A stretch of DNA of 38,960 bases from the IMG/VR virus record IMGVR_UViG_2061766007_000212; one strand, given 5' to 3'. Positions within the stretch are counted from its first letter, which is position 1. Each line of letters opens with the position of its first letter. Made by a program: the position numbers and the translations under genes. The notes under the pieces are model-generated. The model saw only the letters and a list, made by a program, of their open reading frames with translations, was not told the origin of the DNA and searched no databases. This DNA comes from an uncultured virus (IMG/VR IMGVR_UViG_2061766007_000212). Its lineage: Duplodnaviria > Heunggongvirae > Uroviricota > Caudoviricetes. Positions 1 through 38,960 of the stretch are shown here, piece after piece.

Positions 1-36
1 GTTCTGTCAGCAAGTCGAAGATTGAAAGCTGTTCCA

Positions 37-738
37 TCATCCCGCTTCACCTGCTTTCATGGCGGCGATTTCTCTTTCAAGGTCGCCCATCATTTCATCC
101 TGTACCCCGGAATAATCCCGCTGCGGGAAATCTTGCGCCGGGAGAACCTTCATCTGCGGTTTCTTCTTGCCGGTGCCTTTCAGCACGGCTTCCAGATAAG
201 CAAGGGTCGGTGCGCCATGTGTAGCGCATTCGTTGAACCCGGCGAGCAGTTTATCAAGGCCATGATCAGCGTATAAGGCAATCAGCCTGGCACGGACTGT
301 GTTGCTCATCTTAAAGCCGGCATCTTCTGCGGCAGTGAATACCCGGTCGTGTTCGTGCTGGATTCCGGATGCTTCGTCATCGTCTATAAAAGACGATTTC
401 ATTTCATTTCTTTTATTTTCATTTTCTTTCTTTTCTTTTAAGGTTTCTTTTGGTTCGTTTGGGTTTAGTTGGGTTTTATTGGGTTTTATTGGGTTTTGTT
501 TGGTTTTCGGTCTGCCACCTTTAGAACCGTTAACCTTGCAGGTTTCACGCCACTGCATTGCCATATCAATATCCCGCTTTGCTACCGGCCAAATAACCCG
601 TTCATTGCCAGTGAACACTTCGGGTTCTTCGCCCGTTTCAGCGTACAGGAGCATGGCATCGAACAACCGGCCTTTCTCGGAATCATCCAGCGATTGGATA
701 ACGTCCCGGAAGTTCGTCCAAACTTTCAGGTAATTCAT
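37..738 (-). CDS. Phage replication initiator, allele A (DUF6291-like N-terminus, DnaD-like C-terminus)
   Basis: LDDSEKGRLFDAMLLYA...NGSKGGRPK, repeat-coded linker, C-terminal PTLAYLEAVLK. Confidence 0.8.
   Translation of the reverse strand: MNYLKVWTNFRDVIQSLDDSEKGRLFDAMLLYAETGEEPEVFTGNERVIWPVAKRDIDMAMQWRETCKVNGSKGGRPKTKQNPIKPNKTQLNPNEPKETLKEKKENENKRNEMKSSFIDDDEASGIQHEHDRVFTAAEDAGFKMSNTVRARLIALYADHGLDKLLAGFNECATHGAPTLAYLEAVLKGTGKKKPQMKVLPAQDFPQRDYSGVQDEMMGDLEREIAAMKAGEAG
441..510. repeat. Iteron-like ~10-bp repeats (TTGGGTTTTA-like) beside a T-rich tract; probable origin in initiator A
   Basis: ttgggtttagttgggttttattgggttttattgggttttg; T-rich tract ~396-440. Confidence 0.7.
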
Positions 739-740
739 AA

Positions 741-955
741 TCACGCCACCCATCTATACCGGATATACCTGGTTATTTCACCGTCTTCATTCTTGCCGGT
801 TTCCCATATCCGGGAAATATGTTTCTTTACCCACGGTTCAAGCTCGCCCAGCCGGGTAGAGATTTTTGTGATATGCAGCTTTTCCATCGCTTCAAGCGTG
901 GTCAGCCCTCCCGGGTTGTGCTGCAGATACATCAAGATTTTATCTGATTGCTTCA
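741..955 (-). CDS. Small winged-HTH protein (start cut by gap)
   Basis: KQSDKILMYLQHNPGGLTTLEAMEKLHITKISTRLGELE; allele of 3506-3721. Confidence 0.7.
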
Positions 956-965
956 NNNNNNNNNN

Positions 966-1284
966 TGTTCCCTCCAAAATCAATGCATTCAGGATCAGCA
1001 TCGGGATCTTCTCCCCAGTCATCGCAGTGGTCGGTAAGCTCCCGGTCATCTATACCCGGGTTATAGTAGGATTCATCGAGGTTATTCCAGCGGATCGTGC
1101 AGGCTTCATGCTTCCAATCGAAGTTCATGCAGTTCCAGCACCCGTCAGCAGGTTTTTCCTGCGGTTCCGGTTCACCGTACTTATCGTGCATACGGGCTTC
1201 ATGCTCGGAAAGGTAAACCGTCGGATTGTGAACATCAAAGTCACTCATCGGCTCGTTGTCTTCATCGTTATAGATATAAGTCAT
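966..1284 (-). CDS. Acidic Cys-containing hypothetical protein
   Basis: CWNC motif; allele of 3718-4047; GGAGGACTGACAATG start. Confidence 0.7.
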
Positions 1285-1286
1285 TG

Positions 1287-1475
1287 TCAGTCCTCCTCGT
1301 CTTTCTTTAACGCTTCGCACTTGCGATGCCGTAATTCATCGAAAAGCATCCGCTGACATTCGTCATTCACGAACTTGCCTTGAGCGTATAACGGGCAACA
1401 TTTGCAGTTACGGTGACTTCCTTCTACCGGGCGGTAGCAGCAGAACATCGCCTGATAAAAAGTAGTATCTTTCAT
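1287..1475 (-). CDS. Small Cys-rich hypothetical protein
   Basis: Allele of 4050-4238. Confidence 0.65.
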   Translation of the reverse strand: MKDTTFYQAMFCCYRPVEGSHRNCKCCPLYAQGKFVNDECQRMLFDELRHRKCEALKKDEED

Positions 1476-1491
1476 TGTCAGNNNNNNNNNN

Positions 1492-1917
1492 TGCCGGGAT
1501 AACACGCATCCTCGGATGAGGAACCGGCAGGCTTCCGAAATATTCCCGGATTTCCTCGACCTTTTGCCAGTCCTTTGCATCAAGGTAATCGTTGGCGAAT
1601 ATCAGCCGCTTAACCTCGGTAGCTGCTTCCGTCCATTTATGCTTCTCGATTTCGTGCGTCTTCCATACTCGCAGTTCGATTCCTGCCGGGTGATAATCCG
1701 CAAATCCGCTTTGGCCGTCCGGGAAAGTAATCGAGTTGCCACCGATACCGTATTCTTCCTTCATAAATACCGCCAGTTCTTTGATTCCCAGGTTGCAGGA
1801 TGCGCAGTAGATACGCACCCTGCCGCCTTCAAATCCTGATCCTCGTCTGATCTGCGCTGTGAAGTGGCTTTCAACCTGTTCTGTCAGCAAGTCGAAGATT
1901 GAAAGCTGTTCCATCAT
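1492..1917 (-). CDS. Hypothetical protein with N-terminal QLSIF motif (allele)
   Basis: Nearly identical to 2362-2790; end at gap. Confidence 0.75.
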
Positions 1918-2043
1918 CCCGCTTCACNNNNNNNNNNATCCCGGTTCAGCCAGACGATGAACAGGTCAACCCCGCCCCTCATCAGTTCCGACCTTCCAGC
2001 GCAGACACCCTTCCGCATACCTTTACCGATGATCACCGGCAAA

Positions 2044-2262
2044 TCACATCTCCGCATATTCTTCCTCCCCGTCAGCACAGAACCAATCGTCTGATTGCAC
2101 TTTATTGTGATTCAGTTCGCATACGTTATAAAGAACATTCTCACCATCAGTAAAACAGTGTTTGCAATGCCGGCAGGTAACAAGCTCCATCTGCTTCAGT
2201 TCAATCGTTATCGCATCTTTCATCATCGGAATAAAAACCCATCCGTCAGGCAGTCTTGCCAT
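2044..2262 (-). CDS. Small Cys-rich phage protein
   Basis: LVTCRHCKHC...DDWFCADGE; upstream GAAGG. Confidence 0.7.
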   Translation of the reverse strand: MARLPDGWVFIPMMKDAITIELKQMELVTCRHCKHCFTDGENVLYNVCELNHNKVQSDDWFCADGEEEYAEM

Positions 2263-2361
2263 GCTATGACCTTCTTTCGCATTTATCGCCGTTTTTACGG
2301 CGATTTATTGTTGGCTGGATAAATACTCATCCTTGATACCGGACACGGGTAATTCGTGCGT

Positions 2362-2790
2362 TTACGCCGGAATAACACGCATCCTTGGATGAGGAACCGG
2401 CAGGCTTCCGAAATATTCCCGGATTTCTTCGACCTTTTGCCAGTCCTTTGCATCAAGATAATCGTTTGCGAATATCAGCCGCTTAACTTCGGTCGCTGCT
2501 TCCGTCCATTTATGCTTCTCAACTTCGTGCGTCTTCCATACTCGCAGTTCGATGCCGGCAGAATGATAATCCGCAAATCCGCTTTGACCGTCCGGGAAAG
2601 TGATCGAGTTGCCACCGATTCCGTATTCATCCTTCATGAATACCGCCAGTTCTTTAATCCCCAGGTTGCAGGATGCGCAGTAAATACGCACCCTGCCGCT
2701 TTCAAACCCTGATCCCCGTCTGATCTGCGCTGTGAAGTGGCTTTCAACCGGTTCTGTCAGCAAGTCGAAGATTGAAAGCTGTTCCATCAT
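2362..2790 (-). CDS. Hypothetical protein with QLSIF (beta-clamp-type) motif and GSGF/EYGIGG domain
   Basis: MMEQLSIFD; ATGA overlap with the initiator stop. Confidence 0.8.
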   Translation of the reverse strand: MMEQLSIFDLLTEPVESHFTAQIRRGSGFESGRVRIYCASCNLGIKELAVFMKDEYGIGGNSITFPDGQSGFADYHSAGIELRVWKTHEVEKHKWTEAATEVKRLIFANDYLDAKDWQKVEEIREYFGSLPVPHPRMRVIPA

Positions 2791-3503
2791 CCCGCTTCAC
2801 CTGCTTTCATGGCGGCGATTTCCTTTTCAAGGTCGCCAATCATTTCATCCTGTACCCCGGAATAATCCCGCTGCGGGAAGTCCTGGGCCGGAAGTACCTT
2901 CATCTGCGGTTTCTTCTTGCCGGCGCCTTTCAGGACGGCTTCCAGATAAGCAAGGGTCGGTGCGCCGTGCGTAGCGCATTCGTTAAACCCGGCGAGCAGT
3001 TTATCAAGGCCGTGATCAGCGTATAAGGCAATCAGCCTGGCACGGACTGTGTTGCTCATCTTAAAGCCGGCATCTTCTGCGGCGGTTAATACCCGGTCGT
3101 GTTCATGCTGGATTTCGGCGGCGGCTTCATCTTCTATAAATGATGCTTCTGTTTGGTTCTTATTATGTTCAGTTATAATTAAGTTATTATTATATTTGTC
3201 ACGTCCGTTATCATCCGTTAACGGGCGTTGACGGGCGTTATCATCCGTTTTCTTTTGTCCGATCCCTTTACGCCGGTTTTCGGAAGCCTGCTCGCACTTT
3301 TTCCGGTACGCTTCCTCCTGCTGGTCGATATCATCCCGGATAAAATCAAACGCAATGCTGATGCCGCCTGTCAGATCGGGAAGTTCGCCGTCCGCATGGT
3401 ACCTAATCAACGCCCGGATCAGGATGCCCATTTCTTCATCTGTCAGATTCGCCAGCTTTTGCAGGTACTTATCTTGACAGAAGAAACCTGACATTCTTGC
3501 CAT
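2787..3503 (-). CDS. Phage replication initiator, allele B
   Basis: LTDEEMGILIRALIRY N-terminus; C-terminal half almost identical to allele A. Confidence 0.8.
   Translation of the reverse strand: MARMSGFFCQDKYLQKLANLTDEEMGILIRALIRYHADGELPDLTGGISIAFDFIRDDIDQQEEAYRKKCEQASENRRKGIGQKKTDDNARQRPLTDDNGRDKYNNNLIITEHNKNQTEASFIEDEAAAEIQHEHDRVLTAAEDAGFKMSNTVRARLIALYADHGLDKLLAGFNECATHGAPTLAYLEAVLKGAGKKKPQMKVLPAQDFPQRDYSGVQDEMIGDLEKEIAAMKAGEAG
3160..3250. repeat. AT-rich tract plus iteron-like repeats (CGTTATCATCCGTT x2, ACGGGCGTT x2); probable origin in initiator B
   Basis: Read directly at ~3205-3250; AT-rich ~3160-3197. Confidence 0.7.
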
Positions 3504-3505
3504 GT

Positions 3506-3721
3506 TTACGCCACCCATCTATACCGGATATACCGGGTTATTTCGCCGTCTTCGTTCTTGCCGGTTTCCCATGTCCGGGAAATATGCTTCTTTACCCACG
3601 GTTCAATCTCGCCCAGCCGGGTAGAGATTTTTGTGATGTGCAGTTTTTCCATCGCTTCAATCGTGGTCAACCCTCCCGGGTTGTGCTGCAGATACATCAA
3701 GATTTTATCTGATTGCTTCAC
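3506..3721 (-). CDS. Small winged-HTH protein (HTH_39-like)
   Basis: ILMYLQ..GGLTTIEA...ITKISTRLGEI...RYIRY pattern. Confidence 0.75.
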   Translation of the reverse strand: MKQSDKILMYLQHNPGGLTTIEAMEKLHITKISTRLGEIEPWVKKHISRTWETGKNEDGEITRYIRYRWVA

Positions 3722-4047
3722 GGCTCGTTCCCTCCAAAATCAATGCATTCAGGATCAGCATCGGGATCTTCTTCCCAGTCATCGCAATGGTCGGTCAGCT
3801 CCCGGTCATCGGTATCCGGGTTATAGTAGGATTCATCGAGGTTATTCCAGTTCAGCGTGCAGGCTTCATGCTTCCAATCGAAGTTCATGCAGTTCCAGCA
3901 CCCGTCAGCAGGTTTTTCCTGAGGTTCCGGTTCTCCGCACTTGTCATGCATCCGGGCTTCATACTCGGAAAGGTAAACTGTCGGGTTATGGAAGTCGAAG
4001 TCGCTCATCGGTTCGTTGTCTTCGTCGTTATAGATATAATTCGGCAT
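3718..4047 (-). CDS. Acidic Cys-containing hypothetical protein
   Basis: Two conserved alleles; strong SD. Confidence 0.7.
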   Translation of the reverse strand: MPNYIYNDEDNEPMSDFDFHNPTVYLSEYEARMHDKCGEPEPQEKPADGCWNCMNFDWKHEACTLNWNNLDESYYNPDTDDRELTDHCDDWEEDPDADPECIDFGGNEP

Positions 4048-4049
4048 TG

Positions 4050-4238
4050 TCAGTCCTCCTCGTCTTTCTTTAACGCTTCGCACTTGCGATACCGTAATTC
4101 ATCGAAAAGCATCCGCTGGCATTCGTCATTTACGAACTTGCCTTGAGCGTATAGCGGGCAATATTTGCAGTTACGGTGACTTTCTTCTACCGGACGGTAG
4201 CAGCAGAACATCGCCTGATAAAAAGTAGTATCTTTCAT
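4050..4238 (-). CDS. Small Cys-rich hypothetical protein
   Basis: CC...CxxCPLY...C; AGGAGGACTGACAATG start. Confidence 0.7.
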   Translation of the reverse strand: MKDTTFYQAMFCCYRPVEESHRNCKYCPLYAQGKFVNDECQRMLFDELRYRKCEALKKDEED

Positions 4239-4250
4239 TGTCAGTCCTCC

Positions 4251-4754
4251 TTACAGATAGTTTTTTCTGAATATTTCCATCCATTCTTCGTGGCTGTGCC
4301 TGGCTTCAAAAGCGATCTGCGCAAGCCGTTTCAGCGAATCCCCTTTTTCCCGGTTGTATTGCGCTCCGTCCGTTCCGGTATGGCAGTCATGGCAAAGGTA
4401 AACCCATAATCCATACTTTTCGGATAACGGACGGTTCGCAACACCGCCGAGCACATGATGGCGTTCAAGCCCGGTCACCCTGCCGCAGAGGTAACAGCGT
4501 TCTCCNNNNNNNNNNTTGGATTCAAAAGCGATCTGCGCCAGCCGTTTAAGGGAATCCCCTTTTTCCCGGCTATACTGCGCTCCGTCCGTTCCTGTGTGGC
4601 AGTCATGGCAAAGATAAACCCATAAACCATACTTTTCGGATAACGGACGGTTCGCAACGCCGCCGAGAACGTGATGGCGTTCAAGCCCGGTCACCCTGCC
4701 GCAGAGGTAACAGCGTTCTCCGTTTTGCATGATGCTTTTGCTGGGCTTTGCCAC
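4251..4754 (-). CDS. HNH-type zinc nuclease (Ref-like); two overlapping allele fragments either side of a gap
   Basis: CYLCG...ERHHV..G...LCHDCH. Confidence 0.75.
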   Translation of the reverse strand: MAKPSKSIMQNGERCYLCGRVTGLERHHVLGGVANRPLSEKYGLWVYLCHDCHTGTDGAQYSREKGDSLKRLAQIAFESXXXXGERCYLCGRVTGLERHHVLGGVANRPLSEKYGLWVYLCHDCHTGTDGAQYNREKGDSLKRLAQIAFEARHSHEEWMEIFRKNYL

Positions 4755-5260
4755 TGGCGTTTCATCCTTTCCGTTTCTTCCGGGTATGTCGGGATTCCTA
4801 ACCCTTCAGCTTCTTGAACCAGAGAGTCTATTAAACGGCTCATTTGCCTGCTGTCGTATACGGATGAACCGTAATACAGGATCACGTTCGTGCAGCCGTC
4901 TATCCGGCTTTTCAGCGTGTCCGTCTGCCATCCGATGCCGTTCTTCTCCCAACCTTCCCGGAGCCGGTCAACGGCTTTATCCTGTACGCAGACCGTTGTG
5001 CTGACCCCGCCGATCTCCTTGATTGCGTGGCGGTAAACCTCTGACCGGCTGATCCCGGTCTTTTCGGCGATTTTGTCGATGATCACCCAGCAGTAAGCGT
5101 TCGCATCCCGGCTTTTCGCTTTGCTGGCCTTCTTGATCTCGACCTTGACCGCTTCACCTTTCAGGTCATCAAATATTTGTCCGGGGTTATCCCGGGTGGT
5201 GAACGACACCAGCCATTCACCACCGGATAACGGGAGAGCTTCCTTCAGCTTGCCGATCAT
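4691..5260 (-). CDS. NinB/Orf-like recombination mediator
   Basis: SRDANAYCW...IAEK...GSSVYDSRQMSRLIDSLVQEAEGLGI; next to the annealase. Confidence 0.7.
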   Translation of the reverse strand: MIGKLKEALPLSGGEWLVSFTTRDNPGQIFDDLKGEAVKVEIKKASKAKSRDANAYCWVIIDKIAEKTGISRSEVYRHAIKEIGGVSTTVCVQDKAVDRLREGWEKNGIGWQTDTLKSRIDGCTNVILYYGSSVYDSRQMSRLIDSLVQEAEGLGIPTYPEETERMKRQWQSPAKASCKTENAVTSAAG

Positions 5261-6108
5261 GCGGCACCACCCGCCGGAATGAACTTGCGGATGGCGGCAA
5301 ACACGTTCTTCGCTTCATCCATCGTCATGGATTTCCAGTTCGGTTTCTTCGGCAGGCTTCCGCTTTTCGCCAGCTCATCAGCCATGCCGACAATCTGCTT
5401 TTTCGCTTCATCGTAATCTGCGATACCCATTGTTTCCTGAATGTCGGAAATTTCGTTGCGGATGAAGTTAATCACTGTCGGCAACGTCTGCGCTTCCTTC
5501 GGCAGCTTGTCCGATGTGCTGACACTTCCGGGTGCATCCTGATTGATTGGTTTCACTTCCGGCGGTTCGTCATCCGGCTGTTCTGGCTTGTCCGGGGCTT
5601 CCTCACTGATCTCGCCCCAGCGGAAGCAGATTTTCCCGGTTTTCTGGTTCTTGATCTCGATGCCGGTGATCACGCCGTCTGTGTAGCCGATGCCCTTCAC
5701 CGTGAACCGGTCAAAGCAGGCAGGACGGCCACGGTTTTCGGTGATCGTGCAGTCCTTCGAACTGACCCAGATAAACGGGGCTGTGTACAGTTCACGACCG
5801 ATACCCCAGTTGAAGCAGGCACGTTTGAAAGAGTCGGAAGCAAGGCCCTTTTCTTTCTCGGTGTTGCTCTCGGTACCGGTGTCTTCCTTGCTGACCCACT
5901 CGCCGGTCTCCGGGTTCTTGATAGAAACGATGCAGTTGCGGTTATCCCGGGTATGCTCCCGCTTCCAGTTGAACGGGCCAACGACCTCATCGAGGATATT
6001 CTGATCGCACCGGGCATCCTTATAGAGCAGAAGGGAAAGCCCGTTTTCTTTGATCTGTGCAATGCGGCAGTCGATTTCGTCTGCTCGCAGGGTTCTGAAC
6101 ATATTCAT
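5257..6108 (-). CDS. Rad52/Sak-like ssDNA annealing protein, allele 1
   Basis: YKDARCDQNILDE..GP..W; KEDTG...EKGLASDSFKRACFNWGIGRELY. Confidence 0.85.
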   Translation of the reverse strand: MNMFRTLRADEIDCRIAQIKENGLSLLLYKDARCDQNILDEVVGPFNWKREHTRDNRNCIVSIKNPETGEWVSKEDTGTESNTEKEKGLASDSFKRACFNWGIGRELYTAPFIWVSSKDCTITENRGRPACFDRFTVKGIGYTDGVITGIEIKNQKTGKICFRWGEISEEAPDKPEQPDDEPPEVKPINQDAPGSVSTSDKLPKEAQTLPTVINFIRNEISDIQETMGIADYDEAKKQIVGMADELAKSGSLPKKPNWKSMTMDEAKNVFAAIRKFIPAGGAA

Positions 6109-6126
6109 TGAAAATTCTCCTTTCAC

Positions 6127-6155
6127 TTGCGGCCCGGAGAATCATGTGATACAAT
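6127..6155 (+). promoter_or_regulatory. Antisense sigma-A promoter for sRNA-1
   Basis: TTGCGG-17-TACAAT with TGTGn extended -10; identical at 9675-9703. Confidence 0.75.
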
Positions 6156-6161
6156 ATCTCC

Positions 6162-6222
6162 GGGTGGTTTGATTGATTGTCAGTCCTTCGAATTACCTGC
6201 CCGGCTGAAAAGCCGGTTTTTT
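6162..6222 (+). ncRNA. Putative small RNA (sRNA-1): seed hairpin plus intrinsic terminator
   Basis: 11-bp stem 6162-6172/6188-6198 with G-U pairs, loop TTGATTGTCAGTCCT; terminator CCGGCT-GAAA-AGCCGG-T6. Confidence 0.7.
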
Positions 6223-6364
6223 ATTTGCCTGCGTAATACCATGTGATATGCTGGTTCGCCATCGGGCAAACAACGTCCGGCGGGATCCTGTCATCGTAGA
6301 CAAGGTTCAGCACCGACAATACCATGACCGCCAGGATTGCCAGCCACATAATCACCTTCTGCAT
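6221..6364 (-). CDS. Small single-pass membrane protein
   Basis: MQKVIMWLAILAVMVLSVLNLV; allele at 9765-9908. Confidence 0.7.
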   Translation of the reverse strand: MQKVIMWLAILAVMVLSVLNLVYDDRIPPDVVCPMANQHITWYYAGK

Positions 6365-6368
6365 TTCC

Positions 6369-6671
6369 TCACCCCCTTCCAACGTTTTCAGCCAACTGGC
6401 GCAGGTCACATCCGAGGTCTTCCACCTTATAGATCATGTCCCGGATTTGCTTGTTCAGGTCCTTTGCGGTGTCGTAATCTTCCTCGAACTTCAGCAGCGC
6501 ATCCTCTGCGTTCAGCAGCAGGTCGACAATCTGATCCGTCAGTTTGTCGGCCTTCGCCAGTTCCTTTTCCTGCCGCTCGGTTTCTTCTTCAAAAGCGGAG
6601 TTATCTTCATACGGCGGCATACCGTACATTTCGGCTTCCCGGATATATGGAGCATCAGCAATCTGCGTCAT
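6369..6671 (-). CDS. Acidic coiled-coil hypothetical protein
   Basis: DAPYIREAEMYG; allele at 9913-10186. Confidence 0.7.
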   Translation of the reverse strand: MTQIADAPYIREAEMYGMPPYEDNSAFEEETERQEKELAKADKLTDQIVDLLLNAEDALLKFEEDYDTAKDLNKQIRDMIYKVEDLGCDLRQLAENVGRG

Positions 6672-6867
6672 CTTCCTCGGCCTCCTTCTCGATATCGACC
6701 TTCAGCGTATACTGGCTTTCCTCGCCGTCCTTCAGCGAAAACGCCCGTGATGCGGTTTCTGAAATGCTCATCGAAACATGGTCGATGGTTTCGTCATACA
6801 TCCTGACCACTCGCCGGATATCCTCCAGCAAACAACCGATGAGAAATTCACATTCCTGTCTGTTCAT
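6655..6867 (-). CDS. Hypothetical protein
   Basis: AAGGACTGACAATG start; coupled to neighbours. Confidence 0.65.
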   Translation of the reverse strand: MNRQECEFLIGCLLEDIRRVVRMYDETIDHVSMSISETASRAFSLKDGEESQYTLKVDIEKEAEEDDADC

Positions 6868-6869
6868 TG

Positions 6870-7097
6870 TCAGTCCTTCTTTCTCGGAACGATCACCCGT
6901 CCCGTGGTTTTTTTATGCAGGTTAACCCTGCGTTCTGCCGGGTTCCGTTCCCGGCTTTGTTCCCATTCAGCCAACGCCCAGGCCGGAGCCGTCAGCGGGT
7001 TTTCATAATGGAACATCTGCCGCAGATACTTCCGGGCGGTTTTCGCTGTGCAGCCATACCGTTCGGAAATATCGCTGACCTTCAGCAACCGTTCCAT
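6870..7097 (-). CDS. Excisionase-like HTH protein
   Basis: MERLLKVSDISERYGCTAKTARKYLR; follows the cro-like gene; partial allele 10467-10618. Confidence 0.6.
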   Translation of the reverse strand: MERLLKVSDISERYGCTAKTARKYLRQMFHYENPLTAPAWALAEWEQSRERNPAERRVNLHKKTTGRVIVPRKKD

Positions 7098-7099
7098 AT

Positions 7100-7315
7100 T
7101 TAACCCGCCTTTCGTTGTTTCCGCTCGACCGCTGCCCGGATCAGCGTTTCGCAGTCGCATCCAAGCACGCTGGCAACGGTCGGGATCTTCTCGGCCTTCG
7201 GGAAACAGGTTCCTTTTTCCCAACTAACCACCGTTCCCTGCGTTACGCCGCAGGCTTCCGCGACCTGCGTTTGAGTCATCTCCTTCATGACCCGGAGTTT
7301 CTTGATCAGGTTTAT
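7100..7315 (-). CDS. Cro-like XRE HTH protein, probable ATA start
   Basis: MTQTQVAEACGVTQGTVVSWEKG; AAGGAG lies 9 nt before an in-frame ATA. Confidence 0.8.
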   Translation of the reverse strand: MNLIKKLRVMKEMTQTQVAEACGVTQGTVVSWEKGTCFPKAEKIPTVASVLGCDCETLIRAAVERKQRKAG

Positions 7316-7349
7316 TGGAATCAGCTCCTTTCATTTGATGTCTAATAAT

Positions 7350-7390
7350 ATTATATGAAATATTCAAATAATGTCAATAGTTTTCCAATA
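7350..7390 (-). promoter_or_regulatory. Early promoter with operator-like site upstream of the cro-like gene
   Basis: TTGACA(7377-7372)-16-TATAAT(7355-7350); 22 bp identical to 14574-14595. Confidence 0.8.
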
Positions 7391-7399
7391 TTCATTCGG

Positions 7400-7428
7400 G
7401 AAAGAATACCGGGGATATACCGCCCCGG
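7400..7428 (-). terminator. Terminator-like hairpin ending the first early transcript
   Basis: CCGGGG-cggtatat-CCCCGG then TATTCTTT; equivalent hairpin at 8028-8047. Confidence 0.55.
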
Positions 7429-7434
7429 CTCGGT

Positions 7435-7599
7435 TCAGTGCTTCTTCATGAAGTAATAGTATTCGTCCTTCTGGCAGGAATGAGCATCAGCATAATAGCA
7501 TTGTGCGATCTTGTGGACCGCTTCTTTCTCCGTATCGTAAACACCAACGAAATCTTCTCTGCCGCTGGAAAGGTGCCGGTAATATACGTACCACATCAT
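7435..7599 (-). CDS. Small hypothetical protein (MMWYVY...YYFMKKH family)
   Basis: Not in ORF track; homologous to 8054-8221 and 10629-10765. Confidence 0.7.
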   Translation of the reverse strand: MMWYVYYRHLSSGREDFVGVYDTEKEAVHKIAQCYYADAHSCQKDEYYYFMKKH

Positions 7600-7835
7600 C
7601 ACACCTCCTGGTCCTCAACCCGGAAAACCTCTGCAATCCGATGCTCGAAGTTTGCACCGAACATTTCACGCATTTTGCTAATGGCTTCCACCCGGTTCTG
7701 CGCTTGGCAGGTGAACACTTTCCATTTCAGGTCGTGTCCATCAATAAAGCAGACTTTATAGGTTCCCGGTTCGTATTCTATGTATTTCCAGCGTTGCCGC
7801 CCGTGTCCCCATACTGCCCGGAAAGNNNNNNNNNN

Positions 7836-7923
7836 AAACCGTACCCTGCGTAACCCCGCAGGCCTTCGCGAGTTCGGCCTGTGTCATTTCGGCATTGATC
7901 CGAAGTTTCTTGATTCCGTTCAT
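7836..7923 (-). CDS. Second Cro-like XRE allele (5' fragment)
   Basis: MNGIKKLRINAEMTQAELAKACGVTQGTV, then gap. Confidence 0.75.
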
Positions 7924-8053
7924 CTTTTCACCCCCTTTGCGGAAAAATCTTTTTCTGATATTAGATATTATAATTGATTCGTCTGTTAATTTCAATATAT
8001 TTTCTAATAAATTCTGATATTTTTATGCCGGGGATATGCCGCCCCGGCTCGGT

Positions 8054-8221
8054 TCAGTGCTTCTTCATGAAGTAATAGTATTCGCCAAGCTGACCGAGGT
8101 CTTTATCAATGGCGTAGCATTTCGCAATATGTTTGATTGCAGCCTGCGGTGTTTCAAACGTCTGATTAACGCAATCATCCCGACCGCTGGCGATGATCCT
8201 GCAGTATACGTACCACATCAT
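8054..8221 (-). CDS. Small hypothetical protein (allele)
   Basis: MMWYVYCRIIASGRDD...YYFMKKH; AGGAGG SD. Confidence 0.7.
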   Translation of the reverse strand: MMWYVYCRIIASGRDDCVNQTFETPQAAIKHIAKCYAIDKDLGQLGEYYYFMKKH

Positions 8222-8287
8222 CACACCTCCTGTTCTATATATTTCCAGCGTTGCCGCCCGTGTCCCCATACTGCCCGNNNNNNNNNN

Positions 8288-8808
8288 ACTGGGCTTTGCC
8301 ACTGGCGTTTCATCCTTTCCGTTTCGTCCGGGTAGGTCGGGATGCCTAACCCTTCAGCTTCCTGCACCAGGGAATCAATTAACCGGCTCATTTGCTGGCT
8401 ATCGTATACGGATGAGCCGTAATACAGGATCACATTCGTGCAGCCGTCTATCCGGCTTTTGAGCGTGTCTGTCTGCCATCCGATACCGTTTTTCTCCCAG
8501 CCTTCCCGGAGCCGGTCAACGGCCTTGTCCTGAACGCATACCGTTGTTGAAACCCCGCCGATTTCCTTGATTGCGTGGCGGTAAACCTCGGACCTGCTGA
8601 TTCCGTTCTTTTCGGCGATCTTGTCGATGATTAGCCAGCAATAAGCGTTCGCATCCTTTGACCTCGCTTTGCTGGCCTTCTTGATCTCAACCTTGACCGC
8701 TTCGCCTTTCAGATCATCAAATATCTGCCCGGGGTTATCCCGGGTGGTGAAGGACACAAGCCATTCACCACCGGATAACGGGAGAGATTCCTTCAGCTTT
8801 CCGATCAT
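8288..8808 (-). CDS. NinB/Orf-like protein, allele 2 (3' end at gap)
   Basis: Near-identical to 4691-5260. Confidence 0.7.
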
Positions 8809-9656
8809 GCGGCACCACCTGCCGGCATCAGCTTACGGATAGCGGCGAAAACGTTCTTCGCCTCGTCCATGGTCAGGCTGTTCCACTTCGGCTTCTTCGG
8901 AAGGGTGCCGCTTTCAGCCAGCGTGTTCGCCATGTCAACGACCTGCTTTTTCGCATCATCGAAGGTTTCGATTCCGCAGAGTTCCTGAATATCGGCGATC
9001 TCGTTACGGATATAATTCATCACTGGGGAAAGGGTCTGCGCTTTTCCAGGCAGCTTGTCCGATGTGCTGACACTTCCGGGTGCATCCTGATTGATTGGTT
9101 TCACTTCCGGCGGTTCGTCATCCGGTTGTTCCGGCTTTTCCGGGGCTTCCTCGCTGATTTCGCCCCACTTAAAGCAGATTTTCCCGGTCGCCTGGTTTTT
9201 GATTTCAACGCCTGTGATCACGCCGTCCGTGTAGCCGATTCCCTTCACTGTGAACCGGTCATAGCAGGCAAGCCGTCCCCGGTTTTCCTTGATATTGCAG
9301 TCCGAAGCCTTGATCCAGATAAACGGGGCAGTGTACAATTCCCGTCCGATTCCCCAGTTGAAGCAGGCACGTTTGAAGCTGTCGGAAGCAAGGCCCTTTT
9401 CCTTCTCGGTGTTGCTTTCGGTTCCGGTGTCTTCCTTGCTGATCCACTGCTTGAGCTCTTCCGACCAGATGGAAACGATGCAGTTCCGGTTATCCCGGGT
9501 GTGTTCACGCTTCCAGAACATCGGGCCAACGGTTTCATCGAGGATATTCTGATCGCACCGGGCATCCTTGTAGAGCAGAAGGGAAAGCCCGTTTTCCTTG
9601 ATCTGTGCAATGCGGCAGTCGATTTCGTCTGCTCGCAGGGTTCTGAACATATTCAT
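8805..9656 (-). CDS. Rad52/Sak-like annealase, allele 2
   Basis: Same motifs as 5257-6108. Confidence 0.85.
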   Translation of the reverse strand: MNMFRTLRADEIDCRIAQIKENGLSLLLYKDARCDQNILDETVGPMFWKREHTRDNRNCIVSIWSEELKQWISKEDTGTESNTEKEKGLASDSFKRACFNWGIGRELYTAPFIWIKASDCNIKENRGRLACYDRFTVKGIGYTDGVITGVEIKNQATGKICFKWGEISEEAPEKPEQPDDEPPEVKPINQDAPGSVSTSDKLPGKAQTLSPVMNYIRNEIADIQELCGIETFDDAKKQVVDMANTLAESGTLPKKPKWNSLTMDEAKNVFAAIRKLMPAGGAA

Positions 9657-9709
9657 TGAAAATTCTCCTTTCACTTGCGGCCCGGAGAATCATGTGATAC
9701 AATATCTCC

Positions 9710-9766
9710 GGGTGGTTTGTTGTCAGTCCTTCAAGTTGCCCTCCCGGCTGAATAGCCGGGGTTTTT
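9710..9766 (+). ncRNA. Putative sRNA-1, allele 2
   Basis: Stem GGGTGGTTTG/CAAGTTGCCC, loop TTGTCAGTCCTT; terminator CCCGGCT-GAAT-AGCCGGG-GTTTTT; same promoter. Confidence 0.7.
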
Positions 9767-10182
9767 ATTTTCCTGCGTAATACCATTCGATATGCTGGTT
9801 CGCCATCGGGCAAACAACGTCAGGCGGGATCCTGTCATCGTAAACAAGGTTCAGCACCGCCAATACCATCACCGCCAGGATTGCCAGCCACATAATCACC
9901 TTCTGCATTTCTTTACCCCCTTTCAACGTTTTCAGCCAGCCGGCGCAGGTCGCATCCGAGGTCTTCCACCTTATAGATCATGTCCCGGATCTGCTTATTC
10001 AGGTCCTTTGCGGTGTCGTAATCTTCCTCGAACTTCAGCAGCGCATCNNNNNNNNNNNNNNNNNNNNNNNNNNNNNNNNNNNNNNNNNNNNNNNNNNNNN
10101 NNNNNNNNNNNNNNNNNNNNNNNGTCTTCATACGGCGGCATCCCGTACATTTCGGCTTCCCGGATATAGGGAGCATCAGCAA

Positions 10183-10464
10183 TCATGCAGACACCTCTTC
10201 TCCGGCCTTCACGGGGATAAAGTCAAAAGAACCGTCTGCGTTGTAGTACACCCCATCAACCCTCATGCTTCCATCGCCGAAAACATGGCAAGACAGGATT
10301 TCCGCATCATCTTTTCCGTCTTCCTCATGAACCGCCCTGAAATCAAGGCACCCGTCGATGGTATAAAAATTAATGTGGTTGATATTCTGATCAAACAGTT
10401 TCACAAATGCTTCGATCCCCTTCATCATATTGATCAGGGTCATTTCCATTTCCTTACGTGTCAT
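10183..10464 (-). CDS. Hypothetical protein occupying the slot of 6655-6867
   Basis: GGGACTGACAATG start, after the xis-like allele. Confidence 0.7.
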   Translation of the reverse strand: MTRKEMEMTLINMMKGIEAFVKLFDQNINHINFYTIDGCLDFRAVHEEDGKDDAEILSCHVFGDGSMRVDGVYYNADGSFDFIPVKAGEEVSA

Positions 10465-11555
10465 TGTCAGTCCCTCTTTCTCGGAACGATCACCCGTTCC
10501 GTGGTTTTTCTGTGCAGGTTAACCCTGCGTTCTGCCGGGTTATGTTCCCGGCTCTGTTCCCATTCCTTCAACGCCCAGGCCGGAGCCGTCAGCGGGTTTT
10601 CATAATGGAACATCTGCCNNNNNNNNNNTAGTGCTTCTTCATGAAATAATAGTATTCGCCAAGCTGACCGAGGTCTTTATCAATGGCGTAACACTTCGCA
10701 ATATGCTTGATTGCGGCCTGCGGTGTTTCAAACGTCTGATTAACGCAATCATCCCTGCCGCTGGCNNNNNNNNNNNNNNNNNNNNNNNNNNNNNNNNNNN
10801 NNNNNNNNNNNNNNNNNNNNNNNNNNNNNNNNNNNNNNNNNNNNNNNNNNNNNNNNNNNNNNNNNNNNNNNNNNNNNNNNNNNNNNNNNNNNNNNNNNNN
10901 NNNNNNNNNNNNNNNNNNNNNNNNNNNNNNNNNNNNNNNNNNNNNNNNNNNNNNNNNNNNNNNNNNNNNNNNNNNNNNNNNNNNNNNNNNNNNNNNNNNN
11001 NNNNNNNNNNNNNNNNNNNNNNNNNNNNNNNNNNNNNNNNNNNNNNNNNNNNNNNNNNNNNNNNNNNNNNNNNNNNNNNNNNNNNNNNNNNNNNNNNNNN
11101 NNNNNNNNNNNNNNNNNNNNNNNNNNNNNNNNNNNNNNNNNNNNNNNNNNNNNNNNNNNNNNNNNNNNNNNNNNNNNNNNNNNNNNNNNNNNNNNNNNNN
11201 NNNNNNNNNNNNNNNNNNNNNNNNNNNNNNNNNNNNNNNNNNNNNNNNNNNNNNNNNNNNNNNNNNNNNNNNNNNNNNNNNNNNNNNNNNNNNNNNNNNN
11301 NNNNNNNNNNNNNNNNNNNNNNNNNNNNNNNNNNNNNNNNNNNNNNNNNNNNNNNNNNNNNNNNNNNNNNNNNNNNNNNNNNNNNNNNNNNNNNNNNNNN
11401 NNNNNNNNNNNNNNNNNNNNNNNNNNNNNNNNNNNNNNNNNNNNNNNNNNNNNNNNNNNNNNNNNNNNNNNNNNNNNNNNNNNNNNNNNNNNNNNNNNNN
11501 NNNNNNNNNNNNNNNNNNNNNNNNNNNNNNNNNNNNNNNNNNNNNNNNNNNNNNN

Positions 11556-11903
11556 TTCACGCATTTTGTTATAGTATGTATTGATATTAAATATCTTTTC
11601 TTTCGCTGATTTATCCATATGCAGGTAATCTCTTTCTGAAATCATGATTCGATACTGCCTTTTAAGTTTCGTTAGCTGATATCTAATACCATACTCATTC
11701 AGCACCGACGCAACCTTTGTCATTTCAAAAATGCGTTTTTCATCATCCATTAAGAAATACTGCCCATAGTTCATACCGCCATTAAGTCCGTTCCAATAGC
11801 CCGGCCTGTAGCGGCTTTCCTGACAGATGTATTTTTCACCATCGCACAGCACTTCAACCTTAACATTCTTCGCATTATCAGGTAATTCAACAGTAAATAG
11901 CAT
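11556..11903 (-). CDS. Hypothetical protein (3' end in gap)
   Basis: Open frame of ~115 codons; GGAGG SD. Confidence 0.6.
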
Positions 11904-12185
11904 TCATTTCACCTCCGCAAACTCAAATACAGGCGTTCCGTCAACGTGAACCGTGCAGATATCGAACAGGCCGTAAGCGGCCCAGTCGCAACCTTTTCCC
12001 TTTACATAACGCCCGATGCACTCACAGTAAATGCTATTACTGTCGGCTCCTGCATCCTTGAACTCCTGACCGGAAGCAATATTGCCGCATTTCGGGCACT
12101 TAAACTTCCAGTCCTCAATGAATTTACCGAATAACCTTTCTCCTTCGGTACGCCACTCTCTCAACGTATACTTCTTATCTTCCAT
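11904..12185 (-). CDS. VVA0879-like zinc-binding protein
   Basis: EW..EGERLFG...WKFKCPKCG...CIGRY..GCDWAAYGLF; partial allele 13634-13789. Confidence 0.75.
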   Translation of the reverse strand: MEDKKYTLREWRTEGERLFGKFIEDWKFKCPKCGNIASGQEFKDAGADSNSIYCECIGRYVKGKGCDWAAYGLFDICTVHVDGTPVFEFAEVK

Positions 12186-12731
12186 GTCAGTCCTTCCTTT
12201 CTGCCGGGTTACAATGCCACCCGGCGGGGCGTGTCGTTTATCCGTAAATATCCTTCAGCAATTTGNNNNNNNNNNACCCTTCATACCCGTATACAAAGAT
12301 GCTGTTTTTCTTCTTCGTATCCCGGATCACGCAGTTCCCGTTTTCGTACTTCTCATAGATGAAAGCCTGACCGTTCAGCAGGAANNNNNNNNNNGAAAGA
12401 AAGTATAATCTCCGTGGAAAGGACAGTCTGGTTCACCGTCAAACTCGTTATTGCAAGCTGAGCAAAGGTGTGGTTCTCTGTCTTCCATCGGGTTTGTATC
12501 CTTCCATAACCTTCCTTCTGGGTCTTCATATACTGGGCGATCCCATGAATCAATACCTTTGAAAGTAAGTATCATATTTCTNNNNNNNNNNCTCACCGTC
12601 AAAATCGTTATTGCAAGCAGAGCAAAGGTTTGGTTCTGTATCTTCCATCGGGTTTGTATCCTTCCATAATCGTCCTTCTGGGTCTTCATACACTGGGCGA
12701 TCCCATGAATCAATACCTTTGAAAGTAAGTA

Positions 12732-12950
12732 TCATATTTCTTCCTCCTTCATCAATTCATACCCGAACTGCCTGACCGTCCGTTTCAGTCCTTCGTAGCC
12801 GTATACGTAAATCTGGTTTTTCTTCTTCGTGTCCCGGATCACGCAGTTGCCGTTTTCGTACTTCTCATAGACGAAAGCCTGACCGTTCAGCAGGAAGCCG
12901 TTTCCGGGGAAAAGCTGGGTCAGCTTGCCGTTATTCATGGTTATCTGCAT
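12732..12950 (-). CDS. Small hypothetical protein
   Basis: MQITMNNGKLTQLFPGNGF; allele fragment at 12276-12384. Confidence 0.6.
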   Translation of the reverse strand: MQITMNNGKLTQLFPGNGFLLNGQAFVYEKYENGNCVIRDTKKKNQIYVYGYEGLKRTVRQFGYELMKEEEI

Positions 12951-13405
12951 CGGGATCCTCCTTGAACGGGTCATCGTACTTGTAAGCGTTCATCACATCC
13001 CAGTTATGACCAACAGGTGCCGAAAGCGAATACCGCCCGGATAATTTGTATTCGCAGTAATCCTCAATGGCGGTGACCACATCCTTGAAGGTCAGGCACC
13101 AATCGTCAGGTTCGCCAACGTGGTAATTTCCCCCGTCAGCCATCTTTGCGAAAACCCTACGGCCTTGAATCATCGCCGGGAGTTTCCGGATAAGGNNNNN
13201 NNNNNTCTGCCGCAAGCTGATTGCTTACAAGGTCGGTAACGTTCTTTTCGATTGCTTCATTGTCAATTTCAATAGTGATTTTCATTGTCAGTCCTCCTTA
13301 AACGGGTCATNNNNNNNNNNATGGAAATTGCCGCCATCTGCCATTCTTGCGAAAACCCTACGGCCTTGAATCATCGCCGGGAGTTTCCGGATAAGGTCTG
13401 CATGG

Positions 13406-13633
13406 TCAATCTTCATCTTGATCCTCCTCAAACACGAACGGGTCTTCATACGGGCAGGTTCCACGGGATTTCATGATATGCTCCTGCACCGCAACGAAAC
13501 TGCGGTATTCATAGATGAAATGCCCGTCCTCTCCACCGTACAACCGCCAGTAATTGCCGACACGCTGGAAACAGAACTTGCGGTCATGCGTGTAAAAGAC
13601 TTCGGAGATGCCGCCCAATTCCTGCCAGGTCAT
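13406..13633 (-). CDS. Small hypothetical protein
   Basis: GGAGG SD; abuts the VVA0879-like allele. Confidence 0.6.
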   Translation of the reverse strand: MTWQELGGISEVFYTHDRKFCFQRVGNYWRLYGGEDGHFIYEYRSFVAVQEHIMKSRGTCPYEDPFVFEEDQDED

Positions 13634-13927
13634 TCATTCCACCTCCGCAAACTCAAATACGGGCGTTCCGTCAACGTGAACAGTGCAGATATCAAACAGG
13701 CCATAAGCGGCCCAATCACAGCCTTTTCCTTTTACGTACCGCCCGATGCACTCACAGTAAATGCTATTACTGTCGGCTCCTGCATCCTTNNNNNNNNNNN
13801 NNNNNNNNNNNNNNNNNNNNNNNNNNNNNNNNNNNNNNNNNNNTCCTGTGATTCTTCGCAAGCAACCAATACTTTCATGTTGCATCCTTTCTGCCGGGTT
13901 ACAACGCCACCCGGCGGGGCGTGTCGT

Positions 13928-14140
13928 TTATCCGTAAATATCCTTCAGCAATTTGCCGCATACTGCGGATTTGACTGCATCGAAATATTTCTGATCACTG
14001 AACAGTTTGTAATATCCGATGAAATTAACGAACGTTTTCTTTTCCTCATCGGTGAAGCAGGATAAGATTGCTTCTCTTTCAATATCACTGCCGTGAAGAT
14101 AACGGCTTGCTACGGCGAATGCCTGTTCTGTCTGCGTCAT
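13928..14140 (-). CDS. Small hypothetical early protein
   Basis: MTQTEQAFAVASRYLHGSDIER; start seen in two alleles. Confidence 0.65.
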   Translation of the reverse strand: MTQTEQAFAVASRYLHGSDIEREAILSCFTDEEKKTFVNFIGYYKLFSDQKYFDAVKSAVCGKLLKDIYG

Positions 14141-14253
14141 GCAGCCTTCCTCCTTTCCTTCCATTCCTTCAGCTTCCGTTCGTTCTCCCGCTCNNNNNNN
14201 NNNGCTGCCGTGGAGATAACGGCTCGCAACGGCGAATGCCTGTTCTGTCTGCG

Positions 14254-14349
14254 TCATGCCGCCTTCCTCCTTTCCTTCCATTCCTTCAGCTTCCGTTCGT
14301 TCTCCCGCTCAATCTGGCGGTGAATCTTCAGCCGTTCCTTCATGCTCAT
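14254..14349 (-). CDS. First gene of the early operon; 31-aa basic peptide
   Basis: MSMKERLKIHRQIERENERKLKEWKERRKAA; AAGGAAGGACTGACAAATG start; ATGA coupling. Confidence 0.6.
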   Translation of the reverse strand: MSMKERLKIHRQIERENERKLKEWKERRKAA

Positions 14350-14554
14350 TTGTCAGTCCTTCCTTTCGATGTTTATAAGTGGGGAAGGCTTCTCAGTGAT
14401 GTTATCCGGATCACTTACCCCGGTAATTGTTCGCCGGGTTCGCTTTGAAGTCGTAACCTGTCCGGTTTACCCCTCGCTGGCGTTGCTTACGCTGTCTGGG
14501 CTTATCGGGCTGTCCCTCGCCTTCCCCTGTCGGCCAATTTCTTGGCTCAATTCT

Positions 14555-14628
14555 ATTATAATTGGTTTTCCAATAATGTCAATAGTTTTCCAATAAAATA
14601 TTGAAAAAAATATTGGATAAATTATAAT
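14555..14628. promoter_or_regulatory. Divergent lysis/lysogeny promoters with operator repeats
   Basis: Minus strand TTGACA(14582-14577)-16-TATAAT(14560-14555); plus strand TTGAAA(14601)-16-TATAAT(14623); TTTTCCAATA twice. Confidence 0.8.
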
Positions 14629-14651
14629 TATCACAAAAGGAGGTCAAAAAA

Positions 14652-15078
14652 ATGGATGATATTATCCGCAACCTTCGCAAGCGGCATTACCTCACGCAGG
14701 CCGAGTTTGCAAAAAAAGTCGGCGTTACGCAGGGAACGGTCAGCCAGTGGGAACACGGGATCATCAGCCCGAACTCAAACCAGTTGCGATCCATTTCNNN
14801 NNNNNNNGAAAAAGGTCGGCGTTACGCAGGGAACAGTCAGCCAATGGGAACACGGGATCATCAGCCCGAACTCAAACCAGTTGCGATCCATTTCTGAAGC
14901 CTTCGGTGTTTCGATTGATTCGCTGGTCGGGAAAAGCACACGGGATGAATACGTAAAGTTAAGCGATATCGAATATAGATTGATAACGGCCTTCCGGGAT
15001 GCGGATAGTTCGACACGGGAAAACGCAATGATCATTCTCGAAAACAGCGCACTTAAAAAAGGCGCAATAGCAGGATAA
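14652..15078 (+). CDS. CI-like XRE repressor (HTH duplicated across a gap)
   Basis: IRNLRKRHYLTQAEFAKKVGVTQGTVSQWEHG; divergent from the early operon, upstream of the integrase. Confidence 0.85.
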
Positions 15079-15085
15079 TTGACTT

Positions 15086-16249
15086 ATGCCACGTGAGAAG
15101 AAGCCGACCCTGAAGCGCAGAAAAGACGGGCGGTACAGGTGCGTTTACCATGGTCTGCAATTTTATGGCAACACCCCGGAAGAAGCCTTCGCCGCAAGGG
15201 ATGAATACAAGCTGTCAGCGCAGAAAGGTTTCTCCGGACGATCAACGGTCACGGAGTACGCCCTGCCCTGGCTGAAAAGGAGTTATCCGTCCGTTGCTGA
15301 TTCAACGTACACCGGGCTGGCGATCCACCTGCAGCACCTGATAGATTGCATCGGAGATAAACCGCTTTCGGATGTCCTGCCATCAGATATCAAGCAGGTA
15401 TATGCAGATGAATATCGGGGATTATCCAATTCATACATCCGGTCAGCAAAACAATTATTCTGCGCTTTGTTCGATTCTGCACAGGCTGACGGGCTGATCA
15501 GGTCCAACCCGGCAAGGGATAAGACAGCGAAGCCAGGTAAAGGGAAGAAACCAAAGGAAAGGATATTAACCGCAAAACAGCGGGAATATATCGAAACGCT
15601 CTGCACGGATCACCGGATGCACCCGGCGGTGATGGCCATGCTTTACGCCGGGCTTCGTCCGCAGGAGTGTAAGGCCCTGAACATCGACCGGGATATTGAC
15701 TTTGAGAAAGATATAATCACCGTACAAAAAACAGCACACGTAGACGGCACAAAATACGCTGTTACAGGCGATATGAAAACAGGATGGAGCAAAAGGACTA
15801 TTCCATTATTCAAGCCGTTAAAAACCGCTTTGGAAGGCCGGAAAGGGATGCTTATTACATCAGCGGATGGAAAACCCGTCACGATACAGGCATGGAAGTC
15901 TGCATGGGAATCCTACATATATAATATGGAGACAGCCATTAACGGGATATCAAAACGCTGGTACGGGAAAACAAAGAATCAGCGCATAAAAAAAGAAGCC
16001 GGGAATCTCCCGGCATGGATTGACTTTGATATTGTGCCTTACACCCTTCGTCACGCTTTCTGTGCTTTCTGCCGGGATAACGGAGTGGATATAAACACCT
16101 GCCGCCGCTGGATGGGTCATTCCGATGCTAAAATGATCCTGAAGGTATACGACAGCGTATCGGATGACCGGGAACAATCGGAGCGTGAAAAGGTCGAAAA
16201 AAACTGGAATCAGGTTCAGAACGAGGTTCAGCCGGAAAATGATACATAG
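15086..16249 (+). CDS. int: Tyrosine integrase
   Basis: AGLRPQE, YTLRH, WMGH, VY catalytic motifs; N-terminal arm-binding RRKDGRY. Confidence 0.95.
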   Translation: MPREKKPTLKRRKDGRYRCVYHGLQFYGNTPEEAFAARDEYKLSAQKGFSGRSTVTEYALPWLKRSYPSVADSTYTGLAIHLQHLIDCIGDKPLSDVLPSDIKQVYADEYRGLSNSYIRSAKQLFCALFDSAQADGLIRSNPARDKTAKPGKGKKPKERILTAKQREYIETLCTDHRMHPAVMAMLYAGLRPQECKALNIDRDIDFEKDIITVQKTAHVDGTKYAVTGDMKTGWSKRTIPLFKPLKTALEGRKGMLITSADGKPVTIQAWKSAWESYIYNMETAINGISKRWYGKTKNQRIKKEAGNLPAWIDFDIVPYTLRHAFCAFCRDNGVDINTCRRWMGHSDAKMILKVYDSVSDDREQSEREKVEKNWNQVQNEVQPENDT

Positions 16250-16461
16250 TACCAACGTTGATATATAAGCATTTGTACATTGTACCGCTTTTCGCCTGTT
16301 AACCGAAGGGTTGTAGGTTCGAGCCCTACCTGGGGAGCGCAAAAAAGCCCGGAGTTTCAACACTCCGGGCTTATCGTTTGTTACCACTTGCAGGTAAAAA
16401 GATGAAATAAAGAACCCTTTTGAGGTTCAAACGAGGTTCAGAGAATAGTCCCCCTTGAACC
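16212..16461. other. attP: tRNA-Asn(GTT) 3'-half core (16291-16338) flanked by arm-type AGGTTCA repeats
   Basis: CTGTTAA anticodon loop, GTAGG-TTCGAGC-CCTAC T-arm, CTGGGGAG acceptor strand, no 5' half; AGGTTCA at 16212, 16224, 16423, 16434. Confidence 0.85.
16341..16375. terminator. Hairpin terminator after the tRNA fragment
   Basis: AAGCCCGGAG-tttcaaca-CTCCGGGCTT. Confidence 0.75.
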
Positions 16462-16503
16462 AGTTGCGGCAGGGGGACACGCCGCCGGGGAGGNNNNNNN
16501 NNN

Positions 16504-16771
16504 CCTGATGCAATCCCTTTTGAGCGATCGCGGATTCGATCTCGGGAAATATGGGATCGATGGCGATTTCGGATCAGCAACGGAAGCAGCCCTTCGATCC
16601 TTCCAGCGATCCGCCGGCCTGACGGTTGACGGAGTATGCGGCCCGAAAACATGGGCTGCTCTGCTGGATACGGCGAAGCCTTCCCTTTATACCGTGACGA
16701 TCCAGGGCCTTCCGGCTTCGGTCGCGGATGACATAATCAAAAAATACGGCGGAAGCAAAGTGGAGGAATGA
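16504..16771 (+). CDS. Endolysin A C-terminal peptidoglycan-binding domain (inverted contig)
   Basis: GIDGDFGSATEAALRSFQRSAGLTVDGVCGPKTW. Confidence 0.85.
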
Positions 16772-17049
16772 TCGGAATGGAAATAAGTACTTATATCGCG
16801 CTGGGTGCGCTTCTGGTATCCCTGATCGGGCTTGCTCTTAATATGAAAAAGGATTCGAAGGCTGACGCGGCCACGAACGCGATCACGCAGACGAAACTCG
16901 ATAATCTGATCGGCGGGGTCAATGATATCAGGATCGAAGTCCGAACAATGCGCGAATCAATCAACGATCATTCTGAAAGGCTGGCGCGGATCGAAGCCCG
17001 GGCGGAAAGCAATACCCGCCGGATCGATCTATTGGAGAAAGGAGAATGA
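16768..17049 (+). CDS. Lysis-cassette membrane/coiled-coil protein (XhlA-like)
   Basis: N-terminal TM segment, HSERLARIE coil. Confidence 0.65.
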   Translation: MIGMEISTYIALGALLVSLIGLALNMKKDSKADAATNAITQTKLDNLIGGVNDIRIEVRTMRESINDHSERLARIEARAESNTRRIDLLEKGE

Positions 17050-17052
17050 ACC

Positions 17053-17285
17053 ATGAAGATTAACTGGAAAGTACGCATCAATAACCGGCAATTCTGGAAG
17101 GCGATTATCCCGGCGGTCGCGCTGGCGATTCAGGCGATTCTCGCGATCTTCGGGGTCAACCTGAATCTGGAAACGCTGGTCGGGAAGCTGATCGCGGTGG
17201 TGGATGCGATCTTCGCGGTGCTGGTGATCCTTGGGATCGTTGTCGATCCGACCACGGCCGGGGTCGGGGATTCCGATCGTGCGAT
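17053..17285 (+). CDS. Holin, phiLC3-like (3' end in gap)
   Basis: MKINWKVRINNRQFW...LGIVVDPTTAGVGDSDRA. Confidence 0.85.
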
Positions 17286-17295
17286 NNNNNNNNNN

Positions 17296-17930
17296 ATCCA
17301 GCGCAGGATCGGAAGGCTTCTCCGTGTCTTCCCCGGCCGGATTCGAGGGTATTTCGTAGGAATCAGCGAAGCACGCGGGGATCGCCCATTTCGTCCACTT
17401 CGATTTCATCTTTTCGAAAAATTGCACCCCGGAAGAACATTCGCAAGTCTGGCCATTATAGCCGATCCCGGTATGTGCCATCCGGGAAGGATCGCTCGCG
17501 CTTTCATAGAACAGGCAGACGATCACGCCCTGCGGGATACCATCTTTCACCGATCCTTTCGCGATCCAGTTCGAAGCAGTTGTCCATTGTCCGGTCGCGC
17601 CTTCGCCTATCAGATCGAAACCGAANNNNNNNNNNNNNNNNNNNNNNNNNNNNNAACCCTTTCGCCTTCCGGGAACCATTTACATCCGCTGCATGATCCG
17701 CCGGAAAAGGCCTTGCAGCCGGTCTTGATGGTTGTATGCGTAGGATGCGCTTTATACCGTTTCTTTCTTTCCGCGACCGTACATTCCGCACCCCATGCCC
17801 CGAAGACATAAGGCCAGCCAACGCAGGCCAGCGCAAGCGTCCAGATCGCGTCCGAAAGGGTGATCTGCTTTTCCACCAGTTTCCCGCGAAGATCAGCGAT
17901 CAGCAGATCGACATTTTTCGCATTATCCAT
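17296..17930 (-). CDS. Endolysin A catalytic part, NlpC/P60-like (gapped)
   Basis: VGWPYVFGAWG, MAHTGIG, KWTKWAIP. Confidence 0.7.
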
Positions 17931-18003
17931 CGTCATCACCACCCAGCATGAATCCGAATATTATCGCCCCGATGAAAAGAAGTATCGCGACTATCAAGAT
18001 CAT
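17923..18003 (-). CDS. 26-aa hydrophobic peptide overlapping the endolysin A start
   Basis: MILIVAILLFIGAIIFGFMLGGDDDG; GAGGGG SD. Confidence 0.55.
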   Translation of the reverse strand: MILIVAILLFIGAIIFGFMLGGDDDG

Positions 18004-18051
18004 CCTATCCCCCCTCTTGCCTGCCGGCCGATCTCCTGATATAATGATCCC

Positions 18052-18118
18052 CGGGAAAGGATGCTGGTACCATCCGATCCCGAAGAAAAAACCGCTTTCG
18101 AGGGTGAAGCGGTTTTTT
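18052..18118 (+). ncRNA. Putative sRNA-2, antisense to the lysis leader
   Basis: TTGCCT(18017)-17-TATAAT(18040) with TGn; hairpin CGGGA..GGATG/CATCC..TCCCG; bidirectional terminator 18086-18118. Confidence 0.55.
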
Positions 18119-18235
18119 CATTTCCTGCTGATCCGCAGCAGGATTTTTCGAATGTATAGGTCACTCCCAAAGGTCGCTGACCATCGCCAACCATTGACCG
18201 TCATGATACACTTGATGTGAAGGGAGTGAGTACAC

Positions 18236-18433
18236 ATGGGTATCAATGGCGGTAGAAACCTTCGTGGCATCGAAGGCGATCCGGCAGAGGAAGGTCTGTA
18301 TCAGCGTGTCAATGTGACTTTTCCTCCCTCCCTCCTCAAACGGCTTGATACTTTCTGCAAGAAAGAGGATCGTCCACGGTCATGGTCGATTCAGAAAGCG
18401 GTTGAGGAGTGGCTGACCGGGAAGGGGTACTGA
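18236..18433 (+). CDS. Ribbon-helix-helix (CopG/Arc-like) protein
   Basis: QRVNVTFPPSLLKRLDTFCKKEDRPRSWSIQKAVEEWL; GGGAG SD; promoter TCGCCA-17-TACACT at 18184-18212. Confidence 0.85.
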   Translation: MGINGGRNLRGIEGDPAEEGLYQRVNVTFPPSLLKRLDTFCKKEDRPRSWSIQKAVEEWLTGKGY

Positions 18434-18454
18434 TTGTACCCCCTCCCCTTTTTT
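18419..18454 (+). terminator. Intrinsic terminator of the RHH gene
   Basis: GGGGTAC-tgatt-GTACCCC, extended stem, T6. Confidence 0.75.
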
Positions 18455-18691
18455 GAGTCCCTCGTATTAGAGCCGGGAATCACTCTCTCCTACAAACCCG
18501 GTTTCTGCGTTTGCCTTTCGCCGTACTCCCGTCAACTTCGGAGATGGTCTGAAGCACTCGGCTGGGTCAATCTATCAAGGGGGATTCACTTGGCAAGTGT
18601 GACCACTTCTTCTTGATTGCAACCGAATAGTCTGCTGTGCCTGTTGGTTTATACACATCGGTGTGTATCGGTGTGTATAGGTCACAATAAG

Positions 18692-18862
18692 TTAGGATTT
18701 TTCAGGCTTTACCCTTTCCCGGATATTATCGAAAAAGTCCTCATATTCCTGCCCTTTTTCAGCTTCGCATTGGTTGCAAACGAAAAAGCGGTATTCATCC
18801 CCGGAAATGGAAAGTTCGTGTTCCGCTCCGCTTCTGTCATTGTTGCAAATCGCACACTTCAT
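18692..18862 (-). CDS. 56-aa CxxC...CxxC zinc-finger-like protein
   Basis: MKCAICNN...FVCNQCEAE; AAAGGAG SD; below the ORF-track cutoff. Confidence 0.65.
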   Translation of the reverse strand: MKCAICNNDRSGAEHELSISGDEYRFFVCNQCEAEKGQEYEDFFDNIRERVKPEKS

Positions 18863-18878
18863 TGTTTATTCCACTCCT

Positions 18879-21200
18879 TTACTGATAATTGACAGTACGG
18901 TCAATGCCCCTGCCGATTCTTACACATTTAATAGTTTTTTCTGTGTAGTTGATCGTTACCACATCGAAACATTGCTCCTGATCTGTTCCGATTACATAAG
19001 GATATTCCGGGTCTTGCCCAACACGGCTTGAATCTGTTCCTGTTACAATAACAGGGATGCCACCCGTTGTTGATTCAACGGAATCGACATGAGTATGACC
19101 ACCAAATGCACAGATAATTTTCCCGGTTGCCCCGGTAAAATCAAATGTTCCAACACTTGCACTTGAATATGTGGTTTTTTCGTTGTATGCGTCCATCATA
19201 TCGCAACAATTCAAGAACCGCCCATAAGTTACGATATGAGCCATAATAACGATATTCCACCCCGTAGGAGTTGCAAGAAGGGTGTCTGCAAATTCTTGAT
19301 AGGCAGTAAATACACGCCCTGTGGTGCTTGAATCCTCTCCGGTATCAAGAACAATATACCGGGTTTTGTTTGACAGGCTGTCATAATAGAATGACAAATC
19401 ATAATCTGTCATCATAGTTATATAGGATTCAGCTTCTTTTTCCATAATTGCATAACACGTATTCAGATCGAAATGACTGTCAGCAACATCTGACAGTATG
19501 TTTGAATCATGATTGCCAAACGCAACAAGCAAATCATTATGGAACGGGAACTCAAGCCCTTTAATTACTGTGTTCATGTCTTCCAACATGTCTGCCACTT
19601 CGCCTTGTGAAATAATATCACCACCACAAAGCACCTTGTTAATGTTTGTGTTATTGATGATGTATTTAATCAATCCAAGGCTATGTTTCGCATTATTCCC
19701 CCAATGAATGTCCGTGATGAATACAAAACTGTCACCGTTTTGCCCGGTTTCGTTCATGTTCGCACGAATCATCGGAAGTTTCGTGTTCATCATTGTGCGG
19801 AAATATGACGGAACACCATCCGAAAGAATCCCATCAATTTTTTCTTGGTTGTCTTTTGATATAAAGGACAACGTTCCCATATCTTCAACAGTTACGGTGT
19901 AATCGCTTGTGCTATAACAACTTGCATACGCCGCATCTGTTGTGCAGTTAAGAACGGCATAGCTATTCCCACCAACGTATATCTGTTGAATATCACTACC
20001 GCTGGCTGTTGCTCTCGTTCTTACAGATACTGTGACCGAACCAGCATTTGAAATCTTGTACGAATGATTTGCCTTGAAAGAATATTCCGCATTTGTTGTT
20101 GTTGCGGTCTTCGGAATAACAATTTTATCTTCGATGATTTCATCAATCGCATCAATGCGGTTGTTTACTTCGACAATATCGGCTTTGGTTGCCGAATTAA
20201 AATACCTCACAAGGCATTTGTTGTAATATGTTGCATCAATATTGTTTGCCGATTCAAGAACAATCCGGTACTTATATGTCTTCGGCATATTGACCAACAC
20301 AATTTCATTATCGGTCAATCCGAGCGTCTTTTCAAACGTTGTGCCGTTCCATATTCCGATATAAGTATTGTCAGATGCGTAAGCAACAAGCTCCAAAGTG
20401 TACCCGGCATCAGCTTGAATCGAATACATATCATCGGTAATGGTGAATGTATTGCCAACTCTGATTCTTTTTGAATTATTTTGTTTACCGNNNNNNNNNN
20501 CGCTTTCCCACTCGATTGACGAATCGGTTGTGCCAACTCTGAAAACAGTATTGTTTACTGCATTATTAAAAGCACTCTTTAAAGCAGAAAGATCATCCCC
20601 GATTACTGCATTAGTCCAATGAGCAGCGGTATAGGTTTCCGCGCTGGTGATCGGCACGATACATCTTTTCAGAACCCCAGCTTCCCAGCAATACGCGCCG
20701 ACAGGGTAGGTCTTGCTGGAAGAATAATCCGCAGCGATGGATGCCAGCAGCGCGGAATAGTCGGCCGGGATCGATCCGATCGCTGCATCAATAGCCGCGA
20801 TCAGGGAAGAAATCGAAGGAATGATCGTGCCGGGATCGACAACTTCATCCGTGCTGGATCGATAGACATTCCCGACCAGCGCAGCGATCGTTGTAATGGT
20901 GGTATTCTGGGTATTCTTGATTACAATGGAAATCGATCCGGGTACCGCGTAGCAGGCCTGCGGAAGAATCACATACGCGCGATTTCCATCCAGCGCACCG
21001 GATACCGCGACAGTCGATCCATCAGCGCGGATCACATCAGCAGAAACCGATCCGCCGATCGTTGCCGGCTGATCGCCATCCATTACAAAGACGCTGATCG
21101 TATTCCCGGCATTATCCCCGGAGAATACATTTCCATCGATATACTGGACTTTTACCGCCTGATTCAGATCACAGTAATAATTGAGAGCGATTGTTGCCAT
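18879..21200 (-). CDS. Baseplate-upper/receptor-binding-like protein A with C-terminal metallophosphoesterase
   Basis: BppU-like N-terminus; TDIHW, GGDI, GNHDSN, GHTH calcineurin-like motifs; small gap inside. Confidence 0.8.
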   Translation of the reverse strand: MATIALNYYCDLNQAVKVQYIDGNVFSGDNAGNTISVFVMDGDQPATIGGSVSADVIRADGSTVAVSGALDGNRAYVILPQACYAVPGSISIVIKNTQNTTITTIAALVGNVYRSSTDEVVDPGTIIPSISSLIAAIDAAIGSIPADYSALLASIAADYSSSKTYPVGAYCWEAGVLKRCIVPITSAETYTAAHWTNAVIGDDLSALKSAFNNAVNNTVFRVGTTDSSIEWESXXXXGKQNNSKRIRVGNTFTITDDMYSIQADAGYTLELVAYASDNTYIGIWNGTTFEKTLGLTDNEIVLVNMPKTYKYRIVLESANNIDATYYNKCLVRYFNSATKADIVEVNNRIDAIDEIIEDKIVIPKTATTTNAEYSFKANHSYKISNAGSVTVSVRTRATASGSDIQQIYVGGNSYAVLNCTTDAAYASCYSTSDYTVTVEDMGTLSFISKDNQEKIDGILSDGVPSYFRTMMNTKLPMIRANMNETGQNGDSFVFITDIHWGNNAKHSLGLIKYIINNTNINKVLCGGDIISQGEVADMLEDMNTVIKGLEFPFHNDLLVAFGNHDSNILSDVADSHFDLNTCYAIMEKEAESYITMMTDYDLSFYYDSLSNKTRYIVLDTGEDSSTTGRVFTAYQEFADTLLATPTGWNIVIMAHIVTYGRFLNCCDMMDAYNEKTTYSSASVGTFDFTGATGKIICAFGGHTHVDSVESTTGGIPVIVTGTDSSRVGQDPEYPYVIGTDQEQCFDVVTINYTEKTIKCVRIGRGIDRTVNYQ

Positions 21201-21260
21201 TATTCCGCACCGTCCTTTTCAACCGNNNNNNNNNNAAATAATTGAGAGCGATTGTTGCCA

Positions 21261-21536
21261 TTATTCCGCACCGTCCTTTTCAACCGGCACCCCGGTTTTT
21301 TCTTCCAGAAGGGAAATGATCTTTTTCTGATCTTCGATCTTCTGCTCCATGCTTTCATGATCGGCCTTGATCCCTTTTTTCAGGTTCGCGAAGATTTTCG
21401 CGATCTGCTGCATCTTATCCGCGAAGGCGAGATACTGGCCGGAGATCAATTCCTTCATTGCTGCATTACAGATTATGATCCCTTGGTCGCAGATGCCTTC
21501 ATTATCGAAAAGGCCTTTTCCATCATTGACGATCAT
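21261..21536 (-). CDS. Coiled-coil tail-module protein A
   Basis: Homolog of 28071-28379. Confidence 0.7.
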   Translation of the reverse strand: MIVNDGKGLFDNEGICDQGIIICNAAMKELISGQYLAFADKMQQIAKIFANLKKGIKADHESMEQKIEDQKKIISLLEEKTGVPVEKDGAE

Positions 21537-21550
21537 CCGATCCTTCCCCC

Positions 21551-23150
21551 TTATGTAGTAGCTTTTCCGAGATAGTGAATGGTCTTTGTGCCATTCGTGC
21601 CGATGATCTTCCCGCTGGTGGTATAATCGACCCCATTCGTCCGATATACGAAGTTATGGGTCTGGGAAAAGGTGAAGGTCGGGATCGTTTCGGATTGCCA
21701 CTCTGCATCGTCCTCGCCAACGATCAGCGAATCAAATGAACCCTCAAGCCCGAAAACAGTTCCCTCGCACTCTACATTCTGATCGACCGTGATGCTTCCT
21801 TGACAATCTATATCTCCGGAGGTAAGGCCTTCTGCTTCGAAATGTGCCATCAAACCATCAATATCGATCACATCGGCGGAAAGTTTTATCTCCGTGCCGC
21901 CTTCATCATTGATCGAAGCAAGGATCGAAGCGGCTTTAATGTATGCCTGACCTTGTTTCAGGCCGACAACCATCCCGATTAACTGCGAGTTCTTCACGAA
22001 CTCGGAATCATAATAGGTCTGGTTTTCTTCCAGATTCGTCNNNNNNNNNNNNNNNNNNNNNNNNNNNNNNNNNNNNNNNNNNNNNNNNNNNNNNNNNNNN
22101 NNNNNNNNNNNNNNNNNNNNNNNNNNNNTAATCCCCGATATCGACCCGCGTTCCAGAAGGATCGATCAGGTCAACATCGCAGCAGATGATCTGTTTATAA
22201 AAGACTTCCCCGGTTTCTTCGATCTCCACGATCGCCTGATCGTGCAGGCGGATCGNNNNNNNNNNNNNNNNNNNNNNNNNNNNNNNNNNNNNNNNNNNNN
22301 NNNNNNNNNNNNNNNNNNNNNNNNNNNNNNNNNNNNNNNNNNNNNNNNNNNNNNNNNNNNNNNNNNNNNNNNNNNNCGGCCTTCCGTTCCGGCCATAGAG
22401 CAGCGTTTTTTCCGGCCATTCAAGGTATGTCTGTCCGGCCGGCTTCGCGGGATGCTCCGAAGAGGCAGTCCATACTTCATCCGCGNNNNNNNNNNNATCC
22501 TGACCCGTCCGGGGCTTATCGACTGATCCGCCGTAGCCATAAAGCGCGGTATATAGTTCGGTTTCATCGTAGGTGACCGCAGGATCGAGGAAGTTCTTTC
22601 GAATGGAAAGCCGCACCCCGCGCCAGATGCCTTCCGCCGGGGAGATATCCAGATATCGGCCGGTAATCATTCCGCCGGATAAAACGATCCGGGGAGTGAT
22701 ATAAACATTCCAGTTCTGCTGAATCGTTCCGATCGCATCCCAGACCGAACCGCGCGATATATCCGCATCCTGCGTTCCTGATGCGGTATTCGTGCCGACC
22801 GACCATAATGTGCCGGTAAGCACGGTTGCGAGGGCCTGCGCTGCGGTCTGCGCGGTCATTTTCTGGGAGTTGATATGTTCATCGGAAAGTTCCGGGATCG
22901 CGATATTTTCCGCCGTGATCTGCTGATAATTATCGGGATTCATATTCGTACAGATATTGATCTCGAATACTTGCAGATCATCTGTCGCAGGATCACGGAA
23001 GGCGATCCGCTGGCCGGTTTCGATCCTTTTCGCCGGATCGAAAGGGAAGGAAGCGGAAAGGTTCATTTCCTGCTGCACCCAGTGGCCGGATTCCATATCG
23101 TCCCGGACGAAAAGCGTTTTCCCGGTCTGATCCAGAAAAATACAAGTCAT
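21551..23150 (-). CDS. Tail tip (Tal/hub) protein A, gapped
   Basis: Homolog of allele B; LYTALYGYGG; lies after the Dit-like gene. Confidence 0.75.
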
Positions 23151-24073
23151 TGCCACCTCTCCCTTATCTTCACGGTCCCAGTTCCGACCACCGTCAGCAG
23201 CCCGGGCCGCGGGATCAGGAATCGCCCGGTCGGTTCGTAATACTGCATCAGATCGGTGATCGTGCCGTTATTATCGGAATACGCGATCTGCTGATTCAGA
23301 TCGATTACCATATTTCCGGCCGGAATGGTTGAGAATGTCATGGTATTACCATCCAGCGCGTAGGATTGATTCGAAGCCGCGCTTCCGACCGATCTTTCGA
23401 TCCGCATCAGCGGTTCGGCATCCCCAAGGATCATGATCTGTGATCCGCAGGCGATGGATTTTTCCGCCTTCGCGTTNNNNNNNNNNCGCCGGCCGGAATG
23501 GTCGAAAATGTCATGGTATTACCATCCAGCGCGTAAGACTGATTCGAAGCCGCGCTTCCGACCGTTCTTTCGATCCGCATCAGCGGTTCGGCATCCCCGA
23601 GGATCATGATCTGTGATCCGCAGGCGATGGATTTTTCCGCCTTCGCGTTCCAGAATGGGTTTTCATAGCAAGTGAAAACCAGCCGAAGTTTCCCTTCCCA
23701 CCATTGCCGAAGGGAAGGCTCCGGCTTCCCGGTGCAGATCGCCATCAGATAGTGAAGCGGATGCCCGGGAAGTTCCAGCCGGTATTCCCGATCANNNNNN
23801 NNNNCGTGAACTCTTTCTTCTTTTCCGCGACCCGCTGGAAGGCTTCATCCACTCGGGCNNNNNNNNNNCAGCCTGTCGGTTGATCTTATTATCATCCAGA
23901 AGCGCGAAGGTGATCGCGATCGTCCGCGTTCCTGCCCTGCTGCGGATGAAAACCGACCCGCCCCGGATCGCCCGAGGGCGGGTGATTTCGTCATATTGAA
24001 TCGGGCCAACCCGGATATCTTCGATCTTCACATTCGCGACACTATTCAGGCTTACCCCGTCAAATACAATCAT
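23147..24073 (-). CDS. Distal tail (Dit-like) protein A, fragmented
   Basis: MIVFDGVSL...LVFTCYENPFW...IRERWQ. Confidence 0.75.
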
Positions 24074-26790
24074 TTCTGCCACCCCGATCGTTGCAGATTT
24101 CTATAACTCCGGCCTTGAATCCCGGAGATCACTTCTCCGACCGTCCGGCCATCCAGATATACATCGCCGCCGGCCTTGACATTTTCGCCAACGGAAACAC
24201 CCAGAGCATCGTAATCGATGGAATTTCGGCCGCTGGCATCGCCGTTCTTGAATCGCTGCCAGATGCGGTTTTCTTCCGCAGTCAGGATTCCTTCGCCTTC
24301 ATGGAGTTCTGCGAGAAAGCCATCGAAAGGCACCCGATCGAGGCCCATTTCGAACGATCCATCCAGCCCCGCGAAGCTGACCCACGGAAGGCCATCGGAA
24401 AACTCAAAGTTGATCCCGAATTCACTTAGCCGATTCAGTTGTGCTTCGATGGAATCGACCGCAGCCTGAACCTCTCCGACCCGATCCTGAATCCCTTGTG
24501 CCAGACCGCCGACAGTATCGGACATGGCCGCTTCTGCTTCATCACCAAGATTCATGGCTTCGATCGAATCAAGGGCCTTGTTTACCAAGCCATCGTAGAT
24601 TTCATCAGCGGAAAGTTTCTGGGATGCCAGCGCATCGGTAAACTCTTTCTTCTTTTCCGCGACCCGCTGGAAGGCTTCATCCACTCGGGCCGCGCCTTCC
24701 GCATCCCCGACCAATCCGGCCAGATATTCCGCGCTTTCCTTTGATCCATCGGAAAGCGAAGCCAGCAGTTCATCGGAAAGACCCATTTCCTGCGCTTTTT
24801 CCAGATTCGCGATATATTCTTCCATGTACGCGATCTGGGATTCAAGGGCTGCTTCCATCGCCTGCGGCTTGTACTGATCCAGACCATCGTTGACTTCCTT
24901 CTGCGCGTTCCTGACCTTGACCAAGGCTTCGTAGGCTTCGCGCTCGGAATCGGTCAACTTATCCTGCGATTCGGCCATCTTCCGCAGGGCTTCGTTATTG
25001 CTTCCCCACTTATCCCAGACTTCCGAATATTTATTCAGAACTTCGGTTTCTTCGCCGGCGAGATCATTCTGCTTCTGGCGAAGGCCATCCCCTGCTTTTT
25101 CGACCTTTTCGAAGCCCTTGATGACGGAATTGACGGTTTGTTCGGTGGCATCCCGAACACCCTGCACATAATCCGCAATCGCTTTCAATGCTTCATCCGT
25201 GGCCTTGACCGCTTCCCGGCCGGCTTTCATTTCTTCATCAGAAAGGGTTTCGACCGCATCGGTGGCCGCTTCGATCTGTTCTTCTTCTTCTCCGTATTTT
25301 TCGATCAGGTAATCCTTCGCCGCTGCGACTTCATCCTCGGCTTTCGCTACTCCTTCCGCCTGCCGCGTATATTCCTTTTCTGCATCGGATGCGTCCATGA
25401 TAAGCTGGATGTATTCGCTTCGGCCTTCCGCGCCGCGTTCATCCTTTACCGCAAGGATACCGCCGCGCTTGTAAAGATCGGCGAGGAATTGATGCTCGGC
25501 TTCAAATTGCTTTTTCAGATTCGCCTTCGCGCCTGCATCGAGTTCATATTTCCAAAGTTCGGCCTTCTTTTCTTCCAAGGCCCGGGCCTTCGCATAGTAT
25601 GCAGCCCACGCGAGTTTCTTTTCTTCCGAAGCCTTCCACGCATCAAGGTTCTTTTGCAGGGCTTCGGTGCCGCCATCGATCGCGCCGGTTTCGGTATTGA
25701 TGACCGCGGTCAGCGCGGGAACGGTCGAAGTAAGCTGGCGGGTGCTTTCCTTCCAGATATTGTATTTGCTGATTACTTCTTCGATATTCAGGCCGAGGGA
25801 TTCCAGATATCCCCGAACATCGCCGCCTTCGGCTTCGATATTCCCGAGATCACCGAAGAGTTCTTCGAAGGTTATGGTCGATCCGTCTTTCAGGGTTACG
25901 GTCTGTTTGCTGATATCATCCAGAACCCCGATTATCGCCTGCGCTTTCTGGTAGGTTGCTTCCAGATCNNNNNNNNNNTTCGAAAGTAATGGTCGATCCA
26001 TCTTTCAGGGTTACGGTCTGTTTGCTGATTTCGTCCAGAACCCCGATTATCGCCTGCGCTTTCTGGTAGGTTGCTTCCAGATCNNNNNNNNNNAATCGCC
26101 CTGTGCATCGCTGGTAGCCTGCATCAGGTATTGATACCGCAGCATGGTCTGTTCGCCTTGATCCATCTGGGAGAATGATTTTTCAAGGCCTTGTGCGAGT
26201 GCGAAGGCTTCCAGATTCGCCACGGACATATTGATGCCGAGTTGTTTCAGCGGCATCGTTTCGCCGGATATCCCGGATCGGATTTTTTCGAAGGCGGTTT
26301 CGAAGTCAAGGTTATAAAAGGATGCCATATCCGCCGCAAGGCCGGCGAGATCGGTGCTCATATTGATGATCTCATTCCCGGCCAGCCCGGAAGATTTCAT
26401 CATCGCGCCAAGGGTGCTGGTGAATTTCTTCGCCTGCGTTTCGGTCAATCCGAATTGCTGGCCGGCCTTCTTCGACCAGTTTTCGATCTGCTGCGCTCCA
26501 TCCCCGAATACCGTATCGACTACGTTCTGAACTTCGCGAAGATCAGAAGCGGCTTCCAGCGCATCAGCACCCCAGCCCAGAAGGGCGGCACCGATCCCGG
26601 CAGCGGTCAGCTTCGCGAGGATTCCTTTCGTCATACTGGCGAACTTATCCTCGATCCCGCTTGTCGCGCTTCCTGCGGCCTTATCCCAGTTTTTTCCTTC
26701 CGCCTGAATCGCCTTCGTGATTTCCTTGATATCTGCTTTCACGTGCCGGCCATCGGCGGTTATTTCGAATACAACCTGACCATCAGCCAT
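24070..26790 (-). CDS. Tape measure protein A, fragmented
   Basis: MADGQVVFEI...ASDLREVQNVVD...GLDRVPFDGFLAELHEGE. Confidence 0.85.
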
Positions 26791-26993
26791 CCTTCGCGTC
26801 ACTTCCTTTTTTCGCCATTCCCATGAGAACCGCCGCGATATTCGCGACATCCTGCTGATATCGCGCTTCGCGTTCCTTTTCGGTCATTTCCAGCGCAACA
26901 TCGGCCTTCGCTTTCGCCAGCCATTCGCGCTCCTTCTGGTTATACTTGGTCGCGGCCGGCATCGGCCGTACCCTGATCCCGACNNNNNNNNNN

Positions 26994-28084
26994 TCCAGCG
27001 TGAGTAAATTATAATATGTATCCTTCGGCGTTCCATGTAAAAGGGTTAATTGTTCATCACAGGCCTTTTTTGCTTCATCAATATACAGTTCGACACCTCT
27101 TATTTTAGCAGTAACAACGATATTGCCAATCCAGGTACTGTTATTGCCGCATATAAGGGTTTTCGCTTCCCATGCGTTCAAGTCCGTATACGTTGTCGGC
27201 GTTTCGTTTGTTGCCGTTTCCTTTTTGTAGAAAACAATATTATTGTTTTCGTCAAGGAATGTATACGAATTGATGTTATTGACCGTAGGTAACGTTATGT
27301 CAACCGTTGCTACGTTCGGCGGAAGTGTGAATTTCAATGATGTTTGTGTGTTAACCGTTGATTCGCCAGTATATCTGTAAGGTACAACCTCGCCCACAAG
27401 CTGAACCGTATTTTCTTTATCGTCACCGATTGTATAGATGGCATCTGACAAAGGTTTCGCAAGGTTATTCGCTTTTGTCATTTCGCCGCCAAGGGTAACG
27501 GATACGGCATCTGTGCTGACCCATGTGCCGGAATGGTCAATGCGGAAACGATACAACCCGCCGTTATAGGTCACATACTGACCGGCTTTATATGCTGTGC
27601 TGTCACTGAAAGCGGGAGCAAGTTTAGTCCAGAGGGAAGAATAATCCGCAGGGATGCTTGCAACGGCCGCTTCAATCTCCGCAATCAGCGTGTCAATAGA
27701 CGGGATAATTGTTCCTGGATCAACAACAGTATCCGTCGTGCTCTGATATACGTTAGCGACAACAGCGCACAGCGTTGTGATCGTGCTCCCGCTGGTTAGC
27801 TTGATAATTATACTTACCTGGCCGGTAACAGCATAGGCAGTTTGCGGCAAGATGATATATGCCCTGTTGTTTGATAATGTGCCTGACGCAGCAACCGTTG
27901 CGCCGTCAGGACGGACAATGCTGCCGGAAACAGAACCGGACAAGGACGCAGGCGAACCATCATCAAACACATTTACGCCGACAAGGTTTCCAGCATTATC
28001 CGCAGAAAAAACATTGCCGTCAAGATAATGAACCTTAACGGCTTCCTTTAGATCCTGATTGAACCAGCTTTCAATTACTGCCAT
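26994..28084 (-). CDS. Baseplate-upper/receptor-binding-like protein B, N-terminal part
   Basis: First ~200 aa homologous to 18879-21200; AYKAGQYVTYNGGLY module. Confidence 0.8.
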
Positions 28085-28379
28085 TATCTGCACCGTCCTT
28101 TTCTACCGGCAACCCGGTCATTTGTTCAACAAGCGAATCATTCATCCGCTTCAGCTCTTCGACCTTCTCTTTCATGGAATCCATGTCGGCCTGTATCCCT
28201 TTTTTCAGGTTCACGATCTTTTGCCCCATACCTGTGACCGTTGCGCAATACTGGATATATTGTCCGGTCATCAGCATTTTTTGCAGGCTGTTCAGGTCGA
28301 GCAACAGGCTGTCACATAGCCCATCATTATCGTACAGCCCTTTGCCGTCGTTCACGTTTAGATCGCCAATCTTTTTCAT
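28071..28379 (-). CDS. Coiled-coil tail-module protein B
   Basis: VNDGKGLYDN...NLKKGIQAD. Confidence 0.7.
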   Translation of the reverse strand: MKKIGDLNVNDGKGLYDNDGLCDSLLLDLNSLQKMLMTGQYIQYCATVTGMGQKIVNLKKGIQADMDSMKEKVEELKRMNDSLVEQMTGLPVEKDGADNGSN

Positions 28380-29130
28380 GTATCTGCACCGCCTAAATAA
28401 TGAATTGTGGATTCCGAATGACTAGTGATCGGATAATGACTTGTTGTTCCAGTTGGTGTTGTGCTTCCGCTTGACGCAGCATATAAGAAATACCGCCTGG
28501 TTCCGAATGTCGGTGTACTGATTTGTTTTGATCGCCATGTCGCTGAAGTATTATCAACCTTCAATGCATTCGTATCAACAGTTCCGCCGCATGCAACGTC
28601 GCCGGCGTTTGTACCAATATATGTGCAGTCTATACTTCCACAATCAATATGGTCAGCGTCGAATCCGTTCGTAACAGTGAGGGAATTCACAGTAAGGTCG
28701 ACAACCTTCAACGCTTTAACAAGGCCGTCAATATCAATAACGTCCGCCTGTATCTTTGCCGTTGTGCCGCCGTCCTCATTGATCGCAAGGGCTATCTCGC
28801 CGCCCTTGATATACAGATCCCCGTCCCTTGTGCCGACAACCATCCCGATCATTTCGTTTGTTTTGATGAAGTCCGTCCACGTCTTTACGTCATCATCCTC
28901 GAGATTGGTCATGCTGCCCGGGCCGCGACCACCACCACCACCACCGCCGGATGCCTTTTTGTCCGTATCCCGGTTAATATAAATAATGTTCGGGATATAA
29001 TCTCCGGCTTCAACACGGGACCCGGTCGGATCGATCAGATCGATGTCACAGGTGATAACCTGCTTTCTGAAGGTTTCGCCTGTTTCCTCGATCTCCACGA
29101 TAACAAGGTCGTGAAGCTGTATCGGCTGGT
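28376..29130 (-). CDS. Tail tip protein B, C-terminal part
   Basis: IQLHDLVIVEIEE, poly-Gly linker, beta-rich repeats. Confidence 0.75.
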
Positions 29131-29140
29131 NNNNNNNNNN

Positions 29141-30459
29141 GTAGCGGCAACTATTCAACGGAATTTGATGTTTCCGGTTATGATTACGTTGATATTACAT
29201 CCTATAATTCCTATTCCTATAATAAATACACGATGTTTGACAGCAACGGGAATGTCATTGGCTTTTATCATATACTAGAAGATGACCCGGCCAGGAATGC
29301 CGTTTCTACTGTGCGTGTTGCTGTTCCGACAAACGCCGCCAAAATGTGGGTAGGAACTCCCCGCATTCAGCGTTCAGGCATTGCAGTTTACGGCGTAATT
29401 ATGCCCGATTCTTTTGAATGGGAAAATATGAGCGGTGTATTCGTTGATTATTATTATCATCAATATGTTGAGGAAACCCGCGCCAACGGATCAAAAGAAT
29501 TTCCTGCAAATCCTTTTGATATACTGCGCCTTGCGAACGGCATTACAGGCAATGGGATAAACACGTTCACAGCGTTTGATGAGAACGGCGCAGTCGTCGG
29601 ATTTATGAGCCTGTCCAGTTCTGAAGCGCAGGAAAAGGCTATTACAGGATCGTATTTCATTTGCCCGCGTGGGACTGTGAAGGTTGCGATTGCGGCTGGC
29701 AACATTGGCGCAGGATGGAACCGGACCGCCTGTATTGTTGTCCAGAAACGCAAAACCGGTAAGATTCTTTCCGTAATGGGTGACAGCATATCAACATATA
29801 AGAACTTTATCCCGGACGGAAACGCTACCTGGTATGAAGATGGGAACAGGGGCGTTCCTACGGCTTCTTATATCTGGTGGGGCGTTGTCGCACGGGAAAA
29901 AGGCTACAAGATATCAACCGTTCAGGCTTGGAGCGGTTCGAAAGTTTCCGCGCCGAACGGAGAAACCAATGCCATGAGCGGTGACCGCACAGGACAGCTT
30001 GCATTAAATGGAACGCCAGACATAATCATTATTTACGGCGGAGTGAATGATTTCCTGCAGGAGGCTCCGCTGGGGACCTGGGACGGACATTCAGATATAC
30101 CGTCAACAAATGAACAGTTCCGCAAAGCATATGCGATGATGCTGAACAAAATTCACATCAATTATCCGTTGGCAATGGTTTATTGCTGCACGATTGCCAA
30201 CTGTAACAGGGACGGGACACCGAATAACCTGGAAAACATCGGCGGGCAATGGTTGCATGATTTTAATTCGGCAATACGGCAGATTGCACCAATGTTTAAC
30301 TGTACCGTTATTGAGGTTGAATCCTGCGGCATCAATCAGCAGAATCTTGAAACGTATATGGGTGATTTCAGCACAAGTACAGGCTCCGGACTTCATCCGA
30401 ACCAATACGGGCACGCTCTTTTCGCTCGCCGTGTTCTTGAATACCTTGACAGGCAGTAA
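29141..30459 (+). CDS. SGNH/GDSL hydrolase domain; probable C-terminus of protein B (inverted contig)
   Basis: MGDSIS, WSGS, GGVND, LHPN; frame open back to the gap. Confidence 0.85.
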
Positions 30460-30471
30460 AGGAGGGCCAGT

Positions 30472-31179
30472 ATGTTTTCTGCGAAATTGCTTTGTGATAT
30501 GTTCGCCAAAGCCCTCAACGATAAGTGGGGCTATATATGGGGAACCGCTGGCGTTGAGTGGACGAAAGCCAAACAGACAGCCCTTGAAAAAACCACGGAC
30601 GCAGACCGGGCAAACAGCCGAAAATACGGCTCACAATGGATCGGTCACATGGTCGCTGATTGCAGCGGCCTTTTTTCGTGGGCGTTCGATCAGCTCGGCG
30701 GTTATATGTACCACGGATCGAACACGATGTGGGACAAGTACTGCACCGCCCAGGGAGAACTGATCAAAGGCAAACGTGATGACGGTCAGGAACTGAAACC
30801 AGGCACGGCTGTTTTCTGCTACAACAAGGGCACCGGCAAGCGTGGCCATGTGGGGCTGTTTGTTGGGGATTGCGTGATCGAAGCCGCAGGGGCGAAACAG
30901 GGGGTGATAACCAGCAAGCTGACAGATAAAAAATGGGTCGAATGGGGCGAGCTGAAGGGTGTTGACTACGGTGGAAAGCCCGAACCTGTTCCGGCTGGGT
31001 ATGCTGTCGTAACTGGCAAGAACCTCGCGCTCCGGCAAGGACCGAGCACGTCCTGCAAGGTGATTACACGTGCTCCGACAGGGTCGAGGGTAAAGATCAC
31101 CGAACCGCCCAGTGATTGGGAATATGTGACGTACAACGGCAAACAAGGCTATATGATGAAACAGTTTCTGAAGGAGTGA
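30472..31179 (+). CDS. Endolysin B: NlpC/P60 plus SH3b
   Basis: WGYIWG, ADCSGL, GHVGLFVG; LALRQGPST...WEYVTYNGKQGYM. Confidence 0.9.
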   Translation: MFSAKLLCDMFAKALNDKWGYIWGTAGVEWTKAKQTALEKTTDADRANSRKYGSQWIGHMVADCSGLFSWAFDQLGGYMYHGSNTMWDKYCTAQGELIKGKRDDGQELKPGTAVFCYNKGTGKRGHVGLFVGDCVIEAAGAKQGVITSKLTDKKWVEWGELKGVDYGGKPEPVPAGYAVVTGKNLALRQGPSTSCKVITRAPTGSRVKITEPPSDWEYVTYNGKQGYMMKQFLKE

Positions 31180-31185
31180 TGCGTT

Positions 31186-31509
31186 ATGTGGGATTTTATA
31201 ATTAAGTACTGGCTTGAATTTGTGTTCGGTCTGATCGTTGCCGGCCTGTCTGCCGCATACGCTCACCTTGCAAAACGTTTCAAGGCTGAAAAGAAAAAGA
31301 ACGAAGCAATAGAGAACGGACTGCGTGGCATCCTGCGTATCCAGATTCTCGATACGTATGACAGATGCGCCGCGGACGGGAACCGGATATCCATTTCCCG
31401 AAAAGATGCTGTTGTCAGTATTTATCAGTCATACTGCGCCCTGGGCGACAGTATTGATGATACGATCAAACAACTGTACGAAGAAATCATCCACATGGCG
31501 ATTATCTGA
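31186..31509 (+). CDS. Lysis-cassette membrane protein (holin-like)
   Basis: N-terminal TM segment; GLRGILRIQI...YQSYCALG. Confidence 0.65.
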   Translation: MWDFIIKYWLEFVFGLIVAGLSAAYAHLAKRFKAEKKKNEAIENGLRGILRIQILDTYDRCAADGNRISISRKDAVVSIYQSYCALGDSIDDTIKQLYEEIIHMAII

Positions 31510-31523
31510 AAGGAGATAAAAAT

Positions 31524-31742
31524 ATGTTTAAACTTTCAAACCGTGTTTATGATTGCCTGAAGTTCCTTTGCACGATCCTGCTCCCGGCTTGCGGAACCCT
31601 GTACTTCGCCCTGTCGAAGATCTGGGGACTGCCACTGGCGGAAGAAATCGTCGGCACCCTGTCCGCTATTGCTGTGTTTATCGGTGCCGTGATCGGGATC
31701 AGCACGGCGCAGTATAACAAAGAAAACGACGATGGGCAATAA
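31524..31742 (+). CDS. Holin, Dp-1-like
   Basis: LSNRVYDCLK...LPACGTLYFALSKIWGLP..EEIVGT...GISTAQY. Confidence 0.85.
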   Translation: MFKLSNRVYDCLKFLCTILLPACGTLYFALSKIWGLPLAEEIVGTLSAIAVFIGAVIGISTAQYNKENDDGQ

Positions 31743-31803
31743 CGGCCTATAAGGCCAGCGCGGCAGACCTCCCCGGCGGCGTGTCCCCCTGCCNNNNNNN
31801 NNN

Positions 31804-32678
31804 TCACAGGCAAGCTTCAGGCTTTCCCATGTTTTTTCAAGCAGAACGTTCGCATCCTTGATACTGCCGTTCTGGTAATAGCCAAACCTCGGTCGGCCAT
31901 TCCTGCCGTACAGTGCTGTCTTCTCCGGCCATTCAAGGTACGTCTGCCCGGAAGGTTTTGCAGGATGACTACTCGTTGCGCTCCATACAACATCAGCAAA
32001 GGTCAGTTCTTCGGTTTGGTCATCGCCTGTCGCCTGCGCATTGTCTACGTTGCCGCCGTATCCATATAAGGCGGTATATACCTCTGAATCATCATAAGTG
32101 ACCGCAGGATCTGTCATGTTTTTCCGAACGGATAACCGAAGCCCACGCCAAACACCTTCTGCCGGAGCGATATCCAGATACCGTCCGGTAATAGCACCGG
32201 CAGAGGAAACCACGACCCTGGGCGTAATATAAACGTTCCAGTTCTGCTGGATCGTGTTCACCGCATCCCACACGCTTCCACGGCTGAAATCCGCGCTTTG
32301 CGTTCCGCTGGCGGTATTATTGCCTACGCTCCACAAAGTGCCTGAAAGTGCCGTTGCAAGGGCTTGCGCGGCGGTCTGGCTCGTTATCTGCTGGCTGTTG
32401 ATATGTTCATCGGTTAATTCTGCTATGCAGATATGCTCGGCGGTTATCTGCTGATAATGCTCCGGTTCCTGGTTCGTTACGATCCTTACTTCAAACACCT
32501 GAATCGAATCGTCCACCGGCGACCGGAAAGCGATCCGCATCCCTCTCTCGATCACTTTACCAGCAACAAAAGGGAAGTCTGCCGTAACGTTCATTTCCTG
32601 CTGTGTCCAGTGACCGCTTTCCATGTCATCACGGACGAACAAAGTCTGCCCGGCTGGATTCAGAAAAATGCATTCCAT
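31804..32678 (-). CDS. Tail tip protein B, N-terminal part
   Basis: VYTALYGYGG, GRNGRPRFGYYQN; TAATG overlap with the Dit-like stop. Confidence 0.8.
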
Positions 32679-33391
32679 TACTGCCACCGCTCCCTGTATT
32701 TCACGGTTCCGGTTCCTGTGATCTTCACGCTGCCTGTGCGAGGAATCAGGAACCGGCTGTTAACGTTGTAATACTGCATCAGGCCTGTGATCGTTGATCC
32801 GTTCTTCGACCATGCGGTCTGGTTATCAAGGTCAATCACCGCATTCCCGACTGGTATCGTTGAGAAGGTTATCGTTTTCCCGTCAAGCGAATAGCTTTGG
32901 TTGCTGACCGCTGATCCTGACACCGTCCTCTCGATCCGCATCAGCGGCGGCGCATCACCGAGGATAAATGCTGTTGACCCGCACGCAACGCTCTTTTCGG
33001 CTTTTGCGTTCCAATACGGATTATCGTAACAGGTGAACACGAGCCGCAGTTTGCTCTCCCACCATTGCCGAAGCGAAGGTTCAGGCTTTCCGGTACAGAT
33101 CGCCATCAGATACAGTTCGGGATGACCTGGAAGTTCAAGTTTATATTCCTTATCATTCTTCGCCCATTGTGAGATCGCCATCAGTTCTTTCTGCCTGTTA
33201 ACCTTGTTCATTTCCAGCAACGCGAACGTGATCGAAACAGTACGTGTACCGGCCCTGCTTCTGACGAAATCAGAACCGCCCCTGATAGCACGGGGGCGGT
33301 TCACTTCATCATACGAAATAGGGCTGACCCTTACGTCCTCGATCTTCACACCAGCAACGCTGTCCAGGCTGACACCATCGAATACAATCAT
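32678..33391 (-). CDS. Distal tail (Dit-like) protein B
   Basis: MIVFDGVSL...FTCYDNPYW...YRERWQ; directly after the tape measure gene. Confidence 0.8.
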   Translation of the reverse strand: MIVFDGVSLDSVAGVKIEDVRVSPISYDEVNRPRAIRGGSDFVRSRAGTRTVSITFALLEMNKVNRQKELMAISQWAKNDKEYKLELPGHPELYLMAICTGKPEPSLRQWWESKLRLVFTCYDNPYWNAKAEKSVACGSTAFILGDAPPLMRIERTVSGSAVSNQSYSLDGKTITFSTIPVGNAVIDLDNQTAWSKNGSTITGLMQYYNVNSRFLIPRTGSVKITGTGTVKYRERWQ

Positions 33392-36213
33392 CCCTGCCAT
33401 CCGCTCCTTTGCAACGCTCTGTAGCTACGCCCCTGCGCATCGGAAATAACGTGTCCGACCGTCCTGCCGTCAAGATAGACATTCCCACCGGCTTTAACGT
33501 TATCTCGCATAACACCGCCCAGCGCATCGTAATCGACATTCCCTGTCGAAGCCTGGCCATTCTTGAACCTCTGCCAGATTCGATTTTCTTCAGCAGTCAG
33601 GATGCCTTCGCCCTCATGCAGCCCTGCAAGGTATCCGTCAAAAGGAACGTAATCAAGTCCGGTTTCGTGCTCACCATCCAGCCCGAACAGGAATTCAAGG
33701 CCACCCTCGCCAATGCTGAACGTCATCCCAAATCCTGACAGCCTGTTCAGTTGTTCTTCGATAGAATCCACCGCCGCCTGTACCTCTGGAACCTTGTCAG
33801 CGATGCCCTGGGCCAGACCACCGACAGTATCAGCCATTGCCGCTTCAGCTTCCGCACCGAGGTTCAGTTCGCCAATAGCTTCAAGGGCTTTCTGAACAAG
33901 CGCATCATATGTCTGATCTGCGGCGAGTTTCTGATCCGCAAGCGCATCGGTGAAGGTCTTTTTCTGGGCCTGTACTTCATCATAAAGGTCGCTGACTTCC
34001 TTTGCTGCTTCCGGGCCAGCCTCGACAAGCCCTGCAAGGTATTCGGCACTCTCTTTCGACCCGTCGGACAGGCTCGCAAGCAGTTCATCCGAAAGCCCCA
34101 TTTCTTGAGCCTTCCGCAGGTTTTCAAGATATTCGTTCATGAAATCAATCTGGCTCTGCAAGCCTGATTTCATTCCTTCGGAACTGTACTGGTTCAGAGC
34201 ATCGTTCGTCTCTTTCTGTGCGTTCCTTATCTTTACAAGGGCTTCGTATGCTTCCTTCTCTGTATCAGTCAGGCTGTCCCAATTATCCGCCATATTTTTC
34301 AGCGAGGAATTATCAGAACCCCATTTCGACCATATATCCGAGTATTTATTCAGGGCTTCGGTTTCTTCTCCGGCCAGCTCGTTACTTTTCTGGCGAAGAT
34401 CATCGCCAGCCTTACCGACCTTTTCAAAGCCCTTCAGCACAGAATTGACAGCCTGTGCCGTGCTATCCTTTACACCCTGCACATAATCCGCAAGGGCTTT
34501 GACGGCGGCTTCGGCGGCCGTGACCGCTTCTTTGCCAGCTTTTTTCTGTTCTTCTGTCAGTTCAGCAACAGCCTCGCCGGCATCCTCTGCCGCCTGTTCT
34601 TCCTCTCCGTACTTCTCGATCAGGGCTTGCTTACCTGCGGCAAGTTCTTCCTCGGCCTGTACAAACGCATCGGCCTGACGGGTCGCTTCTGCTTCCGCTT
34701 CAGTGCTTTCTTTTACAATCTTTCTATACGCTTCAGCATCTTCTTTGGAAATGCCCCAGTCGGCATAGTCACGGAAGATCAGACCGCCCTTTTCTTTATA
34801 AAGCCGGGCCAGTTCCTGATGTTCGGCTTCGAAGTTCTTCCGAAGCTGGGCCTTTGCTTCAGCCGTGAACTGATACTTATACTGTTCCGCTCTCGCTTCT
34901 TCAAGTGCCTGGGCTTTCGCATAATATGCAGCCCACGCAAGTTTCTTTTCCTGTGCGGCTTTCCATTCGTCAAGGTTCCTCTGGACTGCTTCGGTGCCGC
35001 CATCAATCGCACCGGTTTCAGTGTTGATAACGCTTGTCAGGGAAGGGATCAAGGTCGTTAACTGCCTCGTTCCTTCTCTCCATTTGTTATACTGAAGAAC
35101 GATTTCTTCAACATCAAGCCCCAGACTTGCGATGTATTCCCGGATATCACCGCCGCTGTTTTCAACCTCTGCGATATCAACAAACAGGTCAGCAAGGGAA
35201 ATGGTTGTGCCGTTGTTCAGCGTGGCAGATTGTTCTTCGATCTTTGCCAGAAGGTCAATGATCGCCTGTGCTTCGGCGGCAGTTGCATGCAGATCAGCCA
35301 GCTTGCCGGCAGTATCAACTTCAATATCATTGAACGCATCCATCACCGTGCGTTTAGGCAACATATCCGCCGCAATTTCGGACAGGAAACTCGCAATCCC
35401 GTCAACAGCTTTTTCAACCCACGGCAAAAGGATATTGCCGACGGAAGTTTTGATGGAATCAATCGAAGATTCAATCCGCCGCTGTGCGTTCGCGAATCCG
35501 TCTGCCGTCCTTGCAAAGTCACCCTGCGCGTCGCTCGTGGCTTGCATCAGGTACTGATACCGGAGCATTGTCTGCTCGCCCTGATCCATCTGGTCGAACG
35601 TCTTTTCCAGACCTTGTGCCAGGGCGAAAGCGTTCAGGTTTGCAACGCTCATGTTAATGCCGAGTTGTTTCAGCGGCATTGTTTCGCCGCTGATACCAGA
35701 CCGGATTTTTTCAAACGCGGTTTCGAAGTCCATGTTATAGAACGAAGCCATATCAGCCGCCAGACCGGCAAGGTCTGTAGACATGCCGACGATCTCTCCC
35801 CCGGCCAGACCGGACGACTTCATCATCGCACCCAAGGTGGAAGTGAACTTCTTCGCCATTGTTTCGGTCAGACCGAACTTCTCACCGGCGGTTTTAGCCC
35901 ACGATTCAATCTGGCTGGCTCCGTCACCGAAAACTGTGTCAACAACGTTCTGAACTTCCGCAAGGTCGGAAGCGGCTTCAACAGCAGACGCTCCCCAATC
36001 AAGCAAAGCCTTTCCGACTTTGGCAACAGACAGATAACCGGCGACCGTCTTTGCCATATCGCCAAAGGCTTTCTCAATGCCTGTCGCGGCATCGTTCCCG
36101 GCGGCATCCCATTTCTTCGACTCGCTCTGAATATTGCTCGTCACTTGTTTGACGGTTTGGTTTATCCCTTTCGGATCGCCCTTTATTTCAAATACGACCT
36201 GTCCGTCAGCCAT
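33388..36213 (-). CDS. Tape measure protein B (941 aa)
   Basis: Long Ala/Glu-rich helical protein in the canonical position. Confidence 0.9.
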   Translation of the reverse strand: MADGQVVFEIKGDPKGINQTVKQVTSNIQSESKKWDAAGNDAATGIEKAFGDMAKTVAGYLSVAKVGKALLDWGASAVEAASDLAEVQNVVDTVFGDGASQIESWAKTAGEKFGLTETMAKKFTSTLGAMMKSSGLAGGEIVGMSTDLAGLAADMASFYNMDFETAFEKIRSGISGETMPLKQLGINMSVANLNAFALAQGLEKTFDQMDQGEQTMLRYQYLMQATSDAQGDFARTADGFANAQRRIESSIDSIKTSVGNILLPWVEKAVDGIASFLSEIAADMLPKRTVMDAFNDIEVDTAGKLADLHATAAEAQAIIDLLAKIEEQSATLNNGTTISLADLFVDIAEVENSGGDIREYIASLGLDVEEIVLQYNKWREGTRQLTTLIPSLTSVINTETGAIDGGTEAVQRNLDEWKAAQEKKLAWAAYYAKAQALEEARAEQYKYQFTAEAKAQLRKNFEAEHQELARLYKEKGGLIFRDYADWGISKEDAEAYRKIVKESTEAEAEATRQADAFVQAEEELAAGKQALIEKYGEEEQAAEDAGEAVAELTEEQKKAGKEAVTAAEAAVKALADYVQGVKDSTAQAVNSVLKGFEKVGKAGDDLRQKSNELAGEETEALNKYSDIWSKWGSDNSSLKNMADNWDSLTDTEKEAYEALVKIRNAQKETNDALNQYSSEGMKSGLQSQIDFMNEYLENLRKAQEMGLSDELLASLSDGSKESAEYLAGLVEAGPEAAKEVSDLYDEVQAQKKTFTDALADQKLAADQTYDALVQKALEAIGELNLGAEAEAAMADTVGGLAQGIADKVPEVQAAVDSIEEQLNRLSGFGMTFSIGEGGLEFLFGLDGEHETGLDYVPFDGYLAGLHEGEGILTAEENRIWQRFKNGQASTGNVDYDALGGVMRDNVKAGGNVYLDGRTVGHVISDAQGRSYRALQRSGWQG

Positions 36214-36796
36214 TCTCGTTCACTTCCTTTTTTCTTGCCATCCCCATCAAGACAGATGCGATGTTCGCAACGTCCTGCTGGTATCGCTTCATGCGCTCTG
36301 CTTCGTCCATTTCAAGTGCAACATCGGCCTTTGCTTTCATCAGCCATTCACGTTCGTGTGCGTTCCATTTCGTTGCCGCAGGAATCGGCCTCGCCCTGAT
36401 GCCAACGACCTCCGAATACCGGTTCCCTTCTGGAATAGCGTTCAACAGTTCCTGAAACTCGATCCAATGGAGCTTGTCCCTGTACAGGTCGATCCCGTAA
36501 GCCTGCCGGAACGCAGCACGGATCAACCCGGCATCCTGCACCCAATCCGTAACCCTCTGACCGTCCTTTTTCCGTGGTGCGGTGAACAATATACCTTTTA
36601 CTGCTTCAAGCACCTTAAACACGTTTTTAGGGCGTTTACACAGGCAATGAAGGGCGTTGTATGCTCTTGCACCGGGCATAAGGTTGTTATCGTCCAGGAC
36701 TTCGATCATTCGCAGGACATTACGGAAGCTGAAATCCATTTTATAGAACTTCCCATCAACCGTTACCCCGTCCGGGAGCCTGTCTTGCAGCTTCAT
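36206..36796 (-). CDS. Gp15-like tail assembly protein
   Basis: DWVQDAGLIRAAFRQAYGIDL...LHWIEFQELL; allele fragment 26783-26983. Confidence 0.8.
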   Translation of the reverse strand: MKLQDRLPDGVTVDGKFYKMDFSFRNVLRMIEVLDDNNLMPGARAYNALHCLCKRPKNVFKVLEAVKGILFTAPRKKDGQRVTDWVQDAGLIRAAFRQAYGIDLYRDKLHWIEFQELLNAIPEGNRYSEVVGIRARPIPAATKWNAHEREWLMKAKADVALEMDEAERMKRYQQDVANIASVLMGMARKKEVNENG

Positions 36797-37125
36797 TTTT
36801 TCTGCGCCTTCGTGATCTTCTTCGCAAGGCGTTTCTGGAAGTACATCCCGCACACAGTAATGATAGCCAGCGGTTCGTTATAGAAATCGACCAGCTTGTC
36901 GCCCTGTTCCTCACCGAACAATGTCCTCGCAAAGAACCTGGCGCAGTTCACCCTTTCGCACTCATCGCTTTCGTCGTTCATCTGTGCCAGCTTTTCCTGT
37001 GCTTTCTTCAGCCCCACAACAAACGAAGCCGCATCGCCCCTGACGTACAGGGTAAGCGTTTTATCGACATTCCGAAACGTGACCTTATCCGTCACGCTAT
37101 ACGGATTGATTTCATTCCTAAACAT
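36793..37125 (-). CDS. Tail assembly chaperone
   Basis: Position after the tail tube gene; LFGEEQGDKLVDFY. Confidence 0.7.
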   Translation of the reverse strand: MFRNEINPYSVTDKVTFRNVDKTLTLYVRGDAASFVVGLKKAQEKLAQMNDESDECERVNCARFFARTLFGEEQGDKLVDFYNEPLAIITVCGMYFQKRLAKKITKAQKK

Positions 37126-37139
37126 TTTGACCTCCTATT

Positions 37140-37175
37140 TTTTGAAAAACCGGGGAGAGAAAACCCCTCCCCGGT
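37140..37175 (-). terminator. Terminator after the tail tube gene
   Basis: ACCGGGGAG...CTCCCCGGT-TTTTC on the minus strand. Confidence 0.75.
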
Positions 37176-37182
37176 CGTAAAG

Positions 37183-37626
37183 TCAGGTAGCCGCCGTTAC
37201 GGTCGGTTCCCCATTGAAGCGGATCGTGCAGGAAAACGCATTGACATCCAGCGTGTTGCCGCCGAAGGAAACCACGTCACCGATGGAGCAATCGCAGGTA
37301 ATCACATCGCCTTCAGCGGTCGTGATTTTGATCGAGCTGTTCCTGTCGGTTCCGAGGGCGAACTGCTTGCTCGCAATGTAGTCCTGGGCGGCATCGCCCT
37401 TGACCCGGCGACCGGTGATCTGAAGCTCGGGAGCCCCGCCGGTCACTTCGTTATGAGCGAAGCCTTCACCGCAGAGAAAGAAGAACTGCTGGTTCTGCTC
37501 GTTCGAATTGAACGTCATTCCCTCGATACCAGCGCACAGCGGAGCATACGTCCAAACCGGAGGGGTCGCAGTCGTAGCGGATACGCCGATCTCAATGGTA
37601 TTTGCCCAAACAGGTTTAAAAGCCAT
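37183..37626 (-). CDS. Major tail (tube) protein
   Basis: APLCAGIE...GRRVKGDAAQDYI...FSCTIRFNGEP. Confidence 0.85.
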   Translation of the reverse strand: MAFKPVWANTIEIGVSATTATPPVWTYAPLCAGIEGMTFNSNEQNQQFFFLCGEGFAHNEVTGGAPELQITGRRVKGDAAQDYIASKQFALGTDRNSSIKITTAEGDVITCDCSIGDVVSFGGNTLDVNAFSCTIRFNGEPTVTAAT

Positions 37627-37645
37627 TGTGTTTCATCCTTTCATG

Positions 37646-38044
37646 TTATTTCATGGTTGCAACCCTTACAGATAATGCGCTCGCCATCATCCAGCGGTTA
37701 TCCTGTTCCCTGCCGATCACCTGCGGTTCCGTCTGCGTGGCAATATCGACAATCTGCCAATCAGTTCCGGACGGGTAACTGGTCATCATGGTCAGGGTTT
37801 CGTGGATTAGATTCATACTATCCGAAAGGGTTTGCAGGTTTTCGTGCTTCCCGTTGATGGTTAAATCAATCGGGATATACTGGTTCTTATCAAGCCAGAC
37901 TGTTTCCGGGCTTGTCGGCCCGATCTCGCATGACAGGCTGTTCCCTGTTGAGAGCGCACCACGGGTGATCGGTGCGAATAAGGAAAGCGCATCAATCAGG
38001 TCCATGACTGATTCAATTGCCTGATTCAAAATGGATTCACTCAT
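37646..38044 (-). CDS. Tail terminator / minor structural protein
   Basis: Position; TEPQVIGREQDNRWM. Confidence 0.7.
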   Translation of the reverse strand: MSESILNQAIESVMDLIDALSLFAPITRGALSTGNSLSCEIGPTSPETVWLDKNQYIPIDLTINGKHENLQTLSDSMNLIHETLTMMTSYPSGTDWQIVDIATQTEPQVIGREQDNRWMMASALSVRVATMK

Positions 38045-38376
38045 AGTTTGCTCCTCAAAAGTTTTTCAGCCAGTTTCTGCCAGTCTGATTTGAATTTACG
38101 TTTTGCCGTTTCGCACCATTTCCATTTTCTGCCCGGTGTAAGGGATGTTTTGATTTCCCAATACTGCCGCTTTGCGTAAGGCGTATCCCAAACCAGTTTC
38201 CCGTTGTTCAGGTCGGATGCCGCATAACTGGAAGATTCCAGCGTATGCTGATCAACCTTGACGTACTGATTGCAGTCCTGAAGGATCTGCGCCGATAACG
38301 GGAGCAGGCTTTCTTTCCATGCGCCCTGTACTTTCAGCCCGACCTTGTTCGGGTCAATCTGAATCCGTATAGGCAT
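38041..38376 (-). CDS. Neck/tail-completion protein (minor capsid 2-like)
   Basis: DCNQYV...TLESS...WDTPYAKRQYW...WCETAK. Confidence 0.75.
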   Translation of the reverse strand: MPIRIQIDPNKVGLKVQGAWKESLLPLSAQILQDCNQYVKVDQHTLESSSYAASDLNNGKLVWDTPYAKRQYWEIKTSLTPGRKWKWCETAKRKFKSDWQKLAEKLLRSKL

Positions 38377-38385
38377 GACATCACC

Positions 38386-38748
38386 TTATTCCAGGCTTAT
38401 TTCGTAATGGTGGAAACAATCGGTATCGTCCATCAGCTCATCCACCGTGAACACGGTATACTCAATTCCACGCACAATGACCTTGATGTCCCCCGGAATC
38501 TCCTGCGCTGTCTTGAATAGGTTCATCCAGTCAAGGTTCGGTGTGCTGTGCCGCCGGTCAACAAAAAGAACCGCCCTCATAACGTTTGATGTATTGACGG
38601 CGGTTTTCTTCAGTTCGTTTGTCGGCTGAAGGTGGACTTTTTTCACCGTATATGTTTGGTATGTCTGATTTTGATACCGGTCAACCCCCGTGCAGACTTT
38701 TACGATTGCGGTGCTTCGCATGATCTTTGCCGGAATCGGTCTTAACAT
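38386..38748 (-). CDS. Head closure protein (minor capsid 1-like)
   Basis: MLRPIPAKIM...AVLFVD...HHYEISLE. Confidence 0.75.
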   Translation of the reverse strand: MLRPIPAKIMRSTAIVKVCTGVDRYQNQTYQTYTVKKVHLQPTNELKKTAVNTSNVMRAVLFVDRRHSTPNLDWMNLFKTAQEIPGDIKVIVRGIEYTVFTVDELMDDTDCFHHYEISLE

Positions 38749-38960
38749 GGATAACACCCCGCAACAGGAACAGCCGGATTCATCAGTCCGGTCTGCTCCA
38801 GGTAAGATATAGCCGCCGGGGAAACACTTGCGCTCATCGCACCGCCTGCGCTGGTTTTGCCTTTGCCGTCAACCCGGACCTTGCCGACACTGAAACCGAC
38901 CGAACCTTCACCGTCTGTCAGACTATCCACGCCGTTGATTGCGAGGAAATCGATCTGCGA
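38742..38960 (-). CDS. Head-tail adaptor, 3' part
   Basis: QIDFLAING...FSVGKV...YLEQTGLM; runs off the window. Confidence 0.7.
   Translation of the reverse strand, partial: SQIDFLAINGVDSLTDGEGSVGFSVGKVRVDGKGKTSAGGAMSASVSPAAISYLEQTGLMNPAVPVAGCYPC

Follow-up and report, generated by a model that had tools for sequence, protein, structure and literature searches.

Our analysis implies that a portable tag at the ribosome-binding site probably enrols a subset of early phage genes in the regulon of a single antisense RNA, which is encoded by the phage itself. The window, by which we mean the whole 38,960-nt stretch of DNA from an uncultured virus that was analysed, comes from a temperate phage of the gut/rumen type. 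The tag, GGACTGACA(A)ATG on the minus strand, is found at six distinct early-gene starts as eight intact copies and one copy cut by a gap, and its full form is (G)RR-GGACTGACA-(A)ATG. The initial annotation had inferred that such tags are the targets of a small RNA, and this notion is now supported in silico by an RNA gene on the opposite strand, its complementary loop, its covarying stem and the agreement of tag type with loop type. The tags and the early promoter-like site are as follows:

14351..14359, minus strand: tag F, GGAAGGACTGACAaATG, preceding the 31-aa gene 14254-14349 (MSMKERL...), which is the early operon's first small gene, spacing +1
13286..13294, minus strand: tag E, GGAGGACTGACAATG, gene start at 13285, the gene cut by the gap 13196-13205
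12185..12193, minus strand: tag D, GGAAGGACTGACATGG, before the gene 11904-12185 (93 aa), spacing -1, with a hairpin ending 9 nt upstream
10465..10473, minus strand: tag C2, GAGGGACTGACAATG, before the gene 10183-10464 (93 aa), its TGA being the stop codon of the upstream Xis-like HTH gene
6868..6876, minus strand: tag C1, GAAGGACTGACAATG, before the gene 6655-6867 (70 aa), the slot of C2 with a different gene
4239..4247, minus strand: tag B, GGAGGACTGACAATG, before the gene 4050-4238 (62 aa, Cys-rich), with a gap-cut variant copy at 1476-1481
4048..4056, minus strand: tag A, GGAGGACTGACAATG, before the gene 3718-4047 (109 aa), its TGA being the stop codon of gene B
1285-1293, minus strand: variant copy of tag A, before the gene 940-1284
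14555..14582, minus strand: early promoter-like site, TTGACA-16-TATAAT

Counted as an exact word in the whole window, TGTCAGTCC occurs ten times between 1285 and 14359, always on the plus strand, and by our own arithmetic the chance expectation for a 9-mer in 2 x 38,960 bases is about 0.3. With up to one mismatch there are 18 matches, as compared with 6.8 +/- 2.6 in 100 shuffles, none of which reached 18. CAT immediately precedes the plus-strand motif at 1285, 4048, 4239, 6868, 10465 and 13286, whereas it is shifted by +1 at 14351 and by -1 at 12185. As read on the minus strand, the tag overlaps a purine-rich Shine-Dalgarno region whose distance from ATG is appropriate. The window, a scaffold interrupted by 33 N gaps, repeats strain variants in its early region, and for this reason the eight intact copies and the cut one, which runs into the N gap 1482-1491, amount to six loci: 1285 is the same locus as 4048, 1476 is the same as 4239, and 6868 and 10465 share a slot. 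The initial annotation had placed the motif against early starts at about six distinct loci and had found none in late genes. All of this holds: eight exact copies stand at starts of the six loci A, B, C, D, E and F after the merging of strain duplicates, the window's structural genes contain no exact copy, and none of the five one-mismatch matches beyond 15 kb is at a plausible start. The remaining two exact copies (6178 and 9721) adjoin no start and lie within the small-RNA locus. When the starts of 106 loci were searched for further repeated 9-mers, L004/L099 alone showed this tag. The same scan recorded an A-rich word at starts in L008/L009, and GGAGAAACA is present at eight starts in the unrelated large contig L008.

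The tagged proteins are ORFans of 31-114 aa, mutually unrelated and in 14 of 15 cases without functional annotation. The earlier remark that very different genes occupy one slot is borne out by the proteins of 6655-6867 and 10183-10464, which are 27% identical over 33 N-terminal residues only; similarly, the slot of tag D holds a different gene in L001 (2410). The slot F gene has a tagged ortholog in L001, L004, L095 and L103, and the ortholog of the tag A gene in L004 (79% identity) has no tag. It had also been claimed that the TGA of the tag is not the upstream stop codon at 4239, 12185 and 14351, and we find the same. In all contigs, the stop within the tag ends the upstream gene at 16 of the 33 start tags, does not do so at another 16 and could not be assigned at one. 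Slots F, D and C each have a hairpin that ends 8-9 nt upstream of the tag; A, B and most tags of a second type, in which TGA is changed to TAA, lack one. The early promoter-like site is divergent from a repressor-like HTH gene (start 14652, plus strand) and from the integrase gene (15086-16249, plus strand).

The predicted small RNA is encoded opposite the early operon, where its gene fills the short space that separates the recombinase gene from a small membrane-protein gene, and is present in the window as two strain variants:

6127..6226, plus strand: predicted small RNA, copy 1, comprising promoter, stem, loop and terminator
6127-6155, plus strand: copy 1 promoter, -35 TTGCGG (6127-6132), 17-nt spacer, TG (6147-6148), -10 TACAAT (6150-6155)
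about 6162-6226, plus strand: copy 1 predicted transcript
6161-6172 with 6188-6199, plus strand: copy 1 stem 1, the loop holding TGTCAGTCC at 6178-6186
6201-6216, plus strand: copy 1 terminator stem, followed by T6
9675..9771, plus strand: predicted small RNA, copy 2
9675-9680 and 9698-9703, plus strand: copy 2 promoter, -35 and -10
9710-9719 with 9732-9741, plus strand: copy 2 stem 1, the loop holding TGTCAGTCC at 9721-9729
9742-9761, plus strand: copy 2 terminator, followed by a T run

The predicted RNA is about 65-85 nt long, exposes 5'-UUGUCAGUCCUUC-3' in its apical loop and is, over its full length, the complement of the early transcript that crosses its locus. The plus strand of the locus folds at -27.5 kcal/mol (z = -4.5), and the opposite strand has z = -0.6. 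In silico, the locus has the promoter and intrinsic terminator of a discrete small transcription unit, as is characteristic of the phage antisense class (c4, sar, OOP). Two sequencing runs yielded short contig pieces from relatives, which carried no information on the RNA locus, its strand or ends. No Rfam family was found in the window at gathering thresholds, and an E-value search of 6100-6260 gave five weak matches (best E-value 0.3), C4 not being among them. Two other readings of the locus were rejected. CTGACA as a -35 element of the early strand gives one weak site only (9726-9699), the spacing in copy 1 being unsuitable. The palindrome CCGGAGA-N16-TCTCCGG over the RNA promoter does not behave as an RNA hairpin, since the mismatches of L094 and L100 are on different strands and it is absent in L015; it is possibly a DNA site.

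The predicted RNA is conserved in 13 related contigs, which have 12 distinct RNA sequences. All of them fold into a stem, a 12-16-nt loop with the seed, a terminator and a U run, and in every relative the RNA strand is more stable than the opposite one. The promoter TTGCGN-17-TGnTAnAAT keeps its hexamers, TG and 17-nt spacing in 12/12 distinct sequences, and L015 does so despite an unrelated spacer. In stem 1, 94.9% of 79 cells are paired, compared with 43-63% when the partners are slid, although the shuffle control is modest, as the observed percentage was reached in 31 of 500 shuffles; 21 cells are G-U pairs, which would be A-C if the other strand were transcribed, and one pair is changed on both sides. 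The same loop is carried on quite different stems in L103, L104 and L015, and among the 12 distinct sequences the loop is fixed within each type while the stem covaries. The intergenic copy never has a start codon in these 12 sequences and keeps the exact 13-nt word, which stays exact while flanks and stems diverge. In a complete relative of 36.9 kb, GGGCTAAC occurs three times, at two starts and in the RNA loop. A distant search of the phage collection gave three weak matches, all to the recombinase gene, and the 80 recombinase-based loci other than L015 and L019 had no RNA homolog. Scanning for tags first contributed a single further contig, L125, which stops short of the RNA locus, and the promoter pattern had no matches in genome contigs. 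Eleven of the 13 loci of the viral scan were rejected as relatives, as each has a single motif copy and looks like chance, and five loop-pattern matches in genome contigs, with one motif copy each and from unrelated taxa, were likewise taken as chance.

As in the antisense class, the loop is complementary to the target ribosome-binding site and its seed is apical in all folds: it can form 13 bp with each tag, across the Shine-Dalgarno region and the spacer, and 15 bp in the case of the loop variant of copy 1. The computed loop-tag duplex has -20 to -25 kcal/mol, and the next best of the window's 357 ATGs reaches -16.4 kcal/mol, with a median of -6.6. Neither 8-mer was found on the opposite strand in any RNA-bearing contig, hence the predicted RNA is the sole complement available in the phage. 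The loop exists in two types, GGACTGAC and GGGCTAAC. Contigs with GGACTGAC carry 23 start tags, 22 of their own type and one of the other, and those with GGGCTAAC, two pairs of which are near-duplicates, carry ten of their own type out of ten. Thus the tags match the loop of their own phage at 32/33 start tags, a raw count from few lineages; the second type has few independent ones (the L094 group and L015), so that the number of co-variation events is small. The only exception is at 1727 in L001, a type-1 phage whose tag there is of the other type. In the orthologous slot that follows the Xis-like gene, tag and loop change type together, and non-cognate loop-tag duplexes are 5-9 kcal/mol weaker. 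Both differences between the types are A/G transitions, which makes G-U intermediates possible, and GGGCTGACA is present at a start in L100. Part of the match is explained by linkage, as the RNA locus is only about 0.7 kb away from slot C. Moreover, the change from TGA to TAA keeps a stop codon that the upstream gene uses at 16/33 tags, thus conservation may partly serve termination or reinitiation instead of pairing.

We propose that the stem of the predicted RNA presents the loop word and that transcription would end at the intrinsic terminator which follows. The loop would pair with the Shine-Dalgarno region and spacer of a tagged mRNA, reaching the start codon, and would presumably block the 30S subunit from tagged starts. 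Since the operon opens with a tagged gene that shares an ATGA overlap with the gene after it, pairing may also lower downstream expression. The role of such an RNA may be the silencing of leaky or superinfecting early transcripts in the lysogen, or the shut-off of early ORFans later in infection, and the two loop/tag types would act as specificity classes.

Several known systems resemble the proposed one in part. In T4, the single factor RegA lowers the translation of many early genes at their initiation regions; however, RegA is a protein with a loose site, whereas the factor proposed here is an RNA with an exact 13-nt match. The c4 RNA is cut from the same transcript, and from the same strand, as its target, whereas the predicted RNA would be transcribed from a promoter of its own on the opposite strand, and it matches no Rfam family. 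According to the accessible text of PMC12197685, c4 (immI) of P1/P7 is a small phage RNA whose loop-exposed sequences pair around the ribosome-binding site and block translation, and differences in its pairing regions give two specificity (heteroimmunity) classes. Our system is like c4 in being a predicted small phage RNA that sets a loop against a ribosome-binding site in two specificity types, but c4 acts on one operon (icd-ant), whereas here two to six dispersed genes carry the target word. The same text describes lambda OOP and P22 sar as RNAs of about 70 nt with their own promoter and terminator, directed against the early operon of temperate phages, that lower early-gene expression (PMC12197685). 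A short predicted RNA with its own promoter and terminator, opposed to the early operon, is found here too; however, OOP and sar act only on the overlapped transcript, while here the overlap is intergenic and the proposed targets are elsewhere, with a 13-nt match at each start.

One would argue that the tag is instead a translation signal, an extended ribosome-binding site or a site for a host or phage protein, which sets the level or timing of early ORFans, with the hairpin copy being incidental or a decoy. We consider this unlikely. The overlap of the tag with the Shine-Dalgarno region at the right distance from ATG is what such a signal would have, and the GGAGAAACA word of L008 indicates that shared site-plus-spacer words occur in phages. 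However, the exact 13-nt word, the startless intergenic copy that changes at the same two positions as the tags, and a covarying hairpin equipped on the opposite strand with a promoter and terminator of its own are left unexplained, and the two variable tag positions, which we take to lie outside the part pairable with the 16S rRNA tail, also count against it. The best-known motif of this class is the start-associated sequence (SAS) of mycobacteriophages. In the accessible text of PMC3203893, the SAS of cluster K is a short asymmetric word over the Shine-Dalgarno sequence, a few bases before ATG and in a single orientation, found at non-structural genes only and at genes of different families; its function is given as unknown, an RNA or a protein binder being left open by the authors, and it was still open in the papers of 2024-2025 (PMC11373665; PMC12699233). 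The initial annotation had suggested this comparison, and it stands for placement alone: the tag, too, lies a few bases from starts, in one orientation and at non-structural genes only. The sequence differs, as SAS is defined by GGGATAGGAGCCC with at most two deviations in the accessible parts of PMC3203893 and PMC12699233, and the word here is GGACTGACA or GGGCTAACA; the host phylum differs as well, and SAS has 11-19 copies. The hairpins 8-9 nt upstream of slots F, D and C recall the inverted repeats adjacent to SAS, as far as the accessible text describes them (PMC3203893), and have no likeness to the ESAS consensus.

Cluster K also speaks on the role of the loop. Anaya has a single reverse SAS copy in the loop of a conserved hairpin, but five K phages have the same SAS whether this loop is complementary, altered or unrelated, and 16-18 SAS copies are kept with or without the complement. 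Loop-tag co-variation is thus absent there, and we rejected an anti-SAS small RNA as a general explanation for cluster K. A start-associated motif can therefore persist without an antisense partner, which favours the tag being a translation signal.

The initial annotation had offered a boundary of gene cassettes as an alternative. In this case the tag would mainly be a recombination boundary, giving short homology to a single-strand annealing recombinase that swaps cassettes, and its placement at starts and likeness to the loop would be secondary. As the main role of the tag this appears quite improbable, but part of it has support: swapped genes have a tag at their left junction, and inserted ORFans have tags on either side. 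Slot C holds at least five unrelated genes behind the same tag; tag-flanked insertions are seen in the window (HNH-tag-B-tag-A) and in L004, which has Xis-tag-91aa-tag-70aa where L001 and L103 have Xis-tag-70aa; pairs of orthologs with 79%, 77% and 66% identity are tagged in one phage and untagged in another; and the phages encode Rad52/Erf-like and NinB-like recombination proteins. However, the slot-C cassettes end on the right at the start of the following gene, where there is no tag, so that a boundary role is not the whole story. In slot D the sequences diverge at the tag itself, hence the tag moves together with the gene downstream of it. A tract of 13-19 nt offers very short homology, and a boundary predicts neither an RNA hairpin with the complement on the opposite strand nor placement on one strand exactly at start codons. 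Common descent only, in which small-gene duplication copied one ancestral ribosome site and the intergenic match is a functionless gene conversion, is very improbable, for although some tag families share longer context (AGAAAGGAAGGACTGACA at F and D, ACGGAGGGCTAACA in type 2) and a single type for all copies in a phage is what conversion would produce, the tagged proteins are unrelated (C1 and C2 included) and almost all unannotated, tracts of 13-19 nt lying kilobases apart are poor conversion substrates, and the word is exact where flanks and stems have diverged.

Known phage antisense RNAs mostly act on a single overlapped transcript, or on host genes. Our literature search, which covered few subscription journals, returned no phage small RNA complementary to a repeated start-codon tag. 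If the proposed regulon is true, it would be a new layout of early control, in which a phage RNA governs a regulon in its own genome that is set by a movable start tag. It would also explain the immediate control of newly acquired ORFans, and a concrete mechanism is offered for one start-associated motif. The sequences suggest that an entire group of early genes can be silenced by a single RNA of the phage. More tentatively, and with some doubt, the tag and the RNA may together form a plug-in translational immunity: a gene landing behind a tag via recombination at tags would at once be put under the RNA of the prophage, which would silence early ORFans both of the resident phage and of superinfecting ones that share its type, GGACTGAC and GGGCTAAC being heteroimmune classes. 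If so, these classes would be set by two base pairs, in a multi-gene counterpart of P1/P7 c4. The two natural specificity types are a ready-made compensatory-mutation system.

The window, a scaffold interrupted by 33 runs of N, encodes a temperate phage, whose early operon runs leftward from the promoter at 14582-14555 down to base 1 and whose tail and head genes (Dit, major tail, minor head and head-tail adaptor besides the tape measure) occupy 18-39 kb. The early region is present as repeated strain variants with gaps between them, and therefore raw copy counts exceed the true number of loci. In window 1-14800 the assembly interleaves at least two strain variants and joins them by 10-N gaps, with several genes in two copies of about 85-95% identity; the scaffold gene order there differs from the natural one, which is seen free of gaps in the related viral contigs L001, L004 and L103. 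Inside the early region, Cro-like HTH genes are preceded by two further consensus promoter-like sites (7350-7377 and 7967-7995, minus strand), thus early genes located downstream of slot C may be served by a promoter of their own.

Features of the window
14582-14555, minus strand, consensus promoter opposite the integrase and repressor-like HTH genes
15086-16249, plus strand, integrase gene facing the early promoter
start at 14652, plus strand, repressor-like HTH gene facing the early promoter
5257-6108, Rad52/Erf-like recombinase gene adjoining the small-RNA gap
33388-36213, tape measure gene in the structural region
966-1481 and 3726-4245, strain-variant pair
5257-6230 and 8805-9770, strain-variant pair

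The initial annotation had described a start-associated word in the early region, and our data confirm it: exact TGTCAGTCC has 10 copies in the window, all on the plus strand and all within 1285-14359, and 18 matches are found with at most one mismatch, versus 6.8 +/- 2.6 in shuffles. On the gene strand the tag reads (G)RR-GGACTGACA and then ATG. The ATG follows directly at 1285, 4048, 4239, 6868, 10465 and 13286, one additional A stands between word and ATG at 14351, the final A of the word doubles as the A of ATG at 12185, and the ninth start copy, at 1476, is truncated by a gap. Once variant duplicates are taken out, six start loci remain (slots A to F, from 4048 to 14351), in agreement with the earlier estimate, and the window's structural genes hold zero exact copies, as had been claimed for the late genes. 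It had also been pointed out that the internal TGA is not always the upstream stop; it ends the upstream gene at slot C and tag A, not so at F, D and B; counted over all contigs, 16 of 33 start tags have it as the upstream stop.

A GC-rich hairpin ending 8-9 nt before the GGAC core, with AGAAAG(G)AR after it, was observed at slots F, D and C (window 6877-6905, 10474-10502 and 12194-12225; also in L001, L004, L015 and L103). The slot C hairpin falls within the end of the Xis-like coding sequence, with compensatory GC-to-AU changes from one variant to the other.

The copies at 6178 and 9721 are not at starts: ACAATC and ACAACA follow them instead of a start codon, and they lie in the 110-bp gap that separates a small membrane-protein gene from the Rad52/Erf-like recombinase gene. 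The plus strand of this gap has the predicted layout of a complete small transcription unit, with a promoter (TTGCGG, 17 nt, TG-n-TACAAT), a stem of 10-12 pairs under a 12-16-nt loop containing UUGUCAGUCCUU, and a GC-rich 3' hairpin with a U run, where the terminator scan matches at 6201-6216 and 9742-9761. The folding energy of the plus strand is -27.5 kcal/mol (z = -4.5), versus z = -0.6 for the minus strand, and the four differences between the window RNA copies, located in the 3' arm, keep pairing only on the plus strand, via G-U in 4/4 cases. The Rfam search gave no family matching the small RNA.

An inverted repeat, CCGGAGA-N16-TCTCCGG, surrounds the -10 element of the small-RNA promoter (window 6133-6165 and 9681-9713); it is present in most relatives and missing in L015. 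The strand on which its mismatches fall differs between L094 and L100, therefore it looks more like a DNA site, possibly an operator, than like an RNA hairpin. In its long form the terminator hairpin carries in the apical part a second GAGUCCUUGA-like word, a partial seed repeat (L001 4640-4670; equivalent place in L004, L095, L101, L105 and L015).

Relatives were sought in IMG/VR and JGI/ENA contigs with DNA patterns taken from the small-RNA gap, and a covariance model built from eight units recovered L015 in addition, at 45 bits. Apart from the window, 13 records have the unit, and the RNA comes in 12 distinct sequences; all share a common fold with the seed within the loop, and in every record the RNA strand is more stable than the other strand. 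The promoter keeps its hexamers, its TG and its 17-nt spacing throughout, also in L015 despite the unrelated spacer sequence there. In the gap-free alignment of eight sequences 94.9% of 79 stem 1 cells are paired versus 43-63% with slid partners; G-U accounts for 21 cells, variation is one-sided in five pairs and two-sided in one, and the shuffle control is only modest (31 of 500). L103, L104 and L015 have the same loop on quite different stem sequences.

The RNA loop is the exact complement of GAAGGACUGACAA, and the tags reading GGAGG or GAGGG pair with it through G-U. Therefore, 13 pairs are possible at every tag, beginning at the Shine-Dalgarno purines and stopping immediately before AUG, and with the copy 1 loop variant the predicted pairing extends to the A and U of the start codon. 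Computed duplexes between the loop and tagged start regions reach -20 to -25 kcal/mol, and among the 357 window ATG codons that open 40 or more codons the best non-tag duplex has -16.4 kcal/mol (median -6.6). The proposal that the tagged starts are targets of the small RNA is supported in silico.

Loop and tags also change together. Five records carry the loop word GGGCTAAC (type 2) in place of GGACTGAC (type 1), and they show GGGCTAAC at their start tags as well, with zero start tags of the other type.

Start tags reading GGGCTAAC in the type-2 records
L094 contig, 2
L098, 3
L096, 1
L106, 1
L015, 3

In the nine type-1 records 22 start tags are of type 1 and one, L001 1727, is of type 2. The co-variation covers two types only, with type 2 drawn from few independent lineages, slot C close to the RNA locus and the second type 1/type 2 change preserving a stop codon. 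The slot after the conserved Xis-like gene (...VIVPRKR-D/G-stop) is orthologous in both groups, and its tag type changes with the loop. A complete type-2 genome of 36,895 bp has the type-2 word three times, at two starts and in the RNA loop, and a single GGACTGAC, within a late gene and not near any start. Computed duplexes lose 5-9 kcal/mol when loop and tag are of different types. Both differences between the types are A/G transitions, therefore each could go via a G-U intermediate; in L100 a start carries GGGCTGACA. On the opposite strand both 8-mers are absent from all RNA-bearing contigs, and the complement thus cannot come from the early mRNA itself.

The type-2 tag of L001 (1727-1740, GGGCTAACAcaATG) stands before the first gene beside the repressor, in a contig that itself has a type-1 RNA loop. 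This tag may have come in recently from a type-2 phage, or it may mark a gene escaping the RNA.

The 15 different tagged proteins scanned measure 31-109 aa; neither PHROGs nor Pfam assigns a function to 14 of them, and the remaining one shows a likeness to the ArdC N-terminal domain that stays below the Pfam cut-off. Among the early genes that lack a tag are the recombinase, a NinB-like protein, HTH regulators, a winged-helix protein and DUF6291. In five records a tag precedes the operon's first gene (31-34 aa, MSMKERL...), which has an ATGA overlap with the next gene. Tag presence varies between orthologs: gene A has a tag in the window and none in L004 (79% identity), the ArdC-like gene has one in L001 and none in L004 (77%), and the second early gene, without a tag in the window, has a type-2 tag in L015 (66%). 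Behind the same tag slot C holds at least five unrelated genes, and tags are found on both flanks of inserted ORFans; the right junction of the slot-C cassettes is without a tag. The tag may also serve as short homology for cassette exchange, a role compatible with antisense regulation and perhaps a by-product.

Among known systems, c4 of P1/P7 is the closest in logic: sequences are exposed in loops, the ribosome-binding site is occluded and there are two specificity classes (PMC12197685). In layout the predicted small RNA is nearest to lambda OOP and P22 sar. A multi-gene tag is not known from c4, OOP or sar. Placement rules are common to the tag and the start-associated sequences (SAS) of cluster K mycobacteriophages, whose function is still termed unknown in three papers (PMC3203893, PMC11373665, PMC12699233). 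In phage Anaya SAS has a single reverse copy, located in the gp96-gp97 gap within the 10-nt loop of a hairpin.

Cluster K hairpin
L114 39850-39905 (Mycobacterium phage Anaya, record 59849-59904)

This hairpin is kept in 11 sampled phages (92.4% of cells paired versus 32-48% slid; three pairs changed on both sides), and its loop is complementary to SAS in only 6 of them. All five cluster K genomes checked have 16-18 forward copies of the same SAS word, two of them with unrelated loops. Loop and SAS thus do not co-vary in these phages, and the mechanism proposed for the tag does not account for SAS in general. The cluster K hairpin lies downstream of an invariant TAGACT and close to the right genome end; the stretch around it is mostly unannotated, and some records annotate a hypothetical protein across it. 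Another shared site-plus-spacer word, GGAGAAACA(AA), was seen in the unrelated large viral contig L008/L009 (minus strand, 7404-15532), with 9 copies on one strand, 8 of them directly before start codons.

Of the readings considered, antisense regulation is the best supported, and we regard it as fairly probable that through the tag early ORFans become part of the regulon of a predicted antisense small RNA that occludes ribosome-binding sites. The small RNA, which we infer to be made by the phage, would cover the ribosome-binding sites of the tagged early ORFans and would presumably lower their translation. It could then act as a safeguard of the lysogen, exclude superinfecting phages of the same type or shut off early expression.

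What the first reader, a model, noticed from the sequence alone, without database searches (positions are those of the whole stretch)
6127..6222. Phage small RNA whose exposed loop matches the ribosome-binding sites of many early genes
Seen: a plus-strand promoter (TTGCGG-17-TACAAT, extended -10) sits upstream of the annealase gene and points against the early operon. It is followed by a hairpin and a terminator, giving ~60 nt. The loop is UUGAUUGUCAGUCCU here and UUGUCAGUCCUU in allele 2 (9710-9766). The 3' stem strand differs between alleles (CGAAUUACCU vs CAAGUUGCCC) yet every pair is retained, and the G-U pairs work only on the plus strand. The loop is the complement of the AGGACUGACA(A)UG motif at nine gene starts, with up to 14 nt of perfect match (6176-6189 vs 6866-6879). 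These two loci are the only copies I found that are not at a start codon. Inference: a trans-acting anti-RBS RNA co-represses a regulon of early genes, as a second immunity layer or a timing device. Known analogues are P1 c4, P4 CI and P22 sar RNAs, which act on one locus or a few sites rather than a dispersed shared RBS.
Basis: partly seen in the sequence, partly recalled or inferred. Interest (0 to 1): 0.92.

Follow-up and report, generated by a model that had tools for sequence, protein, structure and literature searches.

The report
Phage small RNA mirroring early ribosome sites
A family of cattle-gut phages carries a gene for a tiny RNA whose exposed loop is the mirror image of a private tag on the ribosome-binding sites of several of the phage's own early genes, and loop and tag change together between phage lineages, so the RNA probably holds those genes' translation down.

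Summary
At 6128-6222 (+) there is an extended -10 promoter, a G/U-rich hairpin and an intrinsic terminator, giving an RNA of about 62 nt antisense to the early operon. A variant lies at 9676-9766. The loop complements AGGACTGACA(A)TG at 8 gene starts (not 9; about 6-7 are distinct, because the window is an N-gapped scaffold of co-assembled strain variants).

I found the same unit in 26 IMG/VR contigs. The promoter elements and the 17-nt spacing are kept while the spacer sequence diverges. The stem covaries, the terminators are swapped, and the loop sequence is conserved.

There are at least five loop types, each with the matching tag at gene starts of the same phage:
- A: GGACTGAC
- B: GGGCTAAC
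- C: GGGCTAATC
- D: GGGCGAAC
- E: GGGCCARC

In each phage scanned, the loop's best trans matches are gene starts. No locus with two or more tags lacks the RNA.

Expression, repression and the biological role (immunity or timing) remain untested.

The closest published analogue of the tags is the start-associated sequences of cluster K mycobacteriophages, whose partner is still unknown. The unit matches no Rfam family.

The parts
6128..6155 (+). Promoter of the small RNA: -35 TTGCGG (6128-6133), 17-nt spacer, extended -10 TG (6147-6148) + TACAAT (6150-6155)
   Evidence: Read. Not listed by the consensus scanner (-35 matches only 3 of 6). The same geometry (TTGCGN-like -35, 17 or 18 nt, TGnTAnAAT-like -10) is kept in the 21 sequences printed (spacer 18 nt in L229, L233 and L266), while the spacer sequence diverges.
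6162..6224 (+). Predicted small RNA, allele 1 (about 62 nt; start inferred from the -10 box, end from the terminator)
   Evidence: No transcript data.
6161..6199 (+). Hairpin: stem 6161-6172 / 6188-6199; 15-nt loop 6173-6187 (TTGATTGTCAGTCCT) carrying the anti-tag seed
   Evidence: z -4.80 on +, -0.95 on -. Stem covariation in the family.
6201..6222 (+). Intrinsic terminator: stem-loop 6201-6216 and T-run 6217-6222, plus-strand only
   Evidence: One search lists it. Relatives have different terminator hairpins at the same place.
9676..9766 (+). Allele 2 of the same unit: promoter 9676-9703, hairpin 9710-9741 (loop 9720-9731 TTGTCAGTCCTT), terminator 9742-9766
   Evidence: covariance model 49.4 bits, E 2e-12.
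6868..6877 (-). Tag AGGACTGACA at the start of a 70-aa early gene (ATG at 6867); its TGA is the stop codon of the upstream 75-aa gene
   Evidence: duplex -23.9 kcal/mol against a background of -6.4, sd 2.8.
10465..10474 (-). Tag GGGACTGACA at the start of a 93-aa gene (ATG at 10464); its upstream sequence duplicates that of 6868
4239..4248 (-). Tag at the start of a 62-aa Cys-rich gene (ATG at 4238)
4048..4057 (-). Tag at the start of a 109-aa gene (ATG at 4047); the scaffold duplicate of this junction is at 1285-1294
1285..1294 (-). Tag at the start of a 114-aa gene (ATG at 1284), duplicate of 4048-4057
12185..12194 (-). Tag overlapping the ATG (12185) of a 93-aa gene
13286..13295 (-). Tag at the start of a gene (ATG at 13285) that is interrupted by an N-run
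14351..14360 (-). Tag at the start of a 31-aa basic peptide gene (ATG at 14349), next to the divergent repressor/integrase module
5257..6108 (-). Erf-like annealase gene; its ribosome site (6112-6120) abuts the small RNA's -35 box
   Evidence: phrog_14970 4e-77; phrog_1097 Erf-like 4e-17.
6221..6364 (-). 47-aa hydrophobic small protein gene; its stop codon lies under the end of the small RNA's terminator T-run
6870..7097 (-). 75-aa conserved early protein (no family hit), used to find relatives; its stop codon lies inside the tag
7350..7377 (-). Consensus promoter (TTGACA-16-TATAAT) upstream of the Cro-like HTH gene 7100-7288; likely early promoter of this variant

Best explanation
This is the gene for a 53-76-nt small RNA, transcribed from its own extended -10 promoter antisense to the phage's early operon. 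The RNA is a single hairpin followed directly by an intrinsic terminator. The hairpin loop carries a conserved seed (UUGUCAGUCCUU here). The seed is complementary to a private tag that spans the Shine-Dalgarno core, the spacer (often the upstream gene's stop codon) and the first bases of the start codon of 2-8 genes per phage (GAAGGACUGACAAUG here).

I infer that loop-to-tag pairing (11-14 bp, about -20 to -24 kcal/mol) blocks 30S binding, and possibly invites double-strand cleavage. The tagged genes would then be held down together. The RNA is also perfectly complementary to the early polycistronic mRNA at its own locus.

Shown by computation: the anatomy, the family, the conservation pattern, and the matching of loop type to tag type.

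Inferred: transcription, repression, and the role. For the role I lean slightly towards a type-specific immunity or exclusion function. My reason is that related phages carry at least five different matched loop/tag pairs, which looks like diversifying selection. A timing shut-off is not excluded.
For: Gene anatomy. The promoter boxes keep a constant 17-nt (three cases 18-nt) spacing and the TG extension in the 21 sequences printed, while the spacer sequence diverges. The predicted start falls at the base of the hairpin. Several unrelated terminator hairpins, each followed by a T-run, sit at the same place.

Hairpin. In a gapless alignment of 14 distinct A/B sequences, 80.3% of cells pair, against 37-58% when the partner is slid. 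The covariation score is 0.340 against 0.212 shuffled (2 of 500 shuffles reach it). Six of 10 pairs change on both sides. The plus strand folds better than the minus strand.

Loop under trans constraint. Ten of 12 loop columns are invariant across those 14 sequences, although the stems diverge. An RNA acting only in cis would need no fixed loop sequence.

Targets in the window. The best sites for the loop over both strands, after its own antisense copies, are the eight tagged gene starts, apart from one internal Erf-coding site that scores -23.0 with the allele-1 loop. None lies in the late genes.

Covariation of loop and tag.
- Strict 8- or 9-mers at gene starts: A-loop phages have 17 A, 1 B and 1 E; B-loop phages have 50 B and 1 A, which is probably spurious.
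- Types C, D and E: the top trans hits of each loop in its own phage are gene starts.
- Whole record G002: GGGCGAAY occurs 8 times forward and 0 reverse, 5 of them at starts.
- The junction behind the same conserved 75-aa gene reads GGACTGAC in A phages and GGGCTAAC in B phages.
- Energy matrix: each loop is most enriched on its own type.

Association. Every locus with two or more tags has the RNA. Among 80 Erf-gene relatives, only the 2 with the RNA belong to this group, and none of the other 78 has two or more tags.
Against: - No transcript evidence: no RNA run is on record and the one laying of contigs was uninformative (see Tried and rejected).
- The -35 box is weak (3 of 6) and the scanner does not call the promoter.
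- The loop types follow phage clades, so the number of independent switches is small (at least four). Concerted change through recombination at junctions is not excluded.
- Specificity is imperfect. The C, D and E loops also score on 0.9-2.8% of B-type start regions, against 6-8% on their own type. L085 has one B tag in an A phage.
- Only about a fifth of early genes carry the tag.
- In type C part of the seed sits in the top of the stem.
- In type C the CI-like repressor's ribosome site carries the tag, which does not fit a simple immunity layer.
- Ribosomes ending translation at the stop codon inside the tag could strip the RNA off.
Confidence: 0.6

Rival explanations
1. The RNA is real but acts only in cis, like lambda OOP. 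It pairs with the early polycistronic mRNA at its own locus, causing cleavage, or its promoter interferes with early transcription. This would uncouple the recombination genes from the upstream genes. On this view the likeness to the tags is a relic of its origin from a gene junction.
For: It is perfectly complementary to the early mRNA by construction. The site always lies just upstream of the next gene's ribosome site. An inverted repeat flanking the -10 box in several lineages could form a 5' hairpin on the downstream mRNA fragment (sequences; not tested).
Against: A cis-only RNA needs no fixed loop sequence, yet 10 of 12 loop positions are invariant while the stems diverge. The loop also tracks the tag type of distant genes in five types.
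Confidence: 0.15
2. The tag is a gene-junction cassette (ribosome site, stop, start) that spreads and is homogenised by recombination between mosaic phages. The orphan copy under the RNA is simply one more copy, so loop and tag match without any pairing function.
For: Similarity between window variants breaks exactly at the start codon: 6864-7021 matches 10461-10618, but the genes downstream differ. The gene just downstream of the RNA is swapped between Erf, a phrog_11717 protein and a Mu Gam-like protein. The TGA/TAA in the tag serves as the stop codon at 4 of the 8 window junctions. The phages encode recombinases.
Against: This does not explain the conserved antisense promoter, the plus-strand-only hairpin with covariation, or the terminators. 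The orphan copy shares only the core with the junctions, yet it always has the phage's own type.
Confidence: 0.12
3. The RNA is real, but its main targets lie outside the phage, in host mRNAs or other mobile elements. The phage's own tags are then secondary.
For: Phage small RNAs that act on host genes are known (review PMC12197685, sections 2 and 4 read). The host genome is not available for a check.
Against: The tags are private. There is 1 junction-like copy in 0.49 Mb of unrelated loci, and the loop co-varies with the phage's own tags.
Confidence: 0.08
4. There is no RNA gene: chance promoter-like and terminator-like sequences around a decayed gene start.
For: The scanner does not call the promoter, and there is no expression evidence.
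Against: The whole unit is kept in 26 contigs with covarying stems and conserved box spacing. The covariance model gives E 2e-12 to 4e-9 for relatives.
Confidence: 0.03
5. It is the antitoxin RNA of a type I toxin-antitoxin pair, with the 47-aa hydrophobic peptide gene (6221-6364) as toxin.
For: The small hydrophobic gene is convergent with the RNA and is kept in L085, L087 and L239.
Against: The overlap with the peptide gene is only its stop codon. G001 and L228 have non-hydrophobic genes at that place. The loop matches many other genes.
Confidence: 0.02

Closest known systems
Start-associated sequences (SAS) of cluster K mycobacteriophages (Pope et al. 2011, PMC3203893; passages read)
   Same: Both are short asymmetric repeats that include the Shine-Dalgarno core. 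Both lie a few bases upstream of the start codons of a subset of non-structural genes, in one orientation, sometimes contain the upstream gene's stop codon, and are absent from the host. That paper leaves open whether an RNA or a protein binds them. A 2025 paper still calls their role unverified (PMC12699233, passages read).
   Different: The sequence (GGGATAGGAGCCC) and the host phylum differ, and no partner has been identified there. Here a cognate antisense small RNA with a co-varying loop is identified. There is no counterpart of the 17-bp inverted repeats (ESAS).
c4 antisense RNA of phages P1 and P7 (Rfam C4; mechanism from my own knowledge, papers not read)
   Same: It is a small phage RNA whose exposed loops pair with sites covering a ribosome-binding site. 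P1 and P7 differ in matched loop/target sequences, which gives different immunity specificities. That parallels the loop/tag types found here.
   Different: As I recall it, c4 is cut out of the same transcript as its target and acts on one operon. Here the RNA has its own promoter, is antisense to the operon, and matches many dispersed genes. There is no Rfam match.
Lambda OOP RNA and P22 sar RNA (review PMC12197685, section 2 read)
   Same: These are short RNAs with their own promoter and terminator, transcribed against an early or immunity operon of a temperate phage.
   Different: OOP and sar each act on the single gene they overlap (cII; the ant ribosome site). Here the overlapped site is an orphan tag with no gene behind it, and the matching sites are elsewhere.
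C-rich-loop small RNAs of Firmicutes that pair with Shine-Dalgarno sequences (e.g. RsaE; from my own knowledge, not read)
   Same: A hairpin loop with a CCC/UCC seed pairs with the G-rich ribosome sites of several mRNAs.
   Different: Those are host RNAs with short generic seeds. Here the seed extends over the spacer and start codon of a private phage tag and co-varies with it.

Membership tests
Rfam families (any, including C4, OOP, sar) | Match to a curated covariance model | tested here: not met
   There are 0 matches at gathering score over the window. The best sub-threshold hit on 5900-6500 is PsrR1, 17.6 bits against a threshold of 42, E 1.1.
c4-type anti-RBS immunity RNA | Exposed loops complementary to target sites that cover a ribosome-binding site | tested here: met
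   The loop complements the Shine-Dalgarno-to-start region at 8 window gene starts.
c4-type anti-RBS immunity RNA | Processed from the same transcript as its targets (feature recalled, not read) | tested here: not met
   It has its own promoter and runs opposite to the operon.
c4-type anti-RBS immunity RNA | Matched loop/target variants between related phages (heteroimmunity; recalled) | tested here: met
   Five matched loop/tag types were found. An effect on immunity is not testable here.
Cis-antisense RNA of OOP/sar kind | Own promoter and terminator, antisense within an early operon | tested here: met
Cis-antisense RNA of OOP/sar kind | The overlapped stretch is the regulated gene's coding end or ribosome site | tested here: not met
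   The overlapped tag has no start codon and no conserved frame; allele 1 has 5 extra bases. The overlap with the upstream gene is its stop codon only.
Start-associated sequences (SAS-like tag) | Asymmetric repeat within a few bases of the start codons of a subset of genes, in one orientation | tested here: met
   Nine exact copies, all on the minus strand, 7 of them at starts. In relatives the tags lie on the mRNA-sense strand, 0-5 nt from the start codon.
Start-associated sequences (SAS-like tag) | Restricted to non-structural genes | tested here: met
   All window copies lie at 1285-14360; there are none in the late region 18.8-38.9 kb.
Start-associated sequences (SAS-like tag) | Consensus GGGATAGGAGCCC of cluster K phages | tested here: not met
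   The tags here are GGACTGAC, GGGCTAAC and related sequences. This is an analogue, not a member.
Trans-acting seed small RNA | The transcript exists | not testable with these tools
   No RNA run holds the locus. Contigs cannot show a transcript.
Trans-acting seed small RNA | Conserved unpaired seed, variable scaffold, intrinsic terminator, several complementary targets | tested here: met
Type I toxin-antitoxin | A small hydrophobic toxin gene always paired with the RNA, with extended overlap | tested here: not met
   The neighbouring gene is not hydrophobic in G001 and L228. The overlap is about 3 nt.

The most novel reading that the evidence does not exclude
These phages run a programmable translational regulon. 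One tiny RNA reads a private start-site tag on a chosen set of the phage's own genes. Related phages have diversified into at least five matched RNA/tag specificities, which would act as translational immunity groups. If so, this supplies the long-missing partner for start-associated sequences. It also predicts that an RNA carrying the tag's complement exists in cluster K mycobacteriophages. One place to look is the single opposite-orientation SAS copy, not at a gene start, that Pope et al. noted in four phages.
Probability: 0.4. Interest if true: 0.9.

Novelty: new variant of a known kind. Interest (0 to 1): 0.8.

Why it matters
Repeated start-site tags in phage genomes have been known since 2011, but nothing that reads them has been identified. 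A 2025 paper still calls their role unverified. Here a candidate reader is identified: a small RNA whose loop matches the tag and changes with it. The idea can be tested directly with reporters and compensatory mutations.

It would extend phage antisense control from one locus (c4, sar, OOP) to a dispersed regulon chosen by a short tag. The several matched types suggest a new axis of phage-phage specificity. The pairs could also serve as orthogonal translational switches.

My searches found no paper holding these motif strings in a phage context and no such RNA in a 2025 review of phage small RNAs (sections 2 and 4 read). Only the held library was searched.

Tried and rejected
Expression.
- No RNA holder is listed for 5257-7300. 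Twenty runs are listed, and the best holders are bovine gut metagenomes.
- I laid two runs guessed to be RNA and two DNA runs, all as contigs. This cannot show a transcript. It showed only that the locus recurs in other bovine gut runs, mostly with the shorter allele-2-type loop and with C at 6132.

Collection scans.
- The window's own genome is not held.
None of the fetched loci is homologous by blastn. That scan was wasted.
- The genome-contig scan gave 2 matches, in a Leptospiraceae and a Winogradskyella assembly. Neither has the RNA signature or tags.
- Cultured phage records contain no homologue of the RNA, only chance terminator matches. The annealase region gave weak DNA hits to a Ruminococcus phage and a faecal phage.
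- A scan with the 70-aa target protein found only the two contigs already known.

Candidates set aside.
- L243 (loop GGACTAAC-like) has a -10 box and a terminator but no convincing hairpin and no tags in 9.4 kb. I did not count it.
- L270/L271 have a candidate hairpin RNA with another loop, but only one weak start-site match. I did not count them.

Methods dropped.
- Wobble-tolerant regular expressions for the tag types were too permissive to tell the types apart. I used strict words and energy scans instead.

Ideas rejected.
- A protein reader of the tag (like T4 RegA or RegB, recalled) with the RNA as decoy: the RNA carries the complement of the tag, not the tag.
- The tag as an extended match to the 16S rRNA 3' end (recalled sequence): only the GGAGG/GAAAGGA part could pair.
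- A short ORF starting at the orphan tag: there is no start codon, and the frame differs between the alleles.
- My first impression that the L085/L087 gene downstream of the RNA is a Sak/Rad52-type annealase: it hits only phrog_11717, of unknown function.

Full report
**What the window is**

The window is a scaffold from a bovine gut metagenome; the best holders of 5257-7300 are bovine gut runs. It has 33 runs of N and many internal duplicates of 88-97% identity that flank those gaps. For example, 4741-6503 matches 8289-10047 at 88%.

It encodes a temperate phage:
- a minus-strand early operon with a Cro-like HTH gene (7100-7288), an Erf-like annealase (5257-6108), NinB/Orf, an HNH endonuclease and replication genes;
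- a plus-strand repressor (14656-15078) and integrase (15086-16249).

The two 'alleles' of the finding are most simply two co-assembled phage variants. Every other contig examined holds one copy.

**The observation**

- -35 TTGCGG at 6128-6133, then a 17-nt spacer;
- TG at 6147-6148 and TACAAT at 6150-6155;
- a hairpin of 6161-6172 paired with 6188-6199, with the 15-nt loop TTGATTGTCAGTCCT;
- a terminator stem-loop at 6201-6216 and a T-run at 6217-6222.

The plus strand folds at -27.5 kcal/mol (z -4.80) and the minus strand at -12.2 (z -0.95). Allele 2 gives -23.5 (z -2.94) and -17.8 (z -2.72). The consensus scanner lists the terminator but not the promoter, because the -35 matches only 3 of 6.

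AGGACTGACA occurs 14 times at up to one mismatch, against 1.57 expected. Nine copies are exact, all on the minus strand. Seven exact copies and one one-mismatch copy sit at gene starts. That makes eight, not nine, and about six or seven are distinct once scaffold duplicates are set aside. The two exact copies that are not at a start are the two hairpin loops.

At four of the eight starts the TGA inside the motif is the stop codon of the upstream gene. The late genes use ordinary ribosome sites without the motif.

In an energy scan of both strands, the best sites for the loop after its own antisense copies are these eight starts. They score -20 to -24 kcal/mol against a background mean of -6.4 (sd 2.8). 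One internal site in the Erf coding sequence also scores -23.0 with the allele-1 loop.

**Finding relatives**

- Among 80 relatives of the annealase gene, only two carry the unit.
- Exact-pattern scans of IMG/VR found three contigs.
- The family opened up through the conserved 75-aa early protein at 6870-7097 and through a pattern joining the -10 box to the loop (16 of 25 hits are true members).

In all, 26 IMG/VR contigs carry the unit. Of 29 relatives of the 75-aa protein:
- 23 have the RNA 460-720 nt downstream;
- four end less than 420 nt downstream;
- two have only a doubtful candidate.

Nothing turned up in the genome collection or in cultured phages. My metagenome scan was wasted on too loose a pattern.

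**Is it an RNA gene?**

Across the 21 sequences printed:
- The -35 (TTGCGN, TTGTGT, TTGACC or TTGATT), the 17-nt (three cases 18-nt) spacing and the TGnTAnAAT-like -10 are kept, while the spacer sequence is free.
- The predicted start falls at the foot of the hairpin.
- A terminator follows directly, giving 53-76 nt.
- The terminator hairpins are of several unrelated sequences.

The stem varies widely, for example GGGUGGUUUG/CAAGUUGCCC, GGAAAUAG/CAAUUUCC and UGAAAGUUG/CAAUUUUCA. In a gapless alignment of 14 distinct A/B sequences (allele 1 left out because of its 5-nt loop insertion):
- 80.3% of cells pair, against 37-58% in slid controls;
- the covariation score is 0.340 against 0.212 shuffled (2 of 500 shuffles reach it);
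- 6 of 10 pairs change on both sides.

By contrast, 10 of the 12 loop columns are invariant. An antisense RNA that worked only on its own locus would not need a fixed loop, because any change is mirrored in the target. The frozen loop therefore points to a partner encoded elsewhere. No Rfam family matches.

**Do loop and tag change together?**

Yes. The window, L085, L087 and L237 have loop UUGUCAGUCCUU and tags GGACTGAC. Sixteen contigs, including the complete phage G001, have UUGUUAGCCCUU and tags GGGCTAAC.

- Strict counts at gene starts: A-loop phages have 17 A, 1 B and 1 E. B-loop phages have 50 B and 1 A, which is probably a spurious start call.
- The junction behind the same conserved 75-aa gene reads ...AAGGACTGACAATG in A phages and ...AGGGGCTAAC(A/G)ATG in B phages. 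Orthologous sites have therefore changed along with the loop.
- In G001 the loop's two best trans sites genome-wide are the two tagged starts (-22.2 and -22.0; the next best is -17.7). The window-type loop hits neither.

Three further types follow the same rule:

| Type | Loop | Tags at gene starts | Loci |
|---|---|---|---|
| C | UUGAUUAGCCCUC | GAGGGCT(A/G)ATCA(A)ATG | L259, L260, L262, L263; L257 is C-like |
| D | GAGUUCGCCCUC | GAGGGCGAAC; in record G002 8 forward, 0 reverse, 5 at starts | L258 (G002) |
| E | GGAGUUGGCCCUCC | GGAGGGCCA(A/G)C | L264 (G003) |

In a pooled energy test over candidate start regions, each loop is most enriched on its own type:

| Loop | Own type | Comparison |
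|---|---|---|
| A | 13 of 315 | 5 of 1047 on B |
| B | 43 of 1047 | 1 of 315 on A |
| C | 13 of 203 | 22 of 1047 on B |
| D | 4 of 51 | 9 of 1047 on B |
| E | 3 of 49 | 29 of 1047 on B |

Specificity is real but not absolute, because the types share the GGAGGGC part.

Every held locus with two or more tags on one strand has the RNA on the other strand. In 0.49 Mb of unrelated loci there is one junction-like copy.

**Caveats**

- The types follow clades, and several contigs are near-identical (L224, L225, L238 and L240 share one RNA; L222 and L227 share another). The number of independent switches is at least four, not dozens.
- Concerted change by recombination at junctions cannot be excluded. 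These phages are mosaic exactly at such junctions, and the gene just downstream of the RNA is swapped between Erf, a phrog_11717 protein and a Mu Gam-like protein.
- That rival does not explain the antisense promoter, the plus-strand hairpin or the terminators.

**Mechanism**

I commit to a trans-acting anti-ribosome-site RNA. The loop pairs with the Shine-Dalgarno core, spacer and start of the tagged genes and blocks initiation. It may also trigger cleavage at gene boundaries.

The anatomy, the family and the loop/tag matching are shown by computation. Transcription, repression and the role are inferred.

The tagged genes are mostly small proteins of unknown function. They also include a winged-helix protein, the annealase in some type B phages (L214, L225), and the first small gene next to the lysogeny module.

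The existence of several matched types looks like diversifying selection. This favours a role in conflict between related phages, that is, type-specific immunity or exclusion by a resident prophage. Against a simple immunity layer, the CI-like repressor's own ribosome site carries the tag in type C. An early-to-late shut-off is equally possible.

**Comparison with what is known**

The tags resemble the start-associated sequences of cluster K mycobacteriophages. Those are 13-bp asymmetric repeats, 11-19 per genome, lying 3-7 bp before the starts of non-structural genes. Their partner, 'either RNA or protein', was left open in 2011, and a 2025 paper still calls their role unverified.

The RNA works like P1/P7 c4 in pairing loops with ribosome sites and in having matched variants (recalled). 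It is laid out like lambda OOP or P22 sar. It is a member of none of these families. It has no Rfam match, it has its own promoter, it is antisense to the operon, its overlapped site is an orphan, and its targets are dispersed.

A 2025 review of phage small RNAs lists no case of this kind in the two sections I read. A text search for the motif strings found nothing relevant.

Earlier unchecked notes of this scan describe similar loop/tag pairs in other uncultured phages. I did not test them, and they are not support for this locus.

Noticed in passing
window 1-38960: The window is a scaffold with 33 N-runs. Stretches on either side of many gaps are 90-98% identical tandem copies (e.g. 4301-4505 / 4517-4721, 12433-12581 / 12593-12741), and larger blocks recur at offsets of 2750-3600 nt. 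It looks like co-assembled strain variants rather than one genome.
   Followed up: partly
window 6134-6165; also L228, L214, L233, G001 at the same place: An inverted repeat flanks the -10 box of the small RNA promoter, and its sequence differs between lineages: window CCCGGAGA/TCTCCGGG, L228 CCCGGCTC/GAGCCGGG, L214 CCGCTGT/ACAGCGG, L233 ATGAC/GTCAT. It could be an operator, or a 5' hairpin on the downstream mRNA.
   Followed up: no
L262 3246-3656 (-), L260 3223-3660 (-), L263 702-1136 (-): In type C phages the divergent CI-like HTH_3 repressor gene has a ribosome site (GGGGGCTGATCAAATG) that also pairs with the small RNA loop. The RNA may therefore touch the lysogeny switch itself.
   Followed up: partly
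window 5257-6108; L087 2629-3330; L239 6461-6970: The gene immediately downstream of the small RNA promoter is replaced between relatives: an Erf-like annealase, a phrog_11717 protein of unknown function, or a Mu Gam-like protein. The RNA unit stays in place.
   Followed up: partly
window 6172-6178: Allele 1 has 5 extra bases in the loop (a tandem TTGA-type duplication). Contigs of other bovine gut runs show the shorter form, and C instead of G at 6132 in the -35 box.
   Followed up: partly
window 7350-7377 (-): A perfect consensus promoter (TTGACA-16-TATAAT) lies upstream of the Cro-like gene. It is probably the early promoter of one of the co-assembled variants.
   Followed up: no
window 6864-7021 vs 10461-10618: Similarity between the two variants ends exactly at the start codon behind the tag, and the genes downstream (70 aa and 93 aa) are unrelated. 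The tag marks a mosaic boundary.
   Followed up: partly
L270 about 4600-4690 (-), L271: More distant relatives have a candidate promoter-hairpin-terminator RNA with a different loop (CUUUGCCCUU), but only one weak start-site match. This may be a further type.
   Followed up: partly
PMC3203893 (cluster K mycobacteriophages): [quoted passage not shown] This is worth checking as a possible source of an anti-SAS RNA.
   Followed up: no
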